This document shows positions 1-64,000 of a stretch of DNA of 64,000 bases, piece after piece (positions within the stretch are counted from its first letter, which is position 1; each line of letters opens with the position of its first letter). Source of the DNA: Podarcis tiliguerta. Taxonomy: Eukaryota. Both the position numbers and the translations under genes were made by a program. The stretch lies in the NCBI GenBank assembly GCA_965153285.1, contig OZ229110.1, one strand, 5' to 3'. The notes beneath the pieces were generated by a model that worked only from the letters and a program-made list of their open reading frames with translations, was not told where the DNA came from and ran no database searches.

Positions 1-863
1 TAACATGATTTTTAAAGCATCAGAATCAGACGAAGGATCTCCCGAGTTCTTGTTACCATCAGGTAGATCATCATCATCCAAGTGAAGCAGGAGAGGAGTT
101 ATGGAATCACTGCTCTCTTGAACTATTGAAAGGTCCTTAAAGCTCCCACTCATGGCACCAAACGGAAAGGGAGAGCCTTCTGCAGTAGTTGATTGCCTGC
201 GACTTTCCATATCTCCTAGATTAAAGCCAGAGCTCAGAGAGTTGGGGAGTTCTGATATGTCTGAAGCATCGTCATTCAACTGCTGATTGAGAAATGCAAT
301 TTCATTCAGCAGGGAGGTGAGGGTTTCATCTGTGTCATCAGTCTCCTCTATGCCCATTAAGTCACTTGCATCCAGTGCTGGTTCATGTATTGCAGAGGCT
401 ACTTTTTGCAGCTCCATTTCTATCCCGGAGTCATTGGGTTCATTAATTTGCAGCTTTTGAAATGAAGACTCTTTTGATTTTTGTCCATCACTTCCCTTGT
501 TCATCTGTTTTAACCTTGCCTGATTTCCGGCTAACTCTTCAGGCTTTGTTGCAAGTGGTTCTGGGGATGCCTTCAAACTAGAGACATTTATTATTTGTGG
601 GAAATTCTCTTTTTGCTTAAGAGAATCATGTACTGCTCCAGTAGTGCCTCTCCCTTTTACAGAAGAAGGTTCTGCTTTTTCTGGTGACCCAAGATCAGCA
701 GTTTTATGTGACACTACCTGCAAGGAAGACTCAGGTGTCTGGGAATCAGTATCCAAGGTTACATCAGGATTCTTATTTGCATCCAGGTTTAAATTTGTAT
801 CTTCTTCAGTAGCCAGTGATGTCACATTTACTATTCTTGGCATCATGAATGAGTCTTCACTTT
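1..863 (-). CDS. MGA: MGA-A last coding exon (partial)
   Basis: Acceptor CTTACAG|AA at 863; encodes ESEDSFMMPRIVNVTSLATEE...EMELQKVASAI...TDETLTSLLNEIAFLNQQLND; open to the window edge. Confidence 0.93.
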
Positions 864-3800
864 CTGTAAGCCAGAACAAAGAAAGGCCTGTTAGAATACT
901 GGAGACAGGATCTGTCCTAAACGGCTTCTCCAAATGTAAACCACTTATCACCTCAACAGATCTCCTTCCTTGTTAGCCTCTGCCTGTTCAGGCCTTATAA
1001 ACATACCCTGAAGTTGGGGGGGGGGGAATTGCCCCAATCTGCATCACTTCACAGTTATTTACAATAAACTTCATTTGCCATTTTGTTGACTACCCATTTT
1101 GTTGGCTTTTGAAAAACAGGGGGGGGGGGTGTCAGCAGTACTTAGCTAATTGGGAACCACTGCTCTAGATTATTTATGAAGTTAAAAAACACCAAAGTAT
1201 TACTTGGGGGATCCCAAGATTTCCCTTCTCCATAAAAACTATCTATTTATTTCTACTCTATGCTGCCTGCTCTTTAAGCAGTTACTGATTCAGAAGAGAA
1301 CCATCCTCTTTCCATAACCCTGATAACCAATACTCTTGAAGAACTCCAACAGCTGGGAGAGGCAGGACTTTCTTTTGCAGAAGTGATAAAAAACATTCTC
1401 CTTCAGCAGGAATCAGGGTGGCAAGCCACATTTGGCCTGAGGGTCACTTTCACCTTTGGCCACCTGCTGCCCTTGAATGCAAAACTCATGTATGTGCACA
1501 GTGTACACATACAGTACACACAGTATGCCCTCTTCCTCAGCTGATCAATTCACACTGTCGCCTCAAAAGAGCGGTTTGCATCCATTTCAGGGTGGGGGGC
1601 TGGGTGTGTGTCTACTTTATTTCTCTTTTTTCTTTTTACAGTCCCAATCAGTGGACTGGCATGTGGACAGAAAGTGGAGCGGGGACAACGACAAATCAGG
1701 ACCCTGGACTGGGGTAAGGAAGTCCTGTAAAAAAAGGTATTTAATAATAATTTCCACCTTTTTAAGCTGAGCAGATGTTAAGCTAAATGGTCTGTCATTT
1801 CACAGATTCTTCACTGAACCCATTTAAAAAGCTGTGTCACATCAGCTACTTTCTAATTCTCTGGTGCAGAGGTCAAGTTTAGGGACAATCTTCTGCTGCC
1901 CTGTATCATTTCTGGGGCAATTCACACTATGGAAACCTTAGGACTACTGACAACAACTACTTATACATGCCTCATCCTCAGAGGTGCTGCATGCCAGTTG
2001 TTCACGAAGTAATCTTTATACGGCCAAATACACCCCCTACCCCAGCACTGTACATGTGAATATAATGAAGTTTTTGTTACTGCAGCCACATTTTAAAGCA
2101 GCACAGGCCACATTTGCATGGGAACACCTGTGAGACTTGAGACATACACTATGCTATGCACTTCTTTAGCTACAGTGATTGCAGATGTTGCAAGTTCTAA
2201 CACAAATCACTTGTGGGCAGTGCTGGAAAAGTCTGCATTATACATTTTTGGCAACAAAAGACTGCTGAGGTGAGACAGTAATATTTATTACATCCTGACA
2301 GGCTTATGTAGTTGTTCACATTTCTCTTGAGTAGCCAGTCATTTTTGTGATCATTCTATGCTTCTTTTAAAGGTTTTTTTAATGTTGCTGTACACTGCCC
2401 TGATCTTTTGCAAGAGGGTAGTATATAAATATTTTTATAAATCAATTAAATACAATAGGGAGAAAGAGGAAGCCGGTAAGTTATTGCAGTTAGAATTCAT
2501 TTTTCAGTGCCAGAAATTTAGTAAGAAACTAATGCAAGTTTACCTGAAGTGAGCTCTGGAGCTGTTACTGAAACTGGAGTGAGTGAGTTACTGGTTACAG
2601 CAGACAAGGTAATGGGAACTGTGGAGTTCGGAAGGATACCTTTCACTTCCACTGGTACTGCTGAGCCTGGCAACTGAATCATCACAGAAGCAATACCTTA
2701 TATTAAGCGAGAAACAGTGAGTTAACTTTCACACATACTAGCAAGGAAAAAAATATTAAGCAGAGTAGCTATTATGGTAAACACGTGGTTTCAGATGAAC
2801 ATTTTATTTCCTCTCATCTAGTAACAGGTACCATCCACAAGATTCCTTGTACTATTTGTATATCAATATCTCCTTGATATTCCTTCAGCAAAAATCAATT
2901 ACCTACTTCTCTAAGGCATAGATACAGAAATAAGTATTACATTTTTTAAATATCAAGATTGGAAGAGACAACCTAAGAGAAATATTTTTCACTTTTTATG
3001 AAGAATGCTTGCTTTTAAAAGTTCCAGACAGACATAGTCACGCATCCAGCTTTGATTTTTCAGTCATTTTGTGACCCTTACCTGGCTGTCCTGTCCCATT
3101 ACTGCTGTCAGCCTCTGATTTGAGTTCAGTTTGCAGGAGTGTGGAAGGGAAGGCAGCAACTTGTCCTGGCACCAAGGGACTCTTGAATGCAAGCACCTGG
3201 CCATTCGCCGTCATTACTAGGCTAGCATTTGTTAATGTCATGGGTATGTCCCCTACAAGGAAGTCAAAAGAAAGATGTGTGAAGATAAGGGTGTAAAAAG
3301 TGAAGCAGCGTTATATATATCAATATTTACTTCACCAATCAACCTCATGGCATTCAAAAATGTAACCCACTGTTACCAATACAAACAAATTTAACAACAC
3401 ACAGCAAGTTTTAAGCAGCAAATGTGAAAACAAACTAATTCTGCAGAAAATATTAAAATAAGATGGCAGTAACAAAGTACTGTCTTACACAGGCTGAACT
3501 ATATACTAGAGGTATGTGATAATTACATGTTTTCTATTGGTAAGTCTCCTTACTTTTGTTTTAATAAAAAAAAACTTGGACTACGCATAATATAGCAGGC
3601 TACGTGAGACTTGCAGATACAATGCTTCCAAGAATACCCTTTTGCTTAGATTCCCATTTGTGTGATATTCAACTAATCCATGTTCACTTAGCCTACCTGT
3701 GGCACAGCTTCCTTTCCTGGAAAGTATCAATGGTTTTGTATGCTTGCTGGACAAGGCTGCTGGTTTCATCTCTTTAAAGAGAGAAGAGGGGCTGTTTTCC

Positions 3801-6800
3801 ACGGAGGGCTTAGCAGTCTCCAGAGTTTCAACCACATCCATAGGTTCTGCTTGCTGCTGCTTCTTTTGTGCTTCTACCGCTTTCTGTTTTGCATAAATGT
3901 ATTCTAGCTTCTTCAAGACTACTTCCTGTGTCTTGCCTACAGAGGAAAGGAGTAGTCAGGTTCTCCCTCATATCTAGCATACTTCCCGAAACTTAAACAT
4001 GCAGCGTTTCATAGCACAAAACTTACACAACATTACTTGACATACCTAGACAACTTTACAGCTCTTGGGGTTTAATTTCCATGGCGTAAAAAACTTCAGC
4101 AACTTAGTACCTTTCATGTATTTGAAATAGTAGCTCTAGGAACAATCCCAGGATCCCCATATCCCAGAGGCTCTCTTCAGGTTTTACGGCTTTCTCTTTA
4201 ATGTCAACTCACCTGAAAGGGCAGATACTTTACGAATCAAGGTGTCCTGCTTGCGCATCAACAAGTTTTTCTGACCCAAGAGTTTGTCTGCTTGATCCGT
4301 TAGCCCCTGTATCTCTTCCAAGGCCTGAAAAAGGACCAAGGACCCACTTTTAGATTCCAGTAGAATATACCTAAAAGTAAATAAAGGCAGCTTCTCTGTC
4401 GTCCTACTTATGTGGAAGAGAGATTTGTGAAAAGTTAAACAAAAAAACTGCAAACTGTTTCTGCTACATTCTGAAGATAGATCTCCTGAGAGCGTTTTAG
4501 AGGAAAAAGCAGCACTCTACAAAGAAAGCAAGCCAAATACCAGGCAAAAACAGAGTGTGAATGATAAACTGCAGTTGTTTTGCTTTTGTTTTTACCAAAG
4601 GTGCTATGAAAAAGAATTGATGAGACACAAAATAGGCACTTAAGAGGTTTTCAATTGCTATTCACATGTCTTTTGAGTTTCCAGTATTTAATGCAGAGAT
4701 GAAATGCTCAGTTGATTAATCCATTTGATTAATCAATTAAAACCTTTTCATAAATTAAAAATGTGTCTCTACTTAATTGGGAAGATCTTTTGAAAAGTAA
4801 TAGTTAGCTTGACAAGCAATTCTTAAATATCCCTGTGAACTGCCCTCTTAGAAAAGGGACCACTCCCTTCTCTCATGCAGAGGATGGGGTGCCTTTTTTA
4901 ATATAGTTCCTTCCATGAGACATACAAGCATTAAAAATTCAAACAAAGCATTTTCTCTTTGGAATGACTGTTCTTGCTCAAAAATCCAATTTATGCTGAT
5001 TTATACCACTAACAAATTAATCAATCAATCAAAGATTCTTTAGTCAGGTGATTGCTGTGATAGTAAGTTGATGAGTAGTAACTGCAGAAATGTCCATCTC
5101 TTTTTCTGCCAACATGCAACTTTGTCCTGCTGCCTCCCTCCAAGCTATAAAATACCAACCTGTTTCAGGATGAAACATTTCGAAACCTTGGGGACCATCT
5201 GCAACCCTAAAGTAACCTTCAGTTTTTCAAAGAGTCTCCTCATTTCCTTACGACGGCGACGTTCATTTGCTGTGTGTGTTTCACGGTAATTCGAAAAGGT
5301 TTCTTCCTCATTCTTTGGCTTTTTGTTTGGCAATTCAGGTTGTGGCTAAAAAGCAAAAAGACAGCTCCTCTTGCGAACAGTTCAAAATATATAGACATGC
5401 AGCCCAAACAGTGACTCGTACATGTATAATTTTAAGTCCTGGTCCAGCATTTCAACAAAACTGAGCAGAACTTTTAAAAGGCGAAGCTTAAGGAGGTATC
5501 TGACTCTGGAGATGCTGCATGGGGCATGAATGAGCCATGAATGAACCAGAGCAAAACTATTGATTCTCAGTTGGATCAATGAGTGTTACCAAACCTAGGC
5601 ACAACTACATGTGCAAGGAATGCCCTCAGCGGTGGTGATCACAAGTAAAGTCCAAAGTATATAACAATGGAAGAGTATGAGCCAATGATTCACTAAAACT
5701 AACTATTAAAACTGGAACAGAAACACCAGCAGGCAGAAAAACCCAAAATAAAGGAAAAATCTCCAGGTGTTAGAAACAAAATACAGTGGACACTCGGGCT
5801 GCGAATGTGATCCGTGCGGGATGCACGTTCGCAACCCCCAGTGTTTGCAACCCGCGTCTGTGCAGGCGCAGGTTGCAATTTGTGCTTCTGTGCTTAAGTG
5901 ATTTAGCACTTCTGCGATGCCTAACCGCTGAAACCCGGAAGTAACTTCCGGGTTTCGGCGGGCCACAACCCGAAAAAACGCAACCTGAAGCGGCTGTAAC
6001 CTGAGGTATGACTGTGCATTTTTAAATATTGAATTTCTTGCACTTGGATTACACCCCCCCCCCCTTTCCCTCTCTTCTCTACTGACCCAGGGAACAGCCA
6101 TGAGTGCAATGGAGAAGCACATAGAAATGCAGACTCTTCTGCAATAGCCAGCCCTTGGAACCTTCATTTTCTCGTTCTGCGTATCTCATAGCCAAGCTGG
6201 CCACCTATAGCTTGAGAGCAGAACCAGGTGCTGTTAACAATGGCATCCCCATACAAAGCTCTCCTGTTTTCCCCTGCTTTTCGACATTCATACTCCATCT
6301 CACTGGAGGAGAAACACCGGTAAGTCTTACTAAATATTATGGAGGTGGAGCGGGGCATGATACAAGATTTGCATATTAGGTACTAAACAGCGGCACATCT
6401 TGCTCCACCCTTAGAGACACTAAAAAATAAACTGGTGCATCTTTGGCAACATGTATTACAGAGAAGAAGAAAAACAAGTAAACAGACATGTATCTACCTT
6501 GGGAGTCTTCTGACTAGAATGGTCATGCACAGAGTTCCTGCAAGACAAAAATGGATGTCATTTTGGTTGTGCGGGTTTCCAGTCTGGTTTAACTTAAGAT
6601 ACATGGATGCCCCTGTCCCTCAGAGGAGCAATTCTTTGTCACAAAGGACTGACTGCTTGTCCTGGGTCCCTACGAAGGATCATCTTTCCCCCCCTTCAGA
6701 ATGGCACCCAAAACCCTCATTCTCCATGGCAGTGTGGTGCAGCTATAATGTCTCTGAAGGTCTCCAGGTCAACTACCTTGGCCTCAAGGAAACAATCTTG

Positions 6801-9800
6801 TTCCCTGTGGCAGTGGGGTGCTGCATGGGGCCCCAAGCCTCTTCCTACAAAGAGGTCTCATTAGCGCCTAGGTCAAGTGGGATCATTACATTTTTAATGA
6901 TCTAGAACTACATAATTGATGGTAAAAATATTACAATTATTATTATTTTAACTGCTTACAATTGTTTGGATAGTATGACATGGGCAGCTGTAGCTTTCAG
7001 CCGAGCAATGTTCATTTGCTCTGTAAGTTCCTCCACAGTCTCAATGTCCACATTCTCCTCTGATCTGTTAGATTCACTTTCACTCTGGAACAAGATTTAA
7101 AAGACAATGATCAACTTACAGACAATTCACAGCAAGACATGCTAGTTCTTTTTAAAAAATAAGTACGTAAGAAAAAACTATTTCTTTAAGAAGTGATGAT
7201 ATAATTCACAGCAATTTTTCTATGCAACAACTGCATTGGTAAAATTAAGTATTTTTAACACTAAAGCAGATATAACATTGATATAAAAACAAGACTTGAA
7301 TCACTGAGGAAGTATAGAAGAATTCATAAACGTAAAAATATAAGCAAACAATAATAAGTTTAATCTAAAACTTTGTATTGTAACAACTGAAAACATGATA
7401 GTTTGTCCTTGCAGTGTTAGGCACAATCTTTTGTTACTATTCTCACGTAACTGTGGAATGCATTTACATTCTGTAGATATAACAGAAATGTTCCATATTG
7501 TAAAAGGAACAGGCAGAGAAAAGAAAACAACTTCATTTTAAATCACAAGTTTTTTAAAAAATAAACCTGTTAATAAAAATTAAAAATACAAATCATACAA
7601 ATCATAAGAAAATAAACAAGTTATCCTGAAGCAAAGAAAAGTTAGCAATGGGGGAAGAAGCATGCTGAATCTTGATACCAATTAAAAACCCACATATGTT
7701 CAAGGTGTAATAGAAAAATGGTGGGCGGGAAAATGGATTTAAGTAGGTAGGTTTTTTTACAGGTACTATGTAACTTACATAGTTACACATTTTAAATACA
7801 TTTTGTTTCATCATGTGCATGGAATCTCAGTACTGTATATCTTATGATCTACATCCTAGATATTACCTTGAGAAGCCAGAGGTCTCATTCATTCATCAAA
7901 TGATGAATGACCTACTCTTGCAGGTTAGTTCTTTTAAATTGTCAATTTGCCCGGACTTGAAACTTAAGATTAGAACCAATGTCAGTACCCAACTAACTTG
8001 TTCCACAAGCACAAGGCTTTCTGACTGTGCAACATAATTTCCCCCTTCACTCACACATGCCCTGTGCCCTCTCTAAATCCATTCTGAAGGACTAAGTGAA
8101 AACCCAGAACATTATTTATTTTGTGGGGGGGGGGGGAGTTTCTTAGCGCTAGAGGATATCAAGATCAGCAACATACTAAAAGGTAAATACCGGTAATAAT
8201 AATATTTTTAGAATAGCTCTTCTATTGAAACTACTCACTTTGGAAAACAACCCATTATTTTTTGTATAATTGGTCAAGAATACAGTTCTGCACTATTTAA
8301 ATAGTTTCCTCCTTTATAAGGCAGTGATTTATAACCCTAAGTCCACCCCTGCCTTGTAGTTCTTCATTGTTCTTCCTTCCTACTACCTGCTCTGTCCTCA
8401 TCACAGTTCTTAATGTCTTACCTTTTACTTCTTTTTACCTACTTAATGTCTGTGGCTTTCAAACTTTTACTTACCTTAAAACCAATAAATACATCTGATC
8501 ACAAACTACTAATCAGGAATAGTACAAAATCATAGGACGCAGGCACAAAATTTTACGACTTGTGCTTCCAATTTAAAGATGTACTCACCAGTGTTTCTAC
8601 ATTCACTACATCTTCACTTTGATAGCCAGATGCTTCGTCGGCCATCTCATCTGCAGAATCATCTGTTTTTTCATCTTTTTCTGTATTATCCACGGTAATA
8701 TTAATAATGCCAGGCAGCGAATCCTTTCTGTGATAGCTGGTTTTCAGTATATTCTGTTGTTTCTCACATTTAGGAAATTTCTTTACAAACTCATCAGCAC
8801 CATTCTTATTTTTGTTTTCCAAAGCATCTGAAGGCCTCAATGTTTTGCTCCAACTTTTGCTAATTTGAACAAGGCCATCTTTAACAGTCAAGTTATCTTT
8901 CTGAACACCAGTATCTCTTTTATATGAAAATTCTAGTGCATTATTTACATATTTGCTTCCCAATGTGGTATTTTGGCCATTTGCACTAGTAACCTTATGC
9001 TTCCTTCTGACCTCGCCTTGATCCCTCTGTGCTGCCACAGAATGACCCTTTTCCTTCATGTTTTGCCCTAGTAGTTCCTGGTCTTCATTTCCCCGTGGAC
9101 TCAGATATGATTTAATTTTTCTCTCCAGTTTTTCTGCACAATTCGTTTGTACCTTGCACTCATCCCAAGGCTTCTGAGATGGTTCAATAATCATTTCCTC
9201 ATCTGTTTCTAACTGTTTCTGTTCAACTCCTTCTGAATCAGTTGCTGTGCTTTGTGTTTGCTCAGAGTGCGCTTCTTCCTCATTTGAGTTCTTTAGTTCT
9301 GCTACTTTCTGCTTGTTTAATGCATCATGTGCAAGGACTGCAGTTTGACTGCAACTCTCAGTAACGCTCTCAGAACTACATGAAACTTCATTTGGGGTGT
9401 CTTCAGGATTTTTAACATTAGCCATCATTTTATTTCCCCCAGGCTTTATTTCCTGGCTGATGTAGGAGCGGCCCAATGATGCAATCTCAGACTCAAGAAT
9501 AGGATCATCACTTGATAATTCTTTCAAGATTTCTGCATCCTTCTCGGCTTTCTCTGAGGTTATAGCATTCCTGTCACATGTGAGCTTTTCACAAGACGGC
9601 TCTAAATGGTTTTCTGGCAACTTATTTTCTTCCTGTCTGGAATCTGACATTGTGACTTCTGACCCCATAGCCTCCACCTCTTGTAAGCATCTTGTCTTTC
9701 CTTCTGGCTTAAGTGAACTCAATTCATCGTTTTGAGATGTACTATTTACCTCAACTTGTTTCAAAATGGAATTTGGAACTTTCTTCTGCCCTGGAACCTG

Positions 9801-11963
9801 AAGCAAGGCAAAACTGCCTGACTGAAGAGCTATTAGATGATCTGCACTATCTGGTGTGCTGCTGGTGTCGCATGTTATTTTAGAATCTGAAGTTGTCTGA
9901 CTAACTCCCAAAGGAGAAATCCTCATAGTCAAAGTGCCAGCCTGTAAGACAGGAGAAATGACTGGTTCTGTCTGAGCAGCTGAAATAGGAAGTGTGGGCC
10001 CAGATCCAATGGCCTGCGACGTCTGGTCTGTAGGTGGGGCCATGGTTGAAGCAGAAGGAGCTTCAGCAGCACAGGACACGGCTGAAGCAGGAGACATGGA
10101 TAACCCTGAAGGAGCTTCAGTGGCAGAGGATATGGGTGAATCAGTAGGGAGCACAGGTAAAATTAATGGGGTCTCAGTGGTAGGGGTTCTGGGTAATACA
10201 GAAGCTTCTGTGGTACCAAGGGGCATGGTCAAAGCAGGAGGGTCCTCAGCAGCAGTGGGCACAGGCAAAACGGAAGGAGTTTCAGCAGCAGGGGGAATAG
10301 GCATAATAGAAGGGGCAACAGACGACCCCAAAGGAACCCCAGCAGTAGGGGGCACAGATAACATCAAAGGGGCAGGGATGGTTTGGATTCCAGATAATAT
10401 AGAAGCAGCTGCAGTGGTTGCCGTATCAGGCAAAACAGACATGGCCTTTGTTGTTGTTGGAGAAACAGACAATACAGGAGGAGTTGCAGACAGAACCGAA
10501 GCAGCCAGGGTGGTTGGGATCACTGATGAAACCACAGAGGACTGACACACAGATACCTCAGGAAGCTTAGAAGGGCTTGGCAACCGGATTTCTACAACAG
10601 ATCCTGTAACGAATTGAGAAATGCTATTAGTAATTCTTGGCACCTAATAACTCATTTTTGTTTGCTGAAAGCAAACTGTGCATAGTTTTGAAAGGGGGAA
10701 AAACATTTGTTTCATTTTTGGCTCACTGCTCATGGTTTCTCTCAAAACAAACCATGAGCCTGGGTTCAAACATATGACAATGCTCTTTGGGGAGGAAGGG
10801 TGGGATATAAATTTAATAAGTAATAAACTCTGACTTGTTTCCTGGCAGCGCAGCAGCCAGAAATGCATTAGCTATGAGCACCTGCATGTCTTCGATTGGG
10901 TTATACCAAAGTTTAGTTTCAACTATGGTTCAACATTATGTACAAACCAGGCTACAGAAGTCATTGGAAGACTTCCTCTTGCCCCCTGTGGACTTGGATG
11001 CAACTAGCTACCTTGGTGGTGGGTGATGGCCCTATTATTAGAATACTCTTCTGAGGGAGGCTTGCGTGACACCTACTCTGATGCCTTCAACCCTAGTACT
11101 TAATTTTCCTAAGACTTTTATTTTATGCTGCTCTGATTTTACAACTATTTCCGCTGCGATGCATATTTATATCATATTTGAGATCTGGCCTGGAAGCATT
11201 TTATATTAAAAGGCAGCATATGAATTACAATAAATTTTTAAAATTAACTTTAGGCACTGAACAAAAATAGATGCACAATTATAGGAAACTATGCTTCCCC
11301 TCCCCCAGTATTTAACTGCTCTCTCTCAGAAAACAGAATAAATAAGATTTGCAGCATTCTGTACCTGGATTACGTAACATTACGGGTGATAAACTAGGCT
11401 GGGGTCCTGCAGGTTGGAACTGGTGCAGCGGAACAAGCTGGATAATCTGCCCATTGGGGTGTCGGTAGAGATTCACACCAGCAGGATTCCTTAGAGGCTG
11501 CAAAATCATTCTCTTCCCCTGAGCAACTTGCGTGTTTTGCTGAGGTCGCAATGTAGGAGAACTCTGAGGTACTGGAATCAAAAGCAGCTGTGGTCCCATG
11601 CGTTTCTCTGCTCCGGGAGACAATCCTGGAGGGCTTGTAGTACCTGACATATTAGGAAATAACACTCTTCTTAACAAAGTCCCATTTATACAGCAAGATT
11701 TGCAGAGCATTTTTAAAAAACAACAATGAAGAAATATCTATGTGACCAAAGTTCCATCAGTTCCTACATTCTGCTTCCAGCAGGTATCAGACATATCATT
11801 ATGGGGAACTTGCAAGAATAATATGAAAGCAACAGCTTCTGCTGTTTGTTCTAGCAACTAGTATTTAATTCCCCAACTGGAAGCCACTTCCCAAGAGCAA
11901 AAGTGGGCTTGAAAGAATACAAACCCATTTCAAACAGTTCTTACCAATTTCCCCCAGGAGATT

Positions 11964-12010
<47 letters not shown>

Positions 12011-15000
12011 GTTCATGCCAATACACTAAAGTCCTTTTTCTTCTAAACCAGATATTCTCATACTTTCTACCCACAAGGAAGTCTTTTTGCATCAACTTTG
12101 CTGTGCATAAGTTATTTGGCGGACAAGTACTGAACCACTGCACACAGCAAAGGAGAGATATGAAGGTTCTGGAGGAGGAGGGGAACAAAAACAAGGAAAA
12201 GTTTGGAAAAGAAACTGCCATCATCTCCGCCCCCCCCCCGAGGTCCTTTTATTATTATTTTTTGCAGCTGAAAAATTTGAAATTTTGATCAACACTGAGA
12301 AAACTAATGCAAAGTATTTTCTCATTTGAAATGAGTGAAATGCATTTTAAGGCAAGGCTTTATTTACTGAAAAAGTCTGCCAAGCACTTCTGTCTCTCAT
12401 AACAGACAGACTAAGTGACAGGTGTGTGGACCAGCAAGAACTAGCCCATCAGTAAGGGTACCCTACCTGCTTTTTGATTCGATAAAGGACTTTTGTTAAT
12501 TCCTGAGAGTCCAGGAGCAATAGAGCTAACTGGTGAAGTTGGTGTGGGCACCGAGGTCACAGATGCAGTTGTGGTTAAGATTGTAGATAGAGATGCTGCA
12601 GAAACAGGAATACCAACGGTTGATGGGCCTATTCCAGGCAAAGCTACAGTCGCAACTGGCGTAGCAATTCCAGGTGATTTTGCTATTTTAACAGGAGCCC
12701 TAGCAGCTGTGGCTGACACAGTCCTGTTTTCAGGTTTTCCAACAGCATTTGCTTTGGCGGTGCCAGAAGAACAGGGAGCTTTGTTACAGGGTGCAGGGCT
12801 AGCAGTAGTTCCAGCAAGTGATGACACAGTAATAGCAGGAGGAGTAACTGTAGTTGCCCCAGGGGAGAGTGGCATAGATTTGATATTAAATTTCTGTGGT
12901 CCCGTCAGAGGTTGGCTTATTCTAGTTCCAGGGACCTTCTGGTGTAGTGCCCCAACGGCACTTATAACCAACTGAGACGCCACATTGTGTAGTAAAGGCC
13001 GAGCAGCTGAAAAGAAAGGTTTTCAAAGTCAAAACTATTAGCAGTTTTCATCTTTCCATTCCGCAAACTATAACAGCACTCAACATAGTTTTATGCTAAG
13101 GCCTCACTTTTCCAATTAACGCTTACTGGTTACACTGCCTCATTTTCAACATATTGCACCTAATGATGTGTATAATGTTGCTGCATGTGGCAAAAAAAAA
13201 AAAGTCTCAAAGCAGCTTGATGAAGATTATTACAGTATATAAATAAATATGAAAACTATACTCTCACATTCCATGCTTTTTATGCTTTACAATTCAGACA
13301 ATTTATAATACAGAAAATAAGGTTTCAAGTTACCTATCTGCTTCTGTGTTGAGGCTTGAGCATTTGGTGATGTTACAGTGGAAGTGGATGTAGTGTTACT
13401 GGGAAATGGTGTTTTGGAAATTTCTGTTGTGGGCACTTCAGCTGACTGTGGCTCAGAAGAAGCAAGCTTAGCATCGGACTCTGCCTTGGAGATTGCAGTA
13501 CTGAGTGTTGATAGGTCAAGCATTGTTGGTCGCAGCCTGCCTGTGATATAAGCAGCAAGTCGATTGGCTGGATGCAATGCTCCCATCTGTCCTAGAAGCA
13601 GTTTGGCTTGAGGGTATTTTTTACCATTAACCTGCAATAAAAAGAGAAATATGCAAACACTTGCTAACCCTGTCTTTTTTTCTTTTCTTTTTAACAATGC
13701 CTGGGATCCAAAGCACTAATTAGGCTCACACAAGGAGCTCTAGCCCAGTTCAGTTCCTTATTCCTCCACCCTCATTTAGATAGTTGACTGCCAATGCCAC
13801 AATATGTTTGAAATTTCATTCTGTCTTAAAAGGTCACCCAGTAAGTTTAATGGCTGATGAAGATTTAAACTTGGGTTTTCCCAGTCCTGGTCCAACACTC
13901 AGTCTAGCCATTACACAGACTCAGAATACAAATTCTATTTACATGTACAAGCAAAGACAACCTGCTTTTACGCAAGTTTGCAATCTGTTCAACAGAGCTT
14001 ACTCCCAATAAAGTAGGAACAGGATTGTAGCCTTGGTCTCCAAAACCCTGAAGTGCTAGATTTCCAGAGAGAGTGGGCTAAAAGGTTCCCAGCTGACCAC
14101 TCCTCTATCCAGCAGATCAGGAGGATCCAGTGTAATTTGACTTATCACATACCACAGGTTATTTAATTTATACTGAGGGGGACTACTGTCCAATGCCAAT
14201 GAATGTTATCTAACCAAGTCATACTCAGATTACATCCACTAAAATCAATGGGCTTACATAATTTAAGTCCATTGATCTGAATGGGTTTACTCTGCCTATG
14301 ACTAACAGTGGATCACCTGGTATCACTGGAGATAATAATTGGTTTAATTCAGACAGTGGTCTGGTTTGCACATAATGCTAAGCCAAACCATGGCTAAGTG
14401 AGAAAGCACTGAGCATATGGGTACTCACAGGAAACATTGTGGTTGCTTTCATCCACCTCTGGTACTGCTATTCAGAGCTATGTCACGGTTTAAATTAGCA
14501 TTATGTCTGAACCTGGGCTCATAGGTTGCCTCCCAGAGATAAACTATGAGCAGTAAGGCAAAGAAGAAACTATGTCTACAGCTTGTAGTTTATCTGGAAC
14601 TAAATGAACCTCAAGCCTCAGTTCAGACTTAATGCCAAGTCAAGCGATGGCTTAGCTCTGGGTACCGGGGCAGCAGCAGGCTTCACGAGGAGCAACACTG
14701 GGCTGCCAGAGACTGGGGCAGGAAAGAATTTGTCAGAGGATCCTGTGCAATTCCATGGCATATCTCAGTTTCACCCTCTCCAACATCCCACAATCGGAAC
14801 TGAAATATTTTCAAACCTGTGCTTATCTCAAACATGGACCCAACCTTCTACTGCACACTGGGGATATGCCAGAATGACAGGATACTCTGGACAGCTGGCC
14901 TTGGGGTTCTGTTGCTGCCTTCTGGCCAGGGAGTCAGGGCATTGGGGCTTAGAGCCTCCTCTTTCTCCTCTAGTTATAAGATTGGGAGACTGCCCTCCTG

Positions 15001-18000
15001 GCCCCACAGGAAAGGCCTATGCCCTGCTAGCTGTATTTCTCCACTCAATGAGCAAAAGATACACAAGGGAAAAAATTGGCTGGTGTCCTAAAAATAACAC
15101 ATTAAAAAATCATCAAAGCATAAAAAACGCAACCCACCTGAATCAAAGATGAGGAATTCAAATCAGATTTGCATGTGTAAGCAATCAGCTTTCCAGCAGG
15201 AGAAAGTCCAGCATAAAAAGGTAATCCTTTCTTCCTCCTCTCCCGTAACATGCCAGCTGTTAAGTATGTCATTTTTTCTGTCTTTTTGCATGGTGACAAT
15301 CTATTATCAGAAGCCTCCAAAACAGAAATATGAGCCTTTTCATCCTTGTTTTGACTGGATAGCATGGAGATTTTCACCCGGGAGGAATAGACAGGAGTGT
15401 TCTTCTCATCCCACGTTTTGGTTTCAGATTCTAGATCAATAACAAAATTTCCTACTTTAAGGGACTTGGGCATCTTACTCTTGACATGCTGTGACAGGAG
15501 GTTCAAGATCTCATTGCGATCTTCCTCCCAGTTGCAATCAGAAACAATCTCAATTAGTTTGGTTGTTCCACCTCGTGTAGTATGATGTACATATGAAGTT
15601 GATGGATCCCCAGCACTACAGGAAAACCACCAGGTTTTATCTGAAAAAGAATGGAAACAGGTTTCTGTAGTGTTGCAGCAGCAGAGGAAACCAAGCAAAT
15701 TAAAGACTTGGGCAACATTTCCTAATTAACAATGCCTAATTAGTCCCCATGTCTAAGTAGTGGGCCCTGTTCTCCAACCCTTGTTCTCAATGAAATATTT
15801 GTATCTGCCAGAAAGGTACAGTGGTTACATTATCATTTCTTACCAAGTTGCAACACTATCAGTTTCAAAGGTAGGATGGCCAAAAATGTATCAAAGGGCT
15901 GGGGAACCTTTTGCAGTCCTGGGGCCACATTCCTCTGTATGGAATCTTGCAGGGGCCACATTCCAGTCATGAGCAATGTCAGAGGCAAAAGTGGGCTGAG
16001 CAATGGGTGTGACTCAAAACCTTTGCACACTAGGCTACATTTTAGCTATGCAAGTCACAGATTTCTACATATGTCTTTCCAATCTTGGCAAGCAAGAGAC
16101 ATCACCACAGTTCAAGGATATGTGGGGGGCAGCGAGGGAAGGATGTTTCTGTGTGTCTCTGTGTGTATAACTGTAAGTAATCAAGAGTGCTTGGGTCAAT
16201 CTCCTGAGATGTGGCACAACCAGTAGCATTTTAACATAGGCAAAACAAACGACTAAGCCCATCTTTCTCAAACAATGGGAACTTGAACTACTCTTCTGAA
16301 CTCACTTAGGTATACCCCTCCACCACAAACGCTTGTTCCACAAGCTGTCCTGGGAACACCAATAGGTGTTAAAGTACAGGAAATGAATTATATAAGAATG
16401 CAGAGACCCTGAGCATAATTGATTGTAAGCATTCCACTGCTGTGGGAAAAAAATCTATGGTCATAATCTAACAATGACATTAGAAAAGAATGTGATAGCC
16501 TAACACAGCACATGGGGAAACATTCAAAGACAGCAGCAGCTCTTCCCTGCTTCTCTTCTTCCTAGGTTAATGGGAATGTGGTCATCCCCTTATAACATTA
16601 TGGATAAATTGGGGGAGGTGGGTTAACCACCCAGTTCCCTTACTGGAACACTTTCCAGCCCTCTGTTATCCCACTGCAAGGCTGCCATGTCTGTTTATTT
16701 GAAAAAGCAGGGGTAGGTTCAATTGTCAACTGGCCAAAAGGAAGGCTTAATGTATCTCATTGTCACCCCCCTCCTCAGAATGTCTACGAGTCCCACACTC
16801 ATCACCTATCCTGAAAGACCTACTCCAGAATTTGGGAATCTGGGGACAAAGTTCATGTTTTTAATTTTACCTCTGGGCTCTTTATCATCTTCCAAATCAA
16901 GTGGTTGGGGCTCAGGATCATGCTCCTGGGAAAAAGATTTAAAAGAAGAGGAAAATATAAGACGGGGGGGGGGATCACATTTCCAATAATAATATATATT
17001 TAAATACAGAGTTCAAACCCCGGAAACAAATGATGAGAAATATGGCAGTTGTGCAAAGTTTTTCATCATATAATAGTTCACAAAGAGCAGAATACCAGGC
17101 ATGGCTGGACCCCATTTTTTGCCATATGACGACGATATATGGATGCCTGGGGGTATGGGCAGAGAATGTTATAATGTTTCTTGCCAGCTAAACTCTAAAA
17201 ATACCCACCCCAACCCCTCCCATCCCCTTGTGGCTGATAATAGCTCCAGAGGGTAATCTCCCTTTACTCTCAATACCAGCCATTTTGTGGGCAGGGAAGT
17301 GAATGCACCTTCCTCAGGAAAATAGAGGGAAGAAAAATGTTAAACCTCTCCCAGCATTCTGCAATAGCAATGAAAACCCTATCTTCTATTCATTGTTCTA
17401 CAGCAGGGGTCAGCACACTTTTCCAGCAGGGGGCCAGTCCACTGTCCCTCAGACCTTGTGGGGGGCCAGACTATATTTTGGGGGGAAAGGGGAAAAAAAC
17501 GAATTCCAATGCCCCACAAATAACCCAGAGAAGCATTTTAAATAAAAGGACACATTCTACTCATGTAAAAACACACTGATGCCTGGACTGTCTGCGGGCT
17601 GGATTTAGAAGGTGATTGGGCCAGATCTGGCCCCCGGGCCTTAGTTTGCCTACCCATGTTCTACAGCATAGTTTTTTTTTATTTCTTAACTCTATATATT
17701 GCCCTTCCTACCCAAGGAGCTCAGGGCAACAACCAAATCTGTGATAAAATATTTACACATATTGAAAACATTCAAAGCATCTAAAAACTTTTAAAATAAT
17801 AAACCCAGTAAAACATTTATAGATTTAAGAACGGATCATGGGTCTGGTTAGACTTTAAACAGAAAAGGTTTTCTGTAGGTGTCTAAAACAGTATAATGAA
17901 GGTGTTTGTCTGATGTCATTATTTTTTACTCAGAGTGCATTAATAATATGAGGGCACAACATTTTACCTTTTCAATGTGTTTTTCAGAATTCCAAGGGCA

Positions 18001-21000
18001 CTTCTGTTGCTGCCTTTTCTCCTGTTTTTTACGATCATATATCCGAACACGAGCACAAGTCATCATGCTTTCAAAATATAAATAGACAGGGTCCTTATCC
18101 TCTTCTCGAATCTATAAACCAACATAAATGGACATAAATGGAAAAGCCTCACTGTTCCACCATTCGCTTTATCCACTTTTATCACCAAATAACCTAGACA
18201 AAATGCCAAAGGGAGCAGCTAGGTAAAGATTATGGCAGAATCCAGCTGGTCCTCTTAGTGATGGTGCTCCAGCAGATGTCCAATAACAAAAGGGTGGAGG
18301 TGATTTCCTGCCAATTCCTCCTCCCACTGTAGCTCCTAATGCCCCCCAACAACTGTTCTGGGGGGCTGCAGGGAGGAAATAAGTATAACCTTCCTCCCTT
18401 TGTCCATTAGCAGATGCCTCCATCTGTTCAAAACCCCTTGCACAAGGGTACTAAGTGGATACAACCATATAATGCTTCTGAGAAAATGTTTCCTCTGGGC
18501 AAGGAATTTAACTTATAGGACAGACAGTTAAGTATATTTCACATACTTTATCTGCTGGATAAAAAGGGCTCTCTCTAGATCCAGAGTTTCCCAAACTTGG
18601 GTCTCCAGTTGCTTTTGGGCTACAACTCTCATCATCCCTAGCTAGCAGGATACTGTTAATTCTTCACTTTCCATTCCCCCATGTTATCAGTTCGGTACAC
18701 TCCCATATTAGAATTAAAGAACAAATGCCTTGTGTTGCCTTTGCCACAAACATGTGGAATACTCCTGATTCAGCTTCAAAATCTCGTTTCTTTTGCTTAC
18801 CACTGGATTGGGTCTAGGCGCATAAACTCGTGCTGATTTGACTCCACTGGTGGCAGGCTTGCCTTCACCAGCTGCAGGTTTGCCATTGGATGTTAAGACC
18901 TCTGGGACAGGTGGCATAGATTTTGTTGGTTCAATAGTTGATGGTGTTGGGATGTAAACTGGTTCTGGATCCATTTCTCCATCTACTTTAACCCACAGTG
19001 GAAAGTTCTTAACAGGCTTTTCTGGCTCTGTACCACATATAGCTAGTAGAAAGATTTAATAATTTATTGTCTGGTGAAGAACACCTACTCTAATATAAAA
19101 ATATCACACAAGCATTATCCAATGAGAAAGACGACCTATTTTTTATATTATGGAGAAAGAGCTCCAAGCTTGAGTAATTTATATGCCCCTGGATGAAAGG
19201 GAGGTTTAGGGCAGAAACAGAGAGGTACACACAAAACCTCCTGGTCCTATGAATGTTATTGCAGATGCAAGCCCCCTTGTGCTAAATAGGTCTTACTTCC
19301 AGGTAAGACCTGTCCCATTAATGCCAAATGAGTCTACTGATTAACATGCTCCACTAGTTTCAATAAAATTAAGTTACAATTAGCTTTAGATGAACTGAAA
19401 CCCATGTATACTGATATTTTAAATGTCTTATGGACAAGTTTTATTTCCAAATTCTCATTTGGTACTTAATTCAGAAACACACATAATTACAAACACCTAC
19501 AAAAAGAAGTAGCTGCTTGCTATTGATTATACTTACTATATTCCACCTTTTTCTTCTTCTTCTTATCTTTGAATTTCAGTTTCTCTTTCTTCTCCTCTTT
19601 TTCCATCACTTCTTCCTGTTGTTTCACTTCATTTTCGCAATACAATCTATTCCTTCCACACAGAGACTCCTCCAGGATCTTCTTTTCCTTTGAACTTCCT
19701 TTATTAACTAGGACTACCTTTCTTTTTAGGCAAGCACAGCCAAACATACAGTCTGGCTTGCGGCAATGCGTCGGCTGACGTTTCTCAAGAGCTAAGCTAG
19801 AACAGACGCACCCAAGCCGGCAAAAGTCATTGTTGCATGGTGGTGCTCGCCTTTTGATTATTTGGTGGATAGGTTTGTTTTTTAGTGAAGCCTGAAAAAT
19901 GTAGATACAGTACATAACTCTTCTCAAATCTCCAGATAAGTATCTGCATACATAATTACTACAATGTAGATTCCTGAATTACATGATACAGAATTATGTA
20001 TCATAATAAGCTACAATTCAGATCCAGAGGGAAGCTGTATTCAGTCAATTGCAACAAAAACAACAGCTTTTAAGGTGCTGCAAGATGCCATTGTTTTTGC
20101 TGAAATAGACTATCTGCAATACATAATTCCAGCAATAATGTAGCCAATAGAATGGGGATGTGAATTTGACCAATACAAATATGACTGTATTTTTAATCAG
20201 AAGTGCATCTTATCATTATAGTCATTAATCCAGAAACCAATATATGCAAGTGTAAGTCTGCTTTAAAACAGCTTCACTAGTTTCCAGTTATGGGGTGTAA
20301 GAGGAGGGATAGTACTCCTGGTGGGGGACATCATGCTCCTTCTGGGGTAGTTTGTCCACCTGTACTCAGCTCTCACCTGTGGGTCCTAAAACCTGTCAGC
20401 ATGTGACAGTGGCCACATCCCATGAATGGCTTCAATTGGCCAATCAGGTGACGGTAGCCAATGGGTCTCATACCCTTGGTGAATTAGGGGCTCACATGCA
20501 AAGACAGGCTCTGGCAAATAGAGCAGATGAGACCAATAATGGGTCCCAAGATCAAGGTGGGTTCTGCACATGCTGTAGAGGGGTTAGGCTCATCAACCTG
20601 GGAAGGTAGCCCATTTAGGAGAAGGAAAACTCTGATCCTAAACCTGCACTGCCTTATGGGATATCTTTGGAAGGAGAAAAGGCTAAGAACTAAACCCTAC
20701 AGAAATCTGGAGTGGAGTCCCTAAGATGGTTGGATGGCACCTCGTACGCCTCTTTCAGGCAACTCCTGTAGCTAAGCTGGTGCCAAACGTATTGCTCTGC
20801 TTTCCTTTGGACCACATCAGCGAAGCCAAGAGGGGGGTTTGTAGCTAAGCTGGTGCCAAACGTATTGCTCTGCTTTCCTTTGGACCACATCAGCGAAGCC
20901 AAGAGGGGGGTTTGTTGTCTGGGCTGTCTAGGAACTCCATACACACTGCTCAGGCTTGTGCCCTGCAAAGTCACTTCGGTAAGCCTAATGCAGTGATTTG

Positions 21001-24000
21001 ACTTTGCTCCCAGAGGCACACCCCACTGTCTCGAGACAGACAGAGGCCAACATGTAGTTGCCAGCTCCTGGACCCAATTCACTGGTGTTTAAGACCCTCA
21101 ACAACTCAAGTATTTCAGGTATTTGAAGCCTATCTCCATCCCAACAGACCCTCTTGTGTATTAAGATGTTTGTAATTTTGTCACCCTTAAGAGTGCAGGG
21201 AATGATAACCCCAGGGATGACTATCTCTTTGGCTACCCCTAAATTGTAGAAATCCCTCACCATAGAGGTATGTCTATTAACACCATTATTCAGAAATGGA
21301 AAATATGTTGAAGGCAAGTCACCGTTAAAACTTTCATGAACAGAGTAACTCACCTGAGCAGTGAGTAAAGTAGACAGAGATAGGTCTGCTCGTTCTTCAG
21401 TAATGTAAGTCCGTGGTTTACCATCCCACAATGCGCAAACCTCCAAATCCATCAGCTTCAACTGAGTCTTTGATAAACCTGGCAAGCGATTACTCTGTTG
21501 CTGCTGCTGTGCCTGACGCTGTTTCCCCTGTACATTTTCTTCTGTGCCTGATGCCATGAGAGCATCTATCTCACTAACTGCTTGACTACTTGGCTGAGAC
21601 TTAGTGACTTTCTCTTCCAAAGCTGTCAAGTTGCGTTTCTGCTTTGTTACAACAGGCAAACCTATTGTAGCCTTCTGGGGTGACTTTTCTTTGCCTCTAG
21701 AACCTGCTTGCTTTTTATTCTTAATTTTCTCTCTCTTCTTTCTAGAGACAGAAGGCACAGAAAGAGGCTTGAAAGTATAAGAGCTAGTAGTAGTAACACT
21801 GGATTGCTTTTTCAGAACACTATCTAGTGTCCGTACATAACTGGTGCTTTTAGTTGGAAGCTGGTAAACCACAGGACAACTGGATGTACTAGGAGAGAAT
21901 TCCATGCTCGTTTCCATTAACTTCCCTTCATTTTCCAAATATTCATCAAGCTTGTCACTGCAGAAGGCAGATCGATTCTTCAAGGAGCCTTCTAAAATGC
22001 TACCTGAATAATCACATAAATCAATTTTCAATTGAGTATTGTCAACTTCATTATGATGTGTTTGCATAGATTACATTGGTAAAAGCTTTAGAAACTGATG
22101 TACAGAGTAGCTGTGGTAAGAAACATTGTCCACTATAGAAACAGAAAGGTGGTTTGTGGGGGGGGTTTAGTGCTGTTTCTGGAAGTCTTCCAGCTCTCAG
22201 AAACAGAAGTAAACAAAAGGGGGAGGCACGTTGTACACAAAAGCAAACTATTTCTCAATAAATGTCAAACTTTATTGGTGATTGTAATTTGGAGAGGATC
22301 CTTTCCTTCTTCAGGGGCTGATATAAACAATCATATCAACTCTATACATTGGCCCAGTTCATACAGAGCTCTAAGCCAAATCAAGGCTAAACACAAAGCA
22401 GCAAATATGTAGGTTTAGACAATAATTCTACCAGATTACAGCTACTGATTAACAGTGTACTTAGGGGTTTTGTAGATGGAATAACCAGACACCCAACTAA
22501 TCCATTATGTTAAGTGACTCTGGGGTGCAGGTGTCTGGAGAGTTCATTTCCCCATTTCATTTGGCTCAGAGAAAGTAGCAGGAAACACATCCTAAATCTT
22601 ACCTTCATTTTTTGAAGAACTATGTAACTTCCCTCGCCATCCTTTTATCTTTGTGAAGTCATTCGTCTTTCCAGTCCTGGAAACAAAGGGAAGCCCAGTA
22701 TCTGGTGGGAAAGACAGTCAAGCTAGTTTTATGTGCTGCTAGGTAACAATTTAACAGATTATGCTCTTGCAGTATATTTTTACATAAAGAGCCTTCAGAA
22801 CCATTACCTTTAAGCACTGCCCAATCCTATGCAGAGTAAGGTGTTTCTAACTCAACTAAAATTAGTATGGTAAAGGTGTGCTGAACTGTACATAAATATT
22901 TAGCCTCAGTTTACCCTGCCATATGGGACCAAACAATTAATCGTAAATGCATCTATTGAACAGCAGATCTTTTAGGCAAAGCCAAAATTTCAGTGCTAAC
23001 ATAACAGTGAAGTGTTCCTGATTTGTTCTACCAAAACAGAAATGCTTCTTCTAAAGACATAAAGCTATCCTGTAACTCAAACTTGAAGCTTCATTGTAGT
23101 ATTAAGAAAGATGGTGACTTACCATAAGAACTGGAATTGGTCCTTACGTTTTTCCACAATGTGTATTCATCAGAATAACTTAGTGGTAGCTGCACACCCA
23201 AATATTTTAAATCAATGCTCATTGTTGGGTCCACTAAGTTCAGCTTTAGTCCCACTACAAGAAGAAAATGCCATATAAAAATTCTATACAGCATTCGTAA
23301 ATGCAAAGCTTGTACATACTTCACAGTGCTTACACTTACCTTCCCGAAGACTAGGATGTATCACCTGCTTGTACTTATAAGATTTCAACTCTTCCAACAA
23401 TTCTGATTCCAGCTGTGGTATTCTCTGACTGTCTGTGAAATACATATTTAAATTGCTTAAATATCTTTACCATTTCTAATTCACTTGACTAAGCATCATT
23501 TACTTTCTACCCCAATCCCATAACACACACAATACTCTTCCCCCAACAACTCCTAAAAGAGAGAGAAAGGAACTGGATGAGGGCAACTGCACTGTCTCTC
23601 AACAGTACAGGGTCAATGCCAATTTTTTCTCATCTCTCACCTCACTTAGTGCTCAGTATTTTAAAGTCTTGGAGAGAGAGAGAACCTCAGAGGCTGGACC
23701 ACATGCTTAGCATTTCTATGAAACTTGCAAACCTCTTGCAGCAGAAACAGTGGACTTAGGGACACTGTTGAGTATTAATGTAAAAAATGCAGTATAAAAA
23801 TGTGACACCAGAGGGCGCTGTAGAGCAGTGATCTTTTGCCTATGGGAAATTGCATTGGGAGCTAATTTTTAGTATGTGTGTGGTTTTTTTTAAATAGCGT
23901 TTTCCAGATCAGTGTAGATTCAGCCAGGGACAAAATGCCAAAAAGAACTGGTCAGGGCTCATCCAGACTTCCTTTTGTGCCATGGAAAACCTGATTGCTA

Positions 24001-27000
24001 TTTGCTCTAAATCAGCGGTAAAACGTGGTTTTCCCAGCGAAAGTGCTGGGACTAAAAGAGAGATGTTTGGACACGAAGCTTTAAAGTCCAAACCTGTGCC
24101 CAGAAATGTGGCAAATAAGGAAGTCAGGATGAGCCTTCAGCTCTGCTGCATTTGCTCGGCTTGGCAAACTTGAACATTAGACCACTTAGGGAGAAAGAGA
24201 AGTAAGTATCCATAGGGCCAAACTAGCTGAGAGTTAAATGATTCTCTGCATCTAACATGTAAGGTTTTTTGTTTTGTTTCTAAAGTAGACTGCACCAGCT
24301 GGGAAACTGCACACCTGATTTGGCCCTTAATAGGCCATTTTAATACTCCCATTATTACCTGGATTAATACATGCATCCAGTGAAGAAGTATGTATATTCT
24401 GCAATTCTTCTTTTTCACATGTAGTCAGAGAAGAAGTCTGAATATTCTGATTTTTTTCTTTTTCTTCCACTCTATCAACATTGTGGATATCCAGGGCTTC
24501 CTAAATGTAAAAAGAATAAAACATGTGCATTGACAAAACACTATTCTAGGTTTATTCCAGAGACAATCAAAAGCTCCAGGTGGTGGGGAAATTGATGGTA
24601 GAGCAACTACTACACCCAGAGCCCTGCTGGCTACATGTGGTCAGGTCAGGAGCAGGGGACCCAATTCCCCACACTTGCCCCCTGCTTTTGTTTCTTTATT
24701 TTCCTTTTTCCAATGAATACAATTGTAAGGAAATTCACTATACTAGCACTAGGGCTGTTGTTTCAGGATTGGTTTTGGGTAATGTTGGTTGAATGGGGTG
24801 TCTTAGAATGTTGTAGATCTACATACCACCACCGCCCCCCAAATGTTCCCCAAACACCACATTTTGGTCCCCTACTAGCAGTCCATGGAGGTTTCCATAT
24901 GTGTACCAGATTGCCTCTGGCAAAATGTATGTCACCCCACATGTGGATCTATTCTTCCTCTCTTCCACCCTGAAGACCCCTCTAAACTTTCTATCTGCTC
25001 CAAAGGTTTGGGGAACCCTCTGAAGCAGATTTTTGGGGACTGTAGAGGTGACGAAGATGAAGTCCTGCTGGGTGAAAACTCCACTCATATACCACCCCTT
25101 GATAAACAGTGTTGCATACCACCCCAAGCCTCGGAGTCCAAATCATTACATTTGGAGCTAATAATCAAGAGTTTTATAATATAGAAAGCCACAATGCAAA
25201 GCTTAAGCAAACTCCAAGATCCCATGGTTCAATGTCAATTAAGAAATACATCTGCAGATTTTTAACTTAATGGCTTTTATAATGTGACTTAGTACTTTTA
25301 ACAACTTTAAATTTCAGAAATAGAATTACCTTGGATGCAAATGATACAAAGAGTACTCCGTCCACATCCTCAAGGTCGGGTTTAACATCCAAATGGATAT
25401 TGCCAGGTCCAAAGGAGGCATAATTACTTGTAGTAATTGACTTTCTATTATATTTAGGTGGTCTTCCAACTACAGAAAACCTTATTTTCCGTGGTCTTCC
25501 TCTTTTACGTGGGCCAGGCAACCTAACCTTTTGGTTACCAACAATACTCTTGCGGGAAATATGGTTCTTGAATGCATTTGTCTTCCCTCCCACTAAGTTA
25601 GCTAAAGAAGGGCCACGGTATGCAGTGGCCTTGAGACCACAGCTAGATACTTTCTTTGTTATGGTAAGACTGTTACAGGTTTCAGTATTTTTCCATCGCA
25701 CATCTCTTGCCGTAGGCGATTTGTGTGGCACATTATTTTCAGATACCTGTTTTCTAGTTAGCATTTCCTCTGTTTCCAAAGCTGTAAAGGGGCTGGAGAC
25801 ACTGTTATTTTCAAAACAAGTAGGCAAATAATCCAATGGATGACTCAAAGGTGATTCTGCGCTCTTAGAAAGAGACAATATGGCCTGTGAAAGAGCAGAG
25901 ACCTTTACTGTATTCTTGGTAACTGAACAGGGTGCTAGATAGACTACAGGCAACTTTCCACTATCCAGTTTCAACATCTTTGCTTTGGCAACACCCAGCT
26001 GGTTGGTCTGTGGTCGCTTACGGGATTCAAATTCCATTTCCTTCTTGCCTACTTCCCTGTGATTCTTTCGCCGCTTCTCCAGGATGGAGTCAACTCTATT
26101 TGAATATTCTTCTGCCATGTTACGCGCTTCTTCCTGCTTCACATCTACTTCTTCCATACATACACTTGGCCCATAATCATAGTCATCTGCGGGTTCCTCT
26201 TTAACAACAACATTGATGCCTCCATTTGAGTTCAAAGGGGATGCCACATGAGAGCGACTCTGACAGGGACTTGCTATTGGACTAGACGAGAAAGGGGGGA
26301 AAAACAATTGTGAAGTAGTAAAAACAAACAATAAAAAACCGAACAAGCAATATATCGCCTTTTTTCTTTAAGACAAATTCATACCATACAAAAATTAATA
26401 TCTACAATTCAGACTATCAACAAAACACTAGCACCAAGGTGAGCGCTAACAAACTTTGCCTAACAGATATATCTACATTTAGGTCACATCCTCATTTAAA
26501 TGTTTTCTTTTTCATTATTTATTTAAGGAAACTTTAACATACAATCTCTAAAGGTGGATAATCTTGAGAATACTCTAAGCACTAATTTGCACACATACAC
26601 AAAATATGTCTCCTTTAAAAAAAACCTATTATTCACAATGAACCAACAAGCAACTGTCACCTCGCATTTGAGAGATTGCTGGACCACATTAAATCACAAT
26701 AGAGTAAGAACAGCTGACAGTCAGAAACACTGCTAAGCTACAGCAGACTGTAAGTTAACTGTGTTAACAAATAACTAACAGTAACTCTTACAACTGTATG
26801 TACGCATTCAATTACAAAGGCTTTCACTCCCCTCAGGTCAACTAAACCTAGTTAGATGATCTAGGGGTTCATGTCCTGAGGATAGTGGGCCTCGTATCTT
26901 TCTTCATGCACTAATTCTCCAGTAATTAACTGTTATTGTTATAACAATACACTGTACATATTGGGTCTTTGCTACTGAGCACTCAACAGCATGGCACAGT

Positions 27001-30000
27001 TAATTTTCAACTGTGTTTTCATCCAGACCTTCCTAAGTTTTGTTCCCCGTGCACTTTCTCTTCTCAACCCACATTCACTTTTGTAAAGACTAGTTTTAAA
27101 CTTCTTTTAATCGTATTACGCAAGTAATTTTTTAATACCAACTTACTGAATAGGTGGCATGCAAATATGTTTTAACAGAATATCATTTCCAAATAGTCAC
27201 TAACATCCTGCTTTCTGCCTCTGTATTCACAACTGGGATGGTGCAATTACTTTGAATTCAGTGCAGCAGCATATTGCTTAAAACATAAGCTTTAGAAAAC
27301 TCTTTTGTAGCTTTTACCAAATGCATAGGCTTGTTTCATTTATTTATTTTAATAATAATAATAATAGTTTTATTTCAATGCTTGTTTTTAACAAGGGCTT
27401 TTTCTATGTTTTTAGCATTTGTCATTTTAAAATTTATCCGCTTTCAGTCCTGTTGGGGGAAAAGGTTAATTATTATTATTTATTCAAAATATTTATTATT
27501 ACTGTTGAGAAAGCAGTAAGAAAAGTCTACAGTAAATCTGCTTTTGTGCTGTTCTCAATTTAACAATCAGTTCCAAATGAGGCAAAGTGTTATTTCCATA
27601 CACTGCCCTTGAATTTTTTTTTTTTTTTAATTGCCTCATATTATGTGTTCTGCTCCTAGCCCCAACCCATGCTTTGCCTGAGCTTACACTATGAATCATG
27701 GGGCAAATTCCCAAAGGAATAAGTCTTTCTGTAACTTAACCATTATCAACTGACCATGACCAAAGAAACCATTCTTCACTGACCATGGCCAAAGAAAGAG
27801 AAGCTTAGGGGTGTATTCATCGAAGTGAAACTAGAAAAATAGACTGCACTAGAGACAAAGAAGAGACAGGACTGTGGTACTGGCCCCAGGTAACTGGCTG
27901 TAGAATAAACATCAGAGTCCTGCGGTGTTGATGGCACCAGCGGGAGTTCTATCACTACTGCTAATTTTAAAGTCGAAGAGGGAAATTCAGAGTAAAGGCA
28001 ATTAATTGGTACAGCATGTTTCCTTCAGCAGCTCATTCAATATAGGTTTTAATGAGTCAGCCCAAACCCAACACAGTCTTTTCATGGGCCATACTGTTTT
28101 CTTCCTTGGCTCAAATGCATGTAAGAGCCACTTTACTTTTTGTCCTTTGCAGCAGCAAATCAACAATACCATAGAAGGGCTGTAAGACAGCTCAAGGTTA
28201 TCTGTTACGCACTTGCCATGTACTGAGTGCAACAATCACACTTGGTACCCGGGGCCACTCACAGTTCTACAGCCCTGAATTATTTCTCCTTGGTGCTTAA
28301 ATGTTTTGAAATGTTTCTACAATGCTGCTGCTGAATATAGGGAATAGGCAGAATTTGGCTCCCACCACCTAAACCTGCCTGAGCTACTTGAATGTTTAGC
28401 AAGAGATTGCACACCCACATGTATTCCAACTGCTTTGGCTCAGAAGATGTTGATCAATCTGAGTACTTTTATAGCATACCCTTCATCAAATGTTCCCAGA
28501 GCAAGGCACATACAACACACTAAAAACAATTCAATTTAGAAATTAAAAAGAGAAAGGAAAAAAATAGCACATCCTTAAAATGAGAAAAACCCATGCTACA
28601 CTAATACTGAATATTGAGCAAAAGCCCAGACAAGAAGATCCTTACCTGGCACAAACATGACAAAAATGTCCACATACTCATCCTGTGTCCCCACATAATC
28701 TAACTCTCCCACAGCAGGACAACAAGAAGGGCTTCCTGCCTTGATCTAAGGAAATGATGACAAGCTGACATAGGATGAGGCATTCATTCATATATTTGGG
28801 TCCCAAGTTATTTAAGGTTTCACAGTCAACACCAGTACCTTGACTATAGGCACCCAAGGCAGACCTTTTAGAATCAGTGTTGCATTATTTCAGTTCTGAA
28901 CATTCTGGCAGCTGCAATCTTCAATGGTTGCAGCTTCTAGACCATCTTCAAGGACAACTCCAAATAAAGCATATTAAAATAATCAAAACAGGAAGTTACT
29001 AGAGAACGGGTAACTGTGGCTTTTTCTCCAGTAACTGGGAAAAGGCACTCAGCACCACTGAACTCACTTTAGCCTCCAGTGACATTGCTGGATTAAGGAA
29101 TACGCCTGGAGTAGACTATGCATCTGTTCTTTCTAGGAGAGTCTGATCTCCTCAAGAATAGGCTGTCTATTCAATTCCTGAACCCCATGTCACCCACAAG
29201 GCTCAGCTCTTTTTATCCAACTCATTAATAATGTGAGGAACCATTCCAACATTACACAGCCTCAATTGATTCTGATGATGAGAAATAGAGCTGGGTATCT
29301 TGTTGACACTTTGCTCCCAATCCCCTGGTGACCTTCCACAGCACAACTGTCATGTCGCCAAGTAGAAGTTCCCAACTGCTACATTCTGAAATCAGCTCTG
29401 CAGGTGGGACTGCAATTTCCCTGCCTCCAGCTTCCAAACCACAGAGCTGGTCCAACAAGATACTATGGCTAGTGCTAGCAAAAGCTACTGAGCGGTCTTG
29501 CAACAAAGGCCATTTTGGTGCCAAAACTAGACTTCCATCCAGACTGAAATAGGTGTCATCACCTTTCTAAATCACCTTACCCCCAAATTATAGATTTTTT
29601 GTGTGACTAGGAAGTAGTTATCACAAACTGCTAGATCTAGGGAGTTTCTTAAAGAGTGCCTGCACCACTGCCTTTCAAGACAGTGGGCACTCCCCTCTGG
29701 CTATTAAAAGGAAAGGGTAAAAAAAAACAGGTATCATTAGCTGAAACTGATCCCCAACAACCTGACTAGATTAATGATGCAAGTTAATGCTCTAGAATCT
29801 ACTTTCACTGGATTTGCAATAATGCCAGCATCAAATTCAGCACAAATATAAGTGATTTCATCATCGATGTGCCTCACAAAGGCTCCAATAACATCACCTG
29901 TAGGCAAGATTTCAACAGCTCTTTAAACTCAAAATAGCTTTGTTGGATGGCTACTTGAAGGCATGGTAAATGCCTTGGGAAAGTGGCAAAATACAGGTAT

Positions 30001-31839
30001 TCAGCAAGCTTCACTTTTGTGGTTTGATACATGATACCATGTTATGATGAAGGCAAGTTGAACTTTTACAGCACAACTGTAAGCATGCTTTCTCAGAATT
30101 AAGGCCCACTGTGCTCCAAGATTTACTCCTAAGTAAGCAAAGGAATGCAGCCTTTGATTGGCTAAAAATAATCCCAGCCTTATATTCTACCCATTTAGAA
30201 AGACCTTTACTCAACAAGCTCAGGGGCAGAGGGCAACACATTGGACACAGCCAGGTCAATACTTCCTAAAATAAAAGCAAGAAGGATGTTTAAGTCAAGT
30301 AATATCCAGGAATATCTACAAAAAAACTTCAATGTGTTTGCTTACGCACAGTTCTTCCTCCAGAGAGTGCAATGGCATATATATATATATATGATCTGCT
30401 TTGAGTACTTGAAGGGATTTCTCCATAAAATAACCTCAAATATGAGGTCAATTGTTTAACTGATGAGTGTACAGGAAAATATTCATATGGATCACACACT
30501 TGAACATTTCCAAATTTTAAGGGAACTCCTCCTACCACATGCAGGAATAAGTGCATAAGCAATACAGGGGAACAAATTAAGAAATGTTCATTGTAGCTTA
30601 ATACTGCCTACTGCTGCAGAATGCTGCTTATTCTGCAAAACTTGATTTGCCTTCCTTTTCTAACTACTGTATGGGCAGATATCTATAAAAAATTTTTTAT
30701 CAAAAGTATAATTTGTACCCAGCATGGTTAGGAGCAGAATATTTATCCAAATATTGATCACATTTTAAAAAGAAACTTTGAGCCTACCTTTCAGGTGCTT
30801 CTTCTTTTAATATCGGACTATCACACGTATCTGTTTCCATAAAACCCAGAAAGTCATGATATGGGCTGATAGATTCTCTATCCAAATCTGTGTTACACAT
30901 TGCACTAAGTGATGTCTCTAAATCCCTCTGCTCTGGATCAAAAATTTCACCTTCAGTGAGATGTCTGTGATGGCTTGGAGAACTATTAACGCTACCTCCT
31001 TCCTGGTCTGAGCTACCATTTTGCTTCACATCACGCTGAAATCTACTGCTCAGGCCATCATCCCTGAACCCTTTAGCAAATGGGTTGTAGTCTATTTTCA
31101 GTTGTGTAATTTGTATGTTTTGATAGGCAGTCACAGCAAAGAACTCTGTCTGTGGGAAAATGAAGGTATGGACATCAGGACCATTTAGCTGAATAACTTC
31201 TGTGGCTTTGTCAGCAGGCACCAAGTGTAGCCGAGGTAGATAGCGGTGCATAGAGTGCAGAATGATATGCCCTTCCTGGTCCAAGGTATTGTTAGTAAGT
31301 TTGAGTTTGTAGAAAGAGACCGGTTGGTGCATCCAGTAACGGCCAGTAGAAGGTGATTCGGGGTGAATGAATACTCTTCCCAGCACATGGGGTTCTGCTT
31401 TCCCACTGGGCTCCCAACTATGGCCATTCCATTTATAGCGTAAGTTGTCAACAGGAGAAATATCCACAACCAAGATATACTTCAGCTTGGAGTCTAAGCC
31501 TGTTATCCAGTATCGACAGTATGGAAACATCCGCCTTCCCTGCTTAGTCAGAATCATTTCTGTGCCGCGATAGTAGAACTCATTCCACATATTGTTGTTG
31601 TCTAGGGTAACAGTAATGCTCCCTGAGGTGCAATCTGCTGGAAGACAGGTCTTCACTTTCGATTTTACAGGTGTTGCTATACTGCTAGCAAGGCCATTGT
31701 CCTCTTGATTTGAAACTAAGTCTCCTTGGTCAGCTTTTCCAGTGATCTGCGGCTGTTTCACGAGAACATAAAGAGCAGGTGCTGCATTGGGTGGTGTTCC
31801 ACCATCCTGGTTCCCCAACACAACTGGCCGATTCTCCAT
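1..31839 (-). CDS. MGA: MGA copy A, full-length MAX gene-associated protein (spliced; 3' end runs off window)
   Basis: 24 coding exons traced by hand with GT-AG sites and matching phases (9441 coding nt in window). T-box, AT-hook RGRP, Cys-rich DUF4801, bHLH-ZIP and C-terminal TDETLTSLLNEIAFLNQQL segment match vertebrate MGA. Confidence 0.96.
2544..2696 (-). CDS. MGA: MGA-A exon 24 (153 nt, symmetric phase 1)
   Basis: AAG|GT ATT ... TCA G|GTAAAC; encodes GIASVMIQLPGSAVPVEVKGILPNSTVPITLSAV. Weak AAG acceptor, possibly a cassette exon. Confidence 0.75.
3082..3252 (-). CDS. MGA: MGA-A exon 23
   Basis: TTGTAG|GG ... CCAG|GTAAGG; ASLVMTANGQVLAFKSPL resembles MGA. Confidence 0.88.
3697..3936 (-). 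CDS. MGA: MGA-A exon 22
   Basis: GKTQEVVLKKLEYIYAKQ...KPLILSRK; 240 nt, GT-AG. Confidence 0.92.
4213..4324 (-). CDS. MGA: MGA-A exon 21 (helix 2/leucine zipper)
   Basis: ALEEIQGLTDQADKLLGQKNLLMRKQDTLIRKVSALSG; 112 nt, GT-AG. Confidence 0.94.
5160..5345 (-). CDS. MGA: MGA-A exon 20 (basic region, helix 1, loop)
   Basis: YRETHTANERRRRKEMRRLFEKLKVTLGL; TTTTTAG|CCA ... CAG|GTTGGT. Confidence 0.94.
5784..6014. mobile_element. Non-autonomous Tc1/mariner-type (pogo/Tigger-like) MITE
   Basis: Ends CAGTGGACACTCGGG...CCTGAGGTATGACTG with TA on the left flank; inverted sister copy at 53484-53742. Confidence 0.75.
6498..6537 (-). CDS. MGA: MGA-A exon 19 (40 nt)
   Basis: TTTTGTCTTGCAG|G AAC ... AAG|GTAGAT; phase 2 to 0 bridges exons 18 and 20; similar to B exon 46930-46978. 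Confidence 0.8.
6960..7084 (-). CDS. MGA: MGA-A exon 18
   Basis: SEENVDIETVEELTEQMNIARLKATAAH; GT-AG. Confidence 0.92.
8589..10603 (-). CDS. MGA: MGA-A exon 17 (2015 nt)
   Basis: GSVVEIRLPSPSK...QAGTLTMRISP...LQSGSFALLQVPGQK...EKTDDSADE; ACAG|GA and CTG|GTGAGT. Confidence 0.93.
11365..11643 (-). CDS. MGA: MGA-A exon 16
   Basis: GPQLLLIPV...NLYRHPNGQIIQLVPLHQ...MLRNPG; GT-AG. Confidence 0.9.
11967..12009. repeat. (AC)n microsatellite
   Basis: About 21 perfect AC units. Confidence 0.97.
12467..13006 (-). CDS. MGA: MGA-A exon 15
   Basis: AARPLLHNVASQLVISAVGALHQKVPG...GLSGINKSP; GT-AG, phase 1-1. Confidence 0.9.
13334..13631 (-). CDS. MGA: MGA-A exon 14
   Basis: VNGKKYPQAKLLLGQMGALHPANRLAAYITGRLRP, a conserved MGA block; GT-AG. 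Confidence 0.93.
15138..15640 (-). CDS. MGA: MGA-A exon 13
   Basis: TKLIEIVSDCNWEEDRNEIL...KGLPFYAGLSPAGKL; GT-AG. Confidence 0.93.
16871..16925 (-). CDS. MGA: MGA-A exon 12 (55 nt)
   Basis: TTCCCAG|GAG CAT...EPQPLDLEDDKEPR G|GTAAAA; phase 0 to 1 fits both neighbours. Confidence 0.82.
17404..17658. mobile_element. Non-autonomous hAT-type DNA transposon (MITE)
   Basis: Perfect 8-bp target-site duplication TTCTACAG (17396-17403 and 17659-17666); imperfect CAGGGGT...ACCCATG termini. Confidence 0.85.
17968..18111 (-). CDS. MGA: MGA-A exon 11
   Basis: IREEDKDPVYLYFESMMTCARVRIYDRKK; 144 nt, GT-AG. Confidence 0.93.
18801..19042 (-). CDS. MGA: MGA-A exon 10
   Basis: TICGTEPEKPVKNFPLWVKVDGEMDPEPVYIPTPS...PRPNPV|GTAAGC. 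Confidence 0.92.
19537..19891 (-). CDS. MGA: MGA-A exon 9 (Cys-rich DUF4801 region)
   Basis: RRAPPCNNDFCRLGCVCSSLALEKRQPTHCRKPDCMFGCACLKRK; GT-AG. Confidence 0.94.
20290..21050 (+). mobile_element. Interspersed repeat, probably derived from an RTE-clade LINE 5' region
   Basis: GC-richer intronic block containing TAGGAGAAGGAAAACTCTGATCCTAAACC, a motif I associate with RTE-type elements; contains a 73-bp tandem duplication. Family assignment is from memory. Confidence 0.5.
21354..22003 (-). CDS. MGA: MGA-A exon 8
   Basis: SLKNRSAFCSDKLDEYLENEGKLME...KPRTYITEERADLSLSTLLTAQ|GTGAGT. Confidence 0.94.
22603..22701 (-). CDS. MGA: MGA-A exon 7
   Basis: TGLPFVSRTGKTNDFTKIKGWRGKL; 99 nt, GT-AG. Confidence 0.93.
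23123..23254 (-). CDS. MGA: MGA-A exon 6
   Basis: VGLKLNLVDPTMSIDLKYLGVQLPL; 132 nt, GT-AG. Confidence 0.93.
23340..23432 (-). CDS. MGA: MGA-A exon 5
   Basis: QLESELLEELKSYKYKQVIHPSLRE; 93 nt, GT-AG. Confidence 0.9.
24359..24500 (-). CDS. MGA: MGA-A exon 4
   Basis: EALDIHNVD...; 142 nt with an internal 48-nt duplication; TTTAG|GAA and CCAG|GTAATA. Confidence 0.87.
25330..26281 (-). CDS. MGA: MGA-A exon 3 (AT-hook)
   Basis: VVVKEEP...GVAKAKMLKLDSGKLPVVYL...PRKRGRPRK...DVKPDLEDVDGVLFVSFASK|GTAATT. Confidence 0.94.
28600..29350 (-). mobile_element. Old degenerate LINE fragment (L2-like)
   Basis: Decayed motifs such as ATAGAGCTGGGTATCT and CAGGAAGTTACTAGAG resemble antisense L2 ORF2 remnants; boundaries approximate. 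Confidence 0.4.
30788..31839 (-). CDS. MGA: MGA-A exon 2, coding part (T-box domain)
   Basis: MENRPVVLGNQDGG...TEMILTKQGRRMFP...AVTAYQN...NPFAKGFRD; acceptor CTCCAG at 31902, donor AG|GTAGGC. Confidence 0.97.
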
Positions 31840-32904
31840 TATGGACTGAAATTTCTCCAAAGATTTCACAATACAGGCAAATTTTTCTTCATGTTCTTCA
31901 TTCTGGAGGGGGAGGTCAATGAAATATGTAACATCCATGTAATGTGAGCAAGACATTGTACATGATAAATGATCCCTTCAGAAGTAATCAAAGTGACAGT
32001 CATTACACGTAAAACAATACATTGCTACTGTCAGCTTTCACAATGATTTTTATAAAATTTCACCACTTGGCAAATGTAGATTCATGGCAGAGGTAAGAAT
32101 TTTAAATGAGATTTTCATTTCAAATTATGGGGCAATTAATTCAAAGGTCAACAAACAACACAATAACAAAAAATATTTAGAAGTAACCACAGAAGCAAAA
32201 ATAGTGGCTGATGTCTAACTGTGGTGTCCTACTTGTGCAACAAACTTTTGCTTGTACAAACTGGGCTTTCCCTTCTTTTCCTACCCAACCCCCAGCACAG
32301 CAAAAATTACACCTGGGATGCTCCAAAGCAGCAGAAGAAAAACATGAGTTCTTTGAGGAAAGATGTGATAACAAAACAGGGTTGTGCTGCTACCTAAACA
32401 TTAGCAGCAATTGCATCTGAAAATGTGTGTATAACCTAGCCAACCATTTCACCTGAACTGTATCACAAAATATGATTTTTACTCTGGCACTGTAGAACTT
32501 TAGAGCAGCATTACTATTAAATCACATAACTGGTATTCTAAATGCATGAAATTAACCTTAAGGAACAAGTTACTGATCGCAATCTTAAATTTGTTTTAAA
32601 GATTAAGGCATAAAGAACAATGTAACATACATTCTAAGGAATTATTCTGAGCTAGTTTGGAAAGTATCAATGATCTACTTAGTACAAGAAATGTAATAGT
32701 GTAGCAATTTTCCATTTGTTGAAATTTGTTAGTACATCAACACTAATATAAAACAAAATATTTACTCTAGAACAAATCCATTCAACTCCACCAATTGTAT
32801 TCCAGAGAAAGATGGCTCTAGGCTGTATTTACTGCCACTATCAGAGCTCTGTCACACACAACTGCAGAATCCACCAACCCTAAAGTACTTGTTATATTGT
32901 TTCC

Positions 32905-33095
32905 AACCTGGAAAACCGGTGTTCAAATCCCTACTCAACCATGAAGCTCACTGGCTGACCTTGGGCCAGTCACTACGTCTCAGCCTAACCTGCCTCATAG
33001 GGTTGTTGTGAGAGTAACATGGAGGTGAAATAATGTACACCACCTTGGGTGCCTTAAAAGAAAGGTGGGGTAAAAATGTTGTATTAATAAATTCT
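32905..33095 (+). mobile_element. Older tRNA-derived SINE fragment (Squam3-like)
   Basis: B-box-like GTTCAAATCC followed by GACCTTGGGCCAGTCAC...CTCAGCCTAACC...GGGTTGTTGTGAG core. Confidence 0.65.
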
Positions 33096-33659
33096 AAAAT
33101 GTTGGGGTGGGAGACTGTACATTAGATCTATACAAAAATGTATAGATTTTATCTATTTTATAAACATTTGTAAAATGAGCTTAAAATACAGCATGTCAAG
33201 CGCTGTACACACACAACACATGACCAACCACTGTGATGGAGTTTGCAAACACAGTCACAAGGCTTAAACAACGTTGCTAAAGTTTGTTCATATTTTACTT
33301 CCTACACTGGGGTTGTCTGGGATTAATACTGGCTTGCCGATAAATCATAACAACAACATTCACACTTTGAATCTTTCCTCTCCTCCATTAAGCAATAATG
33401 AATGGCGGGGAGAGGGGAGAATTGAAGAATGTTTTGCCTTTCAGAAATGACGTATGAGCCAGAATATAACTTCCATGCGAACATTTCACACCTGTCAAAA
33501 TGAACCTAAACGCGATTATCCTGGAAGTAAGCGTTACTTACTTCCTAGTAAAGGGCTGCGGCGTTACGGAGGTTTGCACAGGACTCGCCAACACCATCAA
33601 GTCTGTGCGAAAGCGCAATCGAGGTCCTTGCCCGTGTTTGTTGACATTTCAACCTGAAA

Positions 33660-35290
33660 GCTCCCGGGCAGTCACGTGCTCCCGTAGGAAGCGACCCGCA
33701 GGAATCCCGTCAGGATCGCCCTCCGAGGCGAAGCCCCGTCTCCGCTTCCCCACTCTGCCCTAAGCGCAGCTTCGCAAGCCGCCAGCCGAAGGAACATATG
33801 CTACCAACATGGACGGCGAAACCGCCATAACGCTGCCGAGTGCGAGGGGCGGGGGAGGAAAGAGAAAGAGAGGGAAAGCGGCGGAGGTAGCGAGCGGGGC
33901 GAAAGTCAAAAAGGCCCCGAAGCTTCCCAAACTGGGCGGCCTCCTCGGGAGCTCGGCATGCACGTGCCCGACCCGAAGAGCAAGGGGCGCAGCGCCCCAC
34001 CGGCCCCCGGCGCGGCTGGACGCGAGCCGAAGCCTCCCATCCCGAAGTCGCCCGGGATCCGCCTCGCCCTCGCCTTCTGCCTCGGCGCAGCCGCTTACCC
34101 GGGAACAGCGCAGCCGCAGCGCAGCTTCACACGGCACGCGGAGGCGCCTCGAACTCCCAGCCCCCGCGTGGCGCCGAGGAGCCTCCCTGACACGCGAGGA
34201 GCCGCGCGCGCGCGCCGCCTCAGAGTTCCCGCCCCTCCTCCTCCTCCTCGGCTTCGATCCCGCCCGCTCACTCGCTCACGGCCTCCCACGAAGGGGTGTC
34301 GAGTTTCTCAGCTGGCAGGTGGTGTGCGGGACACGCGGAAAACTGCGCTCGAGTCACTTCTGGGGCACGCGCGCGAGCGAGCGCGCGGGTAAATAAGAGC
34401 GAGGCGTTCCCCTTCCCCGCCAGTTACCGTGAGATTGTGAGCAGGGCGGGTAGAAACCCCTCACCCCTCCTCCTCCTCCTTCTATGTTCACAGTCAAAAA
34501 TCGTGTTACCCGACGGACAGAACGTGCGCACGCACCCATGTGACGTCGCCGGCGCGCCTCGAGCGGCGCACGCGCCGTGCGGGCCCGCGCACCTCCTCCT
34601 CCTACTCGCCTGCAGGCTGTCACGTGCCCGCGGCTCGCCTCTCTCTCTGTCTCTCCTCTGCCCCCTCCCTCCCGTCCTGTTCCCTTTCGCGCTTGCCCGG
34701 CGAAGCTGCGCCTGAGGTAGCTCGCGGCTACGGGAATGAACTTCCGCGCCTTTTTCCCCGCTCCTCCCCCTTCAACTGTCGTCCCAAAAACGCACACGCT
34801 CCCTGACGAGCGGAGGTCGGTTGTTTTACGCTGCTCGTGCTTCCGAGGCCCTCCCTGGAGCCCTGCCCCCCCCCCCACCTCGGACGTTCACTCGAGGCTC
34901 TTGGGAGCACAGCGTACCCGGCCCGCCGCTGCCCACGACGCCCGGCTCGGCCCTTCCTGCCCTCCGCTCCAGTAGAGGGTTGGCACTATGGCGGGCGCCC
35001 TCGGGCCTTGCGCCAGCCTCTCACGGGTCGCCGTGGGAAAGCGCGCGTGTCGGGCTCCCTCGGAAGAATCTGAGGAGGGACGCCGAGCTGAGGCCAGTTA
35101 GTCGCGGCGGCCGCCGGACGAACCGCCCCGCATTTCTGGCTGCGCGCTTCCTGCTCCTCTCGCTAAGGCAGGGCTGCTCTTTGTTCGTGGCGCGTGAAAG
35201 CCACGCGAGGATTTCCCTTGCCCGCGCGCCAAGGCGCTCGTGCTCTGAATGAAGGGCGCCTCGTCGTGCCCACGCAAGTCCTGCATCTCT
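33660..35290 (-). promoter_or_regulatory. CpG island / promoter of MGA-A
   Basis: About 1.6 kb very GC- and CpG-rich block upstream of the first coding exon, with GC boxes, E-boxes, CRE-like TGACGTCG (34541) and NRF1-like GCGCACGCGC (34566). Confidence 0.9.
34099..34300 (-). other. MGA: Candidate non-coding first exon of MGA-A (5' end uncertain)
   Basis: Strong donor CGG|GTAAGC at 34099/34098 inside the CpG island. Exon 2 carries an acceptor upstream of the ATG, so an upstream non-coding exon is required. Confidence 0.5.
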
Positions 35291-35942
35291 GAAGGATCTC
35301 CTCGAACCGGTTCAGATGCTGCCTTCCTTCCTTCCTTTTTATTTATTTATTCCGTTTCTTACCCGCCCTTCACGATAACGCCTCAGGGCGGGTTGCAGCA
35401 CCCACGGACTTGAACGAGCTCTATTGTCCATAATGTTCCAGTTCTTCGATATCCAGAAACGAAAACCTCTTTGCAATCCCGTTATCTTTTTCGGCTCAGA
35501 GCATAAAGGGCACCCAGATATTAGCCAGGAAACAATGAATGTTAAAGGGAAGAGGCATTACATGTTCCTTGCGCTATTGATTTATTTAAAATAAATCTTC
35601 CCTAGTTTTTTTAATGGTGTGATGATTTTATTATTGTTTGCTTTTTTTGTTTTTGTTTTACTGTCATCAGTTGCCTGGGGCATATTAACATGAAAAGGCA
35701 AATTTAATCATAAATAAAAATATAGATACCAAATACTAACCCGGTTGCTACATTCTAGGCCAATTTAATTTTCCAAGCTGCCCTCAAGAGCAACCCCAAA
35801 TAGAGCATAGTGCAGTAGTCAAGATTTTAGACCTCTTTCCAGGAAGCTGGTATATCAGCCAAAATTGATAGAATGTGCTCCTGACTAGCCTTCGCATGGC
35901 CATCTAGGAGAGGGCCTTGATTTGGGGAGGTGTGACCCCCAC

Positions 35943-36378
35943 CCAGTGTAGGGCAACCAAAATGATCAAGGGACTAGGAACCAAGCCTTATAAGGAAGAG
36001 TTGAAGGAGCTGGATATGTTAAGCCTGGAGAAGAGGATACTGAGAGGAGATAGCCATCTTCATCTCAAGGGCTGTCACATGGAAGAGGAAACAAACTTGT
36101 TTTCTCCTGCTTTGTAGGGTAGGACTCAAACCAATGGCTTCAAGTTATAAGAAAGGAGATTCCAACTAAACATCAGGAAGATGACAGTAAGAGCTGTTTG
36201 ACAGTGAAACAGTCTCCCTTTGGAGGTGTGGACTATTCTTCCTTGGATGTTTTTTTTTGCAGAAGGTTGGATAGCCATCTGTCATGGGTGCTTTCTATAG
36301 CTGAGATTCCTGCACTGCAGGGGGGTGAATTAGATGACTCTCAGGGTTCCTCCCAATCCTACAATTCTATGATTCTAA
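35943..36378 (+). mobile_element. CR1 LINE 3' fragment
   Basis: Decayed ORF2 C-terminus (RATKMIKGL...LKELDMLSLEKRILRGD) followed by an ATTCTATG-type tail. Confidence 0.88.
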
Positions 36379-36533
36379 GTGTACTAGCTAAGGGGTCATG
36401 GATATGAAGAATGTGTAGTCAGATCCAGGTGACAGTCCTAGAAGATCTGCAGTAGAATGTTTGGCCCCCAGTGACACTAGACCCCCTTTTCAGATTAATT
36501 GCTTCAGAGTATCTGCTGTATACCCCCCCCCCC

Positions 36534-36847
36534 AGGACTTGCCGATCAGAAGGTTGGCGGTTCGAATCCCCGTGATGGGGTGAGTTCCTGTTGCTTGGTC
36601 CCTGCTCCTGCCAACCTAGCAGTTTGAAAGCACGTCAAAGTGCAAGTAGATAAATAGGTACTGCTCCGGCAGAAAGATAAACGGCATTTCCCTGCGCTGC
36701 TCTGGTTCGCCAGAAGCGGCTTAGTCATGCTGGCTACATGACCCGGAAGCTGTACGCCAGCTCCCTCGGCCAATAAAGCGAGATGAGTGCTGCAACCCCA
36801 GTTGGTCACAACTGGACCTAATGGTCAGGGGTCCCTTTACCTTTTTA
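36534..36847 (+). mobile_element. Sauria SINE
   Basis: GGTTCGAATCCC B box, GTGCAAGTAGATAAATAGGTAC core and CCCTTTACCTTT tail. Confidence 0.92.
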
Positions 36848-39800
36848 TCTGGTGTTTGCCCCCCCCCCCCGATTCTTCAGAATTGCAAAAAACAGAAACC
36901 TCTGCACAAGCAAGCCACATAATTTTTTTTAATGTGGTTTGCTTGCGCAGTTCTCTGGTTTTGTTCAAATCTCAGGGATCTATCTTTAGGATTGCTCAGG
37001 AAAATGTTACAAACATGGGTGGAAATAAGCTGAAAACATTGAGGAAGTACTGGATGTGGAAAGAGGAATAACCAAAAATAAAATTTATTCACCTACCCCA
37101 AAAATCATCTGTGTCCCCAAGTGGGGTGACCTGGAGCCCAATTTATTGGATTATCCTTGTATTGGCTAAACTTGGAATTCAAAGAAGCATCAGGATTAGT
37201 GTTGTTTGAGGGTGGCATGTGGATTATGGAAATTAAATGGGAATGCAAATCCTCCTAATTGAGCTACCACCTAAACCCAAGGCATCTTCCCCTGAGGATG
37301 GAGTTGGATCCCTAAGTCATGACAAACTGTCTTGAAAAAGTGTCCAGGAAATAGATTTTGAATCTGAAACGCACAATTGTGTCTTGAACATGCACTCCAA
37401 TATTCATTCCATTATCTGATTTGCATTGTGTTTTGCACTCTTGCTGGTTTAAAAATGGAAGGTATGGATCAAGTTGAACGTTTCCTGAGCAGGCATGCCA
37501 CCTTCCATTCTCATGTTTCACTCATCAAGAGATCTATCATGTTGCTGTTATATGAGAACAAGTAAGGATGTTCAGTTTTCTGGCAACTATAGCTTCCCAA
37601 ATTAATTTTGTGAACTTAAGGAAGCCTCCAATCCTGGAATCTTAGGCACTTTGGAATCTGGTCTACATACACTAATCATGGAAATCTAGCATTTTTATGC
37701 TGAATCTAAAGAAGTTTTTGAGTTGCAATCCTTGAATAAATCCTTTTGAGCACAGTGAAACTTAACAACATGCATAAGATTGTGCATATTATAGACTTTT
37801 CTATTTCATTTGCTTCTAGCATTTTTATTTGAGGCCATTTGGAGTACACAATAAATTACTTGTTGCCATTTAGAAAACTTCCCGCAGTTTAGAAATACGC
37901 TGTTTGTAACACACCAAGCCAAAACCCATAGTTTAATAAACTAGGATATGTACGATTGACATGCACCCGTATACAGCCTCCCATCCTGCTGCTGCACTCC
38001 CTTTACGTTAGTGACAAAACAAGGATTCAACACCTATCCAAGTTTCCCATTATTTACAGACCTAGAAAAACAAGCTACGATAGTCTTATCCTGTCTTATT
38101 TTGGTGCTCAAATGAAGACAGGTTCATAGCAGCAAGAGAAGAGCTGCCTGCAGGTGTGCACCACTAGTGTAAATCCTGGATCAAGTCAGGATTTTTGGCT
38201 TAGTCTTACAAACACAGTGAATAGGAGAGGCAGTACCAACTAAGAGACCTAAAAACACTTTTGAAGGTTTCTTGTCTCAGCAGTTGCAGATGTGACAATG
38301 TGTTCTCTTTAAAAATAGTATTCTCCTACATGAGTGTTTTTCTCATCTATGCAGGGAGTTCAGTGTCTGTGACTTTGTCTGAGAGGCTGCCCAACTGCAA
38401 GAGTACACCACACTGGAGCATGACTGGACGATGGCCAAATGTCAAACTTCACCTCACAGGTTGTATGGCTCAAGCTGTGTGTAGTCAGGATAAAACCATT
38501 TTGAATACTTTATGCACATCCAAATGAAACGTATAGAATGTAACAGTGGTTTTTAAACTCTGCCACACATTTCTTATCCCTAGATCATGTACTTGTTTAC
38601 AGTGTGTGTTAATATGAATCTTCCCTTAGGTGGCTTACACTTCACCTTGTCCTATCCTCAGGATTTAAAACGTATCACATTGCTCTCCTGAAACTAATCT
38701 AGCTGTATAAAGATATATTTTATAAAAAAAATATCAATGCTTAGAATCATCCAAACATCAACAGTGTGTAACTTTTAGTCAAGGTGCTTACTTTCTCTTC
38801 TCACCTTTGTGATTTCTAAAACTCATGAAATTCCATGGCTGTACCCTTTTTAAGCTCTATTAGAGTTCTAAATCAAGACTTTAAAGAGTGTTTCAGCCTT
38901 TTTAAGTGACTCTCAAATGTACACAATATCTCTTTCAATATCTATGCAGTTTTCCCTCATTTTATTCAATTGTAAACACCTTTGACATATTAAAGTAACT
39001 TTAAGATAGCCATATTCACAATTACAGCACTGTCTACCCCCAGAACTTTAAAAGTTGCTTTCAGTACGGTACTTTTTAAATTGAATTAGCAATGTAGTTC
39101 CAGTGCTGTACAAGTAGAGTTCCTTTTTTAAAGAAAGGACTGGTTAGTCCAAAACGTTCTCAGGTGCCAATTTTTAAAAAAAAATCTGAACACCTGACTC
39201 TGAACATCTGAACACTGAGAGCCTGCAACTGTGTCCATCTAAGTTAGTACACTGGATCAATAGTAGTTGATAAAAAGACTACTATTTTACTAAAATACAT
39301 ACATTTCGCTTCCAGGACTCTCTTTACTGTATGTCCCATGGTCACTAATGCTAATGTATACCATGTATGCAAACTCCTCCCCTACAGTGTCTAGACAATG
39401 TGATGCCTGCAACTTTTGCACTAGGCAGGCAACATGCCTATCACCAACCCCTTATGAAGTCTCACACCTCTCAAAGGATATGTGGTTATTCAATCATCAG
39501 GAATCTAAACAGAATGTTTAACAGTAAAGACAACAGAATGAGACCCAAGCTATATGTTATGCTAAGTAGTATGAAGTTCTGCTCTGCCTGAATGGAATGT
39601 TCTTTGCAAGGTGTCCTTACATTTGGACTGGCAGCTGAGGCTTGAGGCTAGCAGTGGCTTCCCCCACATGCTCATGGGAAGGGAAAACCATAACACTCAT
39701 CCTCAGCTGAGGGAAGGCACTGGCAGAGTTCTTGCTCCTTTTGCTTGTATTGCTAACAGATAATGGAAGGAATAAGAATCTCAGCTCATCACAGCCACCT

Positions 39801-40298
39801 TCCTATGAACAATAAACTGCTTAGAATAAGGTAAGCTTGAAATGGCTCCTGTAGAGCAGGAATGACAAGAGAGAAGGGGGTTTCTCTGGTCATTCCTGCT
39901 AGTGAAGATAGCTAGTGGAAGGGGCCCTTTGTGCAATGAGGCACCTATGGGCACAATGGTCTTTCCCATGGTGCTTCTGTGCCCCCCAACTCACAGCCCC
40001 TTAATCATGAGATTGTGAGGGTAATTCTTTCTCCAATCCAAAGTACAAAGAGCTGAAGGAGGGCTGACAAGTGATGCTCTTTCCAGCTCTGAGCTTCATA
40101 AGGCACAAATTCTACTAGTTCCATCTTTTACCCAAATCCCTCTAAAAAGTGAAGCATGTGATATGCACATGGTTTCTCTGTCTCTCAAGTGACCAGTGTG
40201 CGCGCTCCTACAGCACTTGCTAAAATGGCCATGGGTCTAAAAACATGGGTGCCCCCCCCAAGTGTTTGATGCAAGCAGAACTGAACTATTTACATAAT

Positions 40299-40615
40299 AA
40301 GGTAAAGGTAAATGACCCCTGGACAGTTAAGCCCAGTCAAAGGTGCAGTGCCCATCTCGCTTCAGGCCAAGGAAGCTGGCATTTGTCCATAGACCGCTTT
40401 CCTGGTAATGTGGCCAGCATGACTAAACTGCTTCTGGCACAACAGAACACCACTTCGGGAGTCAGAGCACACAGAAACGCCGTTTACCTTCCCACCACAG
40501 TGGTACCTATTTATCTACTTGCACTGGCATGCTTTCGAACTGCTAGGCTGGCAGAAGCTGAGATAGAGCAACAGGCGCTCACTCCATCGTGCGGATTCGA
40601 ACAGATGACCTTTCG
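40299..40615 (-). mobile_element. Sauria SINE
   Basis: Reverse-complement tail AAGGTAAAGGTAAA, core GTACCTATTTATCTACTTGCAC and GGATTCGAAC B box. Confidence 0.9.
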
Positions 40616-42131
40616 ACGTAATACATATCTTACCTCCAACATTTTATATAGCTATATTCAAAATTAAGCAGAGTAGTTGAGAGAGGAGAATTTGCTAGAT
40701 AAGACAAAAGCTGCCCTAAATGTGTAGTGTGATGGATGTGATTCTGAGGGGAAGGACCCTTACATTAAACTTAATTGCACGAAAGCAAAATGTAACTGGA
40801 ACTGTAGCATGAAACAAGGTAGGTGTTCTTTCAGAAGATTCTTTGTTTTGAATTTGCTATTCAAGAGTAAGCTATCAAAAGGAATTCACATTTATTTTTA
40901 TGATTGGAAGAATAAGTACTAATTGTTGACTCTGCTTCAGTACTCCCTCCTGGCTTGAAGTTTCAATCATTAGCAAAACTACAAGAATGAATTGTATAAA
41001 ACTACAAAATACCTTTACTTTACATTACAAAGCTGAGTTTCTATAGATGCTTTGCTGTCACTTACAAAATGAATTTGAAACATCTTGCAAATAACAATTA
41101 TTGTTGAACAACCTGATCAAACCTGTTTGATTTACCTGCAGCAGCGCGAAACAGTTTGCATTTTTGCAACTAAATTGGTATCAGAAGTTTGGCAAGAGGG
41201 AGGAGGAACCAGCCAAAAGCAATGAACAAAGAGTACACTGATTGTTACCTAAAAATATGGCCTCCTTCAGACACAACCACAGTCATGTGGAAGATGCCAA
41301 ACATGTCATGCTATTTCATGTGACTGCACCATACATGAGAATACTTAAATCCTGTGAGTTGAGCCAATTGCACATGTCTCCCCCTGGCCCTCATATTGGT
41401 AAGGTGGCAATCAGCTCTGCTCATATAGTTGAGGTAATAACAATCTGCAAATACTCCACGGCAATGTGGAGTAGTATAGGGACCCAATTCCCACTTGACA
41501 GAATTAAGTTTGTCTTATAAATAATTATATAGTGAGATGACAGGACGTATGTATGCATACAAACATGCTTCTTTTTAGAGCATAACCATTCTTTTGAGTA
41601 AACTGTGGAAGAAGTCTAGGAAGAATAGATATAGTCAGTCCTCTCTCTAGGTTGCATACATTTCAAAAATGATAGAAGAGAGGGAGGATTGGCAAATGAA
41701 AATTTAGAGGAACATATAAATTTGTAGTCTGAGGGCGGGCTGGGAAATGACACTCCCACTGATTTTTATTTATTTTTTAATTTATAACTAAAGGTTAATT
41801 TCCCCCCCCACTTTCCGAAGAGAACATGTGACAAAGTCATTCTGATTTCTTACAAAACTAATTATAATTATATAGCTCTATAATGATATAGAGCTATATC
41901 ATTAGTTAATTTTGGCTCACCCAAAGATTTTTACTAGGAATTTAGTGTATCCTTAATCAGACCATTCACAAAGATCACCTAGCTTCATAAAATAGACACA
42001 AACCCCTCTATTCTAAGTGGACCATATGACCTTCAATCCATGTATGTATTGAAGTTTTCTGAGAAAATAGGGCATGCAGGGCAAGCTGCAGTATTATTTT
42101 GATTTTGCAAGTAGAGTTGCTAATGTAGGTG

Positions 42132-43381
42132 TTACTTTATAGACCTGTCCTTGACTGCTGAATGGGTGGCTTTTAAATCAACAGATGACATGTTTACACC
42201 AACAGGTGCCAACAAAGGCATCATCCTGGTGTTTTGCCTTCCTGAATCTAATAGGAAGCTTGCACTTTTTAGTCCAAAGGGTGCCAGTTTGGGCATGGGC
42301 TTCCACTGTGTGTCAAGGTGGCCGGGTTCCATATCAGTTTTCATCTGCAGAACTGGAAGAGACACATTTGTAGTTTTTGCCATGCATGGCACATTTCCCC
42401 AGCTTCTCCCACTAGTTGTTGAAATGTTACAATTTGGGTCCTTTACTTCAGAGTCCGGCATTAGATTGAAAACACCTGATTCAGATGAAGGATCTCTCAG
42501 GTTCCTGTCACTATTAGTGAGATCGTCGTCTTCCAACTGAAGCAGGAGTGGAGTTCCAGAACCACTACTCTCTTGCACAAAACAGAGGTCCTTATAGCTC
42601 TCACCCAATTTGCCAAACTGCAAGTGAAAGCCTTCTGCTGCTGCTGCAGCTGATACCGTGCAGTTTCCCATAACTTCCAGAGAAAACTCAGTGTTTGGGG
42701 AGTTGATAAGTTTTGATCTGTCTGGGGCCGCATCATTCAGCTGCTGATTGAGGGATACAATTTCATTCAGAAGTGAGGTGAGTGTTTCATCAGTGCCATC
42801 ATTCTTTAGGTCCATTAAGTCACTTGCATCCAGTGCTGGTTCAGGTATTGCAGAGGCTACTTTTTGCAGTTCCATTTCTACCCCGGAGTCCTTGAGTTCA
42901 TTAATCTGTAGCTTCTGAAACGAAGAATCCTTTGACTTTTGTCCCTCACCTCCCTTGTATATATCTTTTAACCTAACCCGATTTCCACTTAACTCTTCAA
43001 TGAAGAGTTTAGTTGCAAATAATTCTGGGGATCCCTTCATACTGGATACATTTACTATTTGTGGGAAACAGTTTTCTTTTTCCCTAAGAAAAACTTGAGC
43101 TGTTCCAGTAGCATCCCTCTGTTTTCTGGAAGATGGTTCCGCATTTCCTTCGGACTGAAAATCAGTTGTTTCCTGCAATACTATCTGCGTGGAAGGTAAG
43201 CATTTCTGGGAATCTGTATCCAGAGTTACATAAGGTTTCTTATTTAAATCCAGGAGTAAATTTGCATTTTCTTCAGTAGCCAGTGACACTACATTTACTA
43301 TTTGTATTTCCTTTGTATTTTCTTCAGTAGCCAGTGACATCACATTTACTATCCTTGGCATCATTAAGGAGTCTTCATTTT
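42132..43381 (-). CDS. MGA-B last coding exon
   Basis: CTTACAG|AA AAT GAA...MMPRIVNVMSL...TDETLTSLLNEIVSLNQQL...WKPMPKLAPFGLK; stop TAA at 42132. Confidence 0.92.
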
Positions 43382-46300
43382 CTGTAAGTAAGCCCAAACA
43401 AAGAAAGGCCTGTTAGAATACTGGTGAGAGAGGGAATGGGATTTAAAGAGCAACTTTTGGCATTGCTAAAGCCTGGGGGGATACTTGTAAGATTCCCAAG
43501 CTTCCCCCCCCCCCGAACGTATCATGGATCTGTCAAAAAAGATCCACCCAGTTTCAAAGGGGCTTGTTAAATAGCATGTGAGGCTGCTGTTTGAAAAGTA
43601 AAAGCCCAAAAGCTTTTATTCCATCTGAAAAACAGAAATGCTAACTATAAGAGATCAACTGCAAAAAAGAACAGAAGTGTCCTATATGATGATGAACCAA
43701 AACACAAATGTGGTGTAGTGGTTAAGAGCCAGTGTGGTGTAGTGGTTAAGAGCGGTAGACTTGTAACCTGGTGAACCGGGTTCGCATCCCCGCTCCTCCA
43801 CATGCAGCTGCTGGGTGACCTTGGGCCAATCACACTTCTCTGAAGTCTCTCAGCCCCACTCACCTCACAGAGTGTTTGTTGTGGGGGAGGAAGGGAAAGG
43901 AGATTGTTAGCTGCTTTGAGACTCCTTAGAGTAGTGATAAAGCGGGATATCAAATCCAAACTCTTCTTCTTCCTCCAAGTGGCAATTCACAAGCCACAAG
44001 AGCAGTGTGCAGAGCCACCTTATAGGAATCAGTATACCGTATTTTTCGCCCTATAAGACGCACATTTCCCCCTCCAAAAATGAAGGGGAAATGTATGTGC
44101 GCCTTATGGGGCAAATGCAGGCTCCTTGGCTTCAGCGATAGCAACGCGAAGCCTCCGAAGCCTGCGCTCCGGAGGCTTTGCGTTGCTTCCGCTGAAGCCA
44201 GGAGAGTCTGCTCTTTGAGGCTGGCCGTGGGGGAAAGCAGCGCTTCCCCCCTCGCCAGCCCCAAAGGATGGGGGGCAGCAGGAAGGCGCGCAACGCCTTC
44301 CTGCTACTCTCCATCCCGGCATTGAGGCTGGTGGGGGGGAAAGCAGCGCTTCCCCCCTCGCCAGCCCCAAAGGATGGGGGGCAGCAGGAAGGCGCGCGAC
44401 GCCATCCTGCTACTCTCCAACCATCCTGTGGGCTTTTGCGGGAGATGGGGGAATTCCCCTACCTCCCACAAAAGCAGGCAAAAGCCGTGCGCTCTTTAAA
44501 GGGGCTCCGCGGCTTCCGCTGGCTTTTCTAGGAGGTGGGGGAATTCCCACCTCCTAGGGAGGGAGTCCGTCCCTTCTCCCTCCTGTGGGCTTTTGCAGGA
44601 GATGGGGGAATTCCGCCACCTCCCGCAAAAGCAGGGAGAAGGTCTTGGAGTAGCGCACAGGCTGCGTGCAGCCTGTCCGCTGCTCCCAGAGCTGCGGGGG
44701 GGAAATCATATTTTTTTCCTTGATTTCCCCCCCTGAAAACTAGGTGCGTCCTATGGGCCGGTGCGTCCAATAGGGCGAAAAATACGGTAATTCTGCCCCT
44801 CCTGTCTCTCTCCCAGCCAAGCTGTTCACTCTAAGGAGATGCCTTTCTGCACCTCCCCAGGAACAGCCAGCCGCCTGTTCTTCCTTAGTTTCCCGTGTGT
44901 AGCTCTATGCCTTTCCTTTGAGTGAAAGGCTTGGGGTAGGATGCTGTATGCCTGGCAACGTGATGGCGGCCCCAAGCTGCCTTTTATGGGATGGCTCCAC
45001 ACACTTCTGCAAGCAAAACTAGACTTTGACTGTTTATTATTAGTGTGGGGGAAGGAGCTGCTACACTCAGGTACACATCAGATCTATGCTTCCCAGAATG
45101 CCCTGGGGATTTTGGTTTCACTTTGTATAAAAATCGCCTCCTTTCTGCAGCCTACCTGTGACACTGCTTCTGTTCTTGGAACATATTAATGGTTTCGTAT
45201 GCCTGTTGGACAGGATTACCGGTTTTGTCTCTCTAGAAAGAGAAAAGGGGCTATTTTCCACTGTGGAACTAGTAGTTCTTGCTGTTTTAATGATTTCCAC
45301 CATATCTTGCTGGTTCTGGTTCTCCTGCTTTTCTAGTGCCTTCTGCTTTGTAAAAATGTATTCTAGCTTCTTCAAGATCGCTTCCTGTGACTTGCCTACA
45401 GAGAAAACAAAGAGTTGGATATCCCTCACTTTGCAATTCAAAGGAACAAAAACACACATTAGCTCAAAATACAGTATTTCATAGTGCAAGATTAGTACCA
45501 TTTACAACGCACATGGCTCGCAAGGATATAGTTAGCAAGCAGAACATCTTTAATACCATTTGCGTCTTTGAAAGTATAATCCTTCGAATCCTACATGAAC
45601 AATTCATCCCAACCACTTTGAATCATCCTAGTATTCTCCTATGCTGGAATTTCTTTCTTCATCTACATGTTTTGTTTTGTTTATTTTTTTAAGAAAACCT
45701 GTCCATGGAGTCATCTCACCTGAGAGTGCAGACACTTTACGAATCAGGGTGTTGCGCTTGCACAACAGGAACTTCTTGTGGCTTGTCAATTGGTCTGCCT
45801 GATCTCTTAGCCTCTGGATATTTTCAGTGGCCTGGAAAGGGACGAAGAGGTCATTTTTACATTCCAGAGCAATACGGGGGGGGGGGGGGGGGACAGCTTC
45901 TCTTCTCTACTCTCAAAGCATCCTAAAAACAAAGCAATGACAGAAACTTTGCAGACATGTTAGCGAATCAGCTGCATTAAAAAATTAGGGCCTTTGTGTA
46001 TATTAGGATAGCAAGTTTCAGCTGGGGACAGAGGAGACAGGGCAAAAAATGCTATTGGTGGAAATAATTATCTTGGCAATTTGCCACTACAGTTAACTGG
46101 CTAATGTACTCAGAGAAAAAAGATTAAGCCAAATGCATTTGTCCAACATGGAGCTGAGTTGCTGTGGCACATTAGAAACCCCCATAAAAAAAAAAAATTG
46201 TATCTCTCTTTTCTATATCTTTCAATTTAAGATTTTTCATCTTGCTGCTGTTAAAAATCAAGTTCTCCTCTTGATGAAGAGGCATTTCCTTCCACATCGA

Positions 46301-49300
46301 GCTAAATGATGAACCATGTACCTGCTCAAGGAGGATGCGCTTGGCAATGCTGGGAGTGCTCTGCAATCCCAAGGCCCCCTGCAGTTTTTCAAAGAGTTCT
46401 TTCATTTCCTTACGCCGACGCTGTTCATCTGCTGTGTGTTTCGGCCGATAAGAAGTCATGCTTCGTGTCCAATTCTTTGGTTCTCTTTTCCAGAGTCCAG
46501 GCGGCTGTGGACAAGAAACAGCACTTTCACCAGACAGGGGGAAAAATGCAGTGACTGGTATAAATACTTGGGATTTTATATTATCTCCCAAACCTGGGCT
46601 TCTGCATGTCTCCACAAAGCTAGCCAGATGCTGGATGGGAATGCATGAATAAGCTAAACAGCTGTTTGGTTTTGAAGGTGCAACACTGGAAAACAAAGGA
46701 GCCACACAGGCTACTGTGCAGCAGCTAGGATTCTCACTTGGGTCACCAAGGGGAATGCGGAGAATGAAGAGAGCCTGAGTACCAATCCTGTCTCATGGCA
46801 CGCGCATAAAGCAAACAATGCCCTTAAGTAATTTAAAAAACAAAAACAACCCACTACCAGTCAATGTATACTTCAGCTGGAATACACACACCGCAAAGAC
46901 ACAACAGTAGAAAAGAAATGTATATTCACTTTAGGGGACGTTGCCATCACTTTATTTGAAGAGTCATGAGCAAGATGCCTAGAAGGATTTAAAAAGAGAA
47001 GTTGTGTTTAGTTGCACAAGTCATTCTGGCTCAGATAATAGCTTAACCTCAATCAAAACTGCAAGAAAACTTTCTTTGTGCTAAAAGGATCAGGAAGTTG
47101 TGCTCTGGTCACACAGGAAATGTCCCTGCTCTGTCCCCTCCTTCTGCTGTGCCCTTCTTGCTTTCTCACTCTGCTCTGCATGCTACTCAGTCTCTTGAAG
47201 TAAACAAATGAATGAACCAAAGGTTGCCTGAAACAGCACATCTTAGGCTCTTAGGACTCTCAAAAATATAATTTGAACTAACATACAAATTAAAGATGTC
47301 CTATATAGCCCCAATAAGCTGATAATATTTGTTATTTTTTAAAATTTAATCTTTGAGTACTAACATTAGTGATTAGGAAACAGTACATCAGCCTATTTGC
47401 CCATCTAGCCCAGGACTGGTCCCAGGCTGAGGTTTTCTGATCTCTTGATTCTTTTAAGTGGAGATGGCAAGAATCTTTTTCATACCAAGCAAGTGGTCTA
47501 CCATCAAGACAAGTTACCACGGAGTAAATTTAGCCTACAAGTGTGTACATCTTTGTATAAAGTCATAGCAGGAAGGAATTCCCACATTACAAATCAAGGT
47601 GCCCAGTCTGCTGTGTAGTTGCAGTTTCTTATGAGACATTAGATTTCTTTTCTCAATCAGTGAATCCAGCCCTTCAGCTATCTGCTTGATTACTCTGGGT
47701 TGGAAGAGGAAGGGCTCTGTAGAGGGGCCAAAAAGGGCTGAATTTAAGCTGTGGTTGCAAAGCTTGACGTTCTACATTGTATCCTTGAAAAGTGGTTCAG
47801 AGGGCAGGCCACCTTTCCAGCCGAAATGGTTCCCCAGTCCCGTCCTAAAGGCTATGAGCTAAGTTAATTAAAATTAAAATTAATTCATTCTGCGAGTTTT
47901 TTCGTCTTGCGAAGCACCACTGTGTATTGACGGTTTCCCATAGGAATGCATTGGCGGGGTTTTTTAAAAAGGCGCAAGAAGTTTCGTCTTGCGAAGCAAG
48001 CCCATAGGGAAATCCGTCTTGCGAAGCAACTCAGAAAATGAAAAACTCTTTCGTCTTGCGAGGTACCACTGTATTTTATAAAGAGCTTCTGGGTGATGCA
48101 TCATTGCAAAGTCTCACTGTGTGAACCAAATAAACCACACAGCAGAGCCTTGGTCTGCATTAAAAGTAACTATATCTGCTAGACATAATAAAAAATAGCA
48201 CGATGCTAAAAATCCATTTGCTGGTGTGTCTTTGTTGTTGTTGTTGTTTAAAAAAAACTTGCTTACAACTGTCTGGGAAGTAGGGCATGAGCTGCTGTAG
48301 TTTTCAGGTGAGAAATAATACTTTTCTTTTTAAACTCTTCAGGTTCAGTATTCATTTTCTTGTCACCTTGACTGGAGTCCCTTCCATTCTGAAACAGAAC
48401 ATTAAAAAGGCAGTTAAACTCAGTCCTGCAGAGAAGCTCCAGTCAGGTAATGTTTCATTTCAAACTCAGAATGTGGTGTGTTTCTTCCTTGTGCTAGCAG
48501 AGAGGAGGCAACCAGCAAAGGCAGGTGTGTTCATGGTAAACCATTGGCTATGGTATATTGTGACATGGAAACTGGCCTATTGCTCAAACATTAATACTCA
48601 GGGTATAACTGAAGAATGGTAATAAAGACCATTGTTTTAATGTAAAGTTGCAAAAACTTGTTAAGGTGTATAATTATTTAACTTTGGTGTTCTGAAGATT
48701 AAGTAACAAATTGAGTCTTACCAATTGAGAAGTATCACCTGCAGCTTCTTCAGGACAGTTAACATGATGCTCCTTGTTGTGCATCGCTGTAATGCTATAG
48801 GTGTGGTCTAACGATACAGCATCGGGATGGAAGATGGGAGAATCACTGGATAATTGCTCTACAATTTCGGCATACTTTTTGACCATCTCTGAAGTAGTAG
48901 CACTACTCTCACATATGATACTTTCAGAATGGAAATCTGATGGATGTGCTGGCAACTTATTTTCTTTTAATTTGGTATTGTATATTGTGATTTCTGACTC
49001 TTTGGCCTCCACCGTTTTCAAATGTGGTATTTTTTCTTCCAGCTTGACAGAACTGCACTCTCCTTTCCAATTGGTATTCTTTACCTGGAGGGATACAACA
49101 TGATGGACAGTGGAGTTTGGAACGTTTTTCAGCTCTGGAAACTGAACTACTGTAGTTAGCCTAATACCACAAAACAAAACTCATCTATGGCATTTGTCAA
49201 GACTCCATACACTCCAATTTCTGACTGAGTCATGAAAATATTTACACACTTTTTAACCAAAGAGGAAGTTAAATTCTCAACAACAAAATTTTTGCAAGAA

Positions 49301-52300
49301 GTTCAAATTCTGTGAGGAAAGCAAGTCTGGGTGGTAAAACTGGAGAAATTAGTATAAAGAGAAGTTAAGGAAAGGCAAACAGTAGAAATTTTACGCACAC
49401 ACCTTGGACCCAAAGATCCAAGGCAAGTGACGGCAGTAATCTCAATTGGTCACAGTGGTTCGCAAATAAATTGTGTTATAGTAAAAACATTTTGCTGCCA
49501 GATCTGTTTTACAAATTAAAGCAGTGTGGGATGCTCACCAGTGTTTCAGTCTGGTGGTCAGAACTCCCATCAATATCTTCCTCTGCAGAATCATCTGTTT
49601 TTTCACCATTTCCTATATCATCCTTGGTGATACCAAATGACATAGGACCATTTTTCCAATAGTTGGTTTTAGATGCATTTTTTCCTAAGCATTTAGCAAC
49701 TGGATTCTGGGATGATTTGCTCCAAGTTCTGTTGGGCTCAGCAAGGTCATCCTTAAAAGCTTGATTCTCTCCCCGTAAACCAGAAAGACCTTTTTTATAG
49801 CAAGAAACATTACAGTTCTCCTGAACATTAGCACTACTGTTAGGAAGATATTCTTGGGCACTATCCACACACTTCTTTCCTGGTGTGTAATTCTGGTCCC
49901 TTGTGCAGCAGATCTCAAGCTCTCCTCTCTCTGTTTCCTTGACATTTTCTATTTGCATGGAGTCACCCCTCTCTTTCCAGTGCCTCCTTAGCAGTTCAAA
50001 GTCATGTTGATTTTGCTGCCGACTCTGAAGCAATTTGGCCCTTTTCTGCTGCTGCTTTTCGGTATGGCTCATGCTTATAATCCGCTGCAGTTTACCAAAC
50101 AACGTTGGCTGTGTCTGCTTAGGTCCTTCCGAATCAGTCATGGGCCTTTGCATTTGGGCAGTGTGTGTTTGCTCCCCATTTGAACATTTCATATGCGGAG
50201 CCTCTTCCTGACGTGTGGGGCTTTTCTGCAATGTATCACACACAGGAACGTCAGTTTGCAAACCATCTTCAGCCTCATCTGACATACCTTCAAGGTACCT
50301 CCCATGCTGCTTCTCACTGCTCACAGTCACTTTAACTGTCTTACTTGGCTTCCTGCAAACATATGAATGGTCTGCCAATATCGCGTCTGATGGAATGTCA
50401 GGATGCAATAAAGGTTCCCCACTTAATAATTCTCCCCCTGCATCCACGTCGTCTGGAACAGTCTTTGTAGCAGTTGCACTTTTGTCAGGAATAAACATGT
50501 CCCCTTCTTCCTTCACCCGCAATGGCAAATCCGTAACAGCTTGGTCTGGCTCTGCACTACAGACTGCTGAAGGAAAGATAACAAGCAGCTTTAATGCTCT
50601 AATCAATGGAATAGCAGCGAGAAGAACCGAAGCAAATCCTGTGCTGTTCATTTTACCTCTAGTAAATAATAAACTAGGCAAAAGCGGGGAAAGGAGCAAC
50701 AAGTAGGAGCGAAGGTGACATCACAAGACTCCAATTGATATCAAAGTGGGGGAAAGCAAGAGCTTTGAAATTTAGCGCAACAAAGGAGACACTGAAAGTG
50801 GCATTCTTTTTGAAATCATTCCATTACCCATCCTCAGTCATGAGTGGTGTTTGTTTTGTAGCCCATGAGGGAAGGGAGGGATCCGTGTGCTTAGGGGTTC
50901 CCTGAAGTATGCAGATGCCAAAAAAACTGAAGGGAAAAAATGAAAGGTGTTTTAAAGGCTTCGTAAGGACTGTGAATGTGCACAGCACACGAAGAAGAAT
51001 AAAATATCAAAACAATCTTAAAACATCCTTCTACATACATCAAGGTCATGAGAAGTAAAACACGCATGGCTCCATCGCCCACTCAATTACCTTGGGATGC
51101 CTCTAACTGCTCAGGCCATTTCCTACTTTATCACTGTTTCCTTAGCAACCAGGCCTTCAACAGGGTTGTCGACATTCCCGTCCCTATCTGTTCCTTGGAA
51201 ACTTTCAAGGAGATGCCGGATTTCACTCAAAACAGACATAGCAAAACACCCTGAGTGACCATCTGTGGCACTTTCAGGGTCAGATAGGAAAGGAATGCAG
51301 CGTAGGAGTCATAAAAGACAGGAAAACCAAATCAAGCCTAATACATTCTAGCCAAAGGTTCAAGACAATCAGTATTGGAATTTTTATTTTTTTTAAGAAA
51401 GGACACCCTGATGTAATTCTTACATCAGCACCATTGCCATTCTAAGAGAACAAGGGAGGTGCTCATGGCGAGTTCGGGCGCCTCTTTTCCCATAAAAATA
51501 GCACTGTAAATAGGCCCTTGTGTTGCAGGTCCAGCATATATATATATATATGGATGGATAAGCCCATCGCAAAGAGTAACATGACAATTGTACGTGCATC
51601 CTTTCATGTGGGAGACAGGGGAGGAAAGACTGAAACATGCAATAAGCGGCAGTACCCTCAGTGGTGAAAAGCATCCTAAACGGAGCAAGAGAAAAGGTAG
51701 GGGAAATCCATGCCACAGAGATGGATGGGAGGGCAGAGTGGATGAAATTTGTAGGATGACTGGGTGCTCACCCATGGGAGGAAGCCAGGAGTGTAAGGGT
51801 TCAGCACTAAAGGGTGCCAGTACGGCAGATGTTGGAGGAACAGTCCTCTAATTCACTGCTGATCACAGAAACTTAAAAGGCAGGCATGGCACCTTCTCTG
51901 TCCCTCCACCCTCATCTAAGACTAAAAAAAGAAGACGTAGCGAGTGACATTTAGAAATCCATGACTCCCCTAGCAAGGATATTCTGAACACACATGTAAA
52001 ACAGAAATGGAACCATATCACTGAAATAACGTCAGGTCACCACACCAGCCTGGTTCACACATCATGGTAAACCAAACCATGGCTTAGAATGAACGTGTGA
52101 GTGCTCCAAAAGCAGCTTATTTATCCCCAACCTAAGATAGTCCATACACACATAAATTTGGTAAAAAAAACCCCAACCAGCAACAAAGCACACAAACACA
52201 CAGGGTGTGACGGGACGAAAAAAGCACATAAAAGGGGGAGGGGAGTCAAAAGAAATAATAATAAGATGTTTTACCAGAGAAACAATGGCAACATTTTGTT

Positions 52301-55300
52301 GCAGTTTCCATTTATATTTGATAACAGTAAGTGAAGATTTAACACACCTGGATAGTCCAGAATGTTTATTCAGCAAACTCTCAGAAAAAAAGGTTTTGAA
52401 AATGTTTTGAACGCTTTTCTAGTAAGACTTACATTCATCGTTGCTTCTCATCTGTTTATTAACATGCTCCAGTTTCCAATCCCTTTTTCCGTTGCAGCAT
52501 TCAATAATTTCACATAAATATTTTTTCAAGCTTTTCTTGTGCACAGAAACTCCCTTTAACAGGGCCACCCTTTTCTTCAGACAATCAAATGTGCAATCTG
52601 TCTTGCAGGAAAGTGTAGGCTGGCACATCCCAGAAGCTAAACTAGCACAGACACACCCAAGCTGGCAGGTGCCACTGTGTGCTGGATCTTGGCTGCTGGT
52701 TATCTTACAGGTAGGCTTGCTTTTGAGTGAAGGCTGAAAGAATATACAAATATGTATCTCAAGAACCTACAAGAACCTACAAACAACAGATTTTGAACAA
52801 ACGTAAGGTATAAGATCAATTACACAACACTTTATGATACATAATTTATACCTTGTCCTCAACTGGATGGTATAAAAATGCACAAAAGATGAAGGGAAAC
52901 AGGATTGTACCCCGTGTGTAACAGAAAGTGAAAACTAACATCCAATAGCCTTTTAAAACACAGAACATGGAAGCATTAATGTTCAAGATTATCAGGGGGG
53001 GGAAGCGGACTGTTCTGTGCAATTTTCATTTGTTTCTTCTGTTCTTAATACTGTTTAGAGTCTGATCACAGAAGTTCTTCTAAGCAGGCTAAAAGCAAGC
53101 CAATTTGATCATCATTCTGCAAGCAGCAGTCTTGCTTAGGGTTCCACAAGGGTCATTCACTAGACTGTTGGTTCAGAATTGCAAAGAAGTCTTGCGAGAC
53201 TCGCCAGACACTTTTTGTTGAATAAAATGGATTTGTCTTGTGCATGGGAACATTAGAATCCTACCTCCCCCCAGCAATGGTCTTTTATAGGACATTAACG
53301 CAAATAAAGTGTAATTATAAGAAGAGCGTGCTGCAGCAGGCCAACAGCCCATCTAGTCCAGCTTCCTATTCTCACAGTGGCCAACAAGATGCCCGTGAAA
53401 AAATGTGCAAGCAGGAGCCAAGTACAAGAGCATTCTTTCCCATCTGTGGTTTCCAGCAACTGGTGCTCAGAAGCATTACTGTACAGTCATGCCTCGGGTT
53501 ACAGATGCTTCAGGTTGCATTTTTTCGGGTTACGGATCCGCCGAAACCCAGAAGTACCAGAAAGGGTTACTTTCGGGTTTCGGTGGCCATGTATATGTAG
53601 AAGCGCTAAATCACGCTTTGCGCATGCGCAGAAATGCCAAATTGCAACCCGTGCGTGCACAGACACGGCACTGCAGGTTGCAAACGCTGCGGGTTGCGAA
53701 CGTGCCTCCCGCACAGATTGTTCGCAACCCAAGCATCCACTGTACTGCCTCCACAGCTGTGGAGACAAAGCACAGCTATCATGGCGAGAAGGCAATGACA
53801 GCCTTTTCCTCCGTGAGAGTTACAAAGGAAGGCAAAGGACGCGGCCATTTCAACTTACCTGAGGGCTAAGCAGAGATGCTAGAGATAGGTCTGCTCGCTC
53901 TTTGGTAATGCAAGTCCGTGGCTTCCCATTCTGCAATGCACGACCTTCCAATTCCATTAACTCCACCGGAACCTGCTTATAAATGAATTAATGTCACCAC
54001 AATTTTACCTGAATCTGAGCACAGAGTATCAACTCTCTGTATATATATATTGCACATAGTGATATTTGGTCCTGCTCCTACTCAGACTAAACCTTTTGAA
54101 ATTCATGGACATTACTAACTTAGGTTCGTATATTTCAATGGGTCTACTGTGAGCCAGACGTCACCTGAATACAAGCCTAAATTGGTTTAGAAATGTGAAA
54201 ACAAATCCCAGAAGTTACAGGTCACACACCGTGAACTTATGAATAATTCTAATGCATGAAGACAATAGAGGTTCCTTTCTTTTCTTACGCTAATCTTACT
54301 CTGCCAGTTACATTGCATGTGAAACAGAATTAAGAAATCCTAATGGCCCATTTGAATTTTGCAGATGATCTGCAAGGACATGGTGGTGAAATAAAAATGG
54401 ACATGTTTTGCCTTGTAATTTCTGAATGTAACTTCTTTACTATGCAGCAGATATGTATACTGAGTTATGTATTTCTCTTTGTTTTTCATGCTTTTTCCAA
54501 AAACCAATGACATATACCTTCCCCACCTCCTGCAAAATAGTCAAAAAAGGATTGCAAAAGAAAAATGACTTGTGAGTGCGTGGGTCCATTTCTAGCATAT
54601 GCATATCTAACCAACGACTAAATGGTAAAGATTATTGAAGCTTACCTGAGAGACGATCAAAGTATCCAGAGAAAGGTCTGCCCATTCTTCAGTAATACAG
54701 GTTTGTGGCTTCCCATCCCTCAAAGCACAATCCTCCAGCTCCATCAGTTTCATCTGAGATAAATGCAGTGGTGGACAGCTACTCTGTTTTGGCTGCTGTG
54801 CTTGACGCACAGTTATTTGCTTTCTCTGTATGTTTCCATCTAATTCTGGCACATGAACATCGTCATCCACTTGGCTATATGATCTAGACCTATTGATGTT
54901 CTCTAAGGCAGAGAAATCATGCTCCTGCTTTGCCAGAACAGGTAAAGGCACTGTAAACTTTTTGGAAGATTTTACCCTGCCTCGAAAAGTTGTTTGTTTA
55001 TTCTTAGTTTTTCTTCTCCTTCTAAAAACGGAAGGCAGAGAAAGAGGCTTGAAAGCATAAGTGCTGGATGGAGTAATGATGGGTTTCTTCTCTGGAACTT
55101 TATTGAGGGCTTGAGCACAGCTGGTACCTTTGGACGGAATCCGGCAATCCATGGGATAACTAAACAAGCTTGAAGAGAATCCCGCACTTTCCATTAGCTT
55201 CCCTTCCCTTTCCAAATATTTGTCCAGTTTATCGCTGCAGAAGGCAGATCGGTTCTTCAGTGAGTCCTCTAAAATGCTACCTGAATTAATCCAGAAAATG

Positions 55301-58300
55301 ACATAGAGAAAGAAGTCAAGCACAACCTCTGAAAATACATCAATCCCAGTTCCGGCAGAAAAGGAAACTCACAAAAGTTTATCTAAAAATTCTCAAAAGA
55401 TCTCCTTTTCTGCAGCATCACGAAGGGAAAATATATACAAAATCAATGCCCTACCTTCCTGCTTAGAAGTGTTGTTAAGTCTTCCTTGCCAGCCTTTTAT
55501 CTTTCTAAAATCATTGGTTTTCCCAGTCTTGGAAATGAAGGAAAGGGCGGTATCTAGAAATGAAGGTAGCAAAGCAAGTTTATTAACGAGGCACAATATT
55601 CCTATCTATAAACAACGGTATATATATTCAACTAAAAACTAATTATCACATGCATTTGCTGTAAGGGGTACTCAACAAGTGACAAGGGCCAGAGTAATAG
55701 CGAAGTTAATTCACCAAAAATTCCTTCTAGAAAATAATAACTAAAATAAGAACAGTCACGTCCTTCATTCCCAGAGGGCTCTACAGTTGCACATACTATA
55801 GAGAGCACTCCATTTTCCTCCAGAGATGAACCTTAGCCTTCTTCCCAAACTTGGATCTAGAGAAAGGGGAGACAGGAGTTTCCCTACAGCTGCCTAGCAC
55901 TTCGGAACACGGCTGTATGAAGCCCAGTACAGCTGCAAGTACGATCTCTCTCAAGCTTTAAGGTTGGGAAGAAATCTGGGGGTTGTTTTGGTGTTCCACC
56001 TCCACAGCACTCCAAACACCTCAAAAATATGGTGGCAAAATGTATGTACCCCCCACAAAGTCTCATCTGAACAGTCAGACCTAACAATGCACAATTTACA
56101 TAATTTATAGCTTTGTTCTATACTGTTTGCATCGTGCGGTGATAATGTAATTTACTAAGACAATGGTTGTACATAGAAAATACAATGAATGGGTTTTTTA
56201 AAAAAGTTTGCAAACCAACAAGCCCCAGCCTTGCTTTCTGGAGTTGGGAGTGCTGAGACTGCTGTCTGCCATGAAGTTTCAAGCTCCAGTCTTCCTCTCC
56301 AGCAGGAACTAGAAAGGGGGACACAGACTGCCCTCTCCATTGCTTCCAAGACTCTCTGAAATGCAACTGTGCGGACAACATATCCTGCCATCTCCCTGTC
56401 CCAAGCTGGAGAAGAGGGCCAGAATATTCCCACAGGCTGGAACTCAGATGGAGAGCATGGGTTGTGCCTGACCTCGTTCTGTGATGCAGCATAAGGTCAG
56501 AAGTGAAACCCCATGACTTGTGAAGTGAAACTCTCATAATATCTGGCTGGCCAACAAAGGGCAGCCGGGTCTTATGGACTCTGCTTACCATTCTAACATT
56601 TCAAAAAGATACATTATATTTACCTTGACAACTGAGATCTGTCACTTGGTTTTCCCCAAATACATAATCCTTTGAAGGTCTCAGGGGAAGCTGCACACCC
56701 AAATATTTCAGGTCAATGCTAAGTGTTGGGTCCACGGAAACCAACTTCAGCCCCACTAGAAGAAGAATACCCATGTTAGAGATCTTTAAAAGCATGAAGA
56801 AAGGCAGGGTGGCCAGTGGTTGCCAAACTAGCACACATGAAAGTCTTTGCGGGCAGGCCTCCCAAACTGAGCTTTCGTAAATGTCTCTAGCCCTCTTAAA
56901 AAGAAAGGTATAAAACAAAACGTGTACTCTTCTAAGTAATTCATTTGAAATGAGTCACCATGGCTCCTCCTACCTCTCAGTGTTTTTGGCCAAGGAGCAA
57001 GTCAGAGCTGTGATTGATAAGTGAGTTGTTTAGACACCAGGCAGCAGGAATCCATGGGTCCTAAAGAGTTGCTGTTTCACTTCCTATACACAGTCGTACC
57101 TTGGTACTTGAACACCTTGGTACTCGGACGTTTTGGCTCCTGAACGCCGCAAACCCGGAAATGAGTGTTCCGGTTTGTGAACATTTTTCGGAAGCCGAAC
57201 ATCCAACGCGGCTTCCAATTGAGTGCAGGAAGCTCCTGCAGCCAATCGGAAGCCGCACCTTGGTTTTCGAACCATTTCAGGAGTCGAACGGACTCCTAGA
57301 ACAGATTAAGTTCAACAACCAAGGTATGACTGTAGTGTAGTTTTCCTGCTCCCGTCTTATTTTCTAATGAAATATCCTTAGTTTGTCTTTTGTTTTAACC
57401 TAGCAACAAGGATGCACCTTTCTTATAGGGTGTTTGTCTGATTCTGTAGACCCTAGGAGTTATTTTCTGCAAATACTACAGCAAATAAGAGTGGGTAGAC
57501 ATTAAATATCCCTACTTCCTCGAAAAGGCAAATGTGAAAACTTCACAAAGAGGTTGAGGTCTGCTGTACAGGAACTAAAAACCTGACATTCATTAAGAAT
57601 TTGCTGAATAGTTAACTTAAAGCACAATGGTATTTAAGCCTACTCAGAAGTAAGTTTCTGTGTTTACTGGAGCTTACTCTTGGGTAAGTGGGTTCACTGA
57701 TAGCAGCCTAGGCTTTGATTTAGGCTTGGCATTTGAGAAAAACATGGTTCTTGTGATGGGCAGAAATTCAGGTAAAGCCTTTTCTAGTATGGAAATGCAA
57801 TTATTATAAGAGCTTCACTGCGCCAGTACTCTCCAGTTTGGGTTGTGTCATGCTCCCCACATCAGCCATTTCATGACTGGTGCCCCCAGCACTCTCAAAA
57901 TTCGAAATGTGCTACTAGTTTAAAAAGGTTGGCGACCTCTGAGAGAATCTATAAGCCACCAACTCCCTCAAGCACAGGTGAAGGGCTCTAATACGAATGT
58001 GGGCAGCATTCATTAATACAGTGGTACCTTGGTTTACGAACCTAATCCGTTCTGGAAGTCCGTTCTTAAACCAAAGCATTCTTAAACCAAGACATGCTTT
58101 CCCATAGCAGTGGGGGGCTCAATTTACAAATGGAACACACTCAACAGGAAGCGGGTCATGTTCTGCTTCCAAGGCAAAGTTCACAAACCAAAACACCACT
58201 TCCCGGTTTGCAGCATTCTTAATCCAAGTTGTTCATAAACTAAGCTGTTCTTAAACCAAGGTACCACTGTACAATGCATCAAAGTTTAGCTGAATAGACC

Positions 58301-61300
58301 ACAGAGAACACACATGAGAAACAATATCTGAATACTATGTTCTAAGGGCGATATCAAACTAAACCGTTCTGTACAGCTCAGTCACTTCTGGCTGTACAGT
58401 GGAACTCCCCTCTCCCCTCTCTGTATTCCCCTGAAATCGGTTATGGTTCTCCCTCAACCCTTCAGAACATTTTGTTTGGGGTGGCATGAAGAGAGGAGAG
58501 GGACGAGAAGTTATGTTGCACGGCCAAAACTGTGCTAGCCGAACTGTTTTGTTAGATGCTGCTCTAGATAACTATCACAGCAGCTGCGGAATCTATTGCT
58601 GATAACATACCTTCTTGAAGACTAGGATGTATCACTTGTCTGTGCCTGAACGACTTCAAATCTTCTAAGAGCTTTGTTTCCAGAAGTTGTAGGTTTATTT
58701 GAGAGTCTGTCATAGAACAAAAAAGTATTATTGACACATACAAATACAAAAAAAGTGTATCACATTCTAACATACAAATGGTAAGAATGTGATACACTTT
58801 AAAAAAACAAAAAACCTACTGTTTGCTTAGCAGTCTTAATTTCTCCTGCACTAAGGCGGCCCCATCAGTGTCAAGAGTACCTGAATCATATGTAGTCAGG
58901 AAGGAAGCTTCTCCATTCTGTAGTCCTTCTCTTCCCCCAATTTTATCAAGTCTGTGTTTATCAAGAACTTCCTGTACATAAAGAGGGACTACAATAAGTG
59001 TTAAATGCTTAAGCAAAAGTGGCCTAGACACCCTACCAAGAGTCAAATTAATCTTAACAAGATTTAATACATACTAGAGCTGAATAAAATGGTCTGGATT
59101 TTAAATTCTGCATGATCACATACAAAAGGCAAGGTCACAAGTACATAAAAAGAACACCCTGCTGATTCGACCAGCGGCCTATCTTGTCTAGTGTGCTGGA
59201 TGCCTATGAAAAGCCCAAATGCACACTTCCCCTGATATTGGAGTTAATATATAAGTCATTAACATCGCCTTCTCCTCCACAAATTCACCCTTTTAAAGCC
59301 ATCCACACTGACAGCCATCACTTCATCTTGTAACAGAAAATTCCATTGTTTTTACTATGTACTGAATGAAAAAGTATTTCCTTTTGTCTGCCTTGAATCT
59401 TCCCACATTGAGCATCATTGGATTGCTCTGGGTTCTAAGTATTCTGAGAGGGAGAAAGAAGTCTGCCTGTCCACTTCTCCACACTATAATTTTTACACAC
59501 ACCCATCACATCCCTTCTTAACCCATGTTTTTACTAGACTAAAAGCCCCAAATGTTGTAACTTATCAGTGAGCTGCCACAGTCCCCACTTTGGTTGCCCT
59601 TTCCCAACTCTGTAGCATCCTTCTTGAGGTGCGAACACAACCGTACACAGAACTCTCCAAATACGGTTGCATCACAGGTTTATAGAAAAGGATTATGGCA
59701 CTGACAATTTTATTTTTTATTCCTTTCCTGATGATACCCAACATGGTCTAGACACTCACATTCAGAGCTATTGAAACTGAAGAGCGTGAGCGTCAAAGCA
59801 TAGAGGTCCCGCCACCCCAAACCTGCAATTTTCACAATTAAAAAAAGAAATGCACATTTAGCTTTCAATCTGTCTAGTATAAACTATGCTAGACAATATT
59901 AAATTTAAATGAAAGATTTACCTTTGATGCAAAGGATGCAAAGAGGACTCCATCTATATCCTCGTAATCAAGCACGAGCTCTGGCTTGGCAAAATCTGGT
60001 CCCACATTGCTTGTCATAGCAGACTTTGCTGTGAATTTCAGGGATGGTTCAGTCTCAATCACTTTACGTGGTCTTCCTCTTTTAGGTGGACCAAACAACA
60101 CATAATCTGCTTTCTTATCAAGACCCCTTCCCAACACAGCCTTCTTGACTACATTTTTCTCTTTTCTTCCATGAATAAATTTGGTTGACGTAGGGGGCAA
60201 GAGGTTGAAACTCATTGCTTTTTTTGTTACCATATGGCTGCTGTATGTTTCAGTATTTATCCATTGCGCATCTTTGCCCAAATAACATTTCTCTGTGTTA
60301 TTGCTTCTGAAATGAAGTTCTTTATGTTTTGCTTCCACAACTTTAAGCGGGCTAGCTAGTTTGTTATTTTCAAAACAGACAGGCAAAGAATTTACTGAAT
60401 GATTATTCAAAGAAGACTTCTGTGTCTTATAAGAAGACAAAAGAGCTTCAAGAACAGAGATGGTCATATTCTTGGTGGTACCACAGCACTTTAAGGAGGC
60501 ATCAGGCACTGTCCCACTACCCAATTTTAAAGTTTTGTCTTTGGCAACGCTCTGTGGTTGCTTGTGGGATTCAAGGTCCACTTCTCTTCTTCCTATTTCA
60601 TCACAGTTTTTCTCCAACTGTGTCTCTGAAATCTTGTTTCTATCTCTACAGAAATATTTTTCTGTTGCTTTATCAGTGCCTTCCCGGTTCATGAGTATCC
60701 TCTCTGTATGTACCCTTGGCCCATAAACATAGTAATCTACAGGCTTATCTTTAATGGATATACGGATATCATCATTTGAGTTCAGCTGTGATTTCACACG
60801 GGAATCCCTTTCACAAGCTGTTGGACTGGAGAAAGGAAAACAAAAACTAGATCAATGTAATTGCAGAAATTAAATAATATCCTAATAAATTTATTTTGTC
60901 CAGTTTATCATGCATTTGTATAAAAATTATGTATCTGTTATTGCTAAGTAATGCAAAACCCTAATGGCTGTGCAGTTTATATATAGCTTTAGCAGCTTCC
61001 ATTACTAGTGTGAAAGTAAATCAGCCTTCCTTTATCCATCAATCAATACATACATCATTCAGGTTATCTGTGATACCATATATATTTTCTAAAGCAATAC
61101 ATTTGCTGGATGAAGAGTTTGGATTTGATATCCTGCTTTATCACTATCCTAAGGAGTCTCAAAGCGGCTAACAATCTCCTTTTCCCCTCCTCCCCCACAA
61201 CAAACACTCTGTGAGATGAGCGAGGCTGAGAGACTTCATAGAAATGTGACTAGCCCAAGGTCACCCAGCAGCTGCATGTGGAGGAGCGGGGACACGAACC

Positions 61301-63781
61301 CAGTTCAACAGATTACAAGTCCACCGCTCTTAACCATTACACCACACTGGCTCTCTGGATGCTATAGTCTCTCTGGATGCTATAAACTCAAACCAAGTTT
61401 TATTTTAGTGTCACAAAATTATTTCCTTCTGTATTCCCATCTTCTTTTGGTTGATTTGGAAGTACCGTAAGTTCCAATGAGACCTTCTCCCAATTAAGCA
61501 TGCATAGAATTTTGGCCTCATGTACCTACCTGGAAATAATTACTTTTAAATAAGTATGCATAGAATGGGACTGACTGCCAGCTTTAGTTTAGAATTTACA
61601 GTGGTACCTCAGGTTACAGACGCTTCAGGTTACAGACTCCACTAACCCAGAAATATTACCTCGGGTTAAGAACTTTGCTTCAGGATGAGAACAGAAATCG
61701 TGCGGTGGCGGTGCAGCGGCAGCCGGAGGCCCCATTAGCTAAAGTGGTACCTCAGGTTAAGAACAGTTTCAGTTTAAGAACAGACCTCCGGAACAAATTA
61801 AGTTCTTAACCCGAGGTACCACTGTATTTATTTAAATCAGAGATGGGGAACTTTTTTGATCCCACAGGTCAGATTTTGACCTGGCCACACCCTGTGGATC
61901 AATTTTGACATATGGGCAGGACAACCTACCTGTCAATCTCAGGACACTTGTATGATGCCACATGATTGATAGGTGGGTCATCCTGCCCACCTGTCAAAAT
62001 CACTTACACTGGGTTCCGAAGCGCCCAACAGTCAGCTGGGAACTGACTCCAATTCTGCATGCTATCGGCAGTGATAACAGATACAAATAGCATCAAAGGA
62101 ATGACATAAGCACACTTAGCACTAAGTGAGTCAGAAAGCGGTGCAGGGAGGCCAGGGCACTCACTGGTGGGGAAGATCTCATCTGCAGGCTTAATATGGC
62201 CCAAAACACATCTCCAAAATACCCAACCAAGCCATTTCTAATAAATTTCACCCATCCATCAAACGGCATCATGTGACATCTTCTATCAACCATTTTGAAC
62301 TGCCTACCACATGCCACAGCTTTCCTTGGGATCGCCATAAAAATTATGTATTCTACATACAGTTCCCACAACACTAAGAGCAGCAAAGATTACCAACATG
62401 GGGCTGGAATGGTTACAACATTTTGGGTGTTTAAGTGTAGGGAAAACGTAGGGGACACACACACACACACACACACAAGATAAAAGCCTATAAAATTTTG
62501 CATGGTTTGGGGCTATCCAATGAAACTGAATATAGAATGGCCCCAAACCATTTAGGACACAGCACATAGTTAAACTATGAAATTTGTTACCATGAAGTGT
62601 AGCAATGGCCACCAACTTGCATGGCTTTAAGAGGATTAGACAAATACATAGAGGACAAGTTTATCAATGGCTACCAGCAATGATCGCTGTGTTCTACGTC
62701 CACCATCACAGGCAGTAAGCCTCCAATTACCAGTTGATGGGAATCACTCATCCCCAATAATGATAGATATGTAACTGTACCATTCAGACGCATCACATTT
62801 TGTGTCTGGAGTAAATGTTTCTTTCTCCAAAGAAGTTTTATACATCTTCCAAGCATTACATGAAGCATCTAGGTCTCTTTGCTTTGGATCCAAAACATCA
62901 CCTTCAGTGAGACACCTGTAACTGCTTGTAAAGTTAGAAACTCTACGTCTTTTCTGCTCTGGGCAATCATTTTGCATTGCCTTATGTTCAGGTCTGCTGC
63001 TCAGACCAGCTTTCTTGAACCCTTTGAGAAATGGGTTGTAGTCTATTTTCAGTTGTGTCATTTGTATGTTTTGATAGGCAGTCACAGCAAAGAACTCTGT
63101 CTGTGGGAAAATGAAGGTATGGACATCAGGACCATTTAGCTGAATAACCTCTGTGACTCTGTCAGCAAGCACCAAGTGTAGCCGAGGTAGATAGCGGTGC
63201 ATAGAGTGCAGAATGATATGCCCTTCCTGGTCCAAGGTATTGTTAGTAAGTTTGAGTTTGTAGAAGGAGACTGGTTGGTGCATCCAGTAACGGCCAGTAG
63301 AAGGTGATTCGGGGTGAATGAATACTCTTCCCAGCACATGGGGTTCTGCTTTCCCACTGGGCTCCCAACTATGGCCATTCCATTTATAGCGTAAGTTGTC
63401 AACTGGAGAAATATCCATGACCAAGATATACTTCAGCTTGGAGTCTAAGCCTGTTATCCAGTATCGACAGTATGGAAACATCCGCCTTCCCTGCTTAGTC
63501 AGAATCATTTCTGTGCCGCGATAGTAGAACTCATTCCACATATTGTTGTTGTCCAAGGTAACAGTAATGCTTCCTGAGGTGCAATCTGCTGGAAGGCAGG
63601 TCTTCACTTTCGATTTTACTGGTGCTGCAAGGCCATTGTCCTCTTGATTTGAAACGAAGTGTCCTTGGTCAGCTTTTCCAGTGATCTGCGGCTGTTTCAT
63701 GAGAACGTAAAGAGCAGGCACTTTACCCAACGCCTTTCCACCATCCTCATTCCCAAAGGCCATTGGTTGCTTCTTCATCAT
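42132..63781 (-). CDS. MGA copy B, remodelled MGA-like paralog (~2258 aa, spliced)
   Basis: 17 coding exons traced, all GT-AG and phase-compatible, totalling 6777 nt with no internal stop. Retains T-box, AT-hook, degenerate Cys-rich region, bHLH-ZIP and C-terminus. Confidence 0.88.
43709..43973 (+). mobile_element. Squam3-type tRNA-derived SINE
   Basis: TGGTGTAGTGGTTAAGAGC A box (duplicated), GGTTCGCATCC B box and (CTT)n tail; matches the inverted copy at 61112-61355. Confidence 0.88.
44037..44786. mobile_element. Non-autonomous Tc1/mariner-type DNA transposon
   Basis: TIR CCGTATTTTTCGCCCTAT...ATAGGGCGAAAAATACGG, TA on both sides; GC-rich interior with a ~105-bp internal repeat. Confidence 0.9.
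45156..45395 (-). CDS. MGA-B exon 22 homolog
   Basis: GKSQEAILKKLEYIFTKQ...KPLICSK; 240 nt, the same as A. Confidence 0.9.
45720..45831 (-). CDS. MGA-B exon 21 homolog (helix 2/zipper)
   Basis: ATENIQRLRDQADQLTSHKKFLLCKRNTLIRKVSALSG; 112 nt, GT-AG. Confidence 0.91.
46322..46504 (-). CDS. MGA-B exon 20 homolog (bHLH basic region/helix 1)
   Basis: YRPKHTADEQRRRKEMKELFEKLQGALGL; CCACAG|CCG ... CAG|GTACAT. Confidence 0.9.
46930..46978 (-). CDS. MGA-B exon 19 homolog
   Basis: CCTTCTAG|G HLAHDSSNKVMATSPK|GTGAAT; phase 2 to 0; resembles A's NSVHDHSSQKTPK. Confidence 0.75.
47890..48071. mobile_element. Partial pogo/Tigger-like MITE
   Basis: Repeated CGTCTTGCGAAGC subterminal motifs ending in GAGGTACCACTG|TA; left end not evident. 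Confidence 0.65.
48267..48388 (-). CDS. MGA-B exon 18 homolog
   Basis: NGRDSSQGDKKMNTEPEEFKKKSIISHLKTTAAHALLPRQ; TTTCAG|AAT ... TT|GTAAGC (phase 2, as in A). Confidence 0.86.
48722..49141 (-). CDS. MGA-B novel exon derived from the middle of ancestral exon 17
   Basis: 420-nt open phase 0-0 segment FPELKNVPNSTVHHVVSLQ...SLDHTY..., homologous to A ~9460-9800. Donor TTG|GTAAGA; the choice among clustered AG acceptors is uncertain. Confidence 0.7.
49539..50566 (-). CDS. MGA-B fused exon (5' of exon 10 + 3' part of exon 17)
   Basis: Begins SVCSAEPDQAVTDLPLRVKEEGDM (A exon 10: TICGTEPEKPVKNFPLWVKVDGEM) and ends EKTDDSAEE...ETL|GTGAGC (A exon 17 end); phase 1 to 0. Confidence 0.87.
52433..52733 (-). 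CDS. MGA-B exon 9 homolog (degenerate Cys-rich region)
   Basis: PSLKSKP...TCQLGCVCASLA...DCTFDCLKKRVALLK; GT-AG, phase 0 to 1. Confidence 0.88.
53316..53812 (-). mobile_element. CR1-type LINE 3' fragment interrupted by a MITE
   Basis: ATAAGAAGAGCGTGCTG...CCCATCTAGTCCAGC...CAGTGGCCAAC typical of an antisense CR1 3' end; resumes after 53744. Confidence 0.6.
53484..53742. mobile_element. pogo/Tigger-like MITE (same family as 5784-6014, opposite orientation)
   Basis: TA|CAGTCATGCCTCGGGTT...AACCCAAGCATCCACTG|TA. Confidence 0.82.
53859..53972 (-). CDS. MGA-B novel exon 8b (duplicate of exon 8 3' end)
   Basis: AAGCAG|VPVELMELEGRALQNGKPRTCITKERADLSLASLLSPQ|GTAAGT; 114 nt, phase 0-0. Confidence 0.78.
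54646..55280 (-). CDS. MGA-B exon 8 homolog
   Basis: GSILEDSLKNRSAFCSDKLDKYLEREGKLME...DGKPQTCITEEWADLSL; GT-AG. Confidence 0.92.
55455..55553 (-). CDS. MGA-B exon 7 homolog
   Basis: TALSFISKTGKTNDFRKIKGWQGRL; 99 nt. Confidence 0.91.
56624..56755 (-). CDS. MGA-B exon 6 homolog
   Basis: VGLKLVSVDPTLSIDLKYLGVQLPL; 132 nt. Confidence 0.92.
57091..57332. mobile_element. pogo/Tigger-like MITE
   Basis: CAGTCGTACCTTGGT...ACCAAGGTATGACTG|TA termini. Confidence 0.8.
58019..58269. mobile_element. pogo/Tigger-like MITE
   Basis: Perfect TIR CAGTGGTACCTTGGTTTA/TAAACCAAGGTACCACTG with TA on both sides. Confidence 0.9.
58611..58706 (-). CDS. MGA-B exon 5 homolog
   Basis: LETKLLEDLKSFRHRQVIHPSLQE; 96 nt, GT-AG. 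Confidence 0.9.
58881..58971 (-). CDS. MGA-B exon 4 homolog
   Basis: EVLDKHRLDKIGGREGLQNGEASFLTTYDS; 91 nt, phase 0 to 1. Confidence 0.85.
59150..59740 (-). mobile_element. Old CR1-like LINE fragment
   Basis: Decayed antisense CR1 motifs (CAGCCATCACTTCATC...GTATTTCCTTTTGTCTG...TGGTTGCCCTTT). Confidence 0.6.
59922..60825 (-). CDS. MGA-B exon 3 homolog (AT-hook)
   Basis: CPTACERDSRVKSQL...PPKRGRPRK...YEDIDGVLFASFASK|GTAAAT. Confidence 0.91.
61112..61355 (-). mobile_element. Squam3-type SINE, full length
   Basis: Reverse complement of the 43709 element from GAGAGCCAGTGTGG to its tail; possible CTGGATG target-site duplication. Confidence 0.88.
61599..61824. mobile_element. pogo/Tigger-like MITE
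   Basis: TA|CAGTGGTACCTCAGGTTA...TAACCCGAGGTACCACTG|TA. Confidence 0.88.
62545..62748 (+). mobile_element. CR1-like LINE 3' fragment
   Basis: CACAGCACATAGTTAAACTATG...GGATTAGACAAATACATAGAGG resembles a CR1 3' region. Confidence 0.55.
62781..63781 (-). CDS. MGA-B exon 2, coding part (T-box domain)
   Basis: MMKKQPMAFGNEDGG...complete T-box...NPFLKGFKK; donor TG|GTACAG (phase 2, as in A); likely acceptor at 63852. Confidence 0.94.
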
Positions 63782-64000
63782 GTACAGTGTTGTAAATTAT
63801 CATATCAACTCCGAAGTTGCAAGAGTTCTGACAGCCTTTCCCTCATGGCCACCTTGTTAAGAAACAACAAAATACACAATAAATATTTGCAGAGAAAAAG
63901 TAGACTTGAAATAAGAACATAAGTGGAGAAGGAAAGCACATGTGATTTCAGCAGCATGCCCCAACCCATACACATTTAACCATAGTTTAGTTTAACCTAG

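Follow-up and report, generated by a model that had tools for sequence, protein, structure and literature searches.

Two trimmed copies of one MGA exon in swapped order within a tandem MGA paralog of lizards

The window analyzed here, a stretch of 64,000 nucleotides from Podarcis tiliguerta (assembly GCA_965153285.1, contig OZ229110.1), contains two MGA genes arranged head to tail, both on the - strand. The coding part of gene A, which is MGA itself, occupies 1..31977, with a last exon that extends past the window into L004. Paralog B lies upstream of A in the window, at 42135..63796, and encodes an MGA-like protein of ~2,230 aa with an intact T-box, a weak bHLH and no MGA_dom hit. The named proteins nearest to B are Podarcis models termed 'MAX gene-associated protein-like', with identities of 94-97% in exon X and 92-99% in exon Y, the two exons with which this analysis is mainly concerned. 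The T-box of B (PF00907, intronless) is present with an E value of 5e-70 in P0001 (Pfam), and its exon is one open frame, 63796-62747. The bHLH domain (PF00010) reaches 19.5-19.9 bits in three of the four B proteins examined, against a cut-off of 20.7 and a score of 35.7 in A, and the fourth, from Elgaria, gives no PF00010 match. Given this divergence, E-box binding or MAX pairing of B may differ from that of A. The bHLH of B, at ~46500-46320 and 45830-45719, is diverged, and Elgaria B is changed in the basic region. The MGA conserved domain (PF16059) is matched by A and by none of the four B proteins, though a diverged exon homologous to the PF16059 region is still present in B. With an intact T-box, a borderline bHLH and no PF16059 match, B is a derived MGA paralog and not a canonical MGA. 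A tree on the upstream part places the B clade as sister to squamate A with support of 100/100. The existence of a third MGA copy was considered and rejected, as genome G000 gives just two Y matches and two near-identical T-boxes and the upstream flank L003 gives no match.

The T-box exons of B (63785-62868) and A (31846-30917) have 89% DNA identity, and the domain protein has 96%. In the T-box tree A pairs with B inside the lineage in all four lineages, a topology that points to repeated gene conversion homogenizing the T-box of the two genes, with B still distinct at the domain end. Several other features of these genes were observed. B contains a second internal partial duplicate (53965-53852 vs 54744-54641), in which an exon tail is repeated as a small exon; it is found in the lacertid, Elgaria and Hemicordylus models and is single in the gecko model. 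The last exon of B (~43390-43300) carries a short lacertid tandem repeat of a VNVxSLATEE stretch, with a 51-nt skip in run X18. The GC-rich sequence at 45000-44000 is a cluster of inverted and tandem repeats within the last intron of B, and that at 35000-33700 is CpG-island-like and is located at the likely promoter of A. Two MGA models from other species, P0033 (Pterocles, 3525 aa) and P0040 (Tiliqua, 3664 aa), are unusually long, which may result from internal duplications or read-through.

The two exons of interest in B are both homologous to the large exon of A, which is intact at 8589..10603 (- strand) and is labeled exon 17 here after the number given to it in the earlier note on this DNA. 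Exon X (49539..50566, - strand), the first copy, comprises the 3' part of exon 17 and has kept the original donor; it is 26% identical to A (E 9e-24). This donor homolog, at 49539, precedes exon Y in the transcript and has the same context as the A donor at 8589. Exon Y (48722..49084, - strand; 363 nt, 121 codons, phase 0/0) is the second copy, a trimmed one that covers the exon 17 interior, and the part of A matched by Y together with an intronic remnant beside it is 9802-9400. The earlier note had reported that the segment past the donor homolog matches the exon 17 interior and that its tail duplicates the DHxY region, and both statements are borne out. The open frame 49180-48677 (-) has 40% identity to the large exon of A (ORF 10643-8556, aa 280-394; E 8e-23), the DNA alignment of 49084-48747 to 9749-9400 scores 175, the highest score among shuffles being 41 (0/200 shuffles), and the tail of Y overlaps the DHxY region of X with 27% identity over 66 aa (E 7e-05). 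As read from these alignments, the order within the exon is swapped in B, with X (the 3' part) followed by Y (the upstream interior).

Splicing was evaluated with contigs of four runs from four related organisms over 42000-57000, the runs being presumed to be RNA; joints at exon boundaries, among the 15 listed of 79, were used as splicing evidence. The joint 49539>49084 is found in X2, X17 and X18 (organisms B, C and D), i.e. in 3/4 runs, where raw positions of 49082/49537 were read as 49084/49539 after the cut was moved by +2 (CT..AC). The joint 48722>48388 (raw 48389/48724) is likewise found in three of the four runs, X1, X17 and X18, and connects Y with exon Z (48267..48388, - strand), the homolog of the next exon of A (~7084-6960). 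These joints confirm the use of the donor that had been proposed as new (TTG|GTAAGA), with GTAAGA at 48716..48721 (- strand) in former coding sequence, and Y is spliced in frame at GT-AG sites. Y-type segments of the cordylid, the gecko and two other records share the end position in the alignment, and the indel observed within Y is 15 nt and in frame. A single X18 contig spans 50566-49537 and 49082-48724, i.e. X with Y together, and the two exons are not mutually exclusive, being joined in this contig and in 27/27 gene models. Contigs of X1 are without cover over X and most upstream exons. An X-skipping isoform (donor near 52434 to the AG at 49150, in frame) is absent from the annotated isoforms. 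Run X2 also has an unspliced contig across the X-Y intron (49436-49056) at a depth of 92, above exon depth, which may be a retained intron, an alternative start or a contig artefact.

The 5' boundary of Y had been placed at 49141, giving an exon of 49141-48722, and here the earlier proposal has to be corrected, as the contigs and all 27 annotated B proteins join 49539 to 49084 instead and the 57 nt that had been counted as exon (49141-49085) are intronic in both. The used acceptor AG, assigned from the joint and the pyrimidine fraction, is at 49085..49086 (- strand) and was part of a CAG (Gln) codon in the former reading frame. The suggestion that the acceptor was recruited from a former Gln codon consequently holds for its origin and fails for its position, which is 49085 and not 49142. 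The pyrimidine fraction is 0.73 before the used acceptor vs 0.50 at the 49142 site. An acceptor at 49142 was rejected on the basis of this weaker tract, its absence among the 15 of 79 joints listed and the fact that 0/27 annotated B proteins carry the remnant; rare use of 49141, with a coding remnant, may occur. The remnant itself (49087..49146, - strand) is duplicated sequence that is intronic and still open, with 39/51 nt identical to A 9802-9752, and its aligned part (49146-49096) matches A above shuffles (0/200). It has 12 differences from A in 48 nt, and the four 3'-most AGs of the A copy are gone (by eye). Loss of the four AGs nearest the acceptor is as expected for a branch-point region, and the remnant likely provides both the branch point and the pyrimidine tract. 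Apart from the remnant, the introns of B around X and Y have no similarity to gene A above shuffles.

To place this structure in a wider set of genomes, we searched with a profile built from A, X and Y, which returned 13 proteins, and with the full-length Elgaria protein, for which 120 of 1,683 matches were listed. Queries with Y and with X among proteins of at most 2,000 aa gave no match, a result that is uninformative given this size limit. X followed by Y with the 49539>49084 junction is found in every annotated B protein (27/27), representing three species of Podarcis together with Lacerta, Zootoca, Elgaria (Anguidae) and Hemicordylus (Cordylidae), seven species in all. Conservation of the frame in relatives, which had been suggested as a check, is thereby observed as the same order and junction in lacertids, an anguid and a cordylid. 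The opposite outcome, an exon always skipped and disrupted in relatives, is contradicted by the spliced contigs and by the conserved models in distant relatives. Y has 48% identity to its counterparts in both Elgaria and Hemicordylus and X has 49% and 43%, and Y is conserved to the same degree as X. The lacertid, anguid and cordylid families separated approximately 170-190 million years ago, and the duplication event is ancient rather than recent. Exon Y is almost certainly real, spliced and ancient, and the claim that the permuted exon has stayed open and is used is upheld by the spliced contigs and the annotated proteins. In the gecko Euleptes, the B model (P0092) contains the Y-type copy alone with the native upstream part, and this copy has the same short deletion past the motif and the same end as other Y copies; X must have been either lost in the gecko or missed by the gene model. 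Gecko B as an independent duplicate passes the test on the T-box and C-terminus (p 0.30, no rejection), but the upstream part places it within the B clade at 100/100, and this origin was discarded. For snakes and iguanians, no B was present among the matches listed.

Exon X has its own history of trimming. It has tandem acceptors at 50566 and 50563, and its 5' end (50496..50566, - strand) comes from another, earlier exon along with the acceptor of that exon, A 19055-18972 (exon 9 by our own count), to which it aligns with a score of 68 against a shuffle maximum of 28 (0/500). B of Elgaria and Hemicordylus retains this earlier exon, and the fusion at 50566-50496, which arose through a further deletion, is lacertid-specific. 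The fusion also removed an extra EHxY, which is present in Elgaria and Hemicordylus B and absent there in turtle MGA. X of Hemicordylus and Elgaria seems to start with the native exon 17 start (by eye; E 0.1), and the internal stretches lost from the two differ in length. The untrimmed extent of the Y-homologous part is greatest in Hemicordylus X, smaller in Elgaria X and least in lacertid X. One further record, P0008, is an X-type open frame that groups with X (100/100) and in which the Y-homologous part is still present, and it represents the intermediate state between duplication and trimming. The trimming of X was stepwise and separate in each lineage, and DHxY was spared every time. The earlier note had invoked duplication of exon 17 followed by complementary deletions; duplication and subsequent trimming are supported, P0008 included, and a single event is not, as X lengths differ by lineage.

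The region shared by the two copies centers on a short motif. The DHxY of exon Y reads DHTY (48797..48808, - strand) and that of exon X reads DHSY (50361..50372, - strand), and each is a predicted binding motif for the co-regulator HCF-1 on the basis of sequence, invariant columns and the published consensus. At the corresponding site of A (9473-9462) the sequence reads GRSY and the motif is lost. Within the X/Y overlap, D, H and Y alone are invariant (3/41 ungapped columns; 10 X- and Y-type rows), and the count with turtles and birds added is 3/43. DHxY is kept in 16/16 B-type segments, in all five turtle and bird MGAs and in 7/17 squamate A rows, and in none of the five A rows of species with a two-copy B. 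Its loss in A involved different substitutions, and these five species represent three lineages. Five squamate A rows are without the motif though B is absent among the 120 matches listed of 1,683, and gorilla MGA (P0011) has no D/EHxY motif.

D/EHxY is given as the HCF-1-binding consensus in the accessible portion of PMC2814863. A binding screen, to the extent that its preprint is available, favours peptides in which H-4 is hydrophobic, x is small, Y+1 carries no charge and Y+2 is not Pro (bioRxiv 10.64898/2026.03.19.712392), and the sequences of the X and Y motifs both satisfy these favoured flanks. In the same portion of the preprint, HCF-1 was bound by just 66/347 human D/EHxY peptides, and MGA goes unmentioned (bioRxiv 10.64898/2026.03.19.712392). 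The predicted motifs of B probably do bind HCF-1. Ahead of the bHLH, the X/Y region likely forms a disordered linker; there is no Pfam domain in either exon, and disorder was judged by a composition proxy only. In a disordered linker order would matter little and the motifs would be what selection sees, and B likely retains Y because of the second predicted HCF-1 docking motif that it adds. That B is a mosaic of two duplications differing in age, whose seam left it with two docking motifs, and that it took over HCF-1 recruitment from MGA, with the parent losing the motif independently in several families, is a speculative extension that we consider rather doubtful.

The origin of Y was evaluated by estimating, on a fixed tree with 60 bootstraps per part, how much of the squamate stem falls after the A/B split. 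This share is 0.27 (0.21-0.35) for the upstream part and 0.20-0.22 for X, and it is 0.03 (0-0.11) for Y, 0.03 for the bHLH region and 0.12 for the last exon; the intervals of the last exon (0.07-0.20) and of X (0.14-0.28) overlap. The same pattern was obtained under a second model. From Y onward B looks younger than it does up to and including X, and such a step in age at the X|Y seam is expected if the 3' end of B came from a younger A copy. The trees, which are built on one hand-chosen protein per species and in which the B rows are long branches, place X as sister to all squamate A (97/95) and Y with the 3' exons in an open fork with A. For Y columns alone, a topology with X and Y as sisters is slightly better, by 0.9-1.5 log units. 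When every column of exon 17 is used, 'Y with A' comes out best in 5/6 runs and the sister tree is not rejected (p-AU 0.21-0.58; p 0.33). A late transfer of X from non-gecko A was rejected, 'X with A' failing in 6/6 joint tests (p 0.018-0.030) and X being sister at 97/95. The two-age pattern favours a chimeric gene, and Y may descend from a more recent duplicate of gene A and not from B's own exon, which would amend the origin proposed in the earlier note.

The best reading overall, to which we assign a probability of roughly 0.55, is that Y came from a younger A duplicate joined behind an older exon 17 and was kept for its second predicted HCF-1 motif. Such a history would begin with a tandem duplication of MGA on the squamate stem. 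The 3' end of the old copy would then have been replaced from A, either through unequal crossing-over or through a long conversion, and a replacement beginning inside or before exon 17 would leave two exon-17 copies in one gene. The second copy would have acquired first a donor just past DHxY and subsequently an acceptor where a Gln codon had been, and the first copy would have lost its 5' part stepwise in each lineage with DHxY spared.

The most serious competitor to this chimeric origin is a plain tandem duplication of exon 17 within B followed by trimming, in which the apparent youth of the 3' part reflects rate differences or patchy conversion by A. This account is rejected in no tree test and is slightly preferred on the Y columns alone, and it finds a parallel in the other internal partial duplicate of B (53965-53852 vs 54744-54641). 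Conversion between A and B does occur, and their exchange at the T-box supports a chimera, yet it could blur a plain duplication too. Against a duplication confined to B stand the stems of A and of B, both of which shorten right at the X|Y junction with no recovery further downstream, and the fact that 'Y with A' is best in 5/6 joint tests; we regard it as a distinct possibility that falls short of probable.

It is also conceivable, and in our view unlikely, that Y is spliced but merely tolerated as filler in a disordered linker and that DHxY is unrelated to HCF-1, serving another partner or none. About half of the Y residues have changed between families, X and Y are without a Pfam domain, and the majority of consensus peptides do not bind in the screen (bioRxiv 10.64898/2026.03.19.712392), all of which would suit filler. 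Such a role is difficult to reconcile with D, H and Y as the sole invariant overlap columns even when turtles and birds are included (3/43), and with a motif that was spared by the trimming of both copies. The notion that Y is no more than an intronic relic in decay, or an error of the assembly, can draw on the unspliced contigs that run X2 also has over the Y flanks, but it is rendered extremely improbable by spliced junctions in four organisms, an open frame and the same structure in seven species with independent assemblies.

B provides a clean vertebrate case of swapped within-exon order with intermediates still present in databases, namely one X frame without trimming, other X copies trimmed in part, and the Y-only model of the gecko. 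The overlap kept by both copies points to one short motif and predicts a link between MGA and HCF-1 in reptiles and birds. A squamate MGA paralog with a T-box repeatedly homogenized with its parent will mislead orthology calls. If the transfer of HCF-1 recruitment is true, there would be a division of labour between MGA and its paralog at one four-residue motif.

Mga (MAX gene-associated), a transcription factor with a T-box and a bHLH-Zip, is described as single-copy in human and mouse in the accessible part of PMC3177325. B resembles MGA in its T-box, its borderline bHLH, its C-terminal exon and its exon order save exon 17. B differs from MGA in being ~1,000 aa shorter with most middle exons missing, in having no MGA_dom hit and a weaker bHLH score, and in its two exon-17 copies of swapped order. 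Orthologs of B are already present in RefSeq/GenBank as XP_028579336.2 (Podarcis muralis), XP_062973753.1 (Elgaria), XP_053139957.1 (Hemicordylus) and XP_033001569.1 (Lacerta). These 'MAX gene-associated protein-like' models already include Y with the 49539>49084 junction; they are automatic annotation and are silent on the swapped order, the doubled motif and the two ages. A search of the literature, mostly outside subscription journals, found no paper dealing with a paralog of MGA in squamates or with a DHxY motif in MGA. Compared with known systems using the HCF-1 motif D/EHxY, the B motifs fit the consensus and its favoured flanks, and for MGA the interaction is predicted only. Permutation by duplication and deletion, tandem exon duplication and the formation of chimeras by unequal crossing-over are general mechanisms. 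The mechanisms are already known, as is the exon from automatic gene models. B shares with these general cases the complementary loss after duplication and the new splice sites in old coding sequence. It differs from them in that the rearrangement concerns a single exon in a large gene, the copies are included together and not alternatively, and the overlap that was kept is a short motif and not a folded domain.

Follow-up and report, generated by a model that had tools for sequence, protein, structure and literature searches.

The window, by which we mean the whole stretch of 64,000 nucleotides analysed here, carries two paralogs of MGA, in tandem and on one strand, with their copies of exon 2 located ~32 kb apart. 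MGA (MAX gene-associated protein) is a transcription factor that combines a T-box with a bHLHZip. Copy A is a full MGA, while copy B is a shorter 'MGA-like' gene, and their features are as follows.

1–31839, minus strand: gene A, full MGA (tblastn with P0266, P. muralis, 3132 aa).
30790–31839, minus strand: coding part of exon 2, gene A (ORF 30784–31956).
31060–31611, minus strand: Pfam T-box of copy A (PF00907, 253 bits, full profile 1–182; ORF residues 116–299).
5157–5345: HLH exon of copy A (35 bits).
42135–63781, minus strand: whole coding span of gene B (about 2236 aa, complete within the window).
62781–63781, minus strand: coding part of exon 2, gene B (ATG at 63781; GT donor at 62780–62779; ORF 62744–63781).
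63011–63562, minus strand: Pfam T-box of copy B (PF00907, 242 bits, full profile 1–182; ORF residues 74–257).
46319–46510: HLH exon of copy B (23.4 bits versus a cut-off of 20.7; profile positions 2–27 only; helix 1 only).

Gene A leaves the window at its start, at about residue 3014 of 3132, and residues 1–350 of the P. muralis A protein match 31839–30790 at 99%. Gene B is matched by the P. muralis MGA-like protein (P0121, 2236 aa) over residues 1–2236 at 85–99% identity (tblastn); residues 1–330 of the P. muralis B protein match exon 2 of gene B at 96%, and an RNA-like contig from run X15 starts exactly at the exon 2 boundary, position 62781. The HLH of the P. muralis B protein scores 19.5 bits, under the cut-off. 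The MGA conserved domain (PF16059) scores 47 bits in the P. muralis A database protein and had no match in the P. muralis B protein; similarly, precomputed Pfam annotation gives PF16059 for A-types with the domain on record and for no B-type. Searches with the window's own genes used exons, and full-length comparisons were made with database proteins.

Within exon 2, the two genes share a tract of near-identity.

31078–31779, minus strand: putatively converted tract, copy A (702 nt; includes 12 nt at 31678–31689 absent from B).
63029–63718, minus strand: putatively converted tract, copy B (690 nt; first flank differences at 63028 and 63719).

Pairwise alignment of these tracts gives 97.1% identity. 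A base-by-base list contains 20 substitutions, of which 12 fall on third codon positions, 5 on first and 3 on second, together with one 12-nt indel, which is in-frame. A sequence-only reading of this DNA had put the differences at about 15 over ~590 nt, and we count exactly 15 substitutions between A 31081–31670 and B 63032–63620; its uninterrupted identical runs were also reproduced (A 31469–31602, 134 nt; 31322–31452, 131 nt; 31218–31314, 97 nt; 31109–31197, 89 nt). The near-identity that it placed at 63030–63718 is real, but the tract is slightly longer, at A 31078–31779 = B 63029–63718. Its proposal that the T-box is the homogenised unit holds for nearly the whole T-box, but the tract already begins 56 codons before the Pfam T-box and leaves out its last six codons; as it had also noticed, similarity reaches into the N-terminal linker, the last 56 codons of which lie within the tract.

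Both edges of the tract are abrupt. At the 5′ edge, 13 differences fall within the adjoining 17 nt, and at the 3′ edge A 31075–31077 represents three differences in succession; coding sequence beyond each edge (A 31077/31078 and 31779/31780) is diverged. Measured in 50-column steps, identity drops from 46–50/50 in the tract to 26–36/50 in the coding flanks and about 15–23/50 in the introns. The differences within the tract are clumped (nine neighbours within 10 nt, p = 0.015). Unequal crossing-over was also considered as an origin of the patch and is ruled out, as the patch is bounded on both sides without exchange of flanks.

Synonymous divergence is uneven along the gene pair, with dS of 0.09 in the tract (where dN = 0.019), rising to 0.62 for the flanking parts of exon 2 and 0.78 over the twelve remaining exon pairs. 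Of the fourfold-degenerate sites in codons for the same amino acid, 7/95 differ in the tract versus 124/320 elsewhere (Fisher p = 5.6e-10), and the longest run of matching fourfold sites is 31 (permutation p = 0.0005). At conserved amino acids, fourfold divergence in the twelve other exon pairs ranges from 0.14 to 0.67 and amounts to 121/303 = 0.40 when pooled; in the tract it is 0.078. These other exons are colinear, but their protein identity is only 26–66%, and intron identity is at the random level with self-blast matching exons only, so that both impressions previously gained by eye, of more diverged exons and unalignable introns, are borne out. GC3 is 0.46–0.49 in the tract versus 0.34–0.41 in the 3′ flank and other exons, a small rise that is confounded by domain codon usage, and is a weak signature of biased conversion.

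The tract and the rest of the protein give conflicting phylogenies. In a tree of the rest of the protein (1892 columns), the eight B-types (those of lacertids, a cordylid, an anguid and two geckos) all fall into a single clade (100/100) that is sister to all squamate A-types (100/100), with each clade matching the species tree; a lacertid A+B clade is rejected (AU: delta lnL 661, p 4e-5). In the tract tree (228 columns), copies A and B instead come together in lacertids (100/99), Elgaria (100/99), Hemicordylus (98/98) and Euleptes (97/91), and monophyly of the B-types is rejected (AU: delta lnL 171, p 6e-65). Amino-acid differences in the tract number 8–13 between A and B within species, 29–39 between B copies of different families and 19–25 between A copies of different families. 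The tree conflict that had been predicted is therefore present between families, where the tract groups by lineage and the rest by paralog, but the tracts do not group by species among the four lacertids. The 3′ edge is constant across lineages, falling between NPF and KGF close to where the T-box ends, and the position of the 5′ edge differs among them.

The collapse of dS, the conflict between the tree of the tract and that of the rest, and the reality of both copies (see below) uphold the recurrent interlocus conversion proposed earlier, and we consider it very probable that ~700 nt of exon 2 have been homogenised by recurrent interlocus (non-allelic) gene conversion between old MGA paralogs. 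Under such conversion, a break in one copy would be repaired using the paralogous exon as template, such that the patch is overwritten and the flanks are not exchanged. Conversion would have occurred independently in at least four squamate lineages, presumably mainly in the direction A to B: tract branches of the A-types are very short and those of the B-types long, as might be expected if B were drifting between successive resets. By holding the T-boxes of the two copies similar enough, purifying selection may allow conversion to continue, and the diverged flanks may serve as conversion barriers. The Gekko B tract is unpaired with the gecko A-types whereas that of its sister, Euleptes B, is paired, which suggests that conversion events differ in time between lineages.

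The lacertids offer a closer view of this history. Grouping by paralog is weak among the tracts of four lacertids (86/74), a few sites are mosaic, and the last tract-wide homogenisation would therefore be older than the split of these four. One such mosaic site is G in both Podarcis copies and S in both the Lacerta and Zootoca copies, and at three neighbouring positions Zootoca B carries the A state, unlike the other B copies. Four or five homoplastic sites could reflect conversion after the lacertid radiation, and could partly be due to parallel change. For the lineage of the window, the last tract-wide event probably preceded the lacertid radiation, as its fourfold divergence of 0.078 suggests, and was perhaps followed by smaller, patchy events.

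Alternatively, a single old conversion per lineage might account for these observations, with the similarity in the window being its decaying trace rather than the product of a recurrent process. Consistent with this, fourfold divergence in the tract is above zero, the lacertid B tracts cluster, if weakly, and several B-specific states are common to Podarcis and Lacerta. However, a separate event would be needed in each of at least four lineages, the within-tract differences are clumped (p = 0.015), the homoplastic sites always bring back identity with the local A copy, and Euleptes B is converted while Gekko B is not; we regard a single event as very unlikely.

As the B-types outside the tract form one clade (100/100), our amino-acid trees and AU tests point to one duplication before crown Squamata, and before geckos split from other squamates, with only rough dating; crown Squamata is roughly 200 million years old. 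All B-types also share a two-residue insertion, an 8–10-residue deletion directly after the tract, and motifs at the N-terminus. Protein searches found no B-type gene in snakes or iguanians, and a further protein search, with P. muralis B minus its T-box as query, yielded no additional B-type genes. It might be argued from B-types being known in some families only, and from their long branches (0.3–0.36 per column), that each family duplicated MGA independently and recently, that divergence outside the T-box was fast, and that long-branch attraction unites the B copies. From the tree alone such attraction is possible, but the derived indels and N-terminal motifs that all B-types share, including those of the geckos, argue against it, as do the 100/100 support of the B clade and the AU rejection of a lacertid A+B clade. 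In the window itself, a young duplicate is unlikely because dS outside the tract is 0.5–1.2 and the introns are unalignable. We give independent duplications very little credence.

Near-identity could also arise without any conversion, from strong purifying selection that extends to synonymous sites through splicing enhancers, RNA structure or an overlapping element. Few parts of MGA are as conserved as the T-box, and the very short A-type tract branches would fit such constraint, but synonymous constraint is disfavoured because a conserved element would be the same across species, while the copies here pair by lineage with lineage-specific states in common even in the poorly conserved linker. 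Similarly, A copies of different families differ by more residues (19–25) than do A and B within species (8–13), and the other exons reach a fourfold divergence of 0.40 even at conserved amino acids, so that purifying selection alone is an extremely improbable explanation.

Both copies are represented in short-read data. In Logan short-read contigs of three organisms, in which both copies are merged and the 20 differences are not phased, k-mer depth of the tract contig compared with the unique flanks of B is 25.7 versus 10–11 (run X1), 14.2 versus 9–10 (X2) and 30–31 versus 13–15 (X12), and contigs break or branch exactly at copy-specific sites. The genomes of P. muralis, L. agilis and Z. vivipara, which were independently assembled and annotated, have the same near-identity, the same edges and distinct exon-2 products. 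Although tracts that are 97% identical and only 32 kb apart make for an error-prone setting, and in run X1 only 3 of the 13 diagnostic sites show the B letter directly, there is next to no chance that a truly divergent B T-box was overwritten by A reads in assembly or polishing, a possibility that the earlier reading had raised, because tract depth is about double in three organisms with branching at copy-specific sites, the pattern recurs in three independent lacertid genomes, the remaining diagnostic sites show B letters in run X2, and the 20 differences and in-frame indel are coherent and in part recur in B copies of other species. Separately, contigs from X2 and X12 carry species-specific letters at 63305 and 63311, for which copy assignment is blurred by the merging of copies.

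Interlocus conversion with concerted evolution in part of tandem paralogs is described for the stress-inducible Hsp70 genes of mammals (PMC5865164) and for the TLR1 family of vertebrates (PMC3125219). The lizard genes resemble these systems in that linked paralogs share a patch, a few hundred bases long, whose synonymous divergence has collapsed and whose edges are sharp, the tree of the patch conflicts with that of the gene, and purifying selection and conversion act on the same segment. They differ in that the lizard MGA paralogs predate crown Squamata, the patch is limited to part of one exon in a gene of 2200–3100 codons, and at least four families have its 3′ edge in the same place. Our literature search returned nothing relevant on MGA duplication or T-box conversion in lizards. 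The mechanism is well known, whereas this long-lived MGA example appears to be undescribed, and since the mechanism is textbook the case adds an example rather than a new principle. What the case does unite is a very old duplicate, a small patch with a constant 3′ edge in several families, and an essential Polycomb-targeting factor as donor. One practical consequence is that T-box-based trees would misleadingly make the duplication of squamate MGA look recent and lineage-specific. The locus also provides a natural system for setting conversion that persists through sequence similarity under purifying selection against selection for matched DNA-binding specificity.

MGA is described as scaffolding PRC1.6, a non-canonical Polycomb complex (PMC5806899, PMC8266391). 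Measured against MGA as described there, copy A has the expected T-box and HLH, with the MGA conserved domain present besides in its ortholog from P. muralis; the departure from that description is a second, shorter copy (about 2236 aa) in several squamate families, which in P. muralis gives no Pfam MGA_dom hit and in the window and P. muralis has a weakened HLH. This MGA-like gene is undescribed; it persists in lacertids, cordylids, anguids and geckos and may be relevant to how PRC1.6 is regulated. In mouse germ cells, an Mga splice variant without the bHLHZ is reported to be a dominant-negative regulator of PRC1.6 (PMC8102552). Copy B is similar to this variant in keeping the T-box while its MAX-dimerising end is weakened, and by analogy the variant hints at a possible role for copy B; in the mouse as described there, however, it is an alternative transcript of a single gene, whereas copy B would be a separate gene, with an HLH that is weakened, not absent. 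One may go further and hypothesize that conversion itself is favoured, with copy B, its T-box matched to that of MGA and its MAX-binding end weakened, competing with or modulating MGA/PRC1.6 in squamates specifically, and needing exactly the T-box sites of MGA to do so. Selection would then have maintained conversion as a ~200-million-year 'tether' on the DNA-binding domain and defended the B-specific end of the recognition helix at the fixed 3′ edge; we think this unlikely.

Beyond the exon-2 tract, a second and weaker candidate conversion patch lies in the last large exon of B.

42804–42940, minus strand: second candidate patch, copy B (partner in A at about 346–480).

Here 90-nt windows have identities of 0.88–0.92 and dS of 0.05–0.22, versus 0.5–0.8 nearby, and in a protein tree of this region the gecko B-types are nested in the gecko A clade (100/99).

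Two T-box genes lie in tandem on one strand of the window, with exons colinear one by one: gene A, the full MGA, and gene B, a shorter 'MGA-like' paralog. The closest database relatives of both ORFs are reptile MAX gene-associated protein (MGA) and 'MGA-like' proteins. Both genes were mapped by tblastn with two Podarcis muralis proteins, to which most of A is 97-99% and B 85-99% identical, so that the source of the window is a close lacertid relative of P. muralis:

30784-31956, minus strand, copy A ORF with a full Pfam T-box (253 bits)
62744-63781, minus strand, copy B ORF with a full Pfam T-box (242 bits)
31839 down to the window start, minus strand, gene A (P. muralis protein of 3132 aa)
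63781 down to 42135, minus strand, gene B, complete (P. muralis protein of 2236 aa)

G+C rises to 0.59 at 34001-36000, against about 0.40-0.44 around it, just upstream of gene A exon 2 and downstream of gene B, and this peak probably marks gene A's first exon with its CpG-island promoter. Very high-copy repeats occupy 61076-61995 (summed contig depth ranging from about 260,000 into the millions) and 62548-62731 (about 1000-1700) in the gene B intron between exons 2 and 3; many contig joints fall at 61350-61597, inside the repeat, and the whole looks like a transposable-element insertion.

The sequence-only reading proposed that interlocus gene conversion has homogenised the two T-boxes, and its figures are exact: 15 substitutions separate A 31081-31670 from B 63032-63620, and the identical runs measure 134, 131, 97 and 89 nt. 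The tract is longer than was stated, A 31078-31779 corresponding to B 63029-63718, with 20 substitutions, clumped as close neighbours (p = 0.015), and one in-frame 12-nt indel (97.1% identity). Its edges are abrupt on both sides, with 13 differences within the adjacent 17 nt at the 5′ edge and differences at three successive positions (A 31075-31077) at the 3′ edge. Nearly all of the T-box lies inside, but the homogenised unit is not the domain as such: it takes in linker sequence too, starting 56 codons before the Pfam T-box and stopping 6 codons short of its end.

Synonymous divergence, estimated with dN by Nei-Gojobori, is not uniform along the genes: dS is 0.09 in the tract (dN 0.019), 0.62 in the exon-2 coding sequence flanking it (dN 0.385) and 0.78 across twelve other exon pairs (dN 0.33), which are far more diverged, as had been noted for exons 3-9; the introns, also as noted, do not align, their identity being at the random level. 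At 4-fold-degenerate sites in codons with the same amino acid in A and B, 7 of 95 differ in the tract versus 124 of 320 in the rest (Fisher p = 5.6e-10; corrected divergence 0.078 and 0.546, respectively), and 4-fold sites match in unbroken runs of up to 31 (permutation p = 0.0005). The patch has diverged coding sequence on either side; a structure of this kind is made by conversion, in which repair is templated on the paralog, and not by unequal crossing-over.

The duplication itself is old. We aligned 26 full-length proteins, with turtle, alligator and bird as outgroups; the eight B-type proteins among them come from three lacertids, Elgaria, Euleptes, Gekko and Hemicordylus, the last with two isoforms. 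In the 1892 columns outside the tract every B-type falls in a single clade (100/100), whose sister group is made up of all squamate A-types (100/100), and the species tree is followed inside each clade. Long-branch attraction might gather independently derived duplicates in this way, but all B-types have in common a two-residue insertion and an 8-10-residue deletion just downstream of the tract, as well as B-specific N-terminal residues, which speak against it. On this partition an AU test rejected a lacertid A+B clade (delta lnL 661, p = 4e-5). Because the B-types, geckos included, form one clade with shared derived characters, and given this rejection, the duplication predates crown Squamata, which is about 200 million years old. 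Among the matches listed, B-type proteins were found only in Lacertidae, Cordylidae, Anguidae and two gecko families, and none for snakes, iguanians, Tiliqua, Varanus or Rhineura, which suggests that the gene was lost in several lineages or is present but unannotated.

The tract tells a different story. In its amino acid tree (228 columns) A and B pair within lacertids (100/99), Elgaria (100/99), Hemicordylus (98/98) and Euleptes (97/91), the B label requires at least five changes, and a tree constrained to B monophyly is worse by 171 log-likelihood units (p-AU 6e-65). Within species A and B differ at 8-13 tract residues, while between families B differs from B at 29-39 and A from A at 19-25. 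Lineage-specific residues are common to A and B even in the poorly conserved N-terminal linker, where similarity had already been remarked. Euleptes B pairs with Euleptes A and its sister Gekko B with no gecko A-type, and the timing of conversion events therefore differed from lineage to lineage. In all lineages the 3′ edge falls between NPF and KGF, and the 5′ edge varies, from the start codon in Euleptes to about 26 codons in for lacertids.

The expectation that T-boxes group by species and other exons by paralog holds between families, but within Lacertidae the tract does not group by species: the three lacertid B tracts group together weakly (86/74). Mosaic sites occur among them. One is G in both Podarcis copies and S in both copies of Lacerta and of Zootoca; at another, the ancestral M is retained by B of the window and of L. 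agilis, but B of P. muralis and of Z. vivipara shows A's V. A further site is H, as in A, in Podarcis B and Q in the B copies of Lacerta, Zootoca and Elgaria, and at a group of three adjacent sites Zootoca B matches A, unlike the other B copies. Our reading is that the whole tract was homogenised once before the lacertid radiation, probably followed by small patchy events, the latter judged from few sites. Between the window and P. muralis, 7 of about 228 residues differ in the B tract and none in the A tract; between conversions, the B T-box changes much faster than that of A.

A-type branches on the tract tree are very short and B-type branches long, which suggests an A-to-B direction, in which B would drift and then be reset from A. 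The simplest account of why conversion persists would be that the copies stay alike enough to recombine under purifying selection on the T-box, while diverged flanks may block its extension. The fixed 3′ edge may mark selection for a recognition-helix end particular to B.

An artefact, with a truly divergent B T-box, is excluded by read depth, contig breaks and independent genomes. Logan contigs of four sequencing runs were placed on 58500-64000; they merge A and B, so that A/B differences are unphased in them. Run X1, with zero differences from the window over about 2.6 kb of B-unique sequence, is therefore the same species. In three organisms the k-mer depth of the tract contig is roughly double that of the B unique flanks (25.7 against 10-11 in X1, 14.2 against 9-10 in X2, 30-31 against 13-15 in X12), and contig ends fall on copy-specific sites, for example a shared contig from 63060, one base past the A/B difference at 63059. 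This is the de Bruijn graph product of two near-identical copies; a divergent B T-box would give another pattern. In the separately annotated P. muralis, L. agilis and Z. vivipara genomes the pattern recurs, and its edges are the same.

With the collapse in dS, the bounded patch and the amino acid conflict between tract and rest, the feature is real and statistically strong and interlocus conversion is the correct reading; it is also much older and more widespread than a single sequence could reveal. The mechanism is already well known and this case adds an instance; our literature search found no description of this MGA duplication or of conversion within it.

A second, weaker candidate patch lies in the last large exon (A 346-480 and 796-885; B 42804-42940 and 43314-43403), where 90-nt windows have identity of 0.87-0.92 and dS of 0.05-0.22 versus 0.5-0.8 nearby. 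Its protein tree places gecko B-types within the gecko A clade (100/99) and lacertid A and B together (93/84), and lineage-specific motifs are common to both paralogs.

In run X15, small, RNA-like and from a related organism, only gene B exons 2, 3 and 4 are covered within 58500-64000, with zero intron depth, and one contig begins precisely at the predicted exon-2 donor, 62781, which is consistent with gene B being transcribed and spliced. P. muralis B has no match to Pfam MGA_dom, and the HLH of copy B appears weakened from its profile scores: exon 46319-46510 scores 23.4 bits over profile positions 2-27 only (helix 1), against 35 bits for copy A (5157-5345), and P. muralis B scores 19.5 bits, under the Pfam cut-off. 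In mouse germ cells, an Mga form that lacks the bHLHZ domain is reported to be dominant negative on PRC1.6 (PMC8102552), which may offer a lead to the role of B, not evidence for it. Lastly, a short B-only segment (53853-53966) is similar to part of B exon 54634-55284 and to A 21348-21461 (66% over 38 aa), and is an internal duplication in gene B.

Follow-up and report, generated by a model that had tools for sequence, protein, structure and literature searches.

The window, a 64,000-nucleotide stretch of the Podarcis tiliguerta genome (contig OZ229110.1), carries MGA (copy A) and an MGA-like paralog (copy B) on the same strand, with B approximately 10 kb upstream. The T-box exon of A is 32 kb away from the first coding exon of B. 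Coordinates of the principal features are given in Table 1.

Table 1. Features of copies A and B, numbered from the first base of the window
Feature	Position	Strand	Remarks
Copy B, whole coding span (MGA-like, ~2230 aa)	42135..63781	minus	P. raffonei B protein mapped
Copy B, first coding exon (N-terminus, T-box and linker)	62781..63781	minus	ATG at 63781
Copy B, intron 1 (GT..AG)	60826..62780	minus	1955 bp
Copy B, converted tract	63029..63718	minus	codons 22-251, 690 bp; change points 63029/63028 (3′) and 63719/63718 (5′)
Copy B, C-terminal minor-groove helix of T-box, NPFLKGFKK	63011..63037	minus	codons 249-257; 63037 to 63011 reads AAC CCA TTT CTC AAA GGG TTC AAG AAA
Copy A (MGA), first coding exon	30788..31839	minus	ATG of MENRP at 31839; ends at donor AG/GT
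Copy A (MGA proper), matching tract	31078..31779	minus	12 bp longer than in B, owing to the SSIA codons
Copy A, helix NPFAKGFRD	31060..31086	minus	AAC CCA TTT GCT AAA GGG TTC AGG GAT

An MGA-like gene in tandem with MGA

In a tblastn search the P. raffonei B protein matches the window collinearly and in all its parts at 89-98% identity, apart from small exons, which align poorly. Window exons were searched singly and annotated database proteins stood in for a joined spliced model. Exon 1 of copy B ends at 62781 with the donor TG/GTACAG, the phase of which matches that of the copy A donor AG/GTAGGC. Outside the first coding exons A and B are just 66-75% identical. High-copy repeats occupy approximately 61050-61885 within intron 1 of copy B, and a CpG-rich stretch with a GC content of 0.59 lies at 34-36 kb, upstream of the first coding exon of A.

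The T-box of copy B (residues 74-257) matches Pfam PF00907 over profile positions 1-182 of 182 with 242.3 bits against a cut-off of 26; the value for copy A is 252.6 bits. Copy B also matches TBX5 structures with E = 2e-63. An HLH match at 46172-46705 scores 21.1 bits, the Pfam cut-off being 20.7, in a scan of eight exon ORFs that left the small HLH-flanking exons (45157-45396 and 48266-48388) outside. The N-terminal T-box and a bHLH towards the C-terminus occur together in one annotated protein, that of P. raffonei B. In the precomputed Pfam lists PF00010 is absent from every B ortholog, and PF16059 (DUF4801) is present in all A-type proteins and in no B-type protein. In copy B the reading frame is intact, as are the splice sites and the bHLH.

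Copy B is transcribed and spliced. The joint 62781/60825 is found in RNA contigs of three runs (X15, X16 and X19) from three studies and is absent from the DNA run X1; a 4.8-kb RNA contig also represents the transcript. The helix codons of copy B recur in DNA contigs of X1, which carries another organism label, and in RNA contigs of X15 and X19, whilst NPFLKGFKK is present in annotated proteins of four other lacertid assemblies (Podarcis muralis, P. raffonei, P. lilfordi and Lacerta agilis). We found nothing in favour of an assembly error or a mutation private to the sequenced animal; identical runs of more than 31 bases between the A and B tracts could mislead assemblers, and contigs break at 63060-63089, but with the helix repeated in independent DNA and RNA contigs and in those four assemblies the chance of either is negligible.

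NCBI annotates the copy B gene as "MAX gene-associated protein-like". Proteins annotated as MGA-like, of 1650-2400 aa, occur in Podarcis (three species), Lacerta, Zootoca, Hemicordylus, Elgaria, Euleptes, Gekko (two species) and Heteronotia, so that the paralog extends over lacertids, a cordylid, an anguid and geckos. Wherever a contig is recorded, the MGA-like gene and full-length MGA of a species share it. Copy B forms a clade of its own and is a paralog, not an ortholog, of vertebrate MGA; it is a real, old gene and no private oddity. A literature search found no description of a lizard MGA-like gene beyond automatic annotation.

The homogenised tract and the helix at its edge

The initial annotation proposed that near-identity of the two copies stops at the DNA-recognition helix of the T-box, and it does. 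When a single change point was fitted by maximum likelihood to a codon-aware alignment (likelihood ratio 145.8 relative to a model without one), the last near-identical base fell at 63029, in the third position of the Phe251 codon, and divergence began at 63028. The edge thus separates the Phe codon from the Leu codon and coincides with the first residue other than Phe in the C-terminal minor-groove helix; its 2-lnL support interval is 63034-63029, 6 bp. Mismatches between A and B amount to 3.3% in the tract and 34% beyond this edge. Homology is not lost abruptly, since ten identical bases (AAAGGGTTCA) follow codon 252; mismatches are dense again from codon 256.

Between A and B, dS is 0.089 over the 230 codons of the tract, whereas in the flanks it is 0.64 (3′) and 0.99 (5′). 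The similarity in the tract therefore reflects recent shared ancestry, that is conversion, rather than constraint on the protein, and the low dS together with the sharp edges forms the signature of interlocus conversion. With dN of 0.019 (Nd 10.3 and Sd 12.7 on N/S = 539/151) the dN/dS ratio is approximately 0.2; most replacements lie on the B side but are still fewer than expected under neutrality. Purifying selection acts in the tract.

The substitutions described in the initial annotation are confirmed at codon level in both copies. Ala (GCT) in A corresponds to Leu252 (CTC, 63028-63026) in B with all three bases changed, and Arg-Asp (AGG GAT) has become Lys256 (AAG, 63016-63014) and Lys257 (AAA, 63013-63011). 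The helix aligns with TBX5 residues 230-237, which places Lys256 at Arg237 of TBX5 as had been proposed. Copy B, with L-K-G-F-K, departs from the canonical A-K-G-F-R, which the family does not strictly require, as fish MGA and Tbx6-like proteins depart from it too. Both Phe residues, Phe251 and Phe255, are retained in the window and in 11 of 11 B orthologs; outside the converted tract, Lys253 is likewise retained in all B and Gly254 in all but one.

How constant is the helix? AKGFR[D/E] is found in 19 of 19 A-type rows compared, from squamates, turtle, alligator and bird, and the description "almost invariant" holds for tetrapod MGA. It does not extend to the T-box family at large. The teleost MGA a proteins have NPF[A/S/T/V]KGLKE, otophysan MGA has NPFAMAFRK or NPFTLAFRV, and Tbx6/VegT-like fish proteins place T, M, V, S or F at the Ala position and K at that of Arg. 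Among B orthologs the sequence is LKGFKK in Podarcis and Lacerta, LKGFEK in Zootoca, VKGFRK in Hemicordylus and Elgaria, and A/T-K-G/S-F-V/L-K in geckos. In the suggested comparison of orthologs FLKGF is accordingly shared by lacertid B proteins and does not extend to other B lineages. Position 252 is occupied by A, T, V or L and position 256 by R, K, E, V or L; of the helix residues that are not A-type only Lys257 is common to all B (11 of 11 annotated orthologs), and it is the first alignment column in which no B shares a residue with any A. One Podarcis RNA data set (X19) carries K257N (63011 T>A). The A-type ending is absent from the B orthologs of all squamate lineages examined, even though the rest of the T-box was converted independently, and none has the FAKGFR that might have marked the window's helix as a private change.

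Ala252 is present in the B proteins of Euleptes and Gekko japonicus, where the codon has either been converted at times or has never changed. A single multi-nucleotide mutation of Ala252, following conversion that reached codon 255, was considered as the source of the three-base difference and judged less likely than old stepwise change, because Val, the one-step intermediate, is found in Hemicordylus and Elgaria B and because of the return of dense mismatches at codon 256. The variability between lineages suggests relaxed or shifting constraint on the B helix, at the equivalent of TBX5 Arg237 and at the residues beside it, rather than one new specificity. With the T-box scaffold and both groove-inserting Phe residues kept, we infer that B most likely differs in its affinity for DNA rather than having acquired a fixed new specificity.

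Recurrent conversion and the cause of the fixed 3′ edge

A tree of the N-terminus up to NPF pairs B with A of its own lineage, with support for these pairs of 96/91 in Euleptes, 100/97 in Hemicordylus, 99/94 in Elgaria and 100/99 in lacertids, and needs five label changes. Monophyly of B upstream of the helix is rejected (cost 139.8 lnL, AU p = 1.3e-8). In a tree of the 700 aa past the helix B forms one clade (100), sister to squamate MGA, which forms another (100), and both lie inside the turtle, alligator and bird outgroup. This discordance between upstream and downstream trees leads us to conclude that conversion recurred independently. Single lineages have residues common to their own A and B, FYYRG in Podarcis and S.GIA.NAGV in Euleptes, whilst a two-residue deletion and LEA are shared by Elgaria A and B alone. 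Outside lacertids conversion is read from protein trees and shared residues, the dS values being those of the A/B pair in the window. The sequences point to independent conversions in lacertids, with later patches within Podarcis, in Hemicordylus, in Elgaria and in Euleptes, and probably in other geckos too. We infer that the direction was from A to B.

Over seven lineage pairs the identity of B to its own A is 94-97% in the T-box, 50-67% in the helix and 33-49% in the next 70 aa, and across lineages it ranges from 38% to 88% at the N-terminus. The 5′ edge varies by tens of codons, whereas the 3′ edge is always at codons 252-257, inside the last nine T-box codons, and so fixed within 6 codons. 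Within the 15 codons upstream of the helix there are B-only substitutions (NIEITQLKTNY in Hemicordylus, KTDY in Lacerta, KINY in P. lilfordi, IQMTQ in Podarcis), and in the T-box tree the branches of B are several-fold longer than those of A.

No part of MGA is more conserved than the T-box, and the edge lies near the end of the Pfam domain, so the two copies might be thought alike through strong purifying selection, with no conversion and the edge marking where the conserved domain ends. This is highly improbable given a dS of 0.089 in the tract against 0.64-0.99 in the flanks, the lineage-specific residues and deletion that B shares with its own A, and the monophyly of B that fails upstream of the helix and holds downstream. 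Purifying selection alone is ruled out as the cause of the similarity by dS and the tree discordance.

With conversion accepted, what holds the 3′ edge? The reading we favour, with moderate confidence, is that of an old squamate paralog undergoing recurrent A-to-B conversion, the edge held mainly by a drop in homology and possibly by selection on Lys257. B would have arisen as a tandem MGA paralog in stem squamates and lost some 1000 central residues, retaining the N-terminal T-box and the bHLH-zipper; thereafter A would repeatedly have overwritten the first coding exon of B by non-allelic gene conversion. The helix residues other than the two Phe would have diverged early in B and never been restored. 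D257K, common to all B, would have been followed by replacement of Arg256 with K, E, V or L, whilst Ala252 may have passed through Val to Leu, which would account for the three-base difference at that codon. These early B-specific changes and the fast-diverging linker could create a permanent drop in homology that heteroduplex formation and mismatch-tolerant conversion cannot cross; the edge would therefore be held mainly mechanically, with possible reinforcement by selection on Lys257.

The initial annotation suggested that selection had kept conversion off the helix. This is possible, but the collapse of A-B homology after the helix, seen in every lineage, coincides with the edge, which is accounted for just as well by a passive loss of homology. 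A stronger form of the proposal, in which the B helix is advantageous in DNA binding, overwriting tracts are purged and the edge is held by function, we consider a tenable though doubtful account. It draws on the contrast between the 3′ edge and the wandering 5′ edge, on the presence of Lys257, the first B-diagnostic residue, in all 11 annotated orthologs, and on the placement of the edge inside a domain at residues invariant in tetrapod MGA; one study also treats islands of divergence that persist despite conversion as a recognised signature of selection for a new function (PMC3728101). Set against it are the variation among B orthologs at positions 252 and 256, K257N in the X19 data set, the tolerance of similar changes in teleost MGA, and a linker so diverged from A everywhere that conversion could halt there without selection. 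The variable 5′ edge and the B-only substitutions close to the helix are compatible with a mechanical limit. A mechanical edge by itself leaves one matter unexplained, namely that Lys257 is unchanged in all 11 annotated B orthologs, in a B tree for which the adjoining linker gives approximately 2 substitutions per site and in which 252 and 256 vary; this hints at constraint on Lys257. It is also improbable that the B T-box is a functionless passenger, repaired by conversion from A, with a helix beyond reach that decays. Radical changes at conserved sites in single Podarcis B sequences (GRRMFP to GKRMFP, SGKAEP to SWKAEP), the replacement of Arg256 by E, V or L in some lineages and the long B branches are what such decay might produce, but both groove Phe, Lys253 and, in all but one B, Gly254 have been kept outside the tract over the whole of squamate history, dN/dS in the tract is approximately 0.2, and an intact frame, splice sites and bHLH belong to a gene that is expressed.

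The Polycomb complex that MGA scaffolds and targets to DNA keeps germline and meiotic genes silent, and a second, shortened copy of MGA has persisted across lizards and geckos. We regard it as rather unlikely, though worth stating, that the MGA-like protein is a second PRC1.6-type scaffold whose helix was re-tuned when the paralog arose, with D257K first freeing Arg256, and has been shielded by selection from MGA homogenisation for more than 150 million years, such that the two proteins would read different T-box sites on one refreshed scaffold. With its fixed 3′ edge and wandering 5′ edge the locus offers an exceptionally clear natural experiment on the limits of gene conversion between paralogs. 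It also provides a natural series of helices (AKGFRD, AKGFV/LK, VKGFRK, LKGFKK and LKGFEK) on an otherwise almost identical T-box, a series that covers the Holt-Oram position and bears on which residues of the minor-groove helix matter. Even a neutral helix would leave the locus as a record of concerted evolution in a transcription-factor domain across an order-level radiation.

Comparison with known systems

Within the non-canonical Polycomb complex PRC1.6, MGA serves as a scaffold with both a T-box and a bHLH-zipper, and it is a partner of MAX. Like B, its tandem neighbour, it has a single large first coding exon that encodes the N-terminal T-box, a bHLH near the C-terminus and the same exon phases. 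The B clade differs in being restricted to squamates, in proteins some 900-1500 aa shorter, in a fast-evolving linker and in a helix ending x-K-G-F-x-K in place of A-K-G-F-R-D/E.

The residue of TBX5 aligned with Lys256, Arg237, is a Holt-Oram mutation site. Brachyury itself has Leu there. Compared with TBX5 disease alleles the change of Arg to Lys in the window is conservative; Val or Leu in geckos and Glu in Zootoca are not. R237W cuts DNA binding by TBX5 3.8- to 10.5-fold (PMC12132455). The statement in the initial annotation that Phe residues of the helix enter the minor groove agrees with brachyury, where the last helix places Phe213 and Phe217 in the groove (PMC11828899); these match Phe251 and Phe255 of B by motif position alone.

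Teleost MGA a and the Tbx6/VegT-like proteins of fish resemble B in that Ala (as S, T, V, M or F) and Arg (as K) of NPFAKGFR are replaced whilst NPF and the T-box are kept. They differ from B in the second Phe, which is Leu in KGLKE and in no squamate B, and in the last residue, which is acidic where all B have Lys.

Islands of divergence between converting paralogs are known from RHD/RHCE, the primate red and green opsins and the globins. As in B, a tract of very low dS adjoins old divergence, trees of the parts disagree, and residues that are probably important for function lie in the unconverted part. The Tigriopus GOT1 paralogs are a further case of an island of divergence despite gene conversion (PMC3728101). 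What sets the squamate locus apart is one edge after independent conversions in several families, over an order-level radiation, and an island that starts inside a DNA-contact helix, with selection as a possible cause only.

Organization and expression of the paralogs

The T-box exons of copy A (MGA proper) and copy B (its MGA-like tandem paralog) are the first coding exons of MGA-type genes placed head to tail on the minus strand, 32 kb apart. The P. raffonei 'MAX gene-associated protein-like', of 2232 aa, is collinear with the exons of B and maps exon by exon along its span, while copy A extends beyond the window start. Between the end of B and the ATG of A there is a gap of about 10 kb, in which a CpG-rich stretch probably forms the CpG-island promoter of MGA. 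Intron 1 of B carries a (CA)n microsatellite (62455-62478) and, at 61050-61885, high-copy interspersed repeats, with contig word depths between thousands and a million in each of the four runs, RNA included.

Features of copies A and B in the window
Feature	Position	Strand	Description
B helix	63037-63011	minus	AAC CCA TTT CTC AAA GGG TTC AAG AAA = NPFLKGFKK
A helix	31086-31060	minus	NPFAKGFRD, within the second T-box exon
A T-box exon	30784-31956	minus	second T-box exon of the window
B T-box open frame	62744-63781	minus	345 codons, contains the helix
Copy B	63781-42135	minus	span of the P. raffonei protein match
GC-rich stretch	34000-36000		GC 0.59; between B end and A first coding exon

The Pfam T-box profile is matched over its entire length by B residues 74-257 (242 bits) and the exon can be aligned to the structures of TBX5, TBX3, TBX1, TBX21 and brachyury. 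The B donor, TG|GTACAG, equals that of A in position and phase. Past it the frame remains open into intron 1 (62744-62780, stop at 62744), and the 344-aa UniProt entry A0A670HR00 of P. muralis, which results from this read-through, is a model rather than a real product.

In three small RNA runs from three studies (X15, X16 and X19) coverage is confined to exons and a 62781-60825 joint occurs; the 1955 bases it skips have GT..AG ends when read on the minus strand, and one 4.8-kb contig of X19 crosses the joint. Copy B is therefore transcribed and spliced. Logan contigs of X1, a DNA run with another organism label, match the B helix region without a difference. Contigs break at 63060-63089, inside the near-identical tract, and those over 63060-63610 differ from B mainly at sites where A and B differ (10 of 10 in X1, six of nine in X19), so they are assigned to A. 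X19 has a T>A change at 63011, converting codon 257 from AAA to AAT (K257N), whilst X15, with the same organism label, and X1 keep the window letter. Lys257 may then be polymorphic in a Podarcis.

The edges of the homogenised tract

Comparison of the two halves by blastn gives 88.7% identity over the T-box exon and 66-75% in the remaining exons. Base alignment reveals approximately 700 nearly identical bases with both ends abrupt. A likelihood change-point scan places the 5′ end between 63719 and 63718 and the 3′ end between 63029 and 63028, separating the Phe and Leu codons of the helix (codons 249-257, the C-terminal minor-groove helix), with a 2-lnL interval of 6 bp and LR 145.8; mismatch is 3.3% before this edge and 34% after it. 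The initial annotation, that near-identity ends at the helix, is borne out, as are the replacement of all three bases of the Ala codon (GCT against CTC) and the change of RD to KK (AGG GAT in A, AAG AAA in B). Synonymous differences in codons 22-251 number 13 and replacements about 10, and from codon 252 onward differences are dense. Within the tract dS is 0.089, as against 0.64 behind and 0.99 in front, and dN/dS is about 0.2. The similarity of the tract reflects recent shared ancestry, not constraint. Just 3′ of the helix, lacertid B has a basic cluster, PEQKRRRV, where A has SDQEGGSV (62950-62962, B residues 274-280); it looks like a motif of the nuclear-localisation type.

Copy B across squamates

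The B exon was used to scan 1.8 billion representative proteins. Its matches include a protein of 2236 aa with 96% identity, and other long MGA-like proteins that have odd helices. Cluster look-up identified a non-canonical helix in MGA-like proteins of Podarcis muralis, P. raffonei, P. lilfordi and Elgaria multicarinata, and in a Gekko kuhli protein. A Hemicordylus capensis MGA-like protein from the same look-up has a canonical helix and is the A of that species. Searching with the P. muralis protein over its full length extended the B-type set to Lacerta agilis (88%), Zootoca vivipara (85%), H. capensis, Euleptes europaea, Gekko japonicus and Heteronotia binoei. Where a contig is on record, B and the 3100-3300-aa MGA of a species share it. 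Among the best 120 matches there is no B-type protein of a snake, iguanian, skink or varanid, which does not prove absence.

Helix sequences in A- and B-type proteins
Protein	Helix
All A-type (squamates, turtle, alligator, bird)	NPFAKGFR[D/E]
B of Podarcis and Lacerta	NPFLKGFKK
B of Zootoca	NPFLKGFEK
B of Hemicordylus and Elgaria	NPFVKGFRK
B of Euleptes	NPFAKGFVK
B of G. japonicus	NPFAKGFLK
B of Heteronotia	NPFTKGFVK
B of G. kuhli	NPFTKSFVK

The initial annotation named FAKGFR in B orthologs as a refuting result. Lacertid B lacks FAKGFR, so within lacertids the annotation is not refuted, but FLKGF is the lacertid state only and not general to B. The sole change common to all B is Lys257. Columns where no residue is common to any B and any A number zero in the first 256; the first is 257, with several following in the linker. 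The three-base difference at codon 252 (GCT, GTx, CTC) can be explained by a stepwise path from Ala through Val to Leu, and parsimony would place D257K first with loss of Arg256 later.

Upstream of the helix, B bears residues peculiar to the A of its own lineage. FYYRG is restricted to Podarcis A and B; the Elgaria pair have in common a two-residue deletion and LEA, the Hemicordylus pair a long N-terminal signature and the Euleptes pair S.GIA.NAGV. In a careful tree of the N-terminus up to NPF, B groups with its own A in Euleptes (96/91), Hemicordylus (100/97) and Elgaria (99/94), as do the lacertid B and A copies (100/99); when B is constrained to a single clade the log-likelihood falls by 139.8 units (AU p = 1.3e-8). 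For the 700 residues that follow the helix, a tree built by a quick method instead unites all B (100) and, separately, all squamate A (100), and both clades lie within the outgroup of turtle, alligator and bird. This discordance implies that B arose by a single duplication in stem squamates and was later converted independently, although conversion outside lacertids is seen at the protein level only.

In seven lineage pairs, identity of B to its own A is 94-97% in the T-box, 50-67% over six helix residues and 33-49% over the next 70 residues. At the N-terminus identity varies between 38% and 88%, the 5′ edge being mobile and the 3′ edge fixed. Within lacertids patches are still exchanged, judging from mosaic states at residues 122 (V/M), 205 (P/L) and 41-42 (DL/HF). 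Residue 122 (window 31418 / 63418) is Val in lacertid A and Met in other MGA; in B it is Met in this genome, P. raffonei, P. lilfordi and Lacerta, and Val in P. muralis and Zootoca, a mosaic suggesting that small patches are still being converted. Two radical changes affect conserved T-box positions, GRRMFP to GKRMFP (B residue about 99, window about 63485) in P. muralis and P. lilfordi B, and SGKAEP to SWKAEP (B residue about 143, window about 63353) in P. raffonei, P. lilfordi and the UniProt P. muralis model. B of the window has neither.

Pinning of the 3′ edge and helix function

What holds the 3′ edge in place? Conversion requires near-identity, and early B-specific changes in the helix, backed by a fast-diverging linker, could create a permanent drop in homology that tracts do not cross. 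With moderate confidence we regard this drop as the main cause. It is found in every lineage, B-only substitutions pile up in the 15 codons before the helix, positions 252 and 256 vary between B orthologs and Lys257 itself is replaced in X19. Active protection of the helix from conversion fits other points: Lys257 is constant across all annotated B, the edge falls within the domain, among residues invariant in tetrapod MGA, and the 5′ edge, in contrast, is mobile. The two explanations are not exclusive, and present data are compatible with both.

Both groove-inserting Phe residues and Lys253 are retained in all B, and Gly254 in all but one, despite lying outside the converted tract, which argues that the helix still works. 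The initial annotation cited Phe insertion into the minor groove, documented for brachyury (PMC11828899), and equated the Arg with TBX5 R237; structure-sequence alignment does place B L252-K256 opposite TBX5 A233-R237. The R237 Trp mutant of TBX5 binds 4- to 10-fold more weakly (PMC12132455). At the equivalent position B orthologs carry K, E, V, L or R, and the acidic residue that follows is basic in B. We infer that the DNA affinity of B has probably changed, likely to a lineage-variable extent, rather than towards one new specificity. MGA has other routes to DNA as well, namely E2F6, L3MBTL2 and its own bHLH-zipper paired with MAX (PMC5806899). Such extra routes may make the MGA T-box helix more tolerant of change.

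The initial observation is correct and its interpretation partly so. The site is an edge of recurrent conversion at an anciently diverged T-box helix in a squamate-specific MGA paralog. It is a new case of a known phenomenon and raises a functional question that can be tested. The description of the helix as almost invariant was too strong, since fish MGA and Tbx6/VegT-like helices depart from NPFAKGFR. Otophysan MGA has NPFAMAFRK or NPFTLAFRV, and in fish Tbx6/VegT-like proteins the Ala is replaced by T, M, V, S or F. Acanthomorph 'MGA a' has NPF[A/S/T/V]KGLKE; in teleost MGA a (P0158, P0165, P0170, P0178 and others) the second groove-inserting Phe is Leu and the Arg is Lys. In this KGLKE state the same helix has loosened in parallel, following a different MGA duplication.
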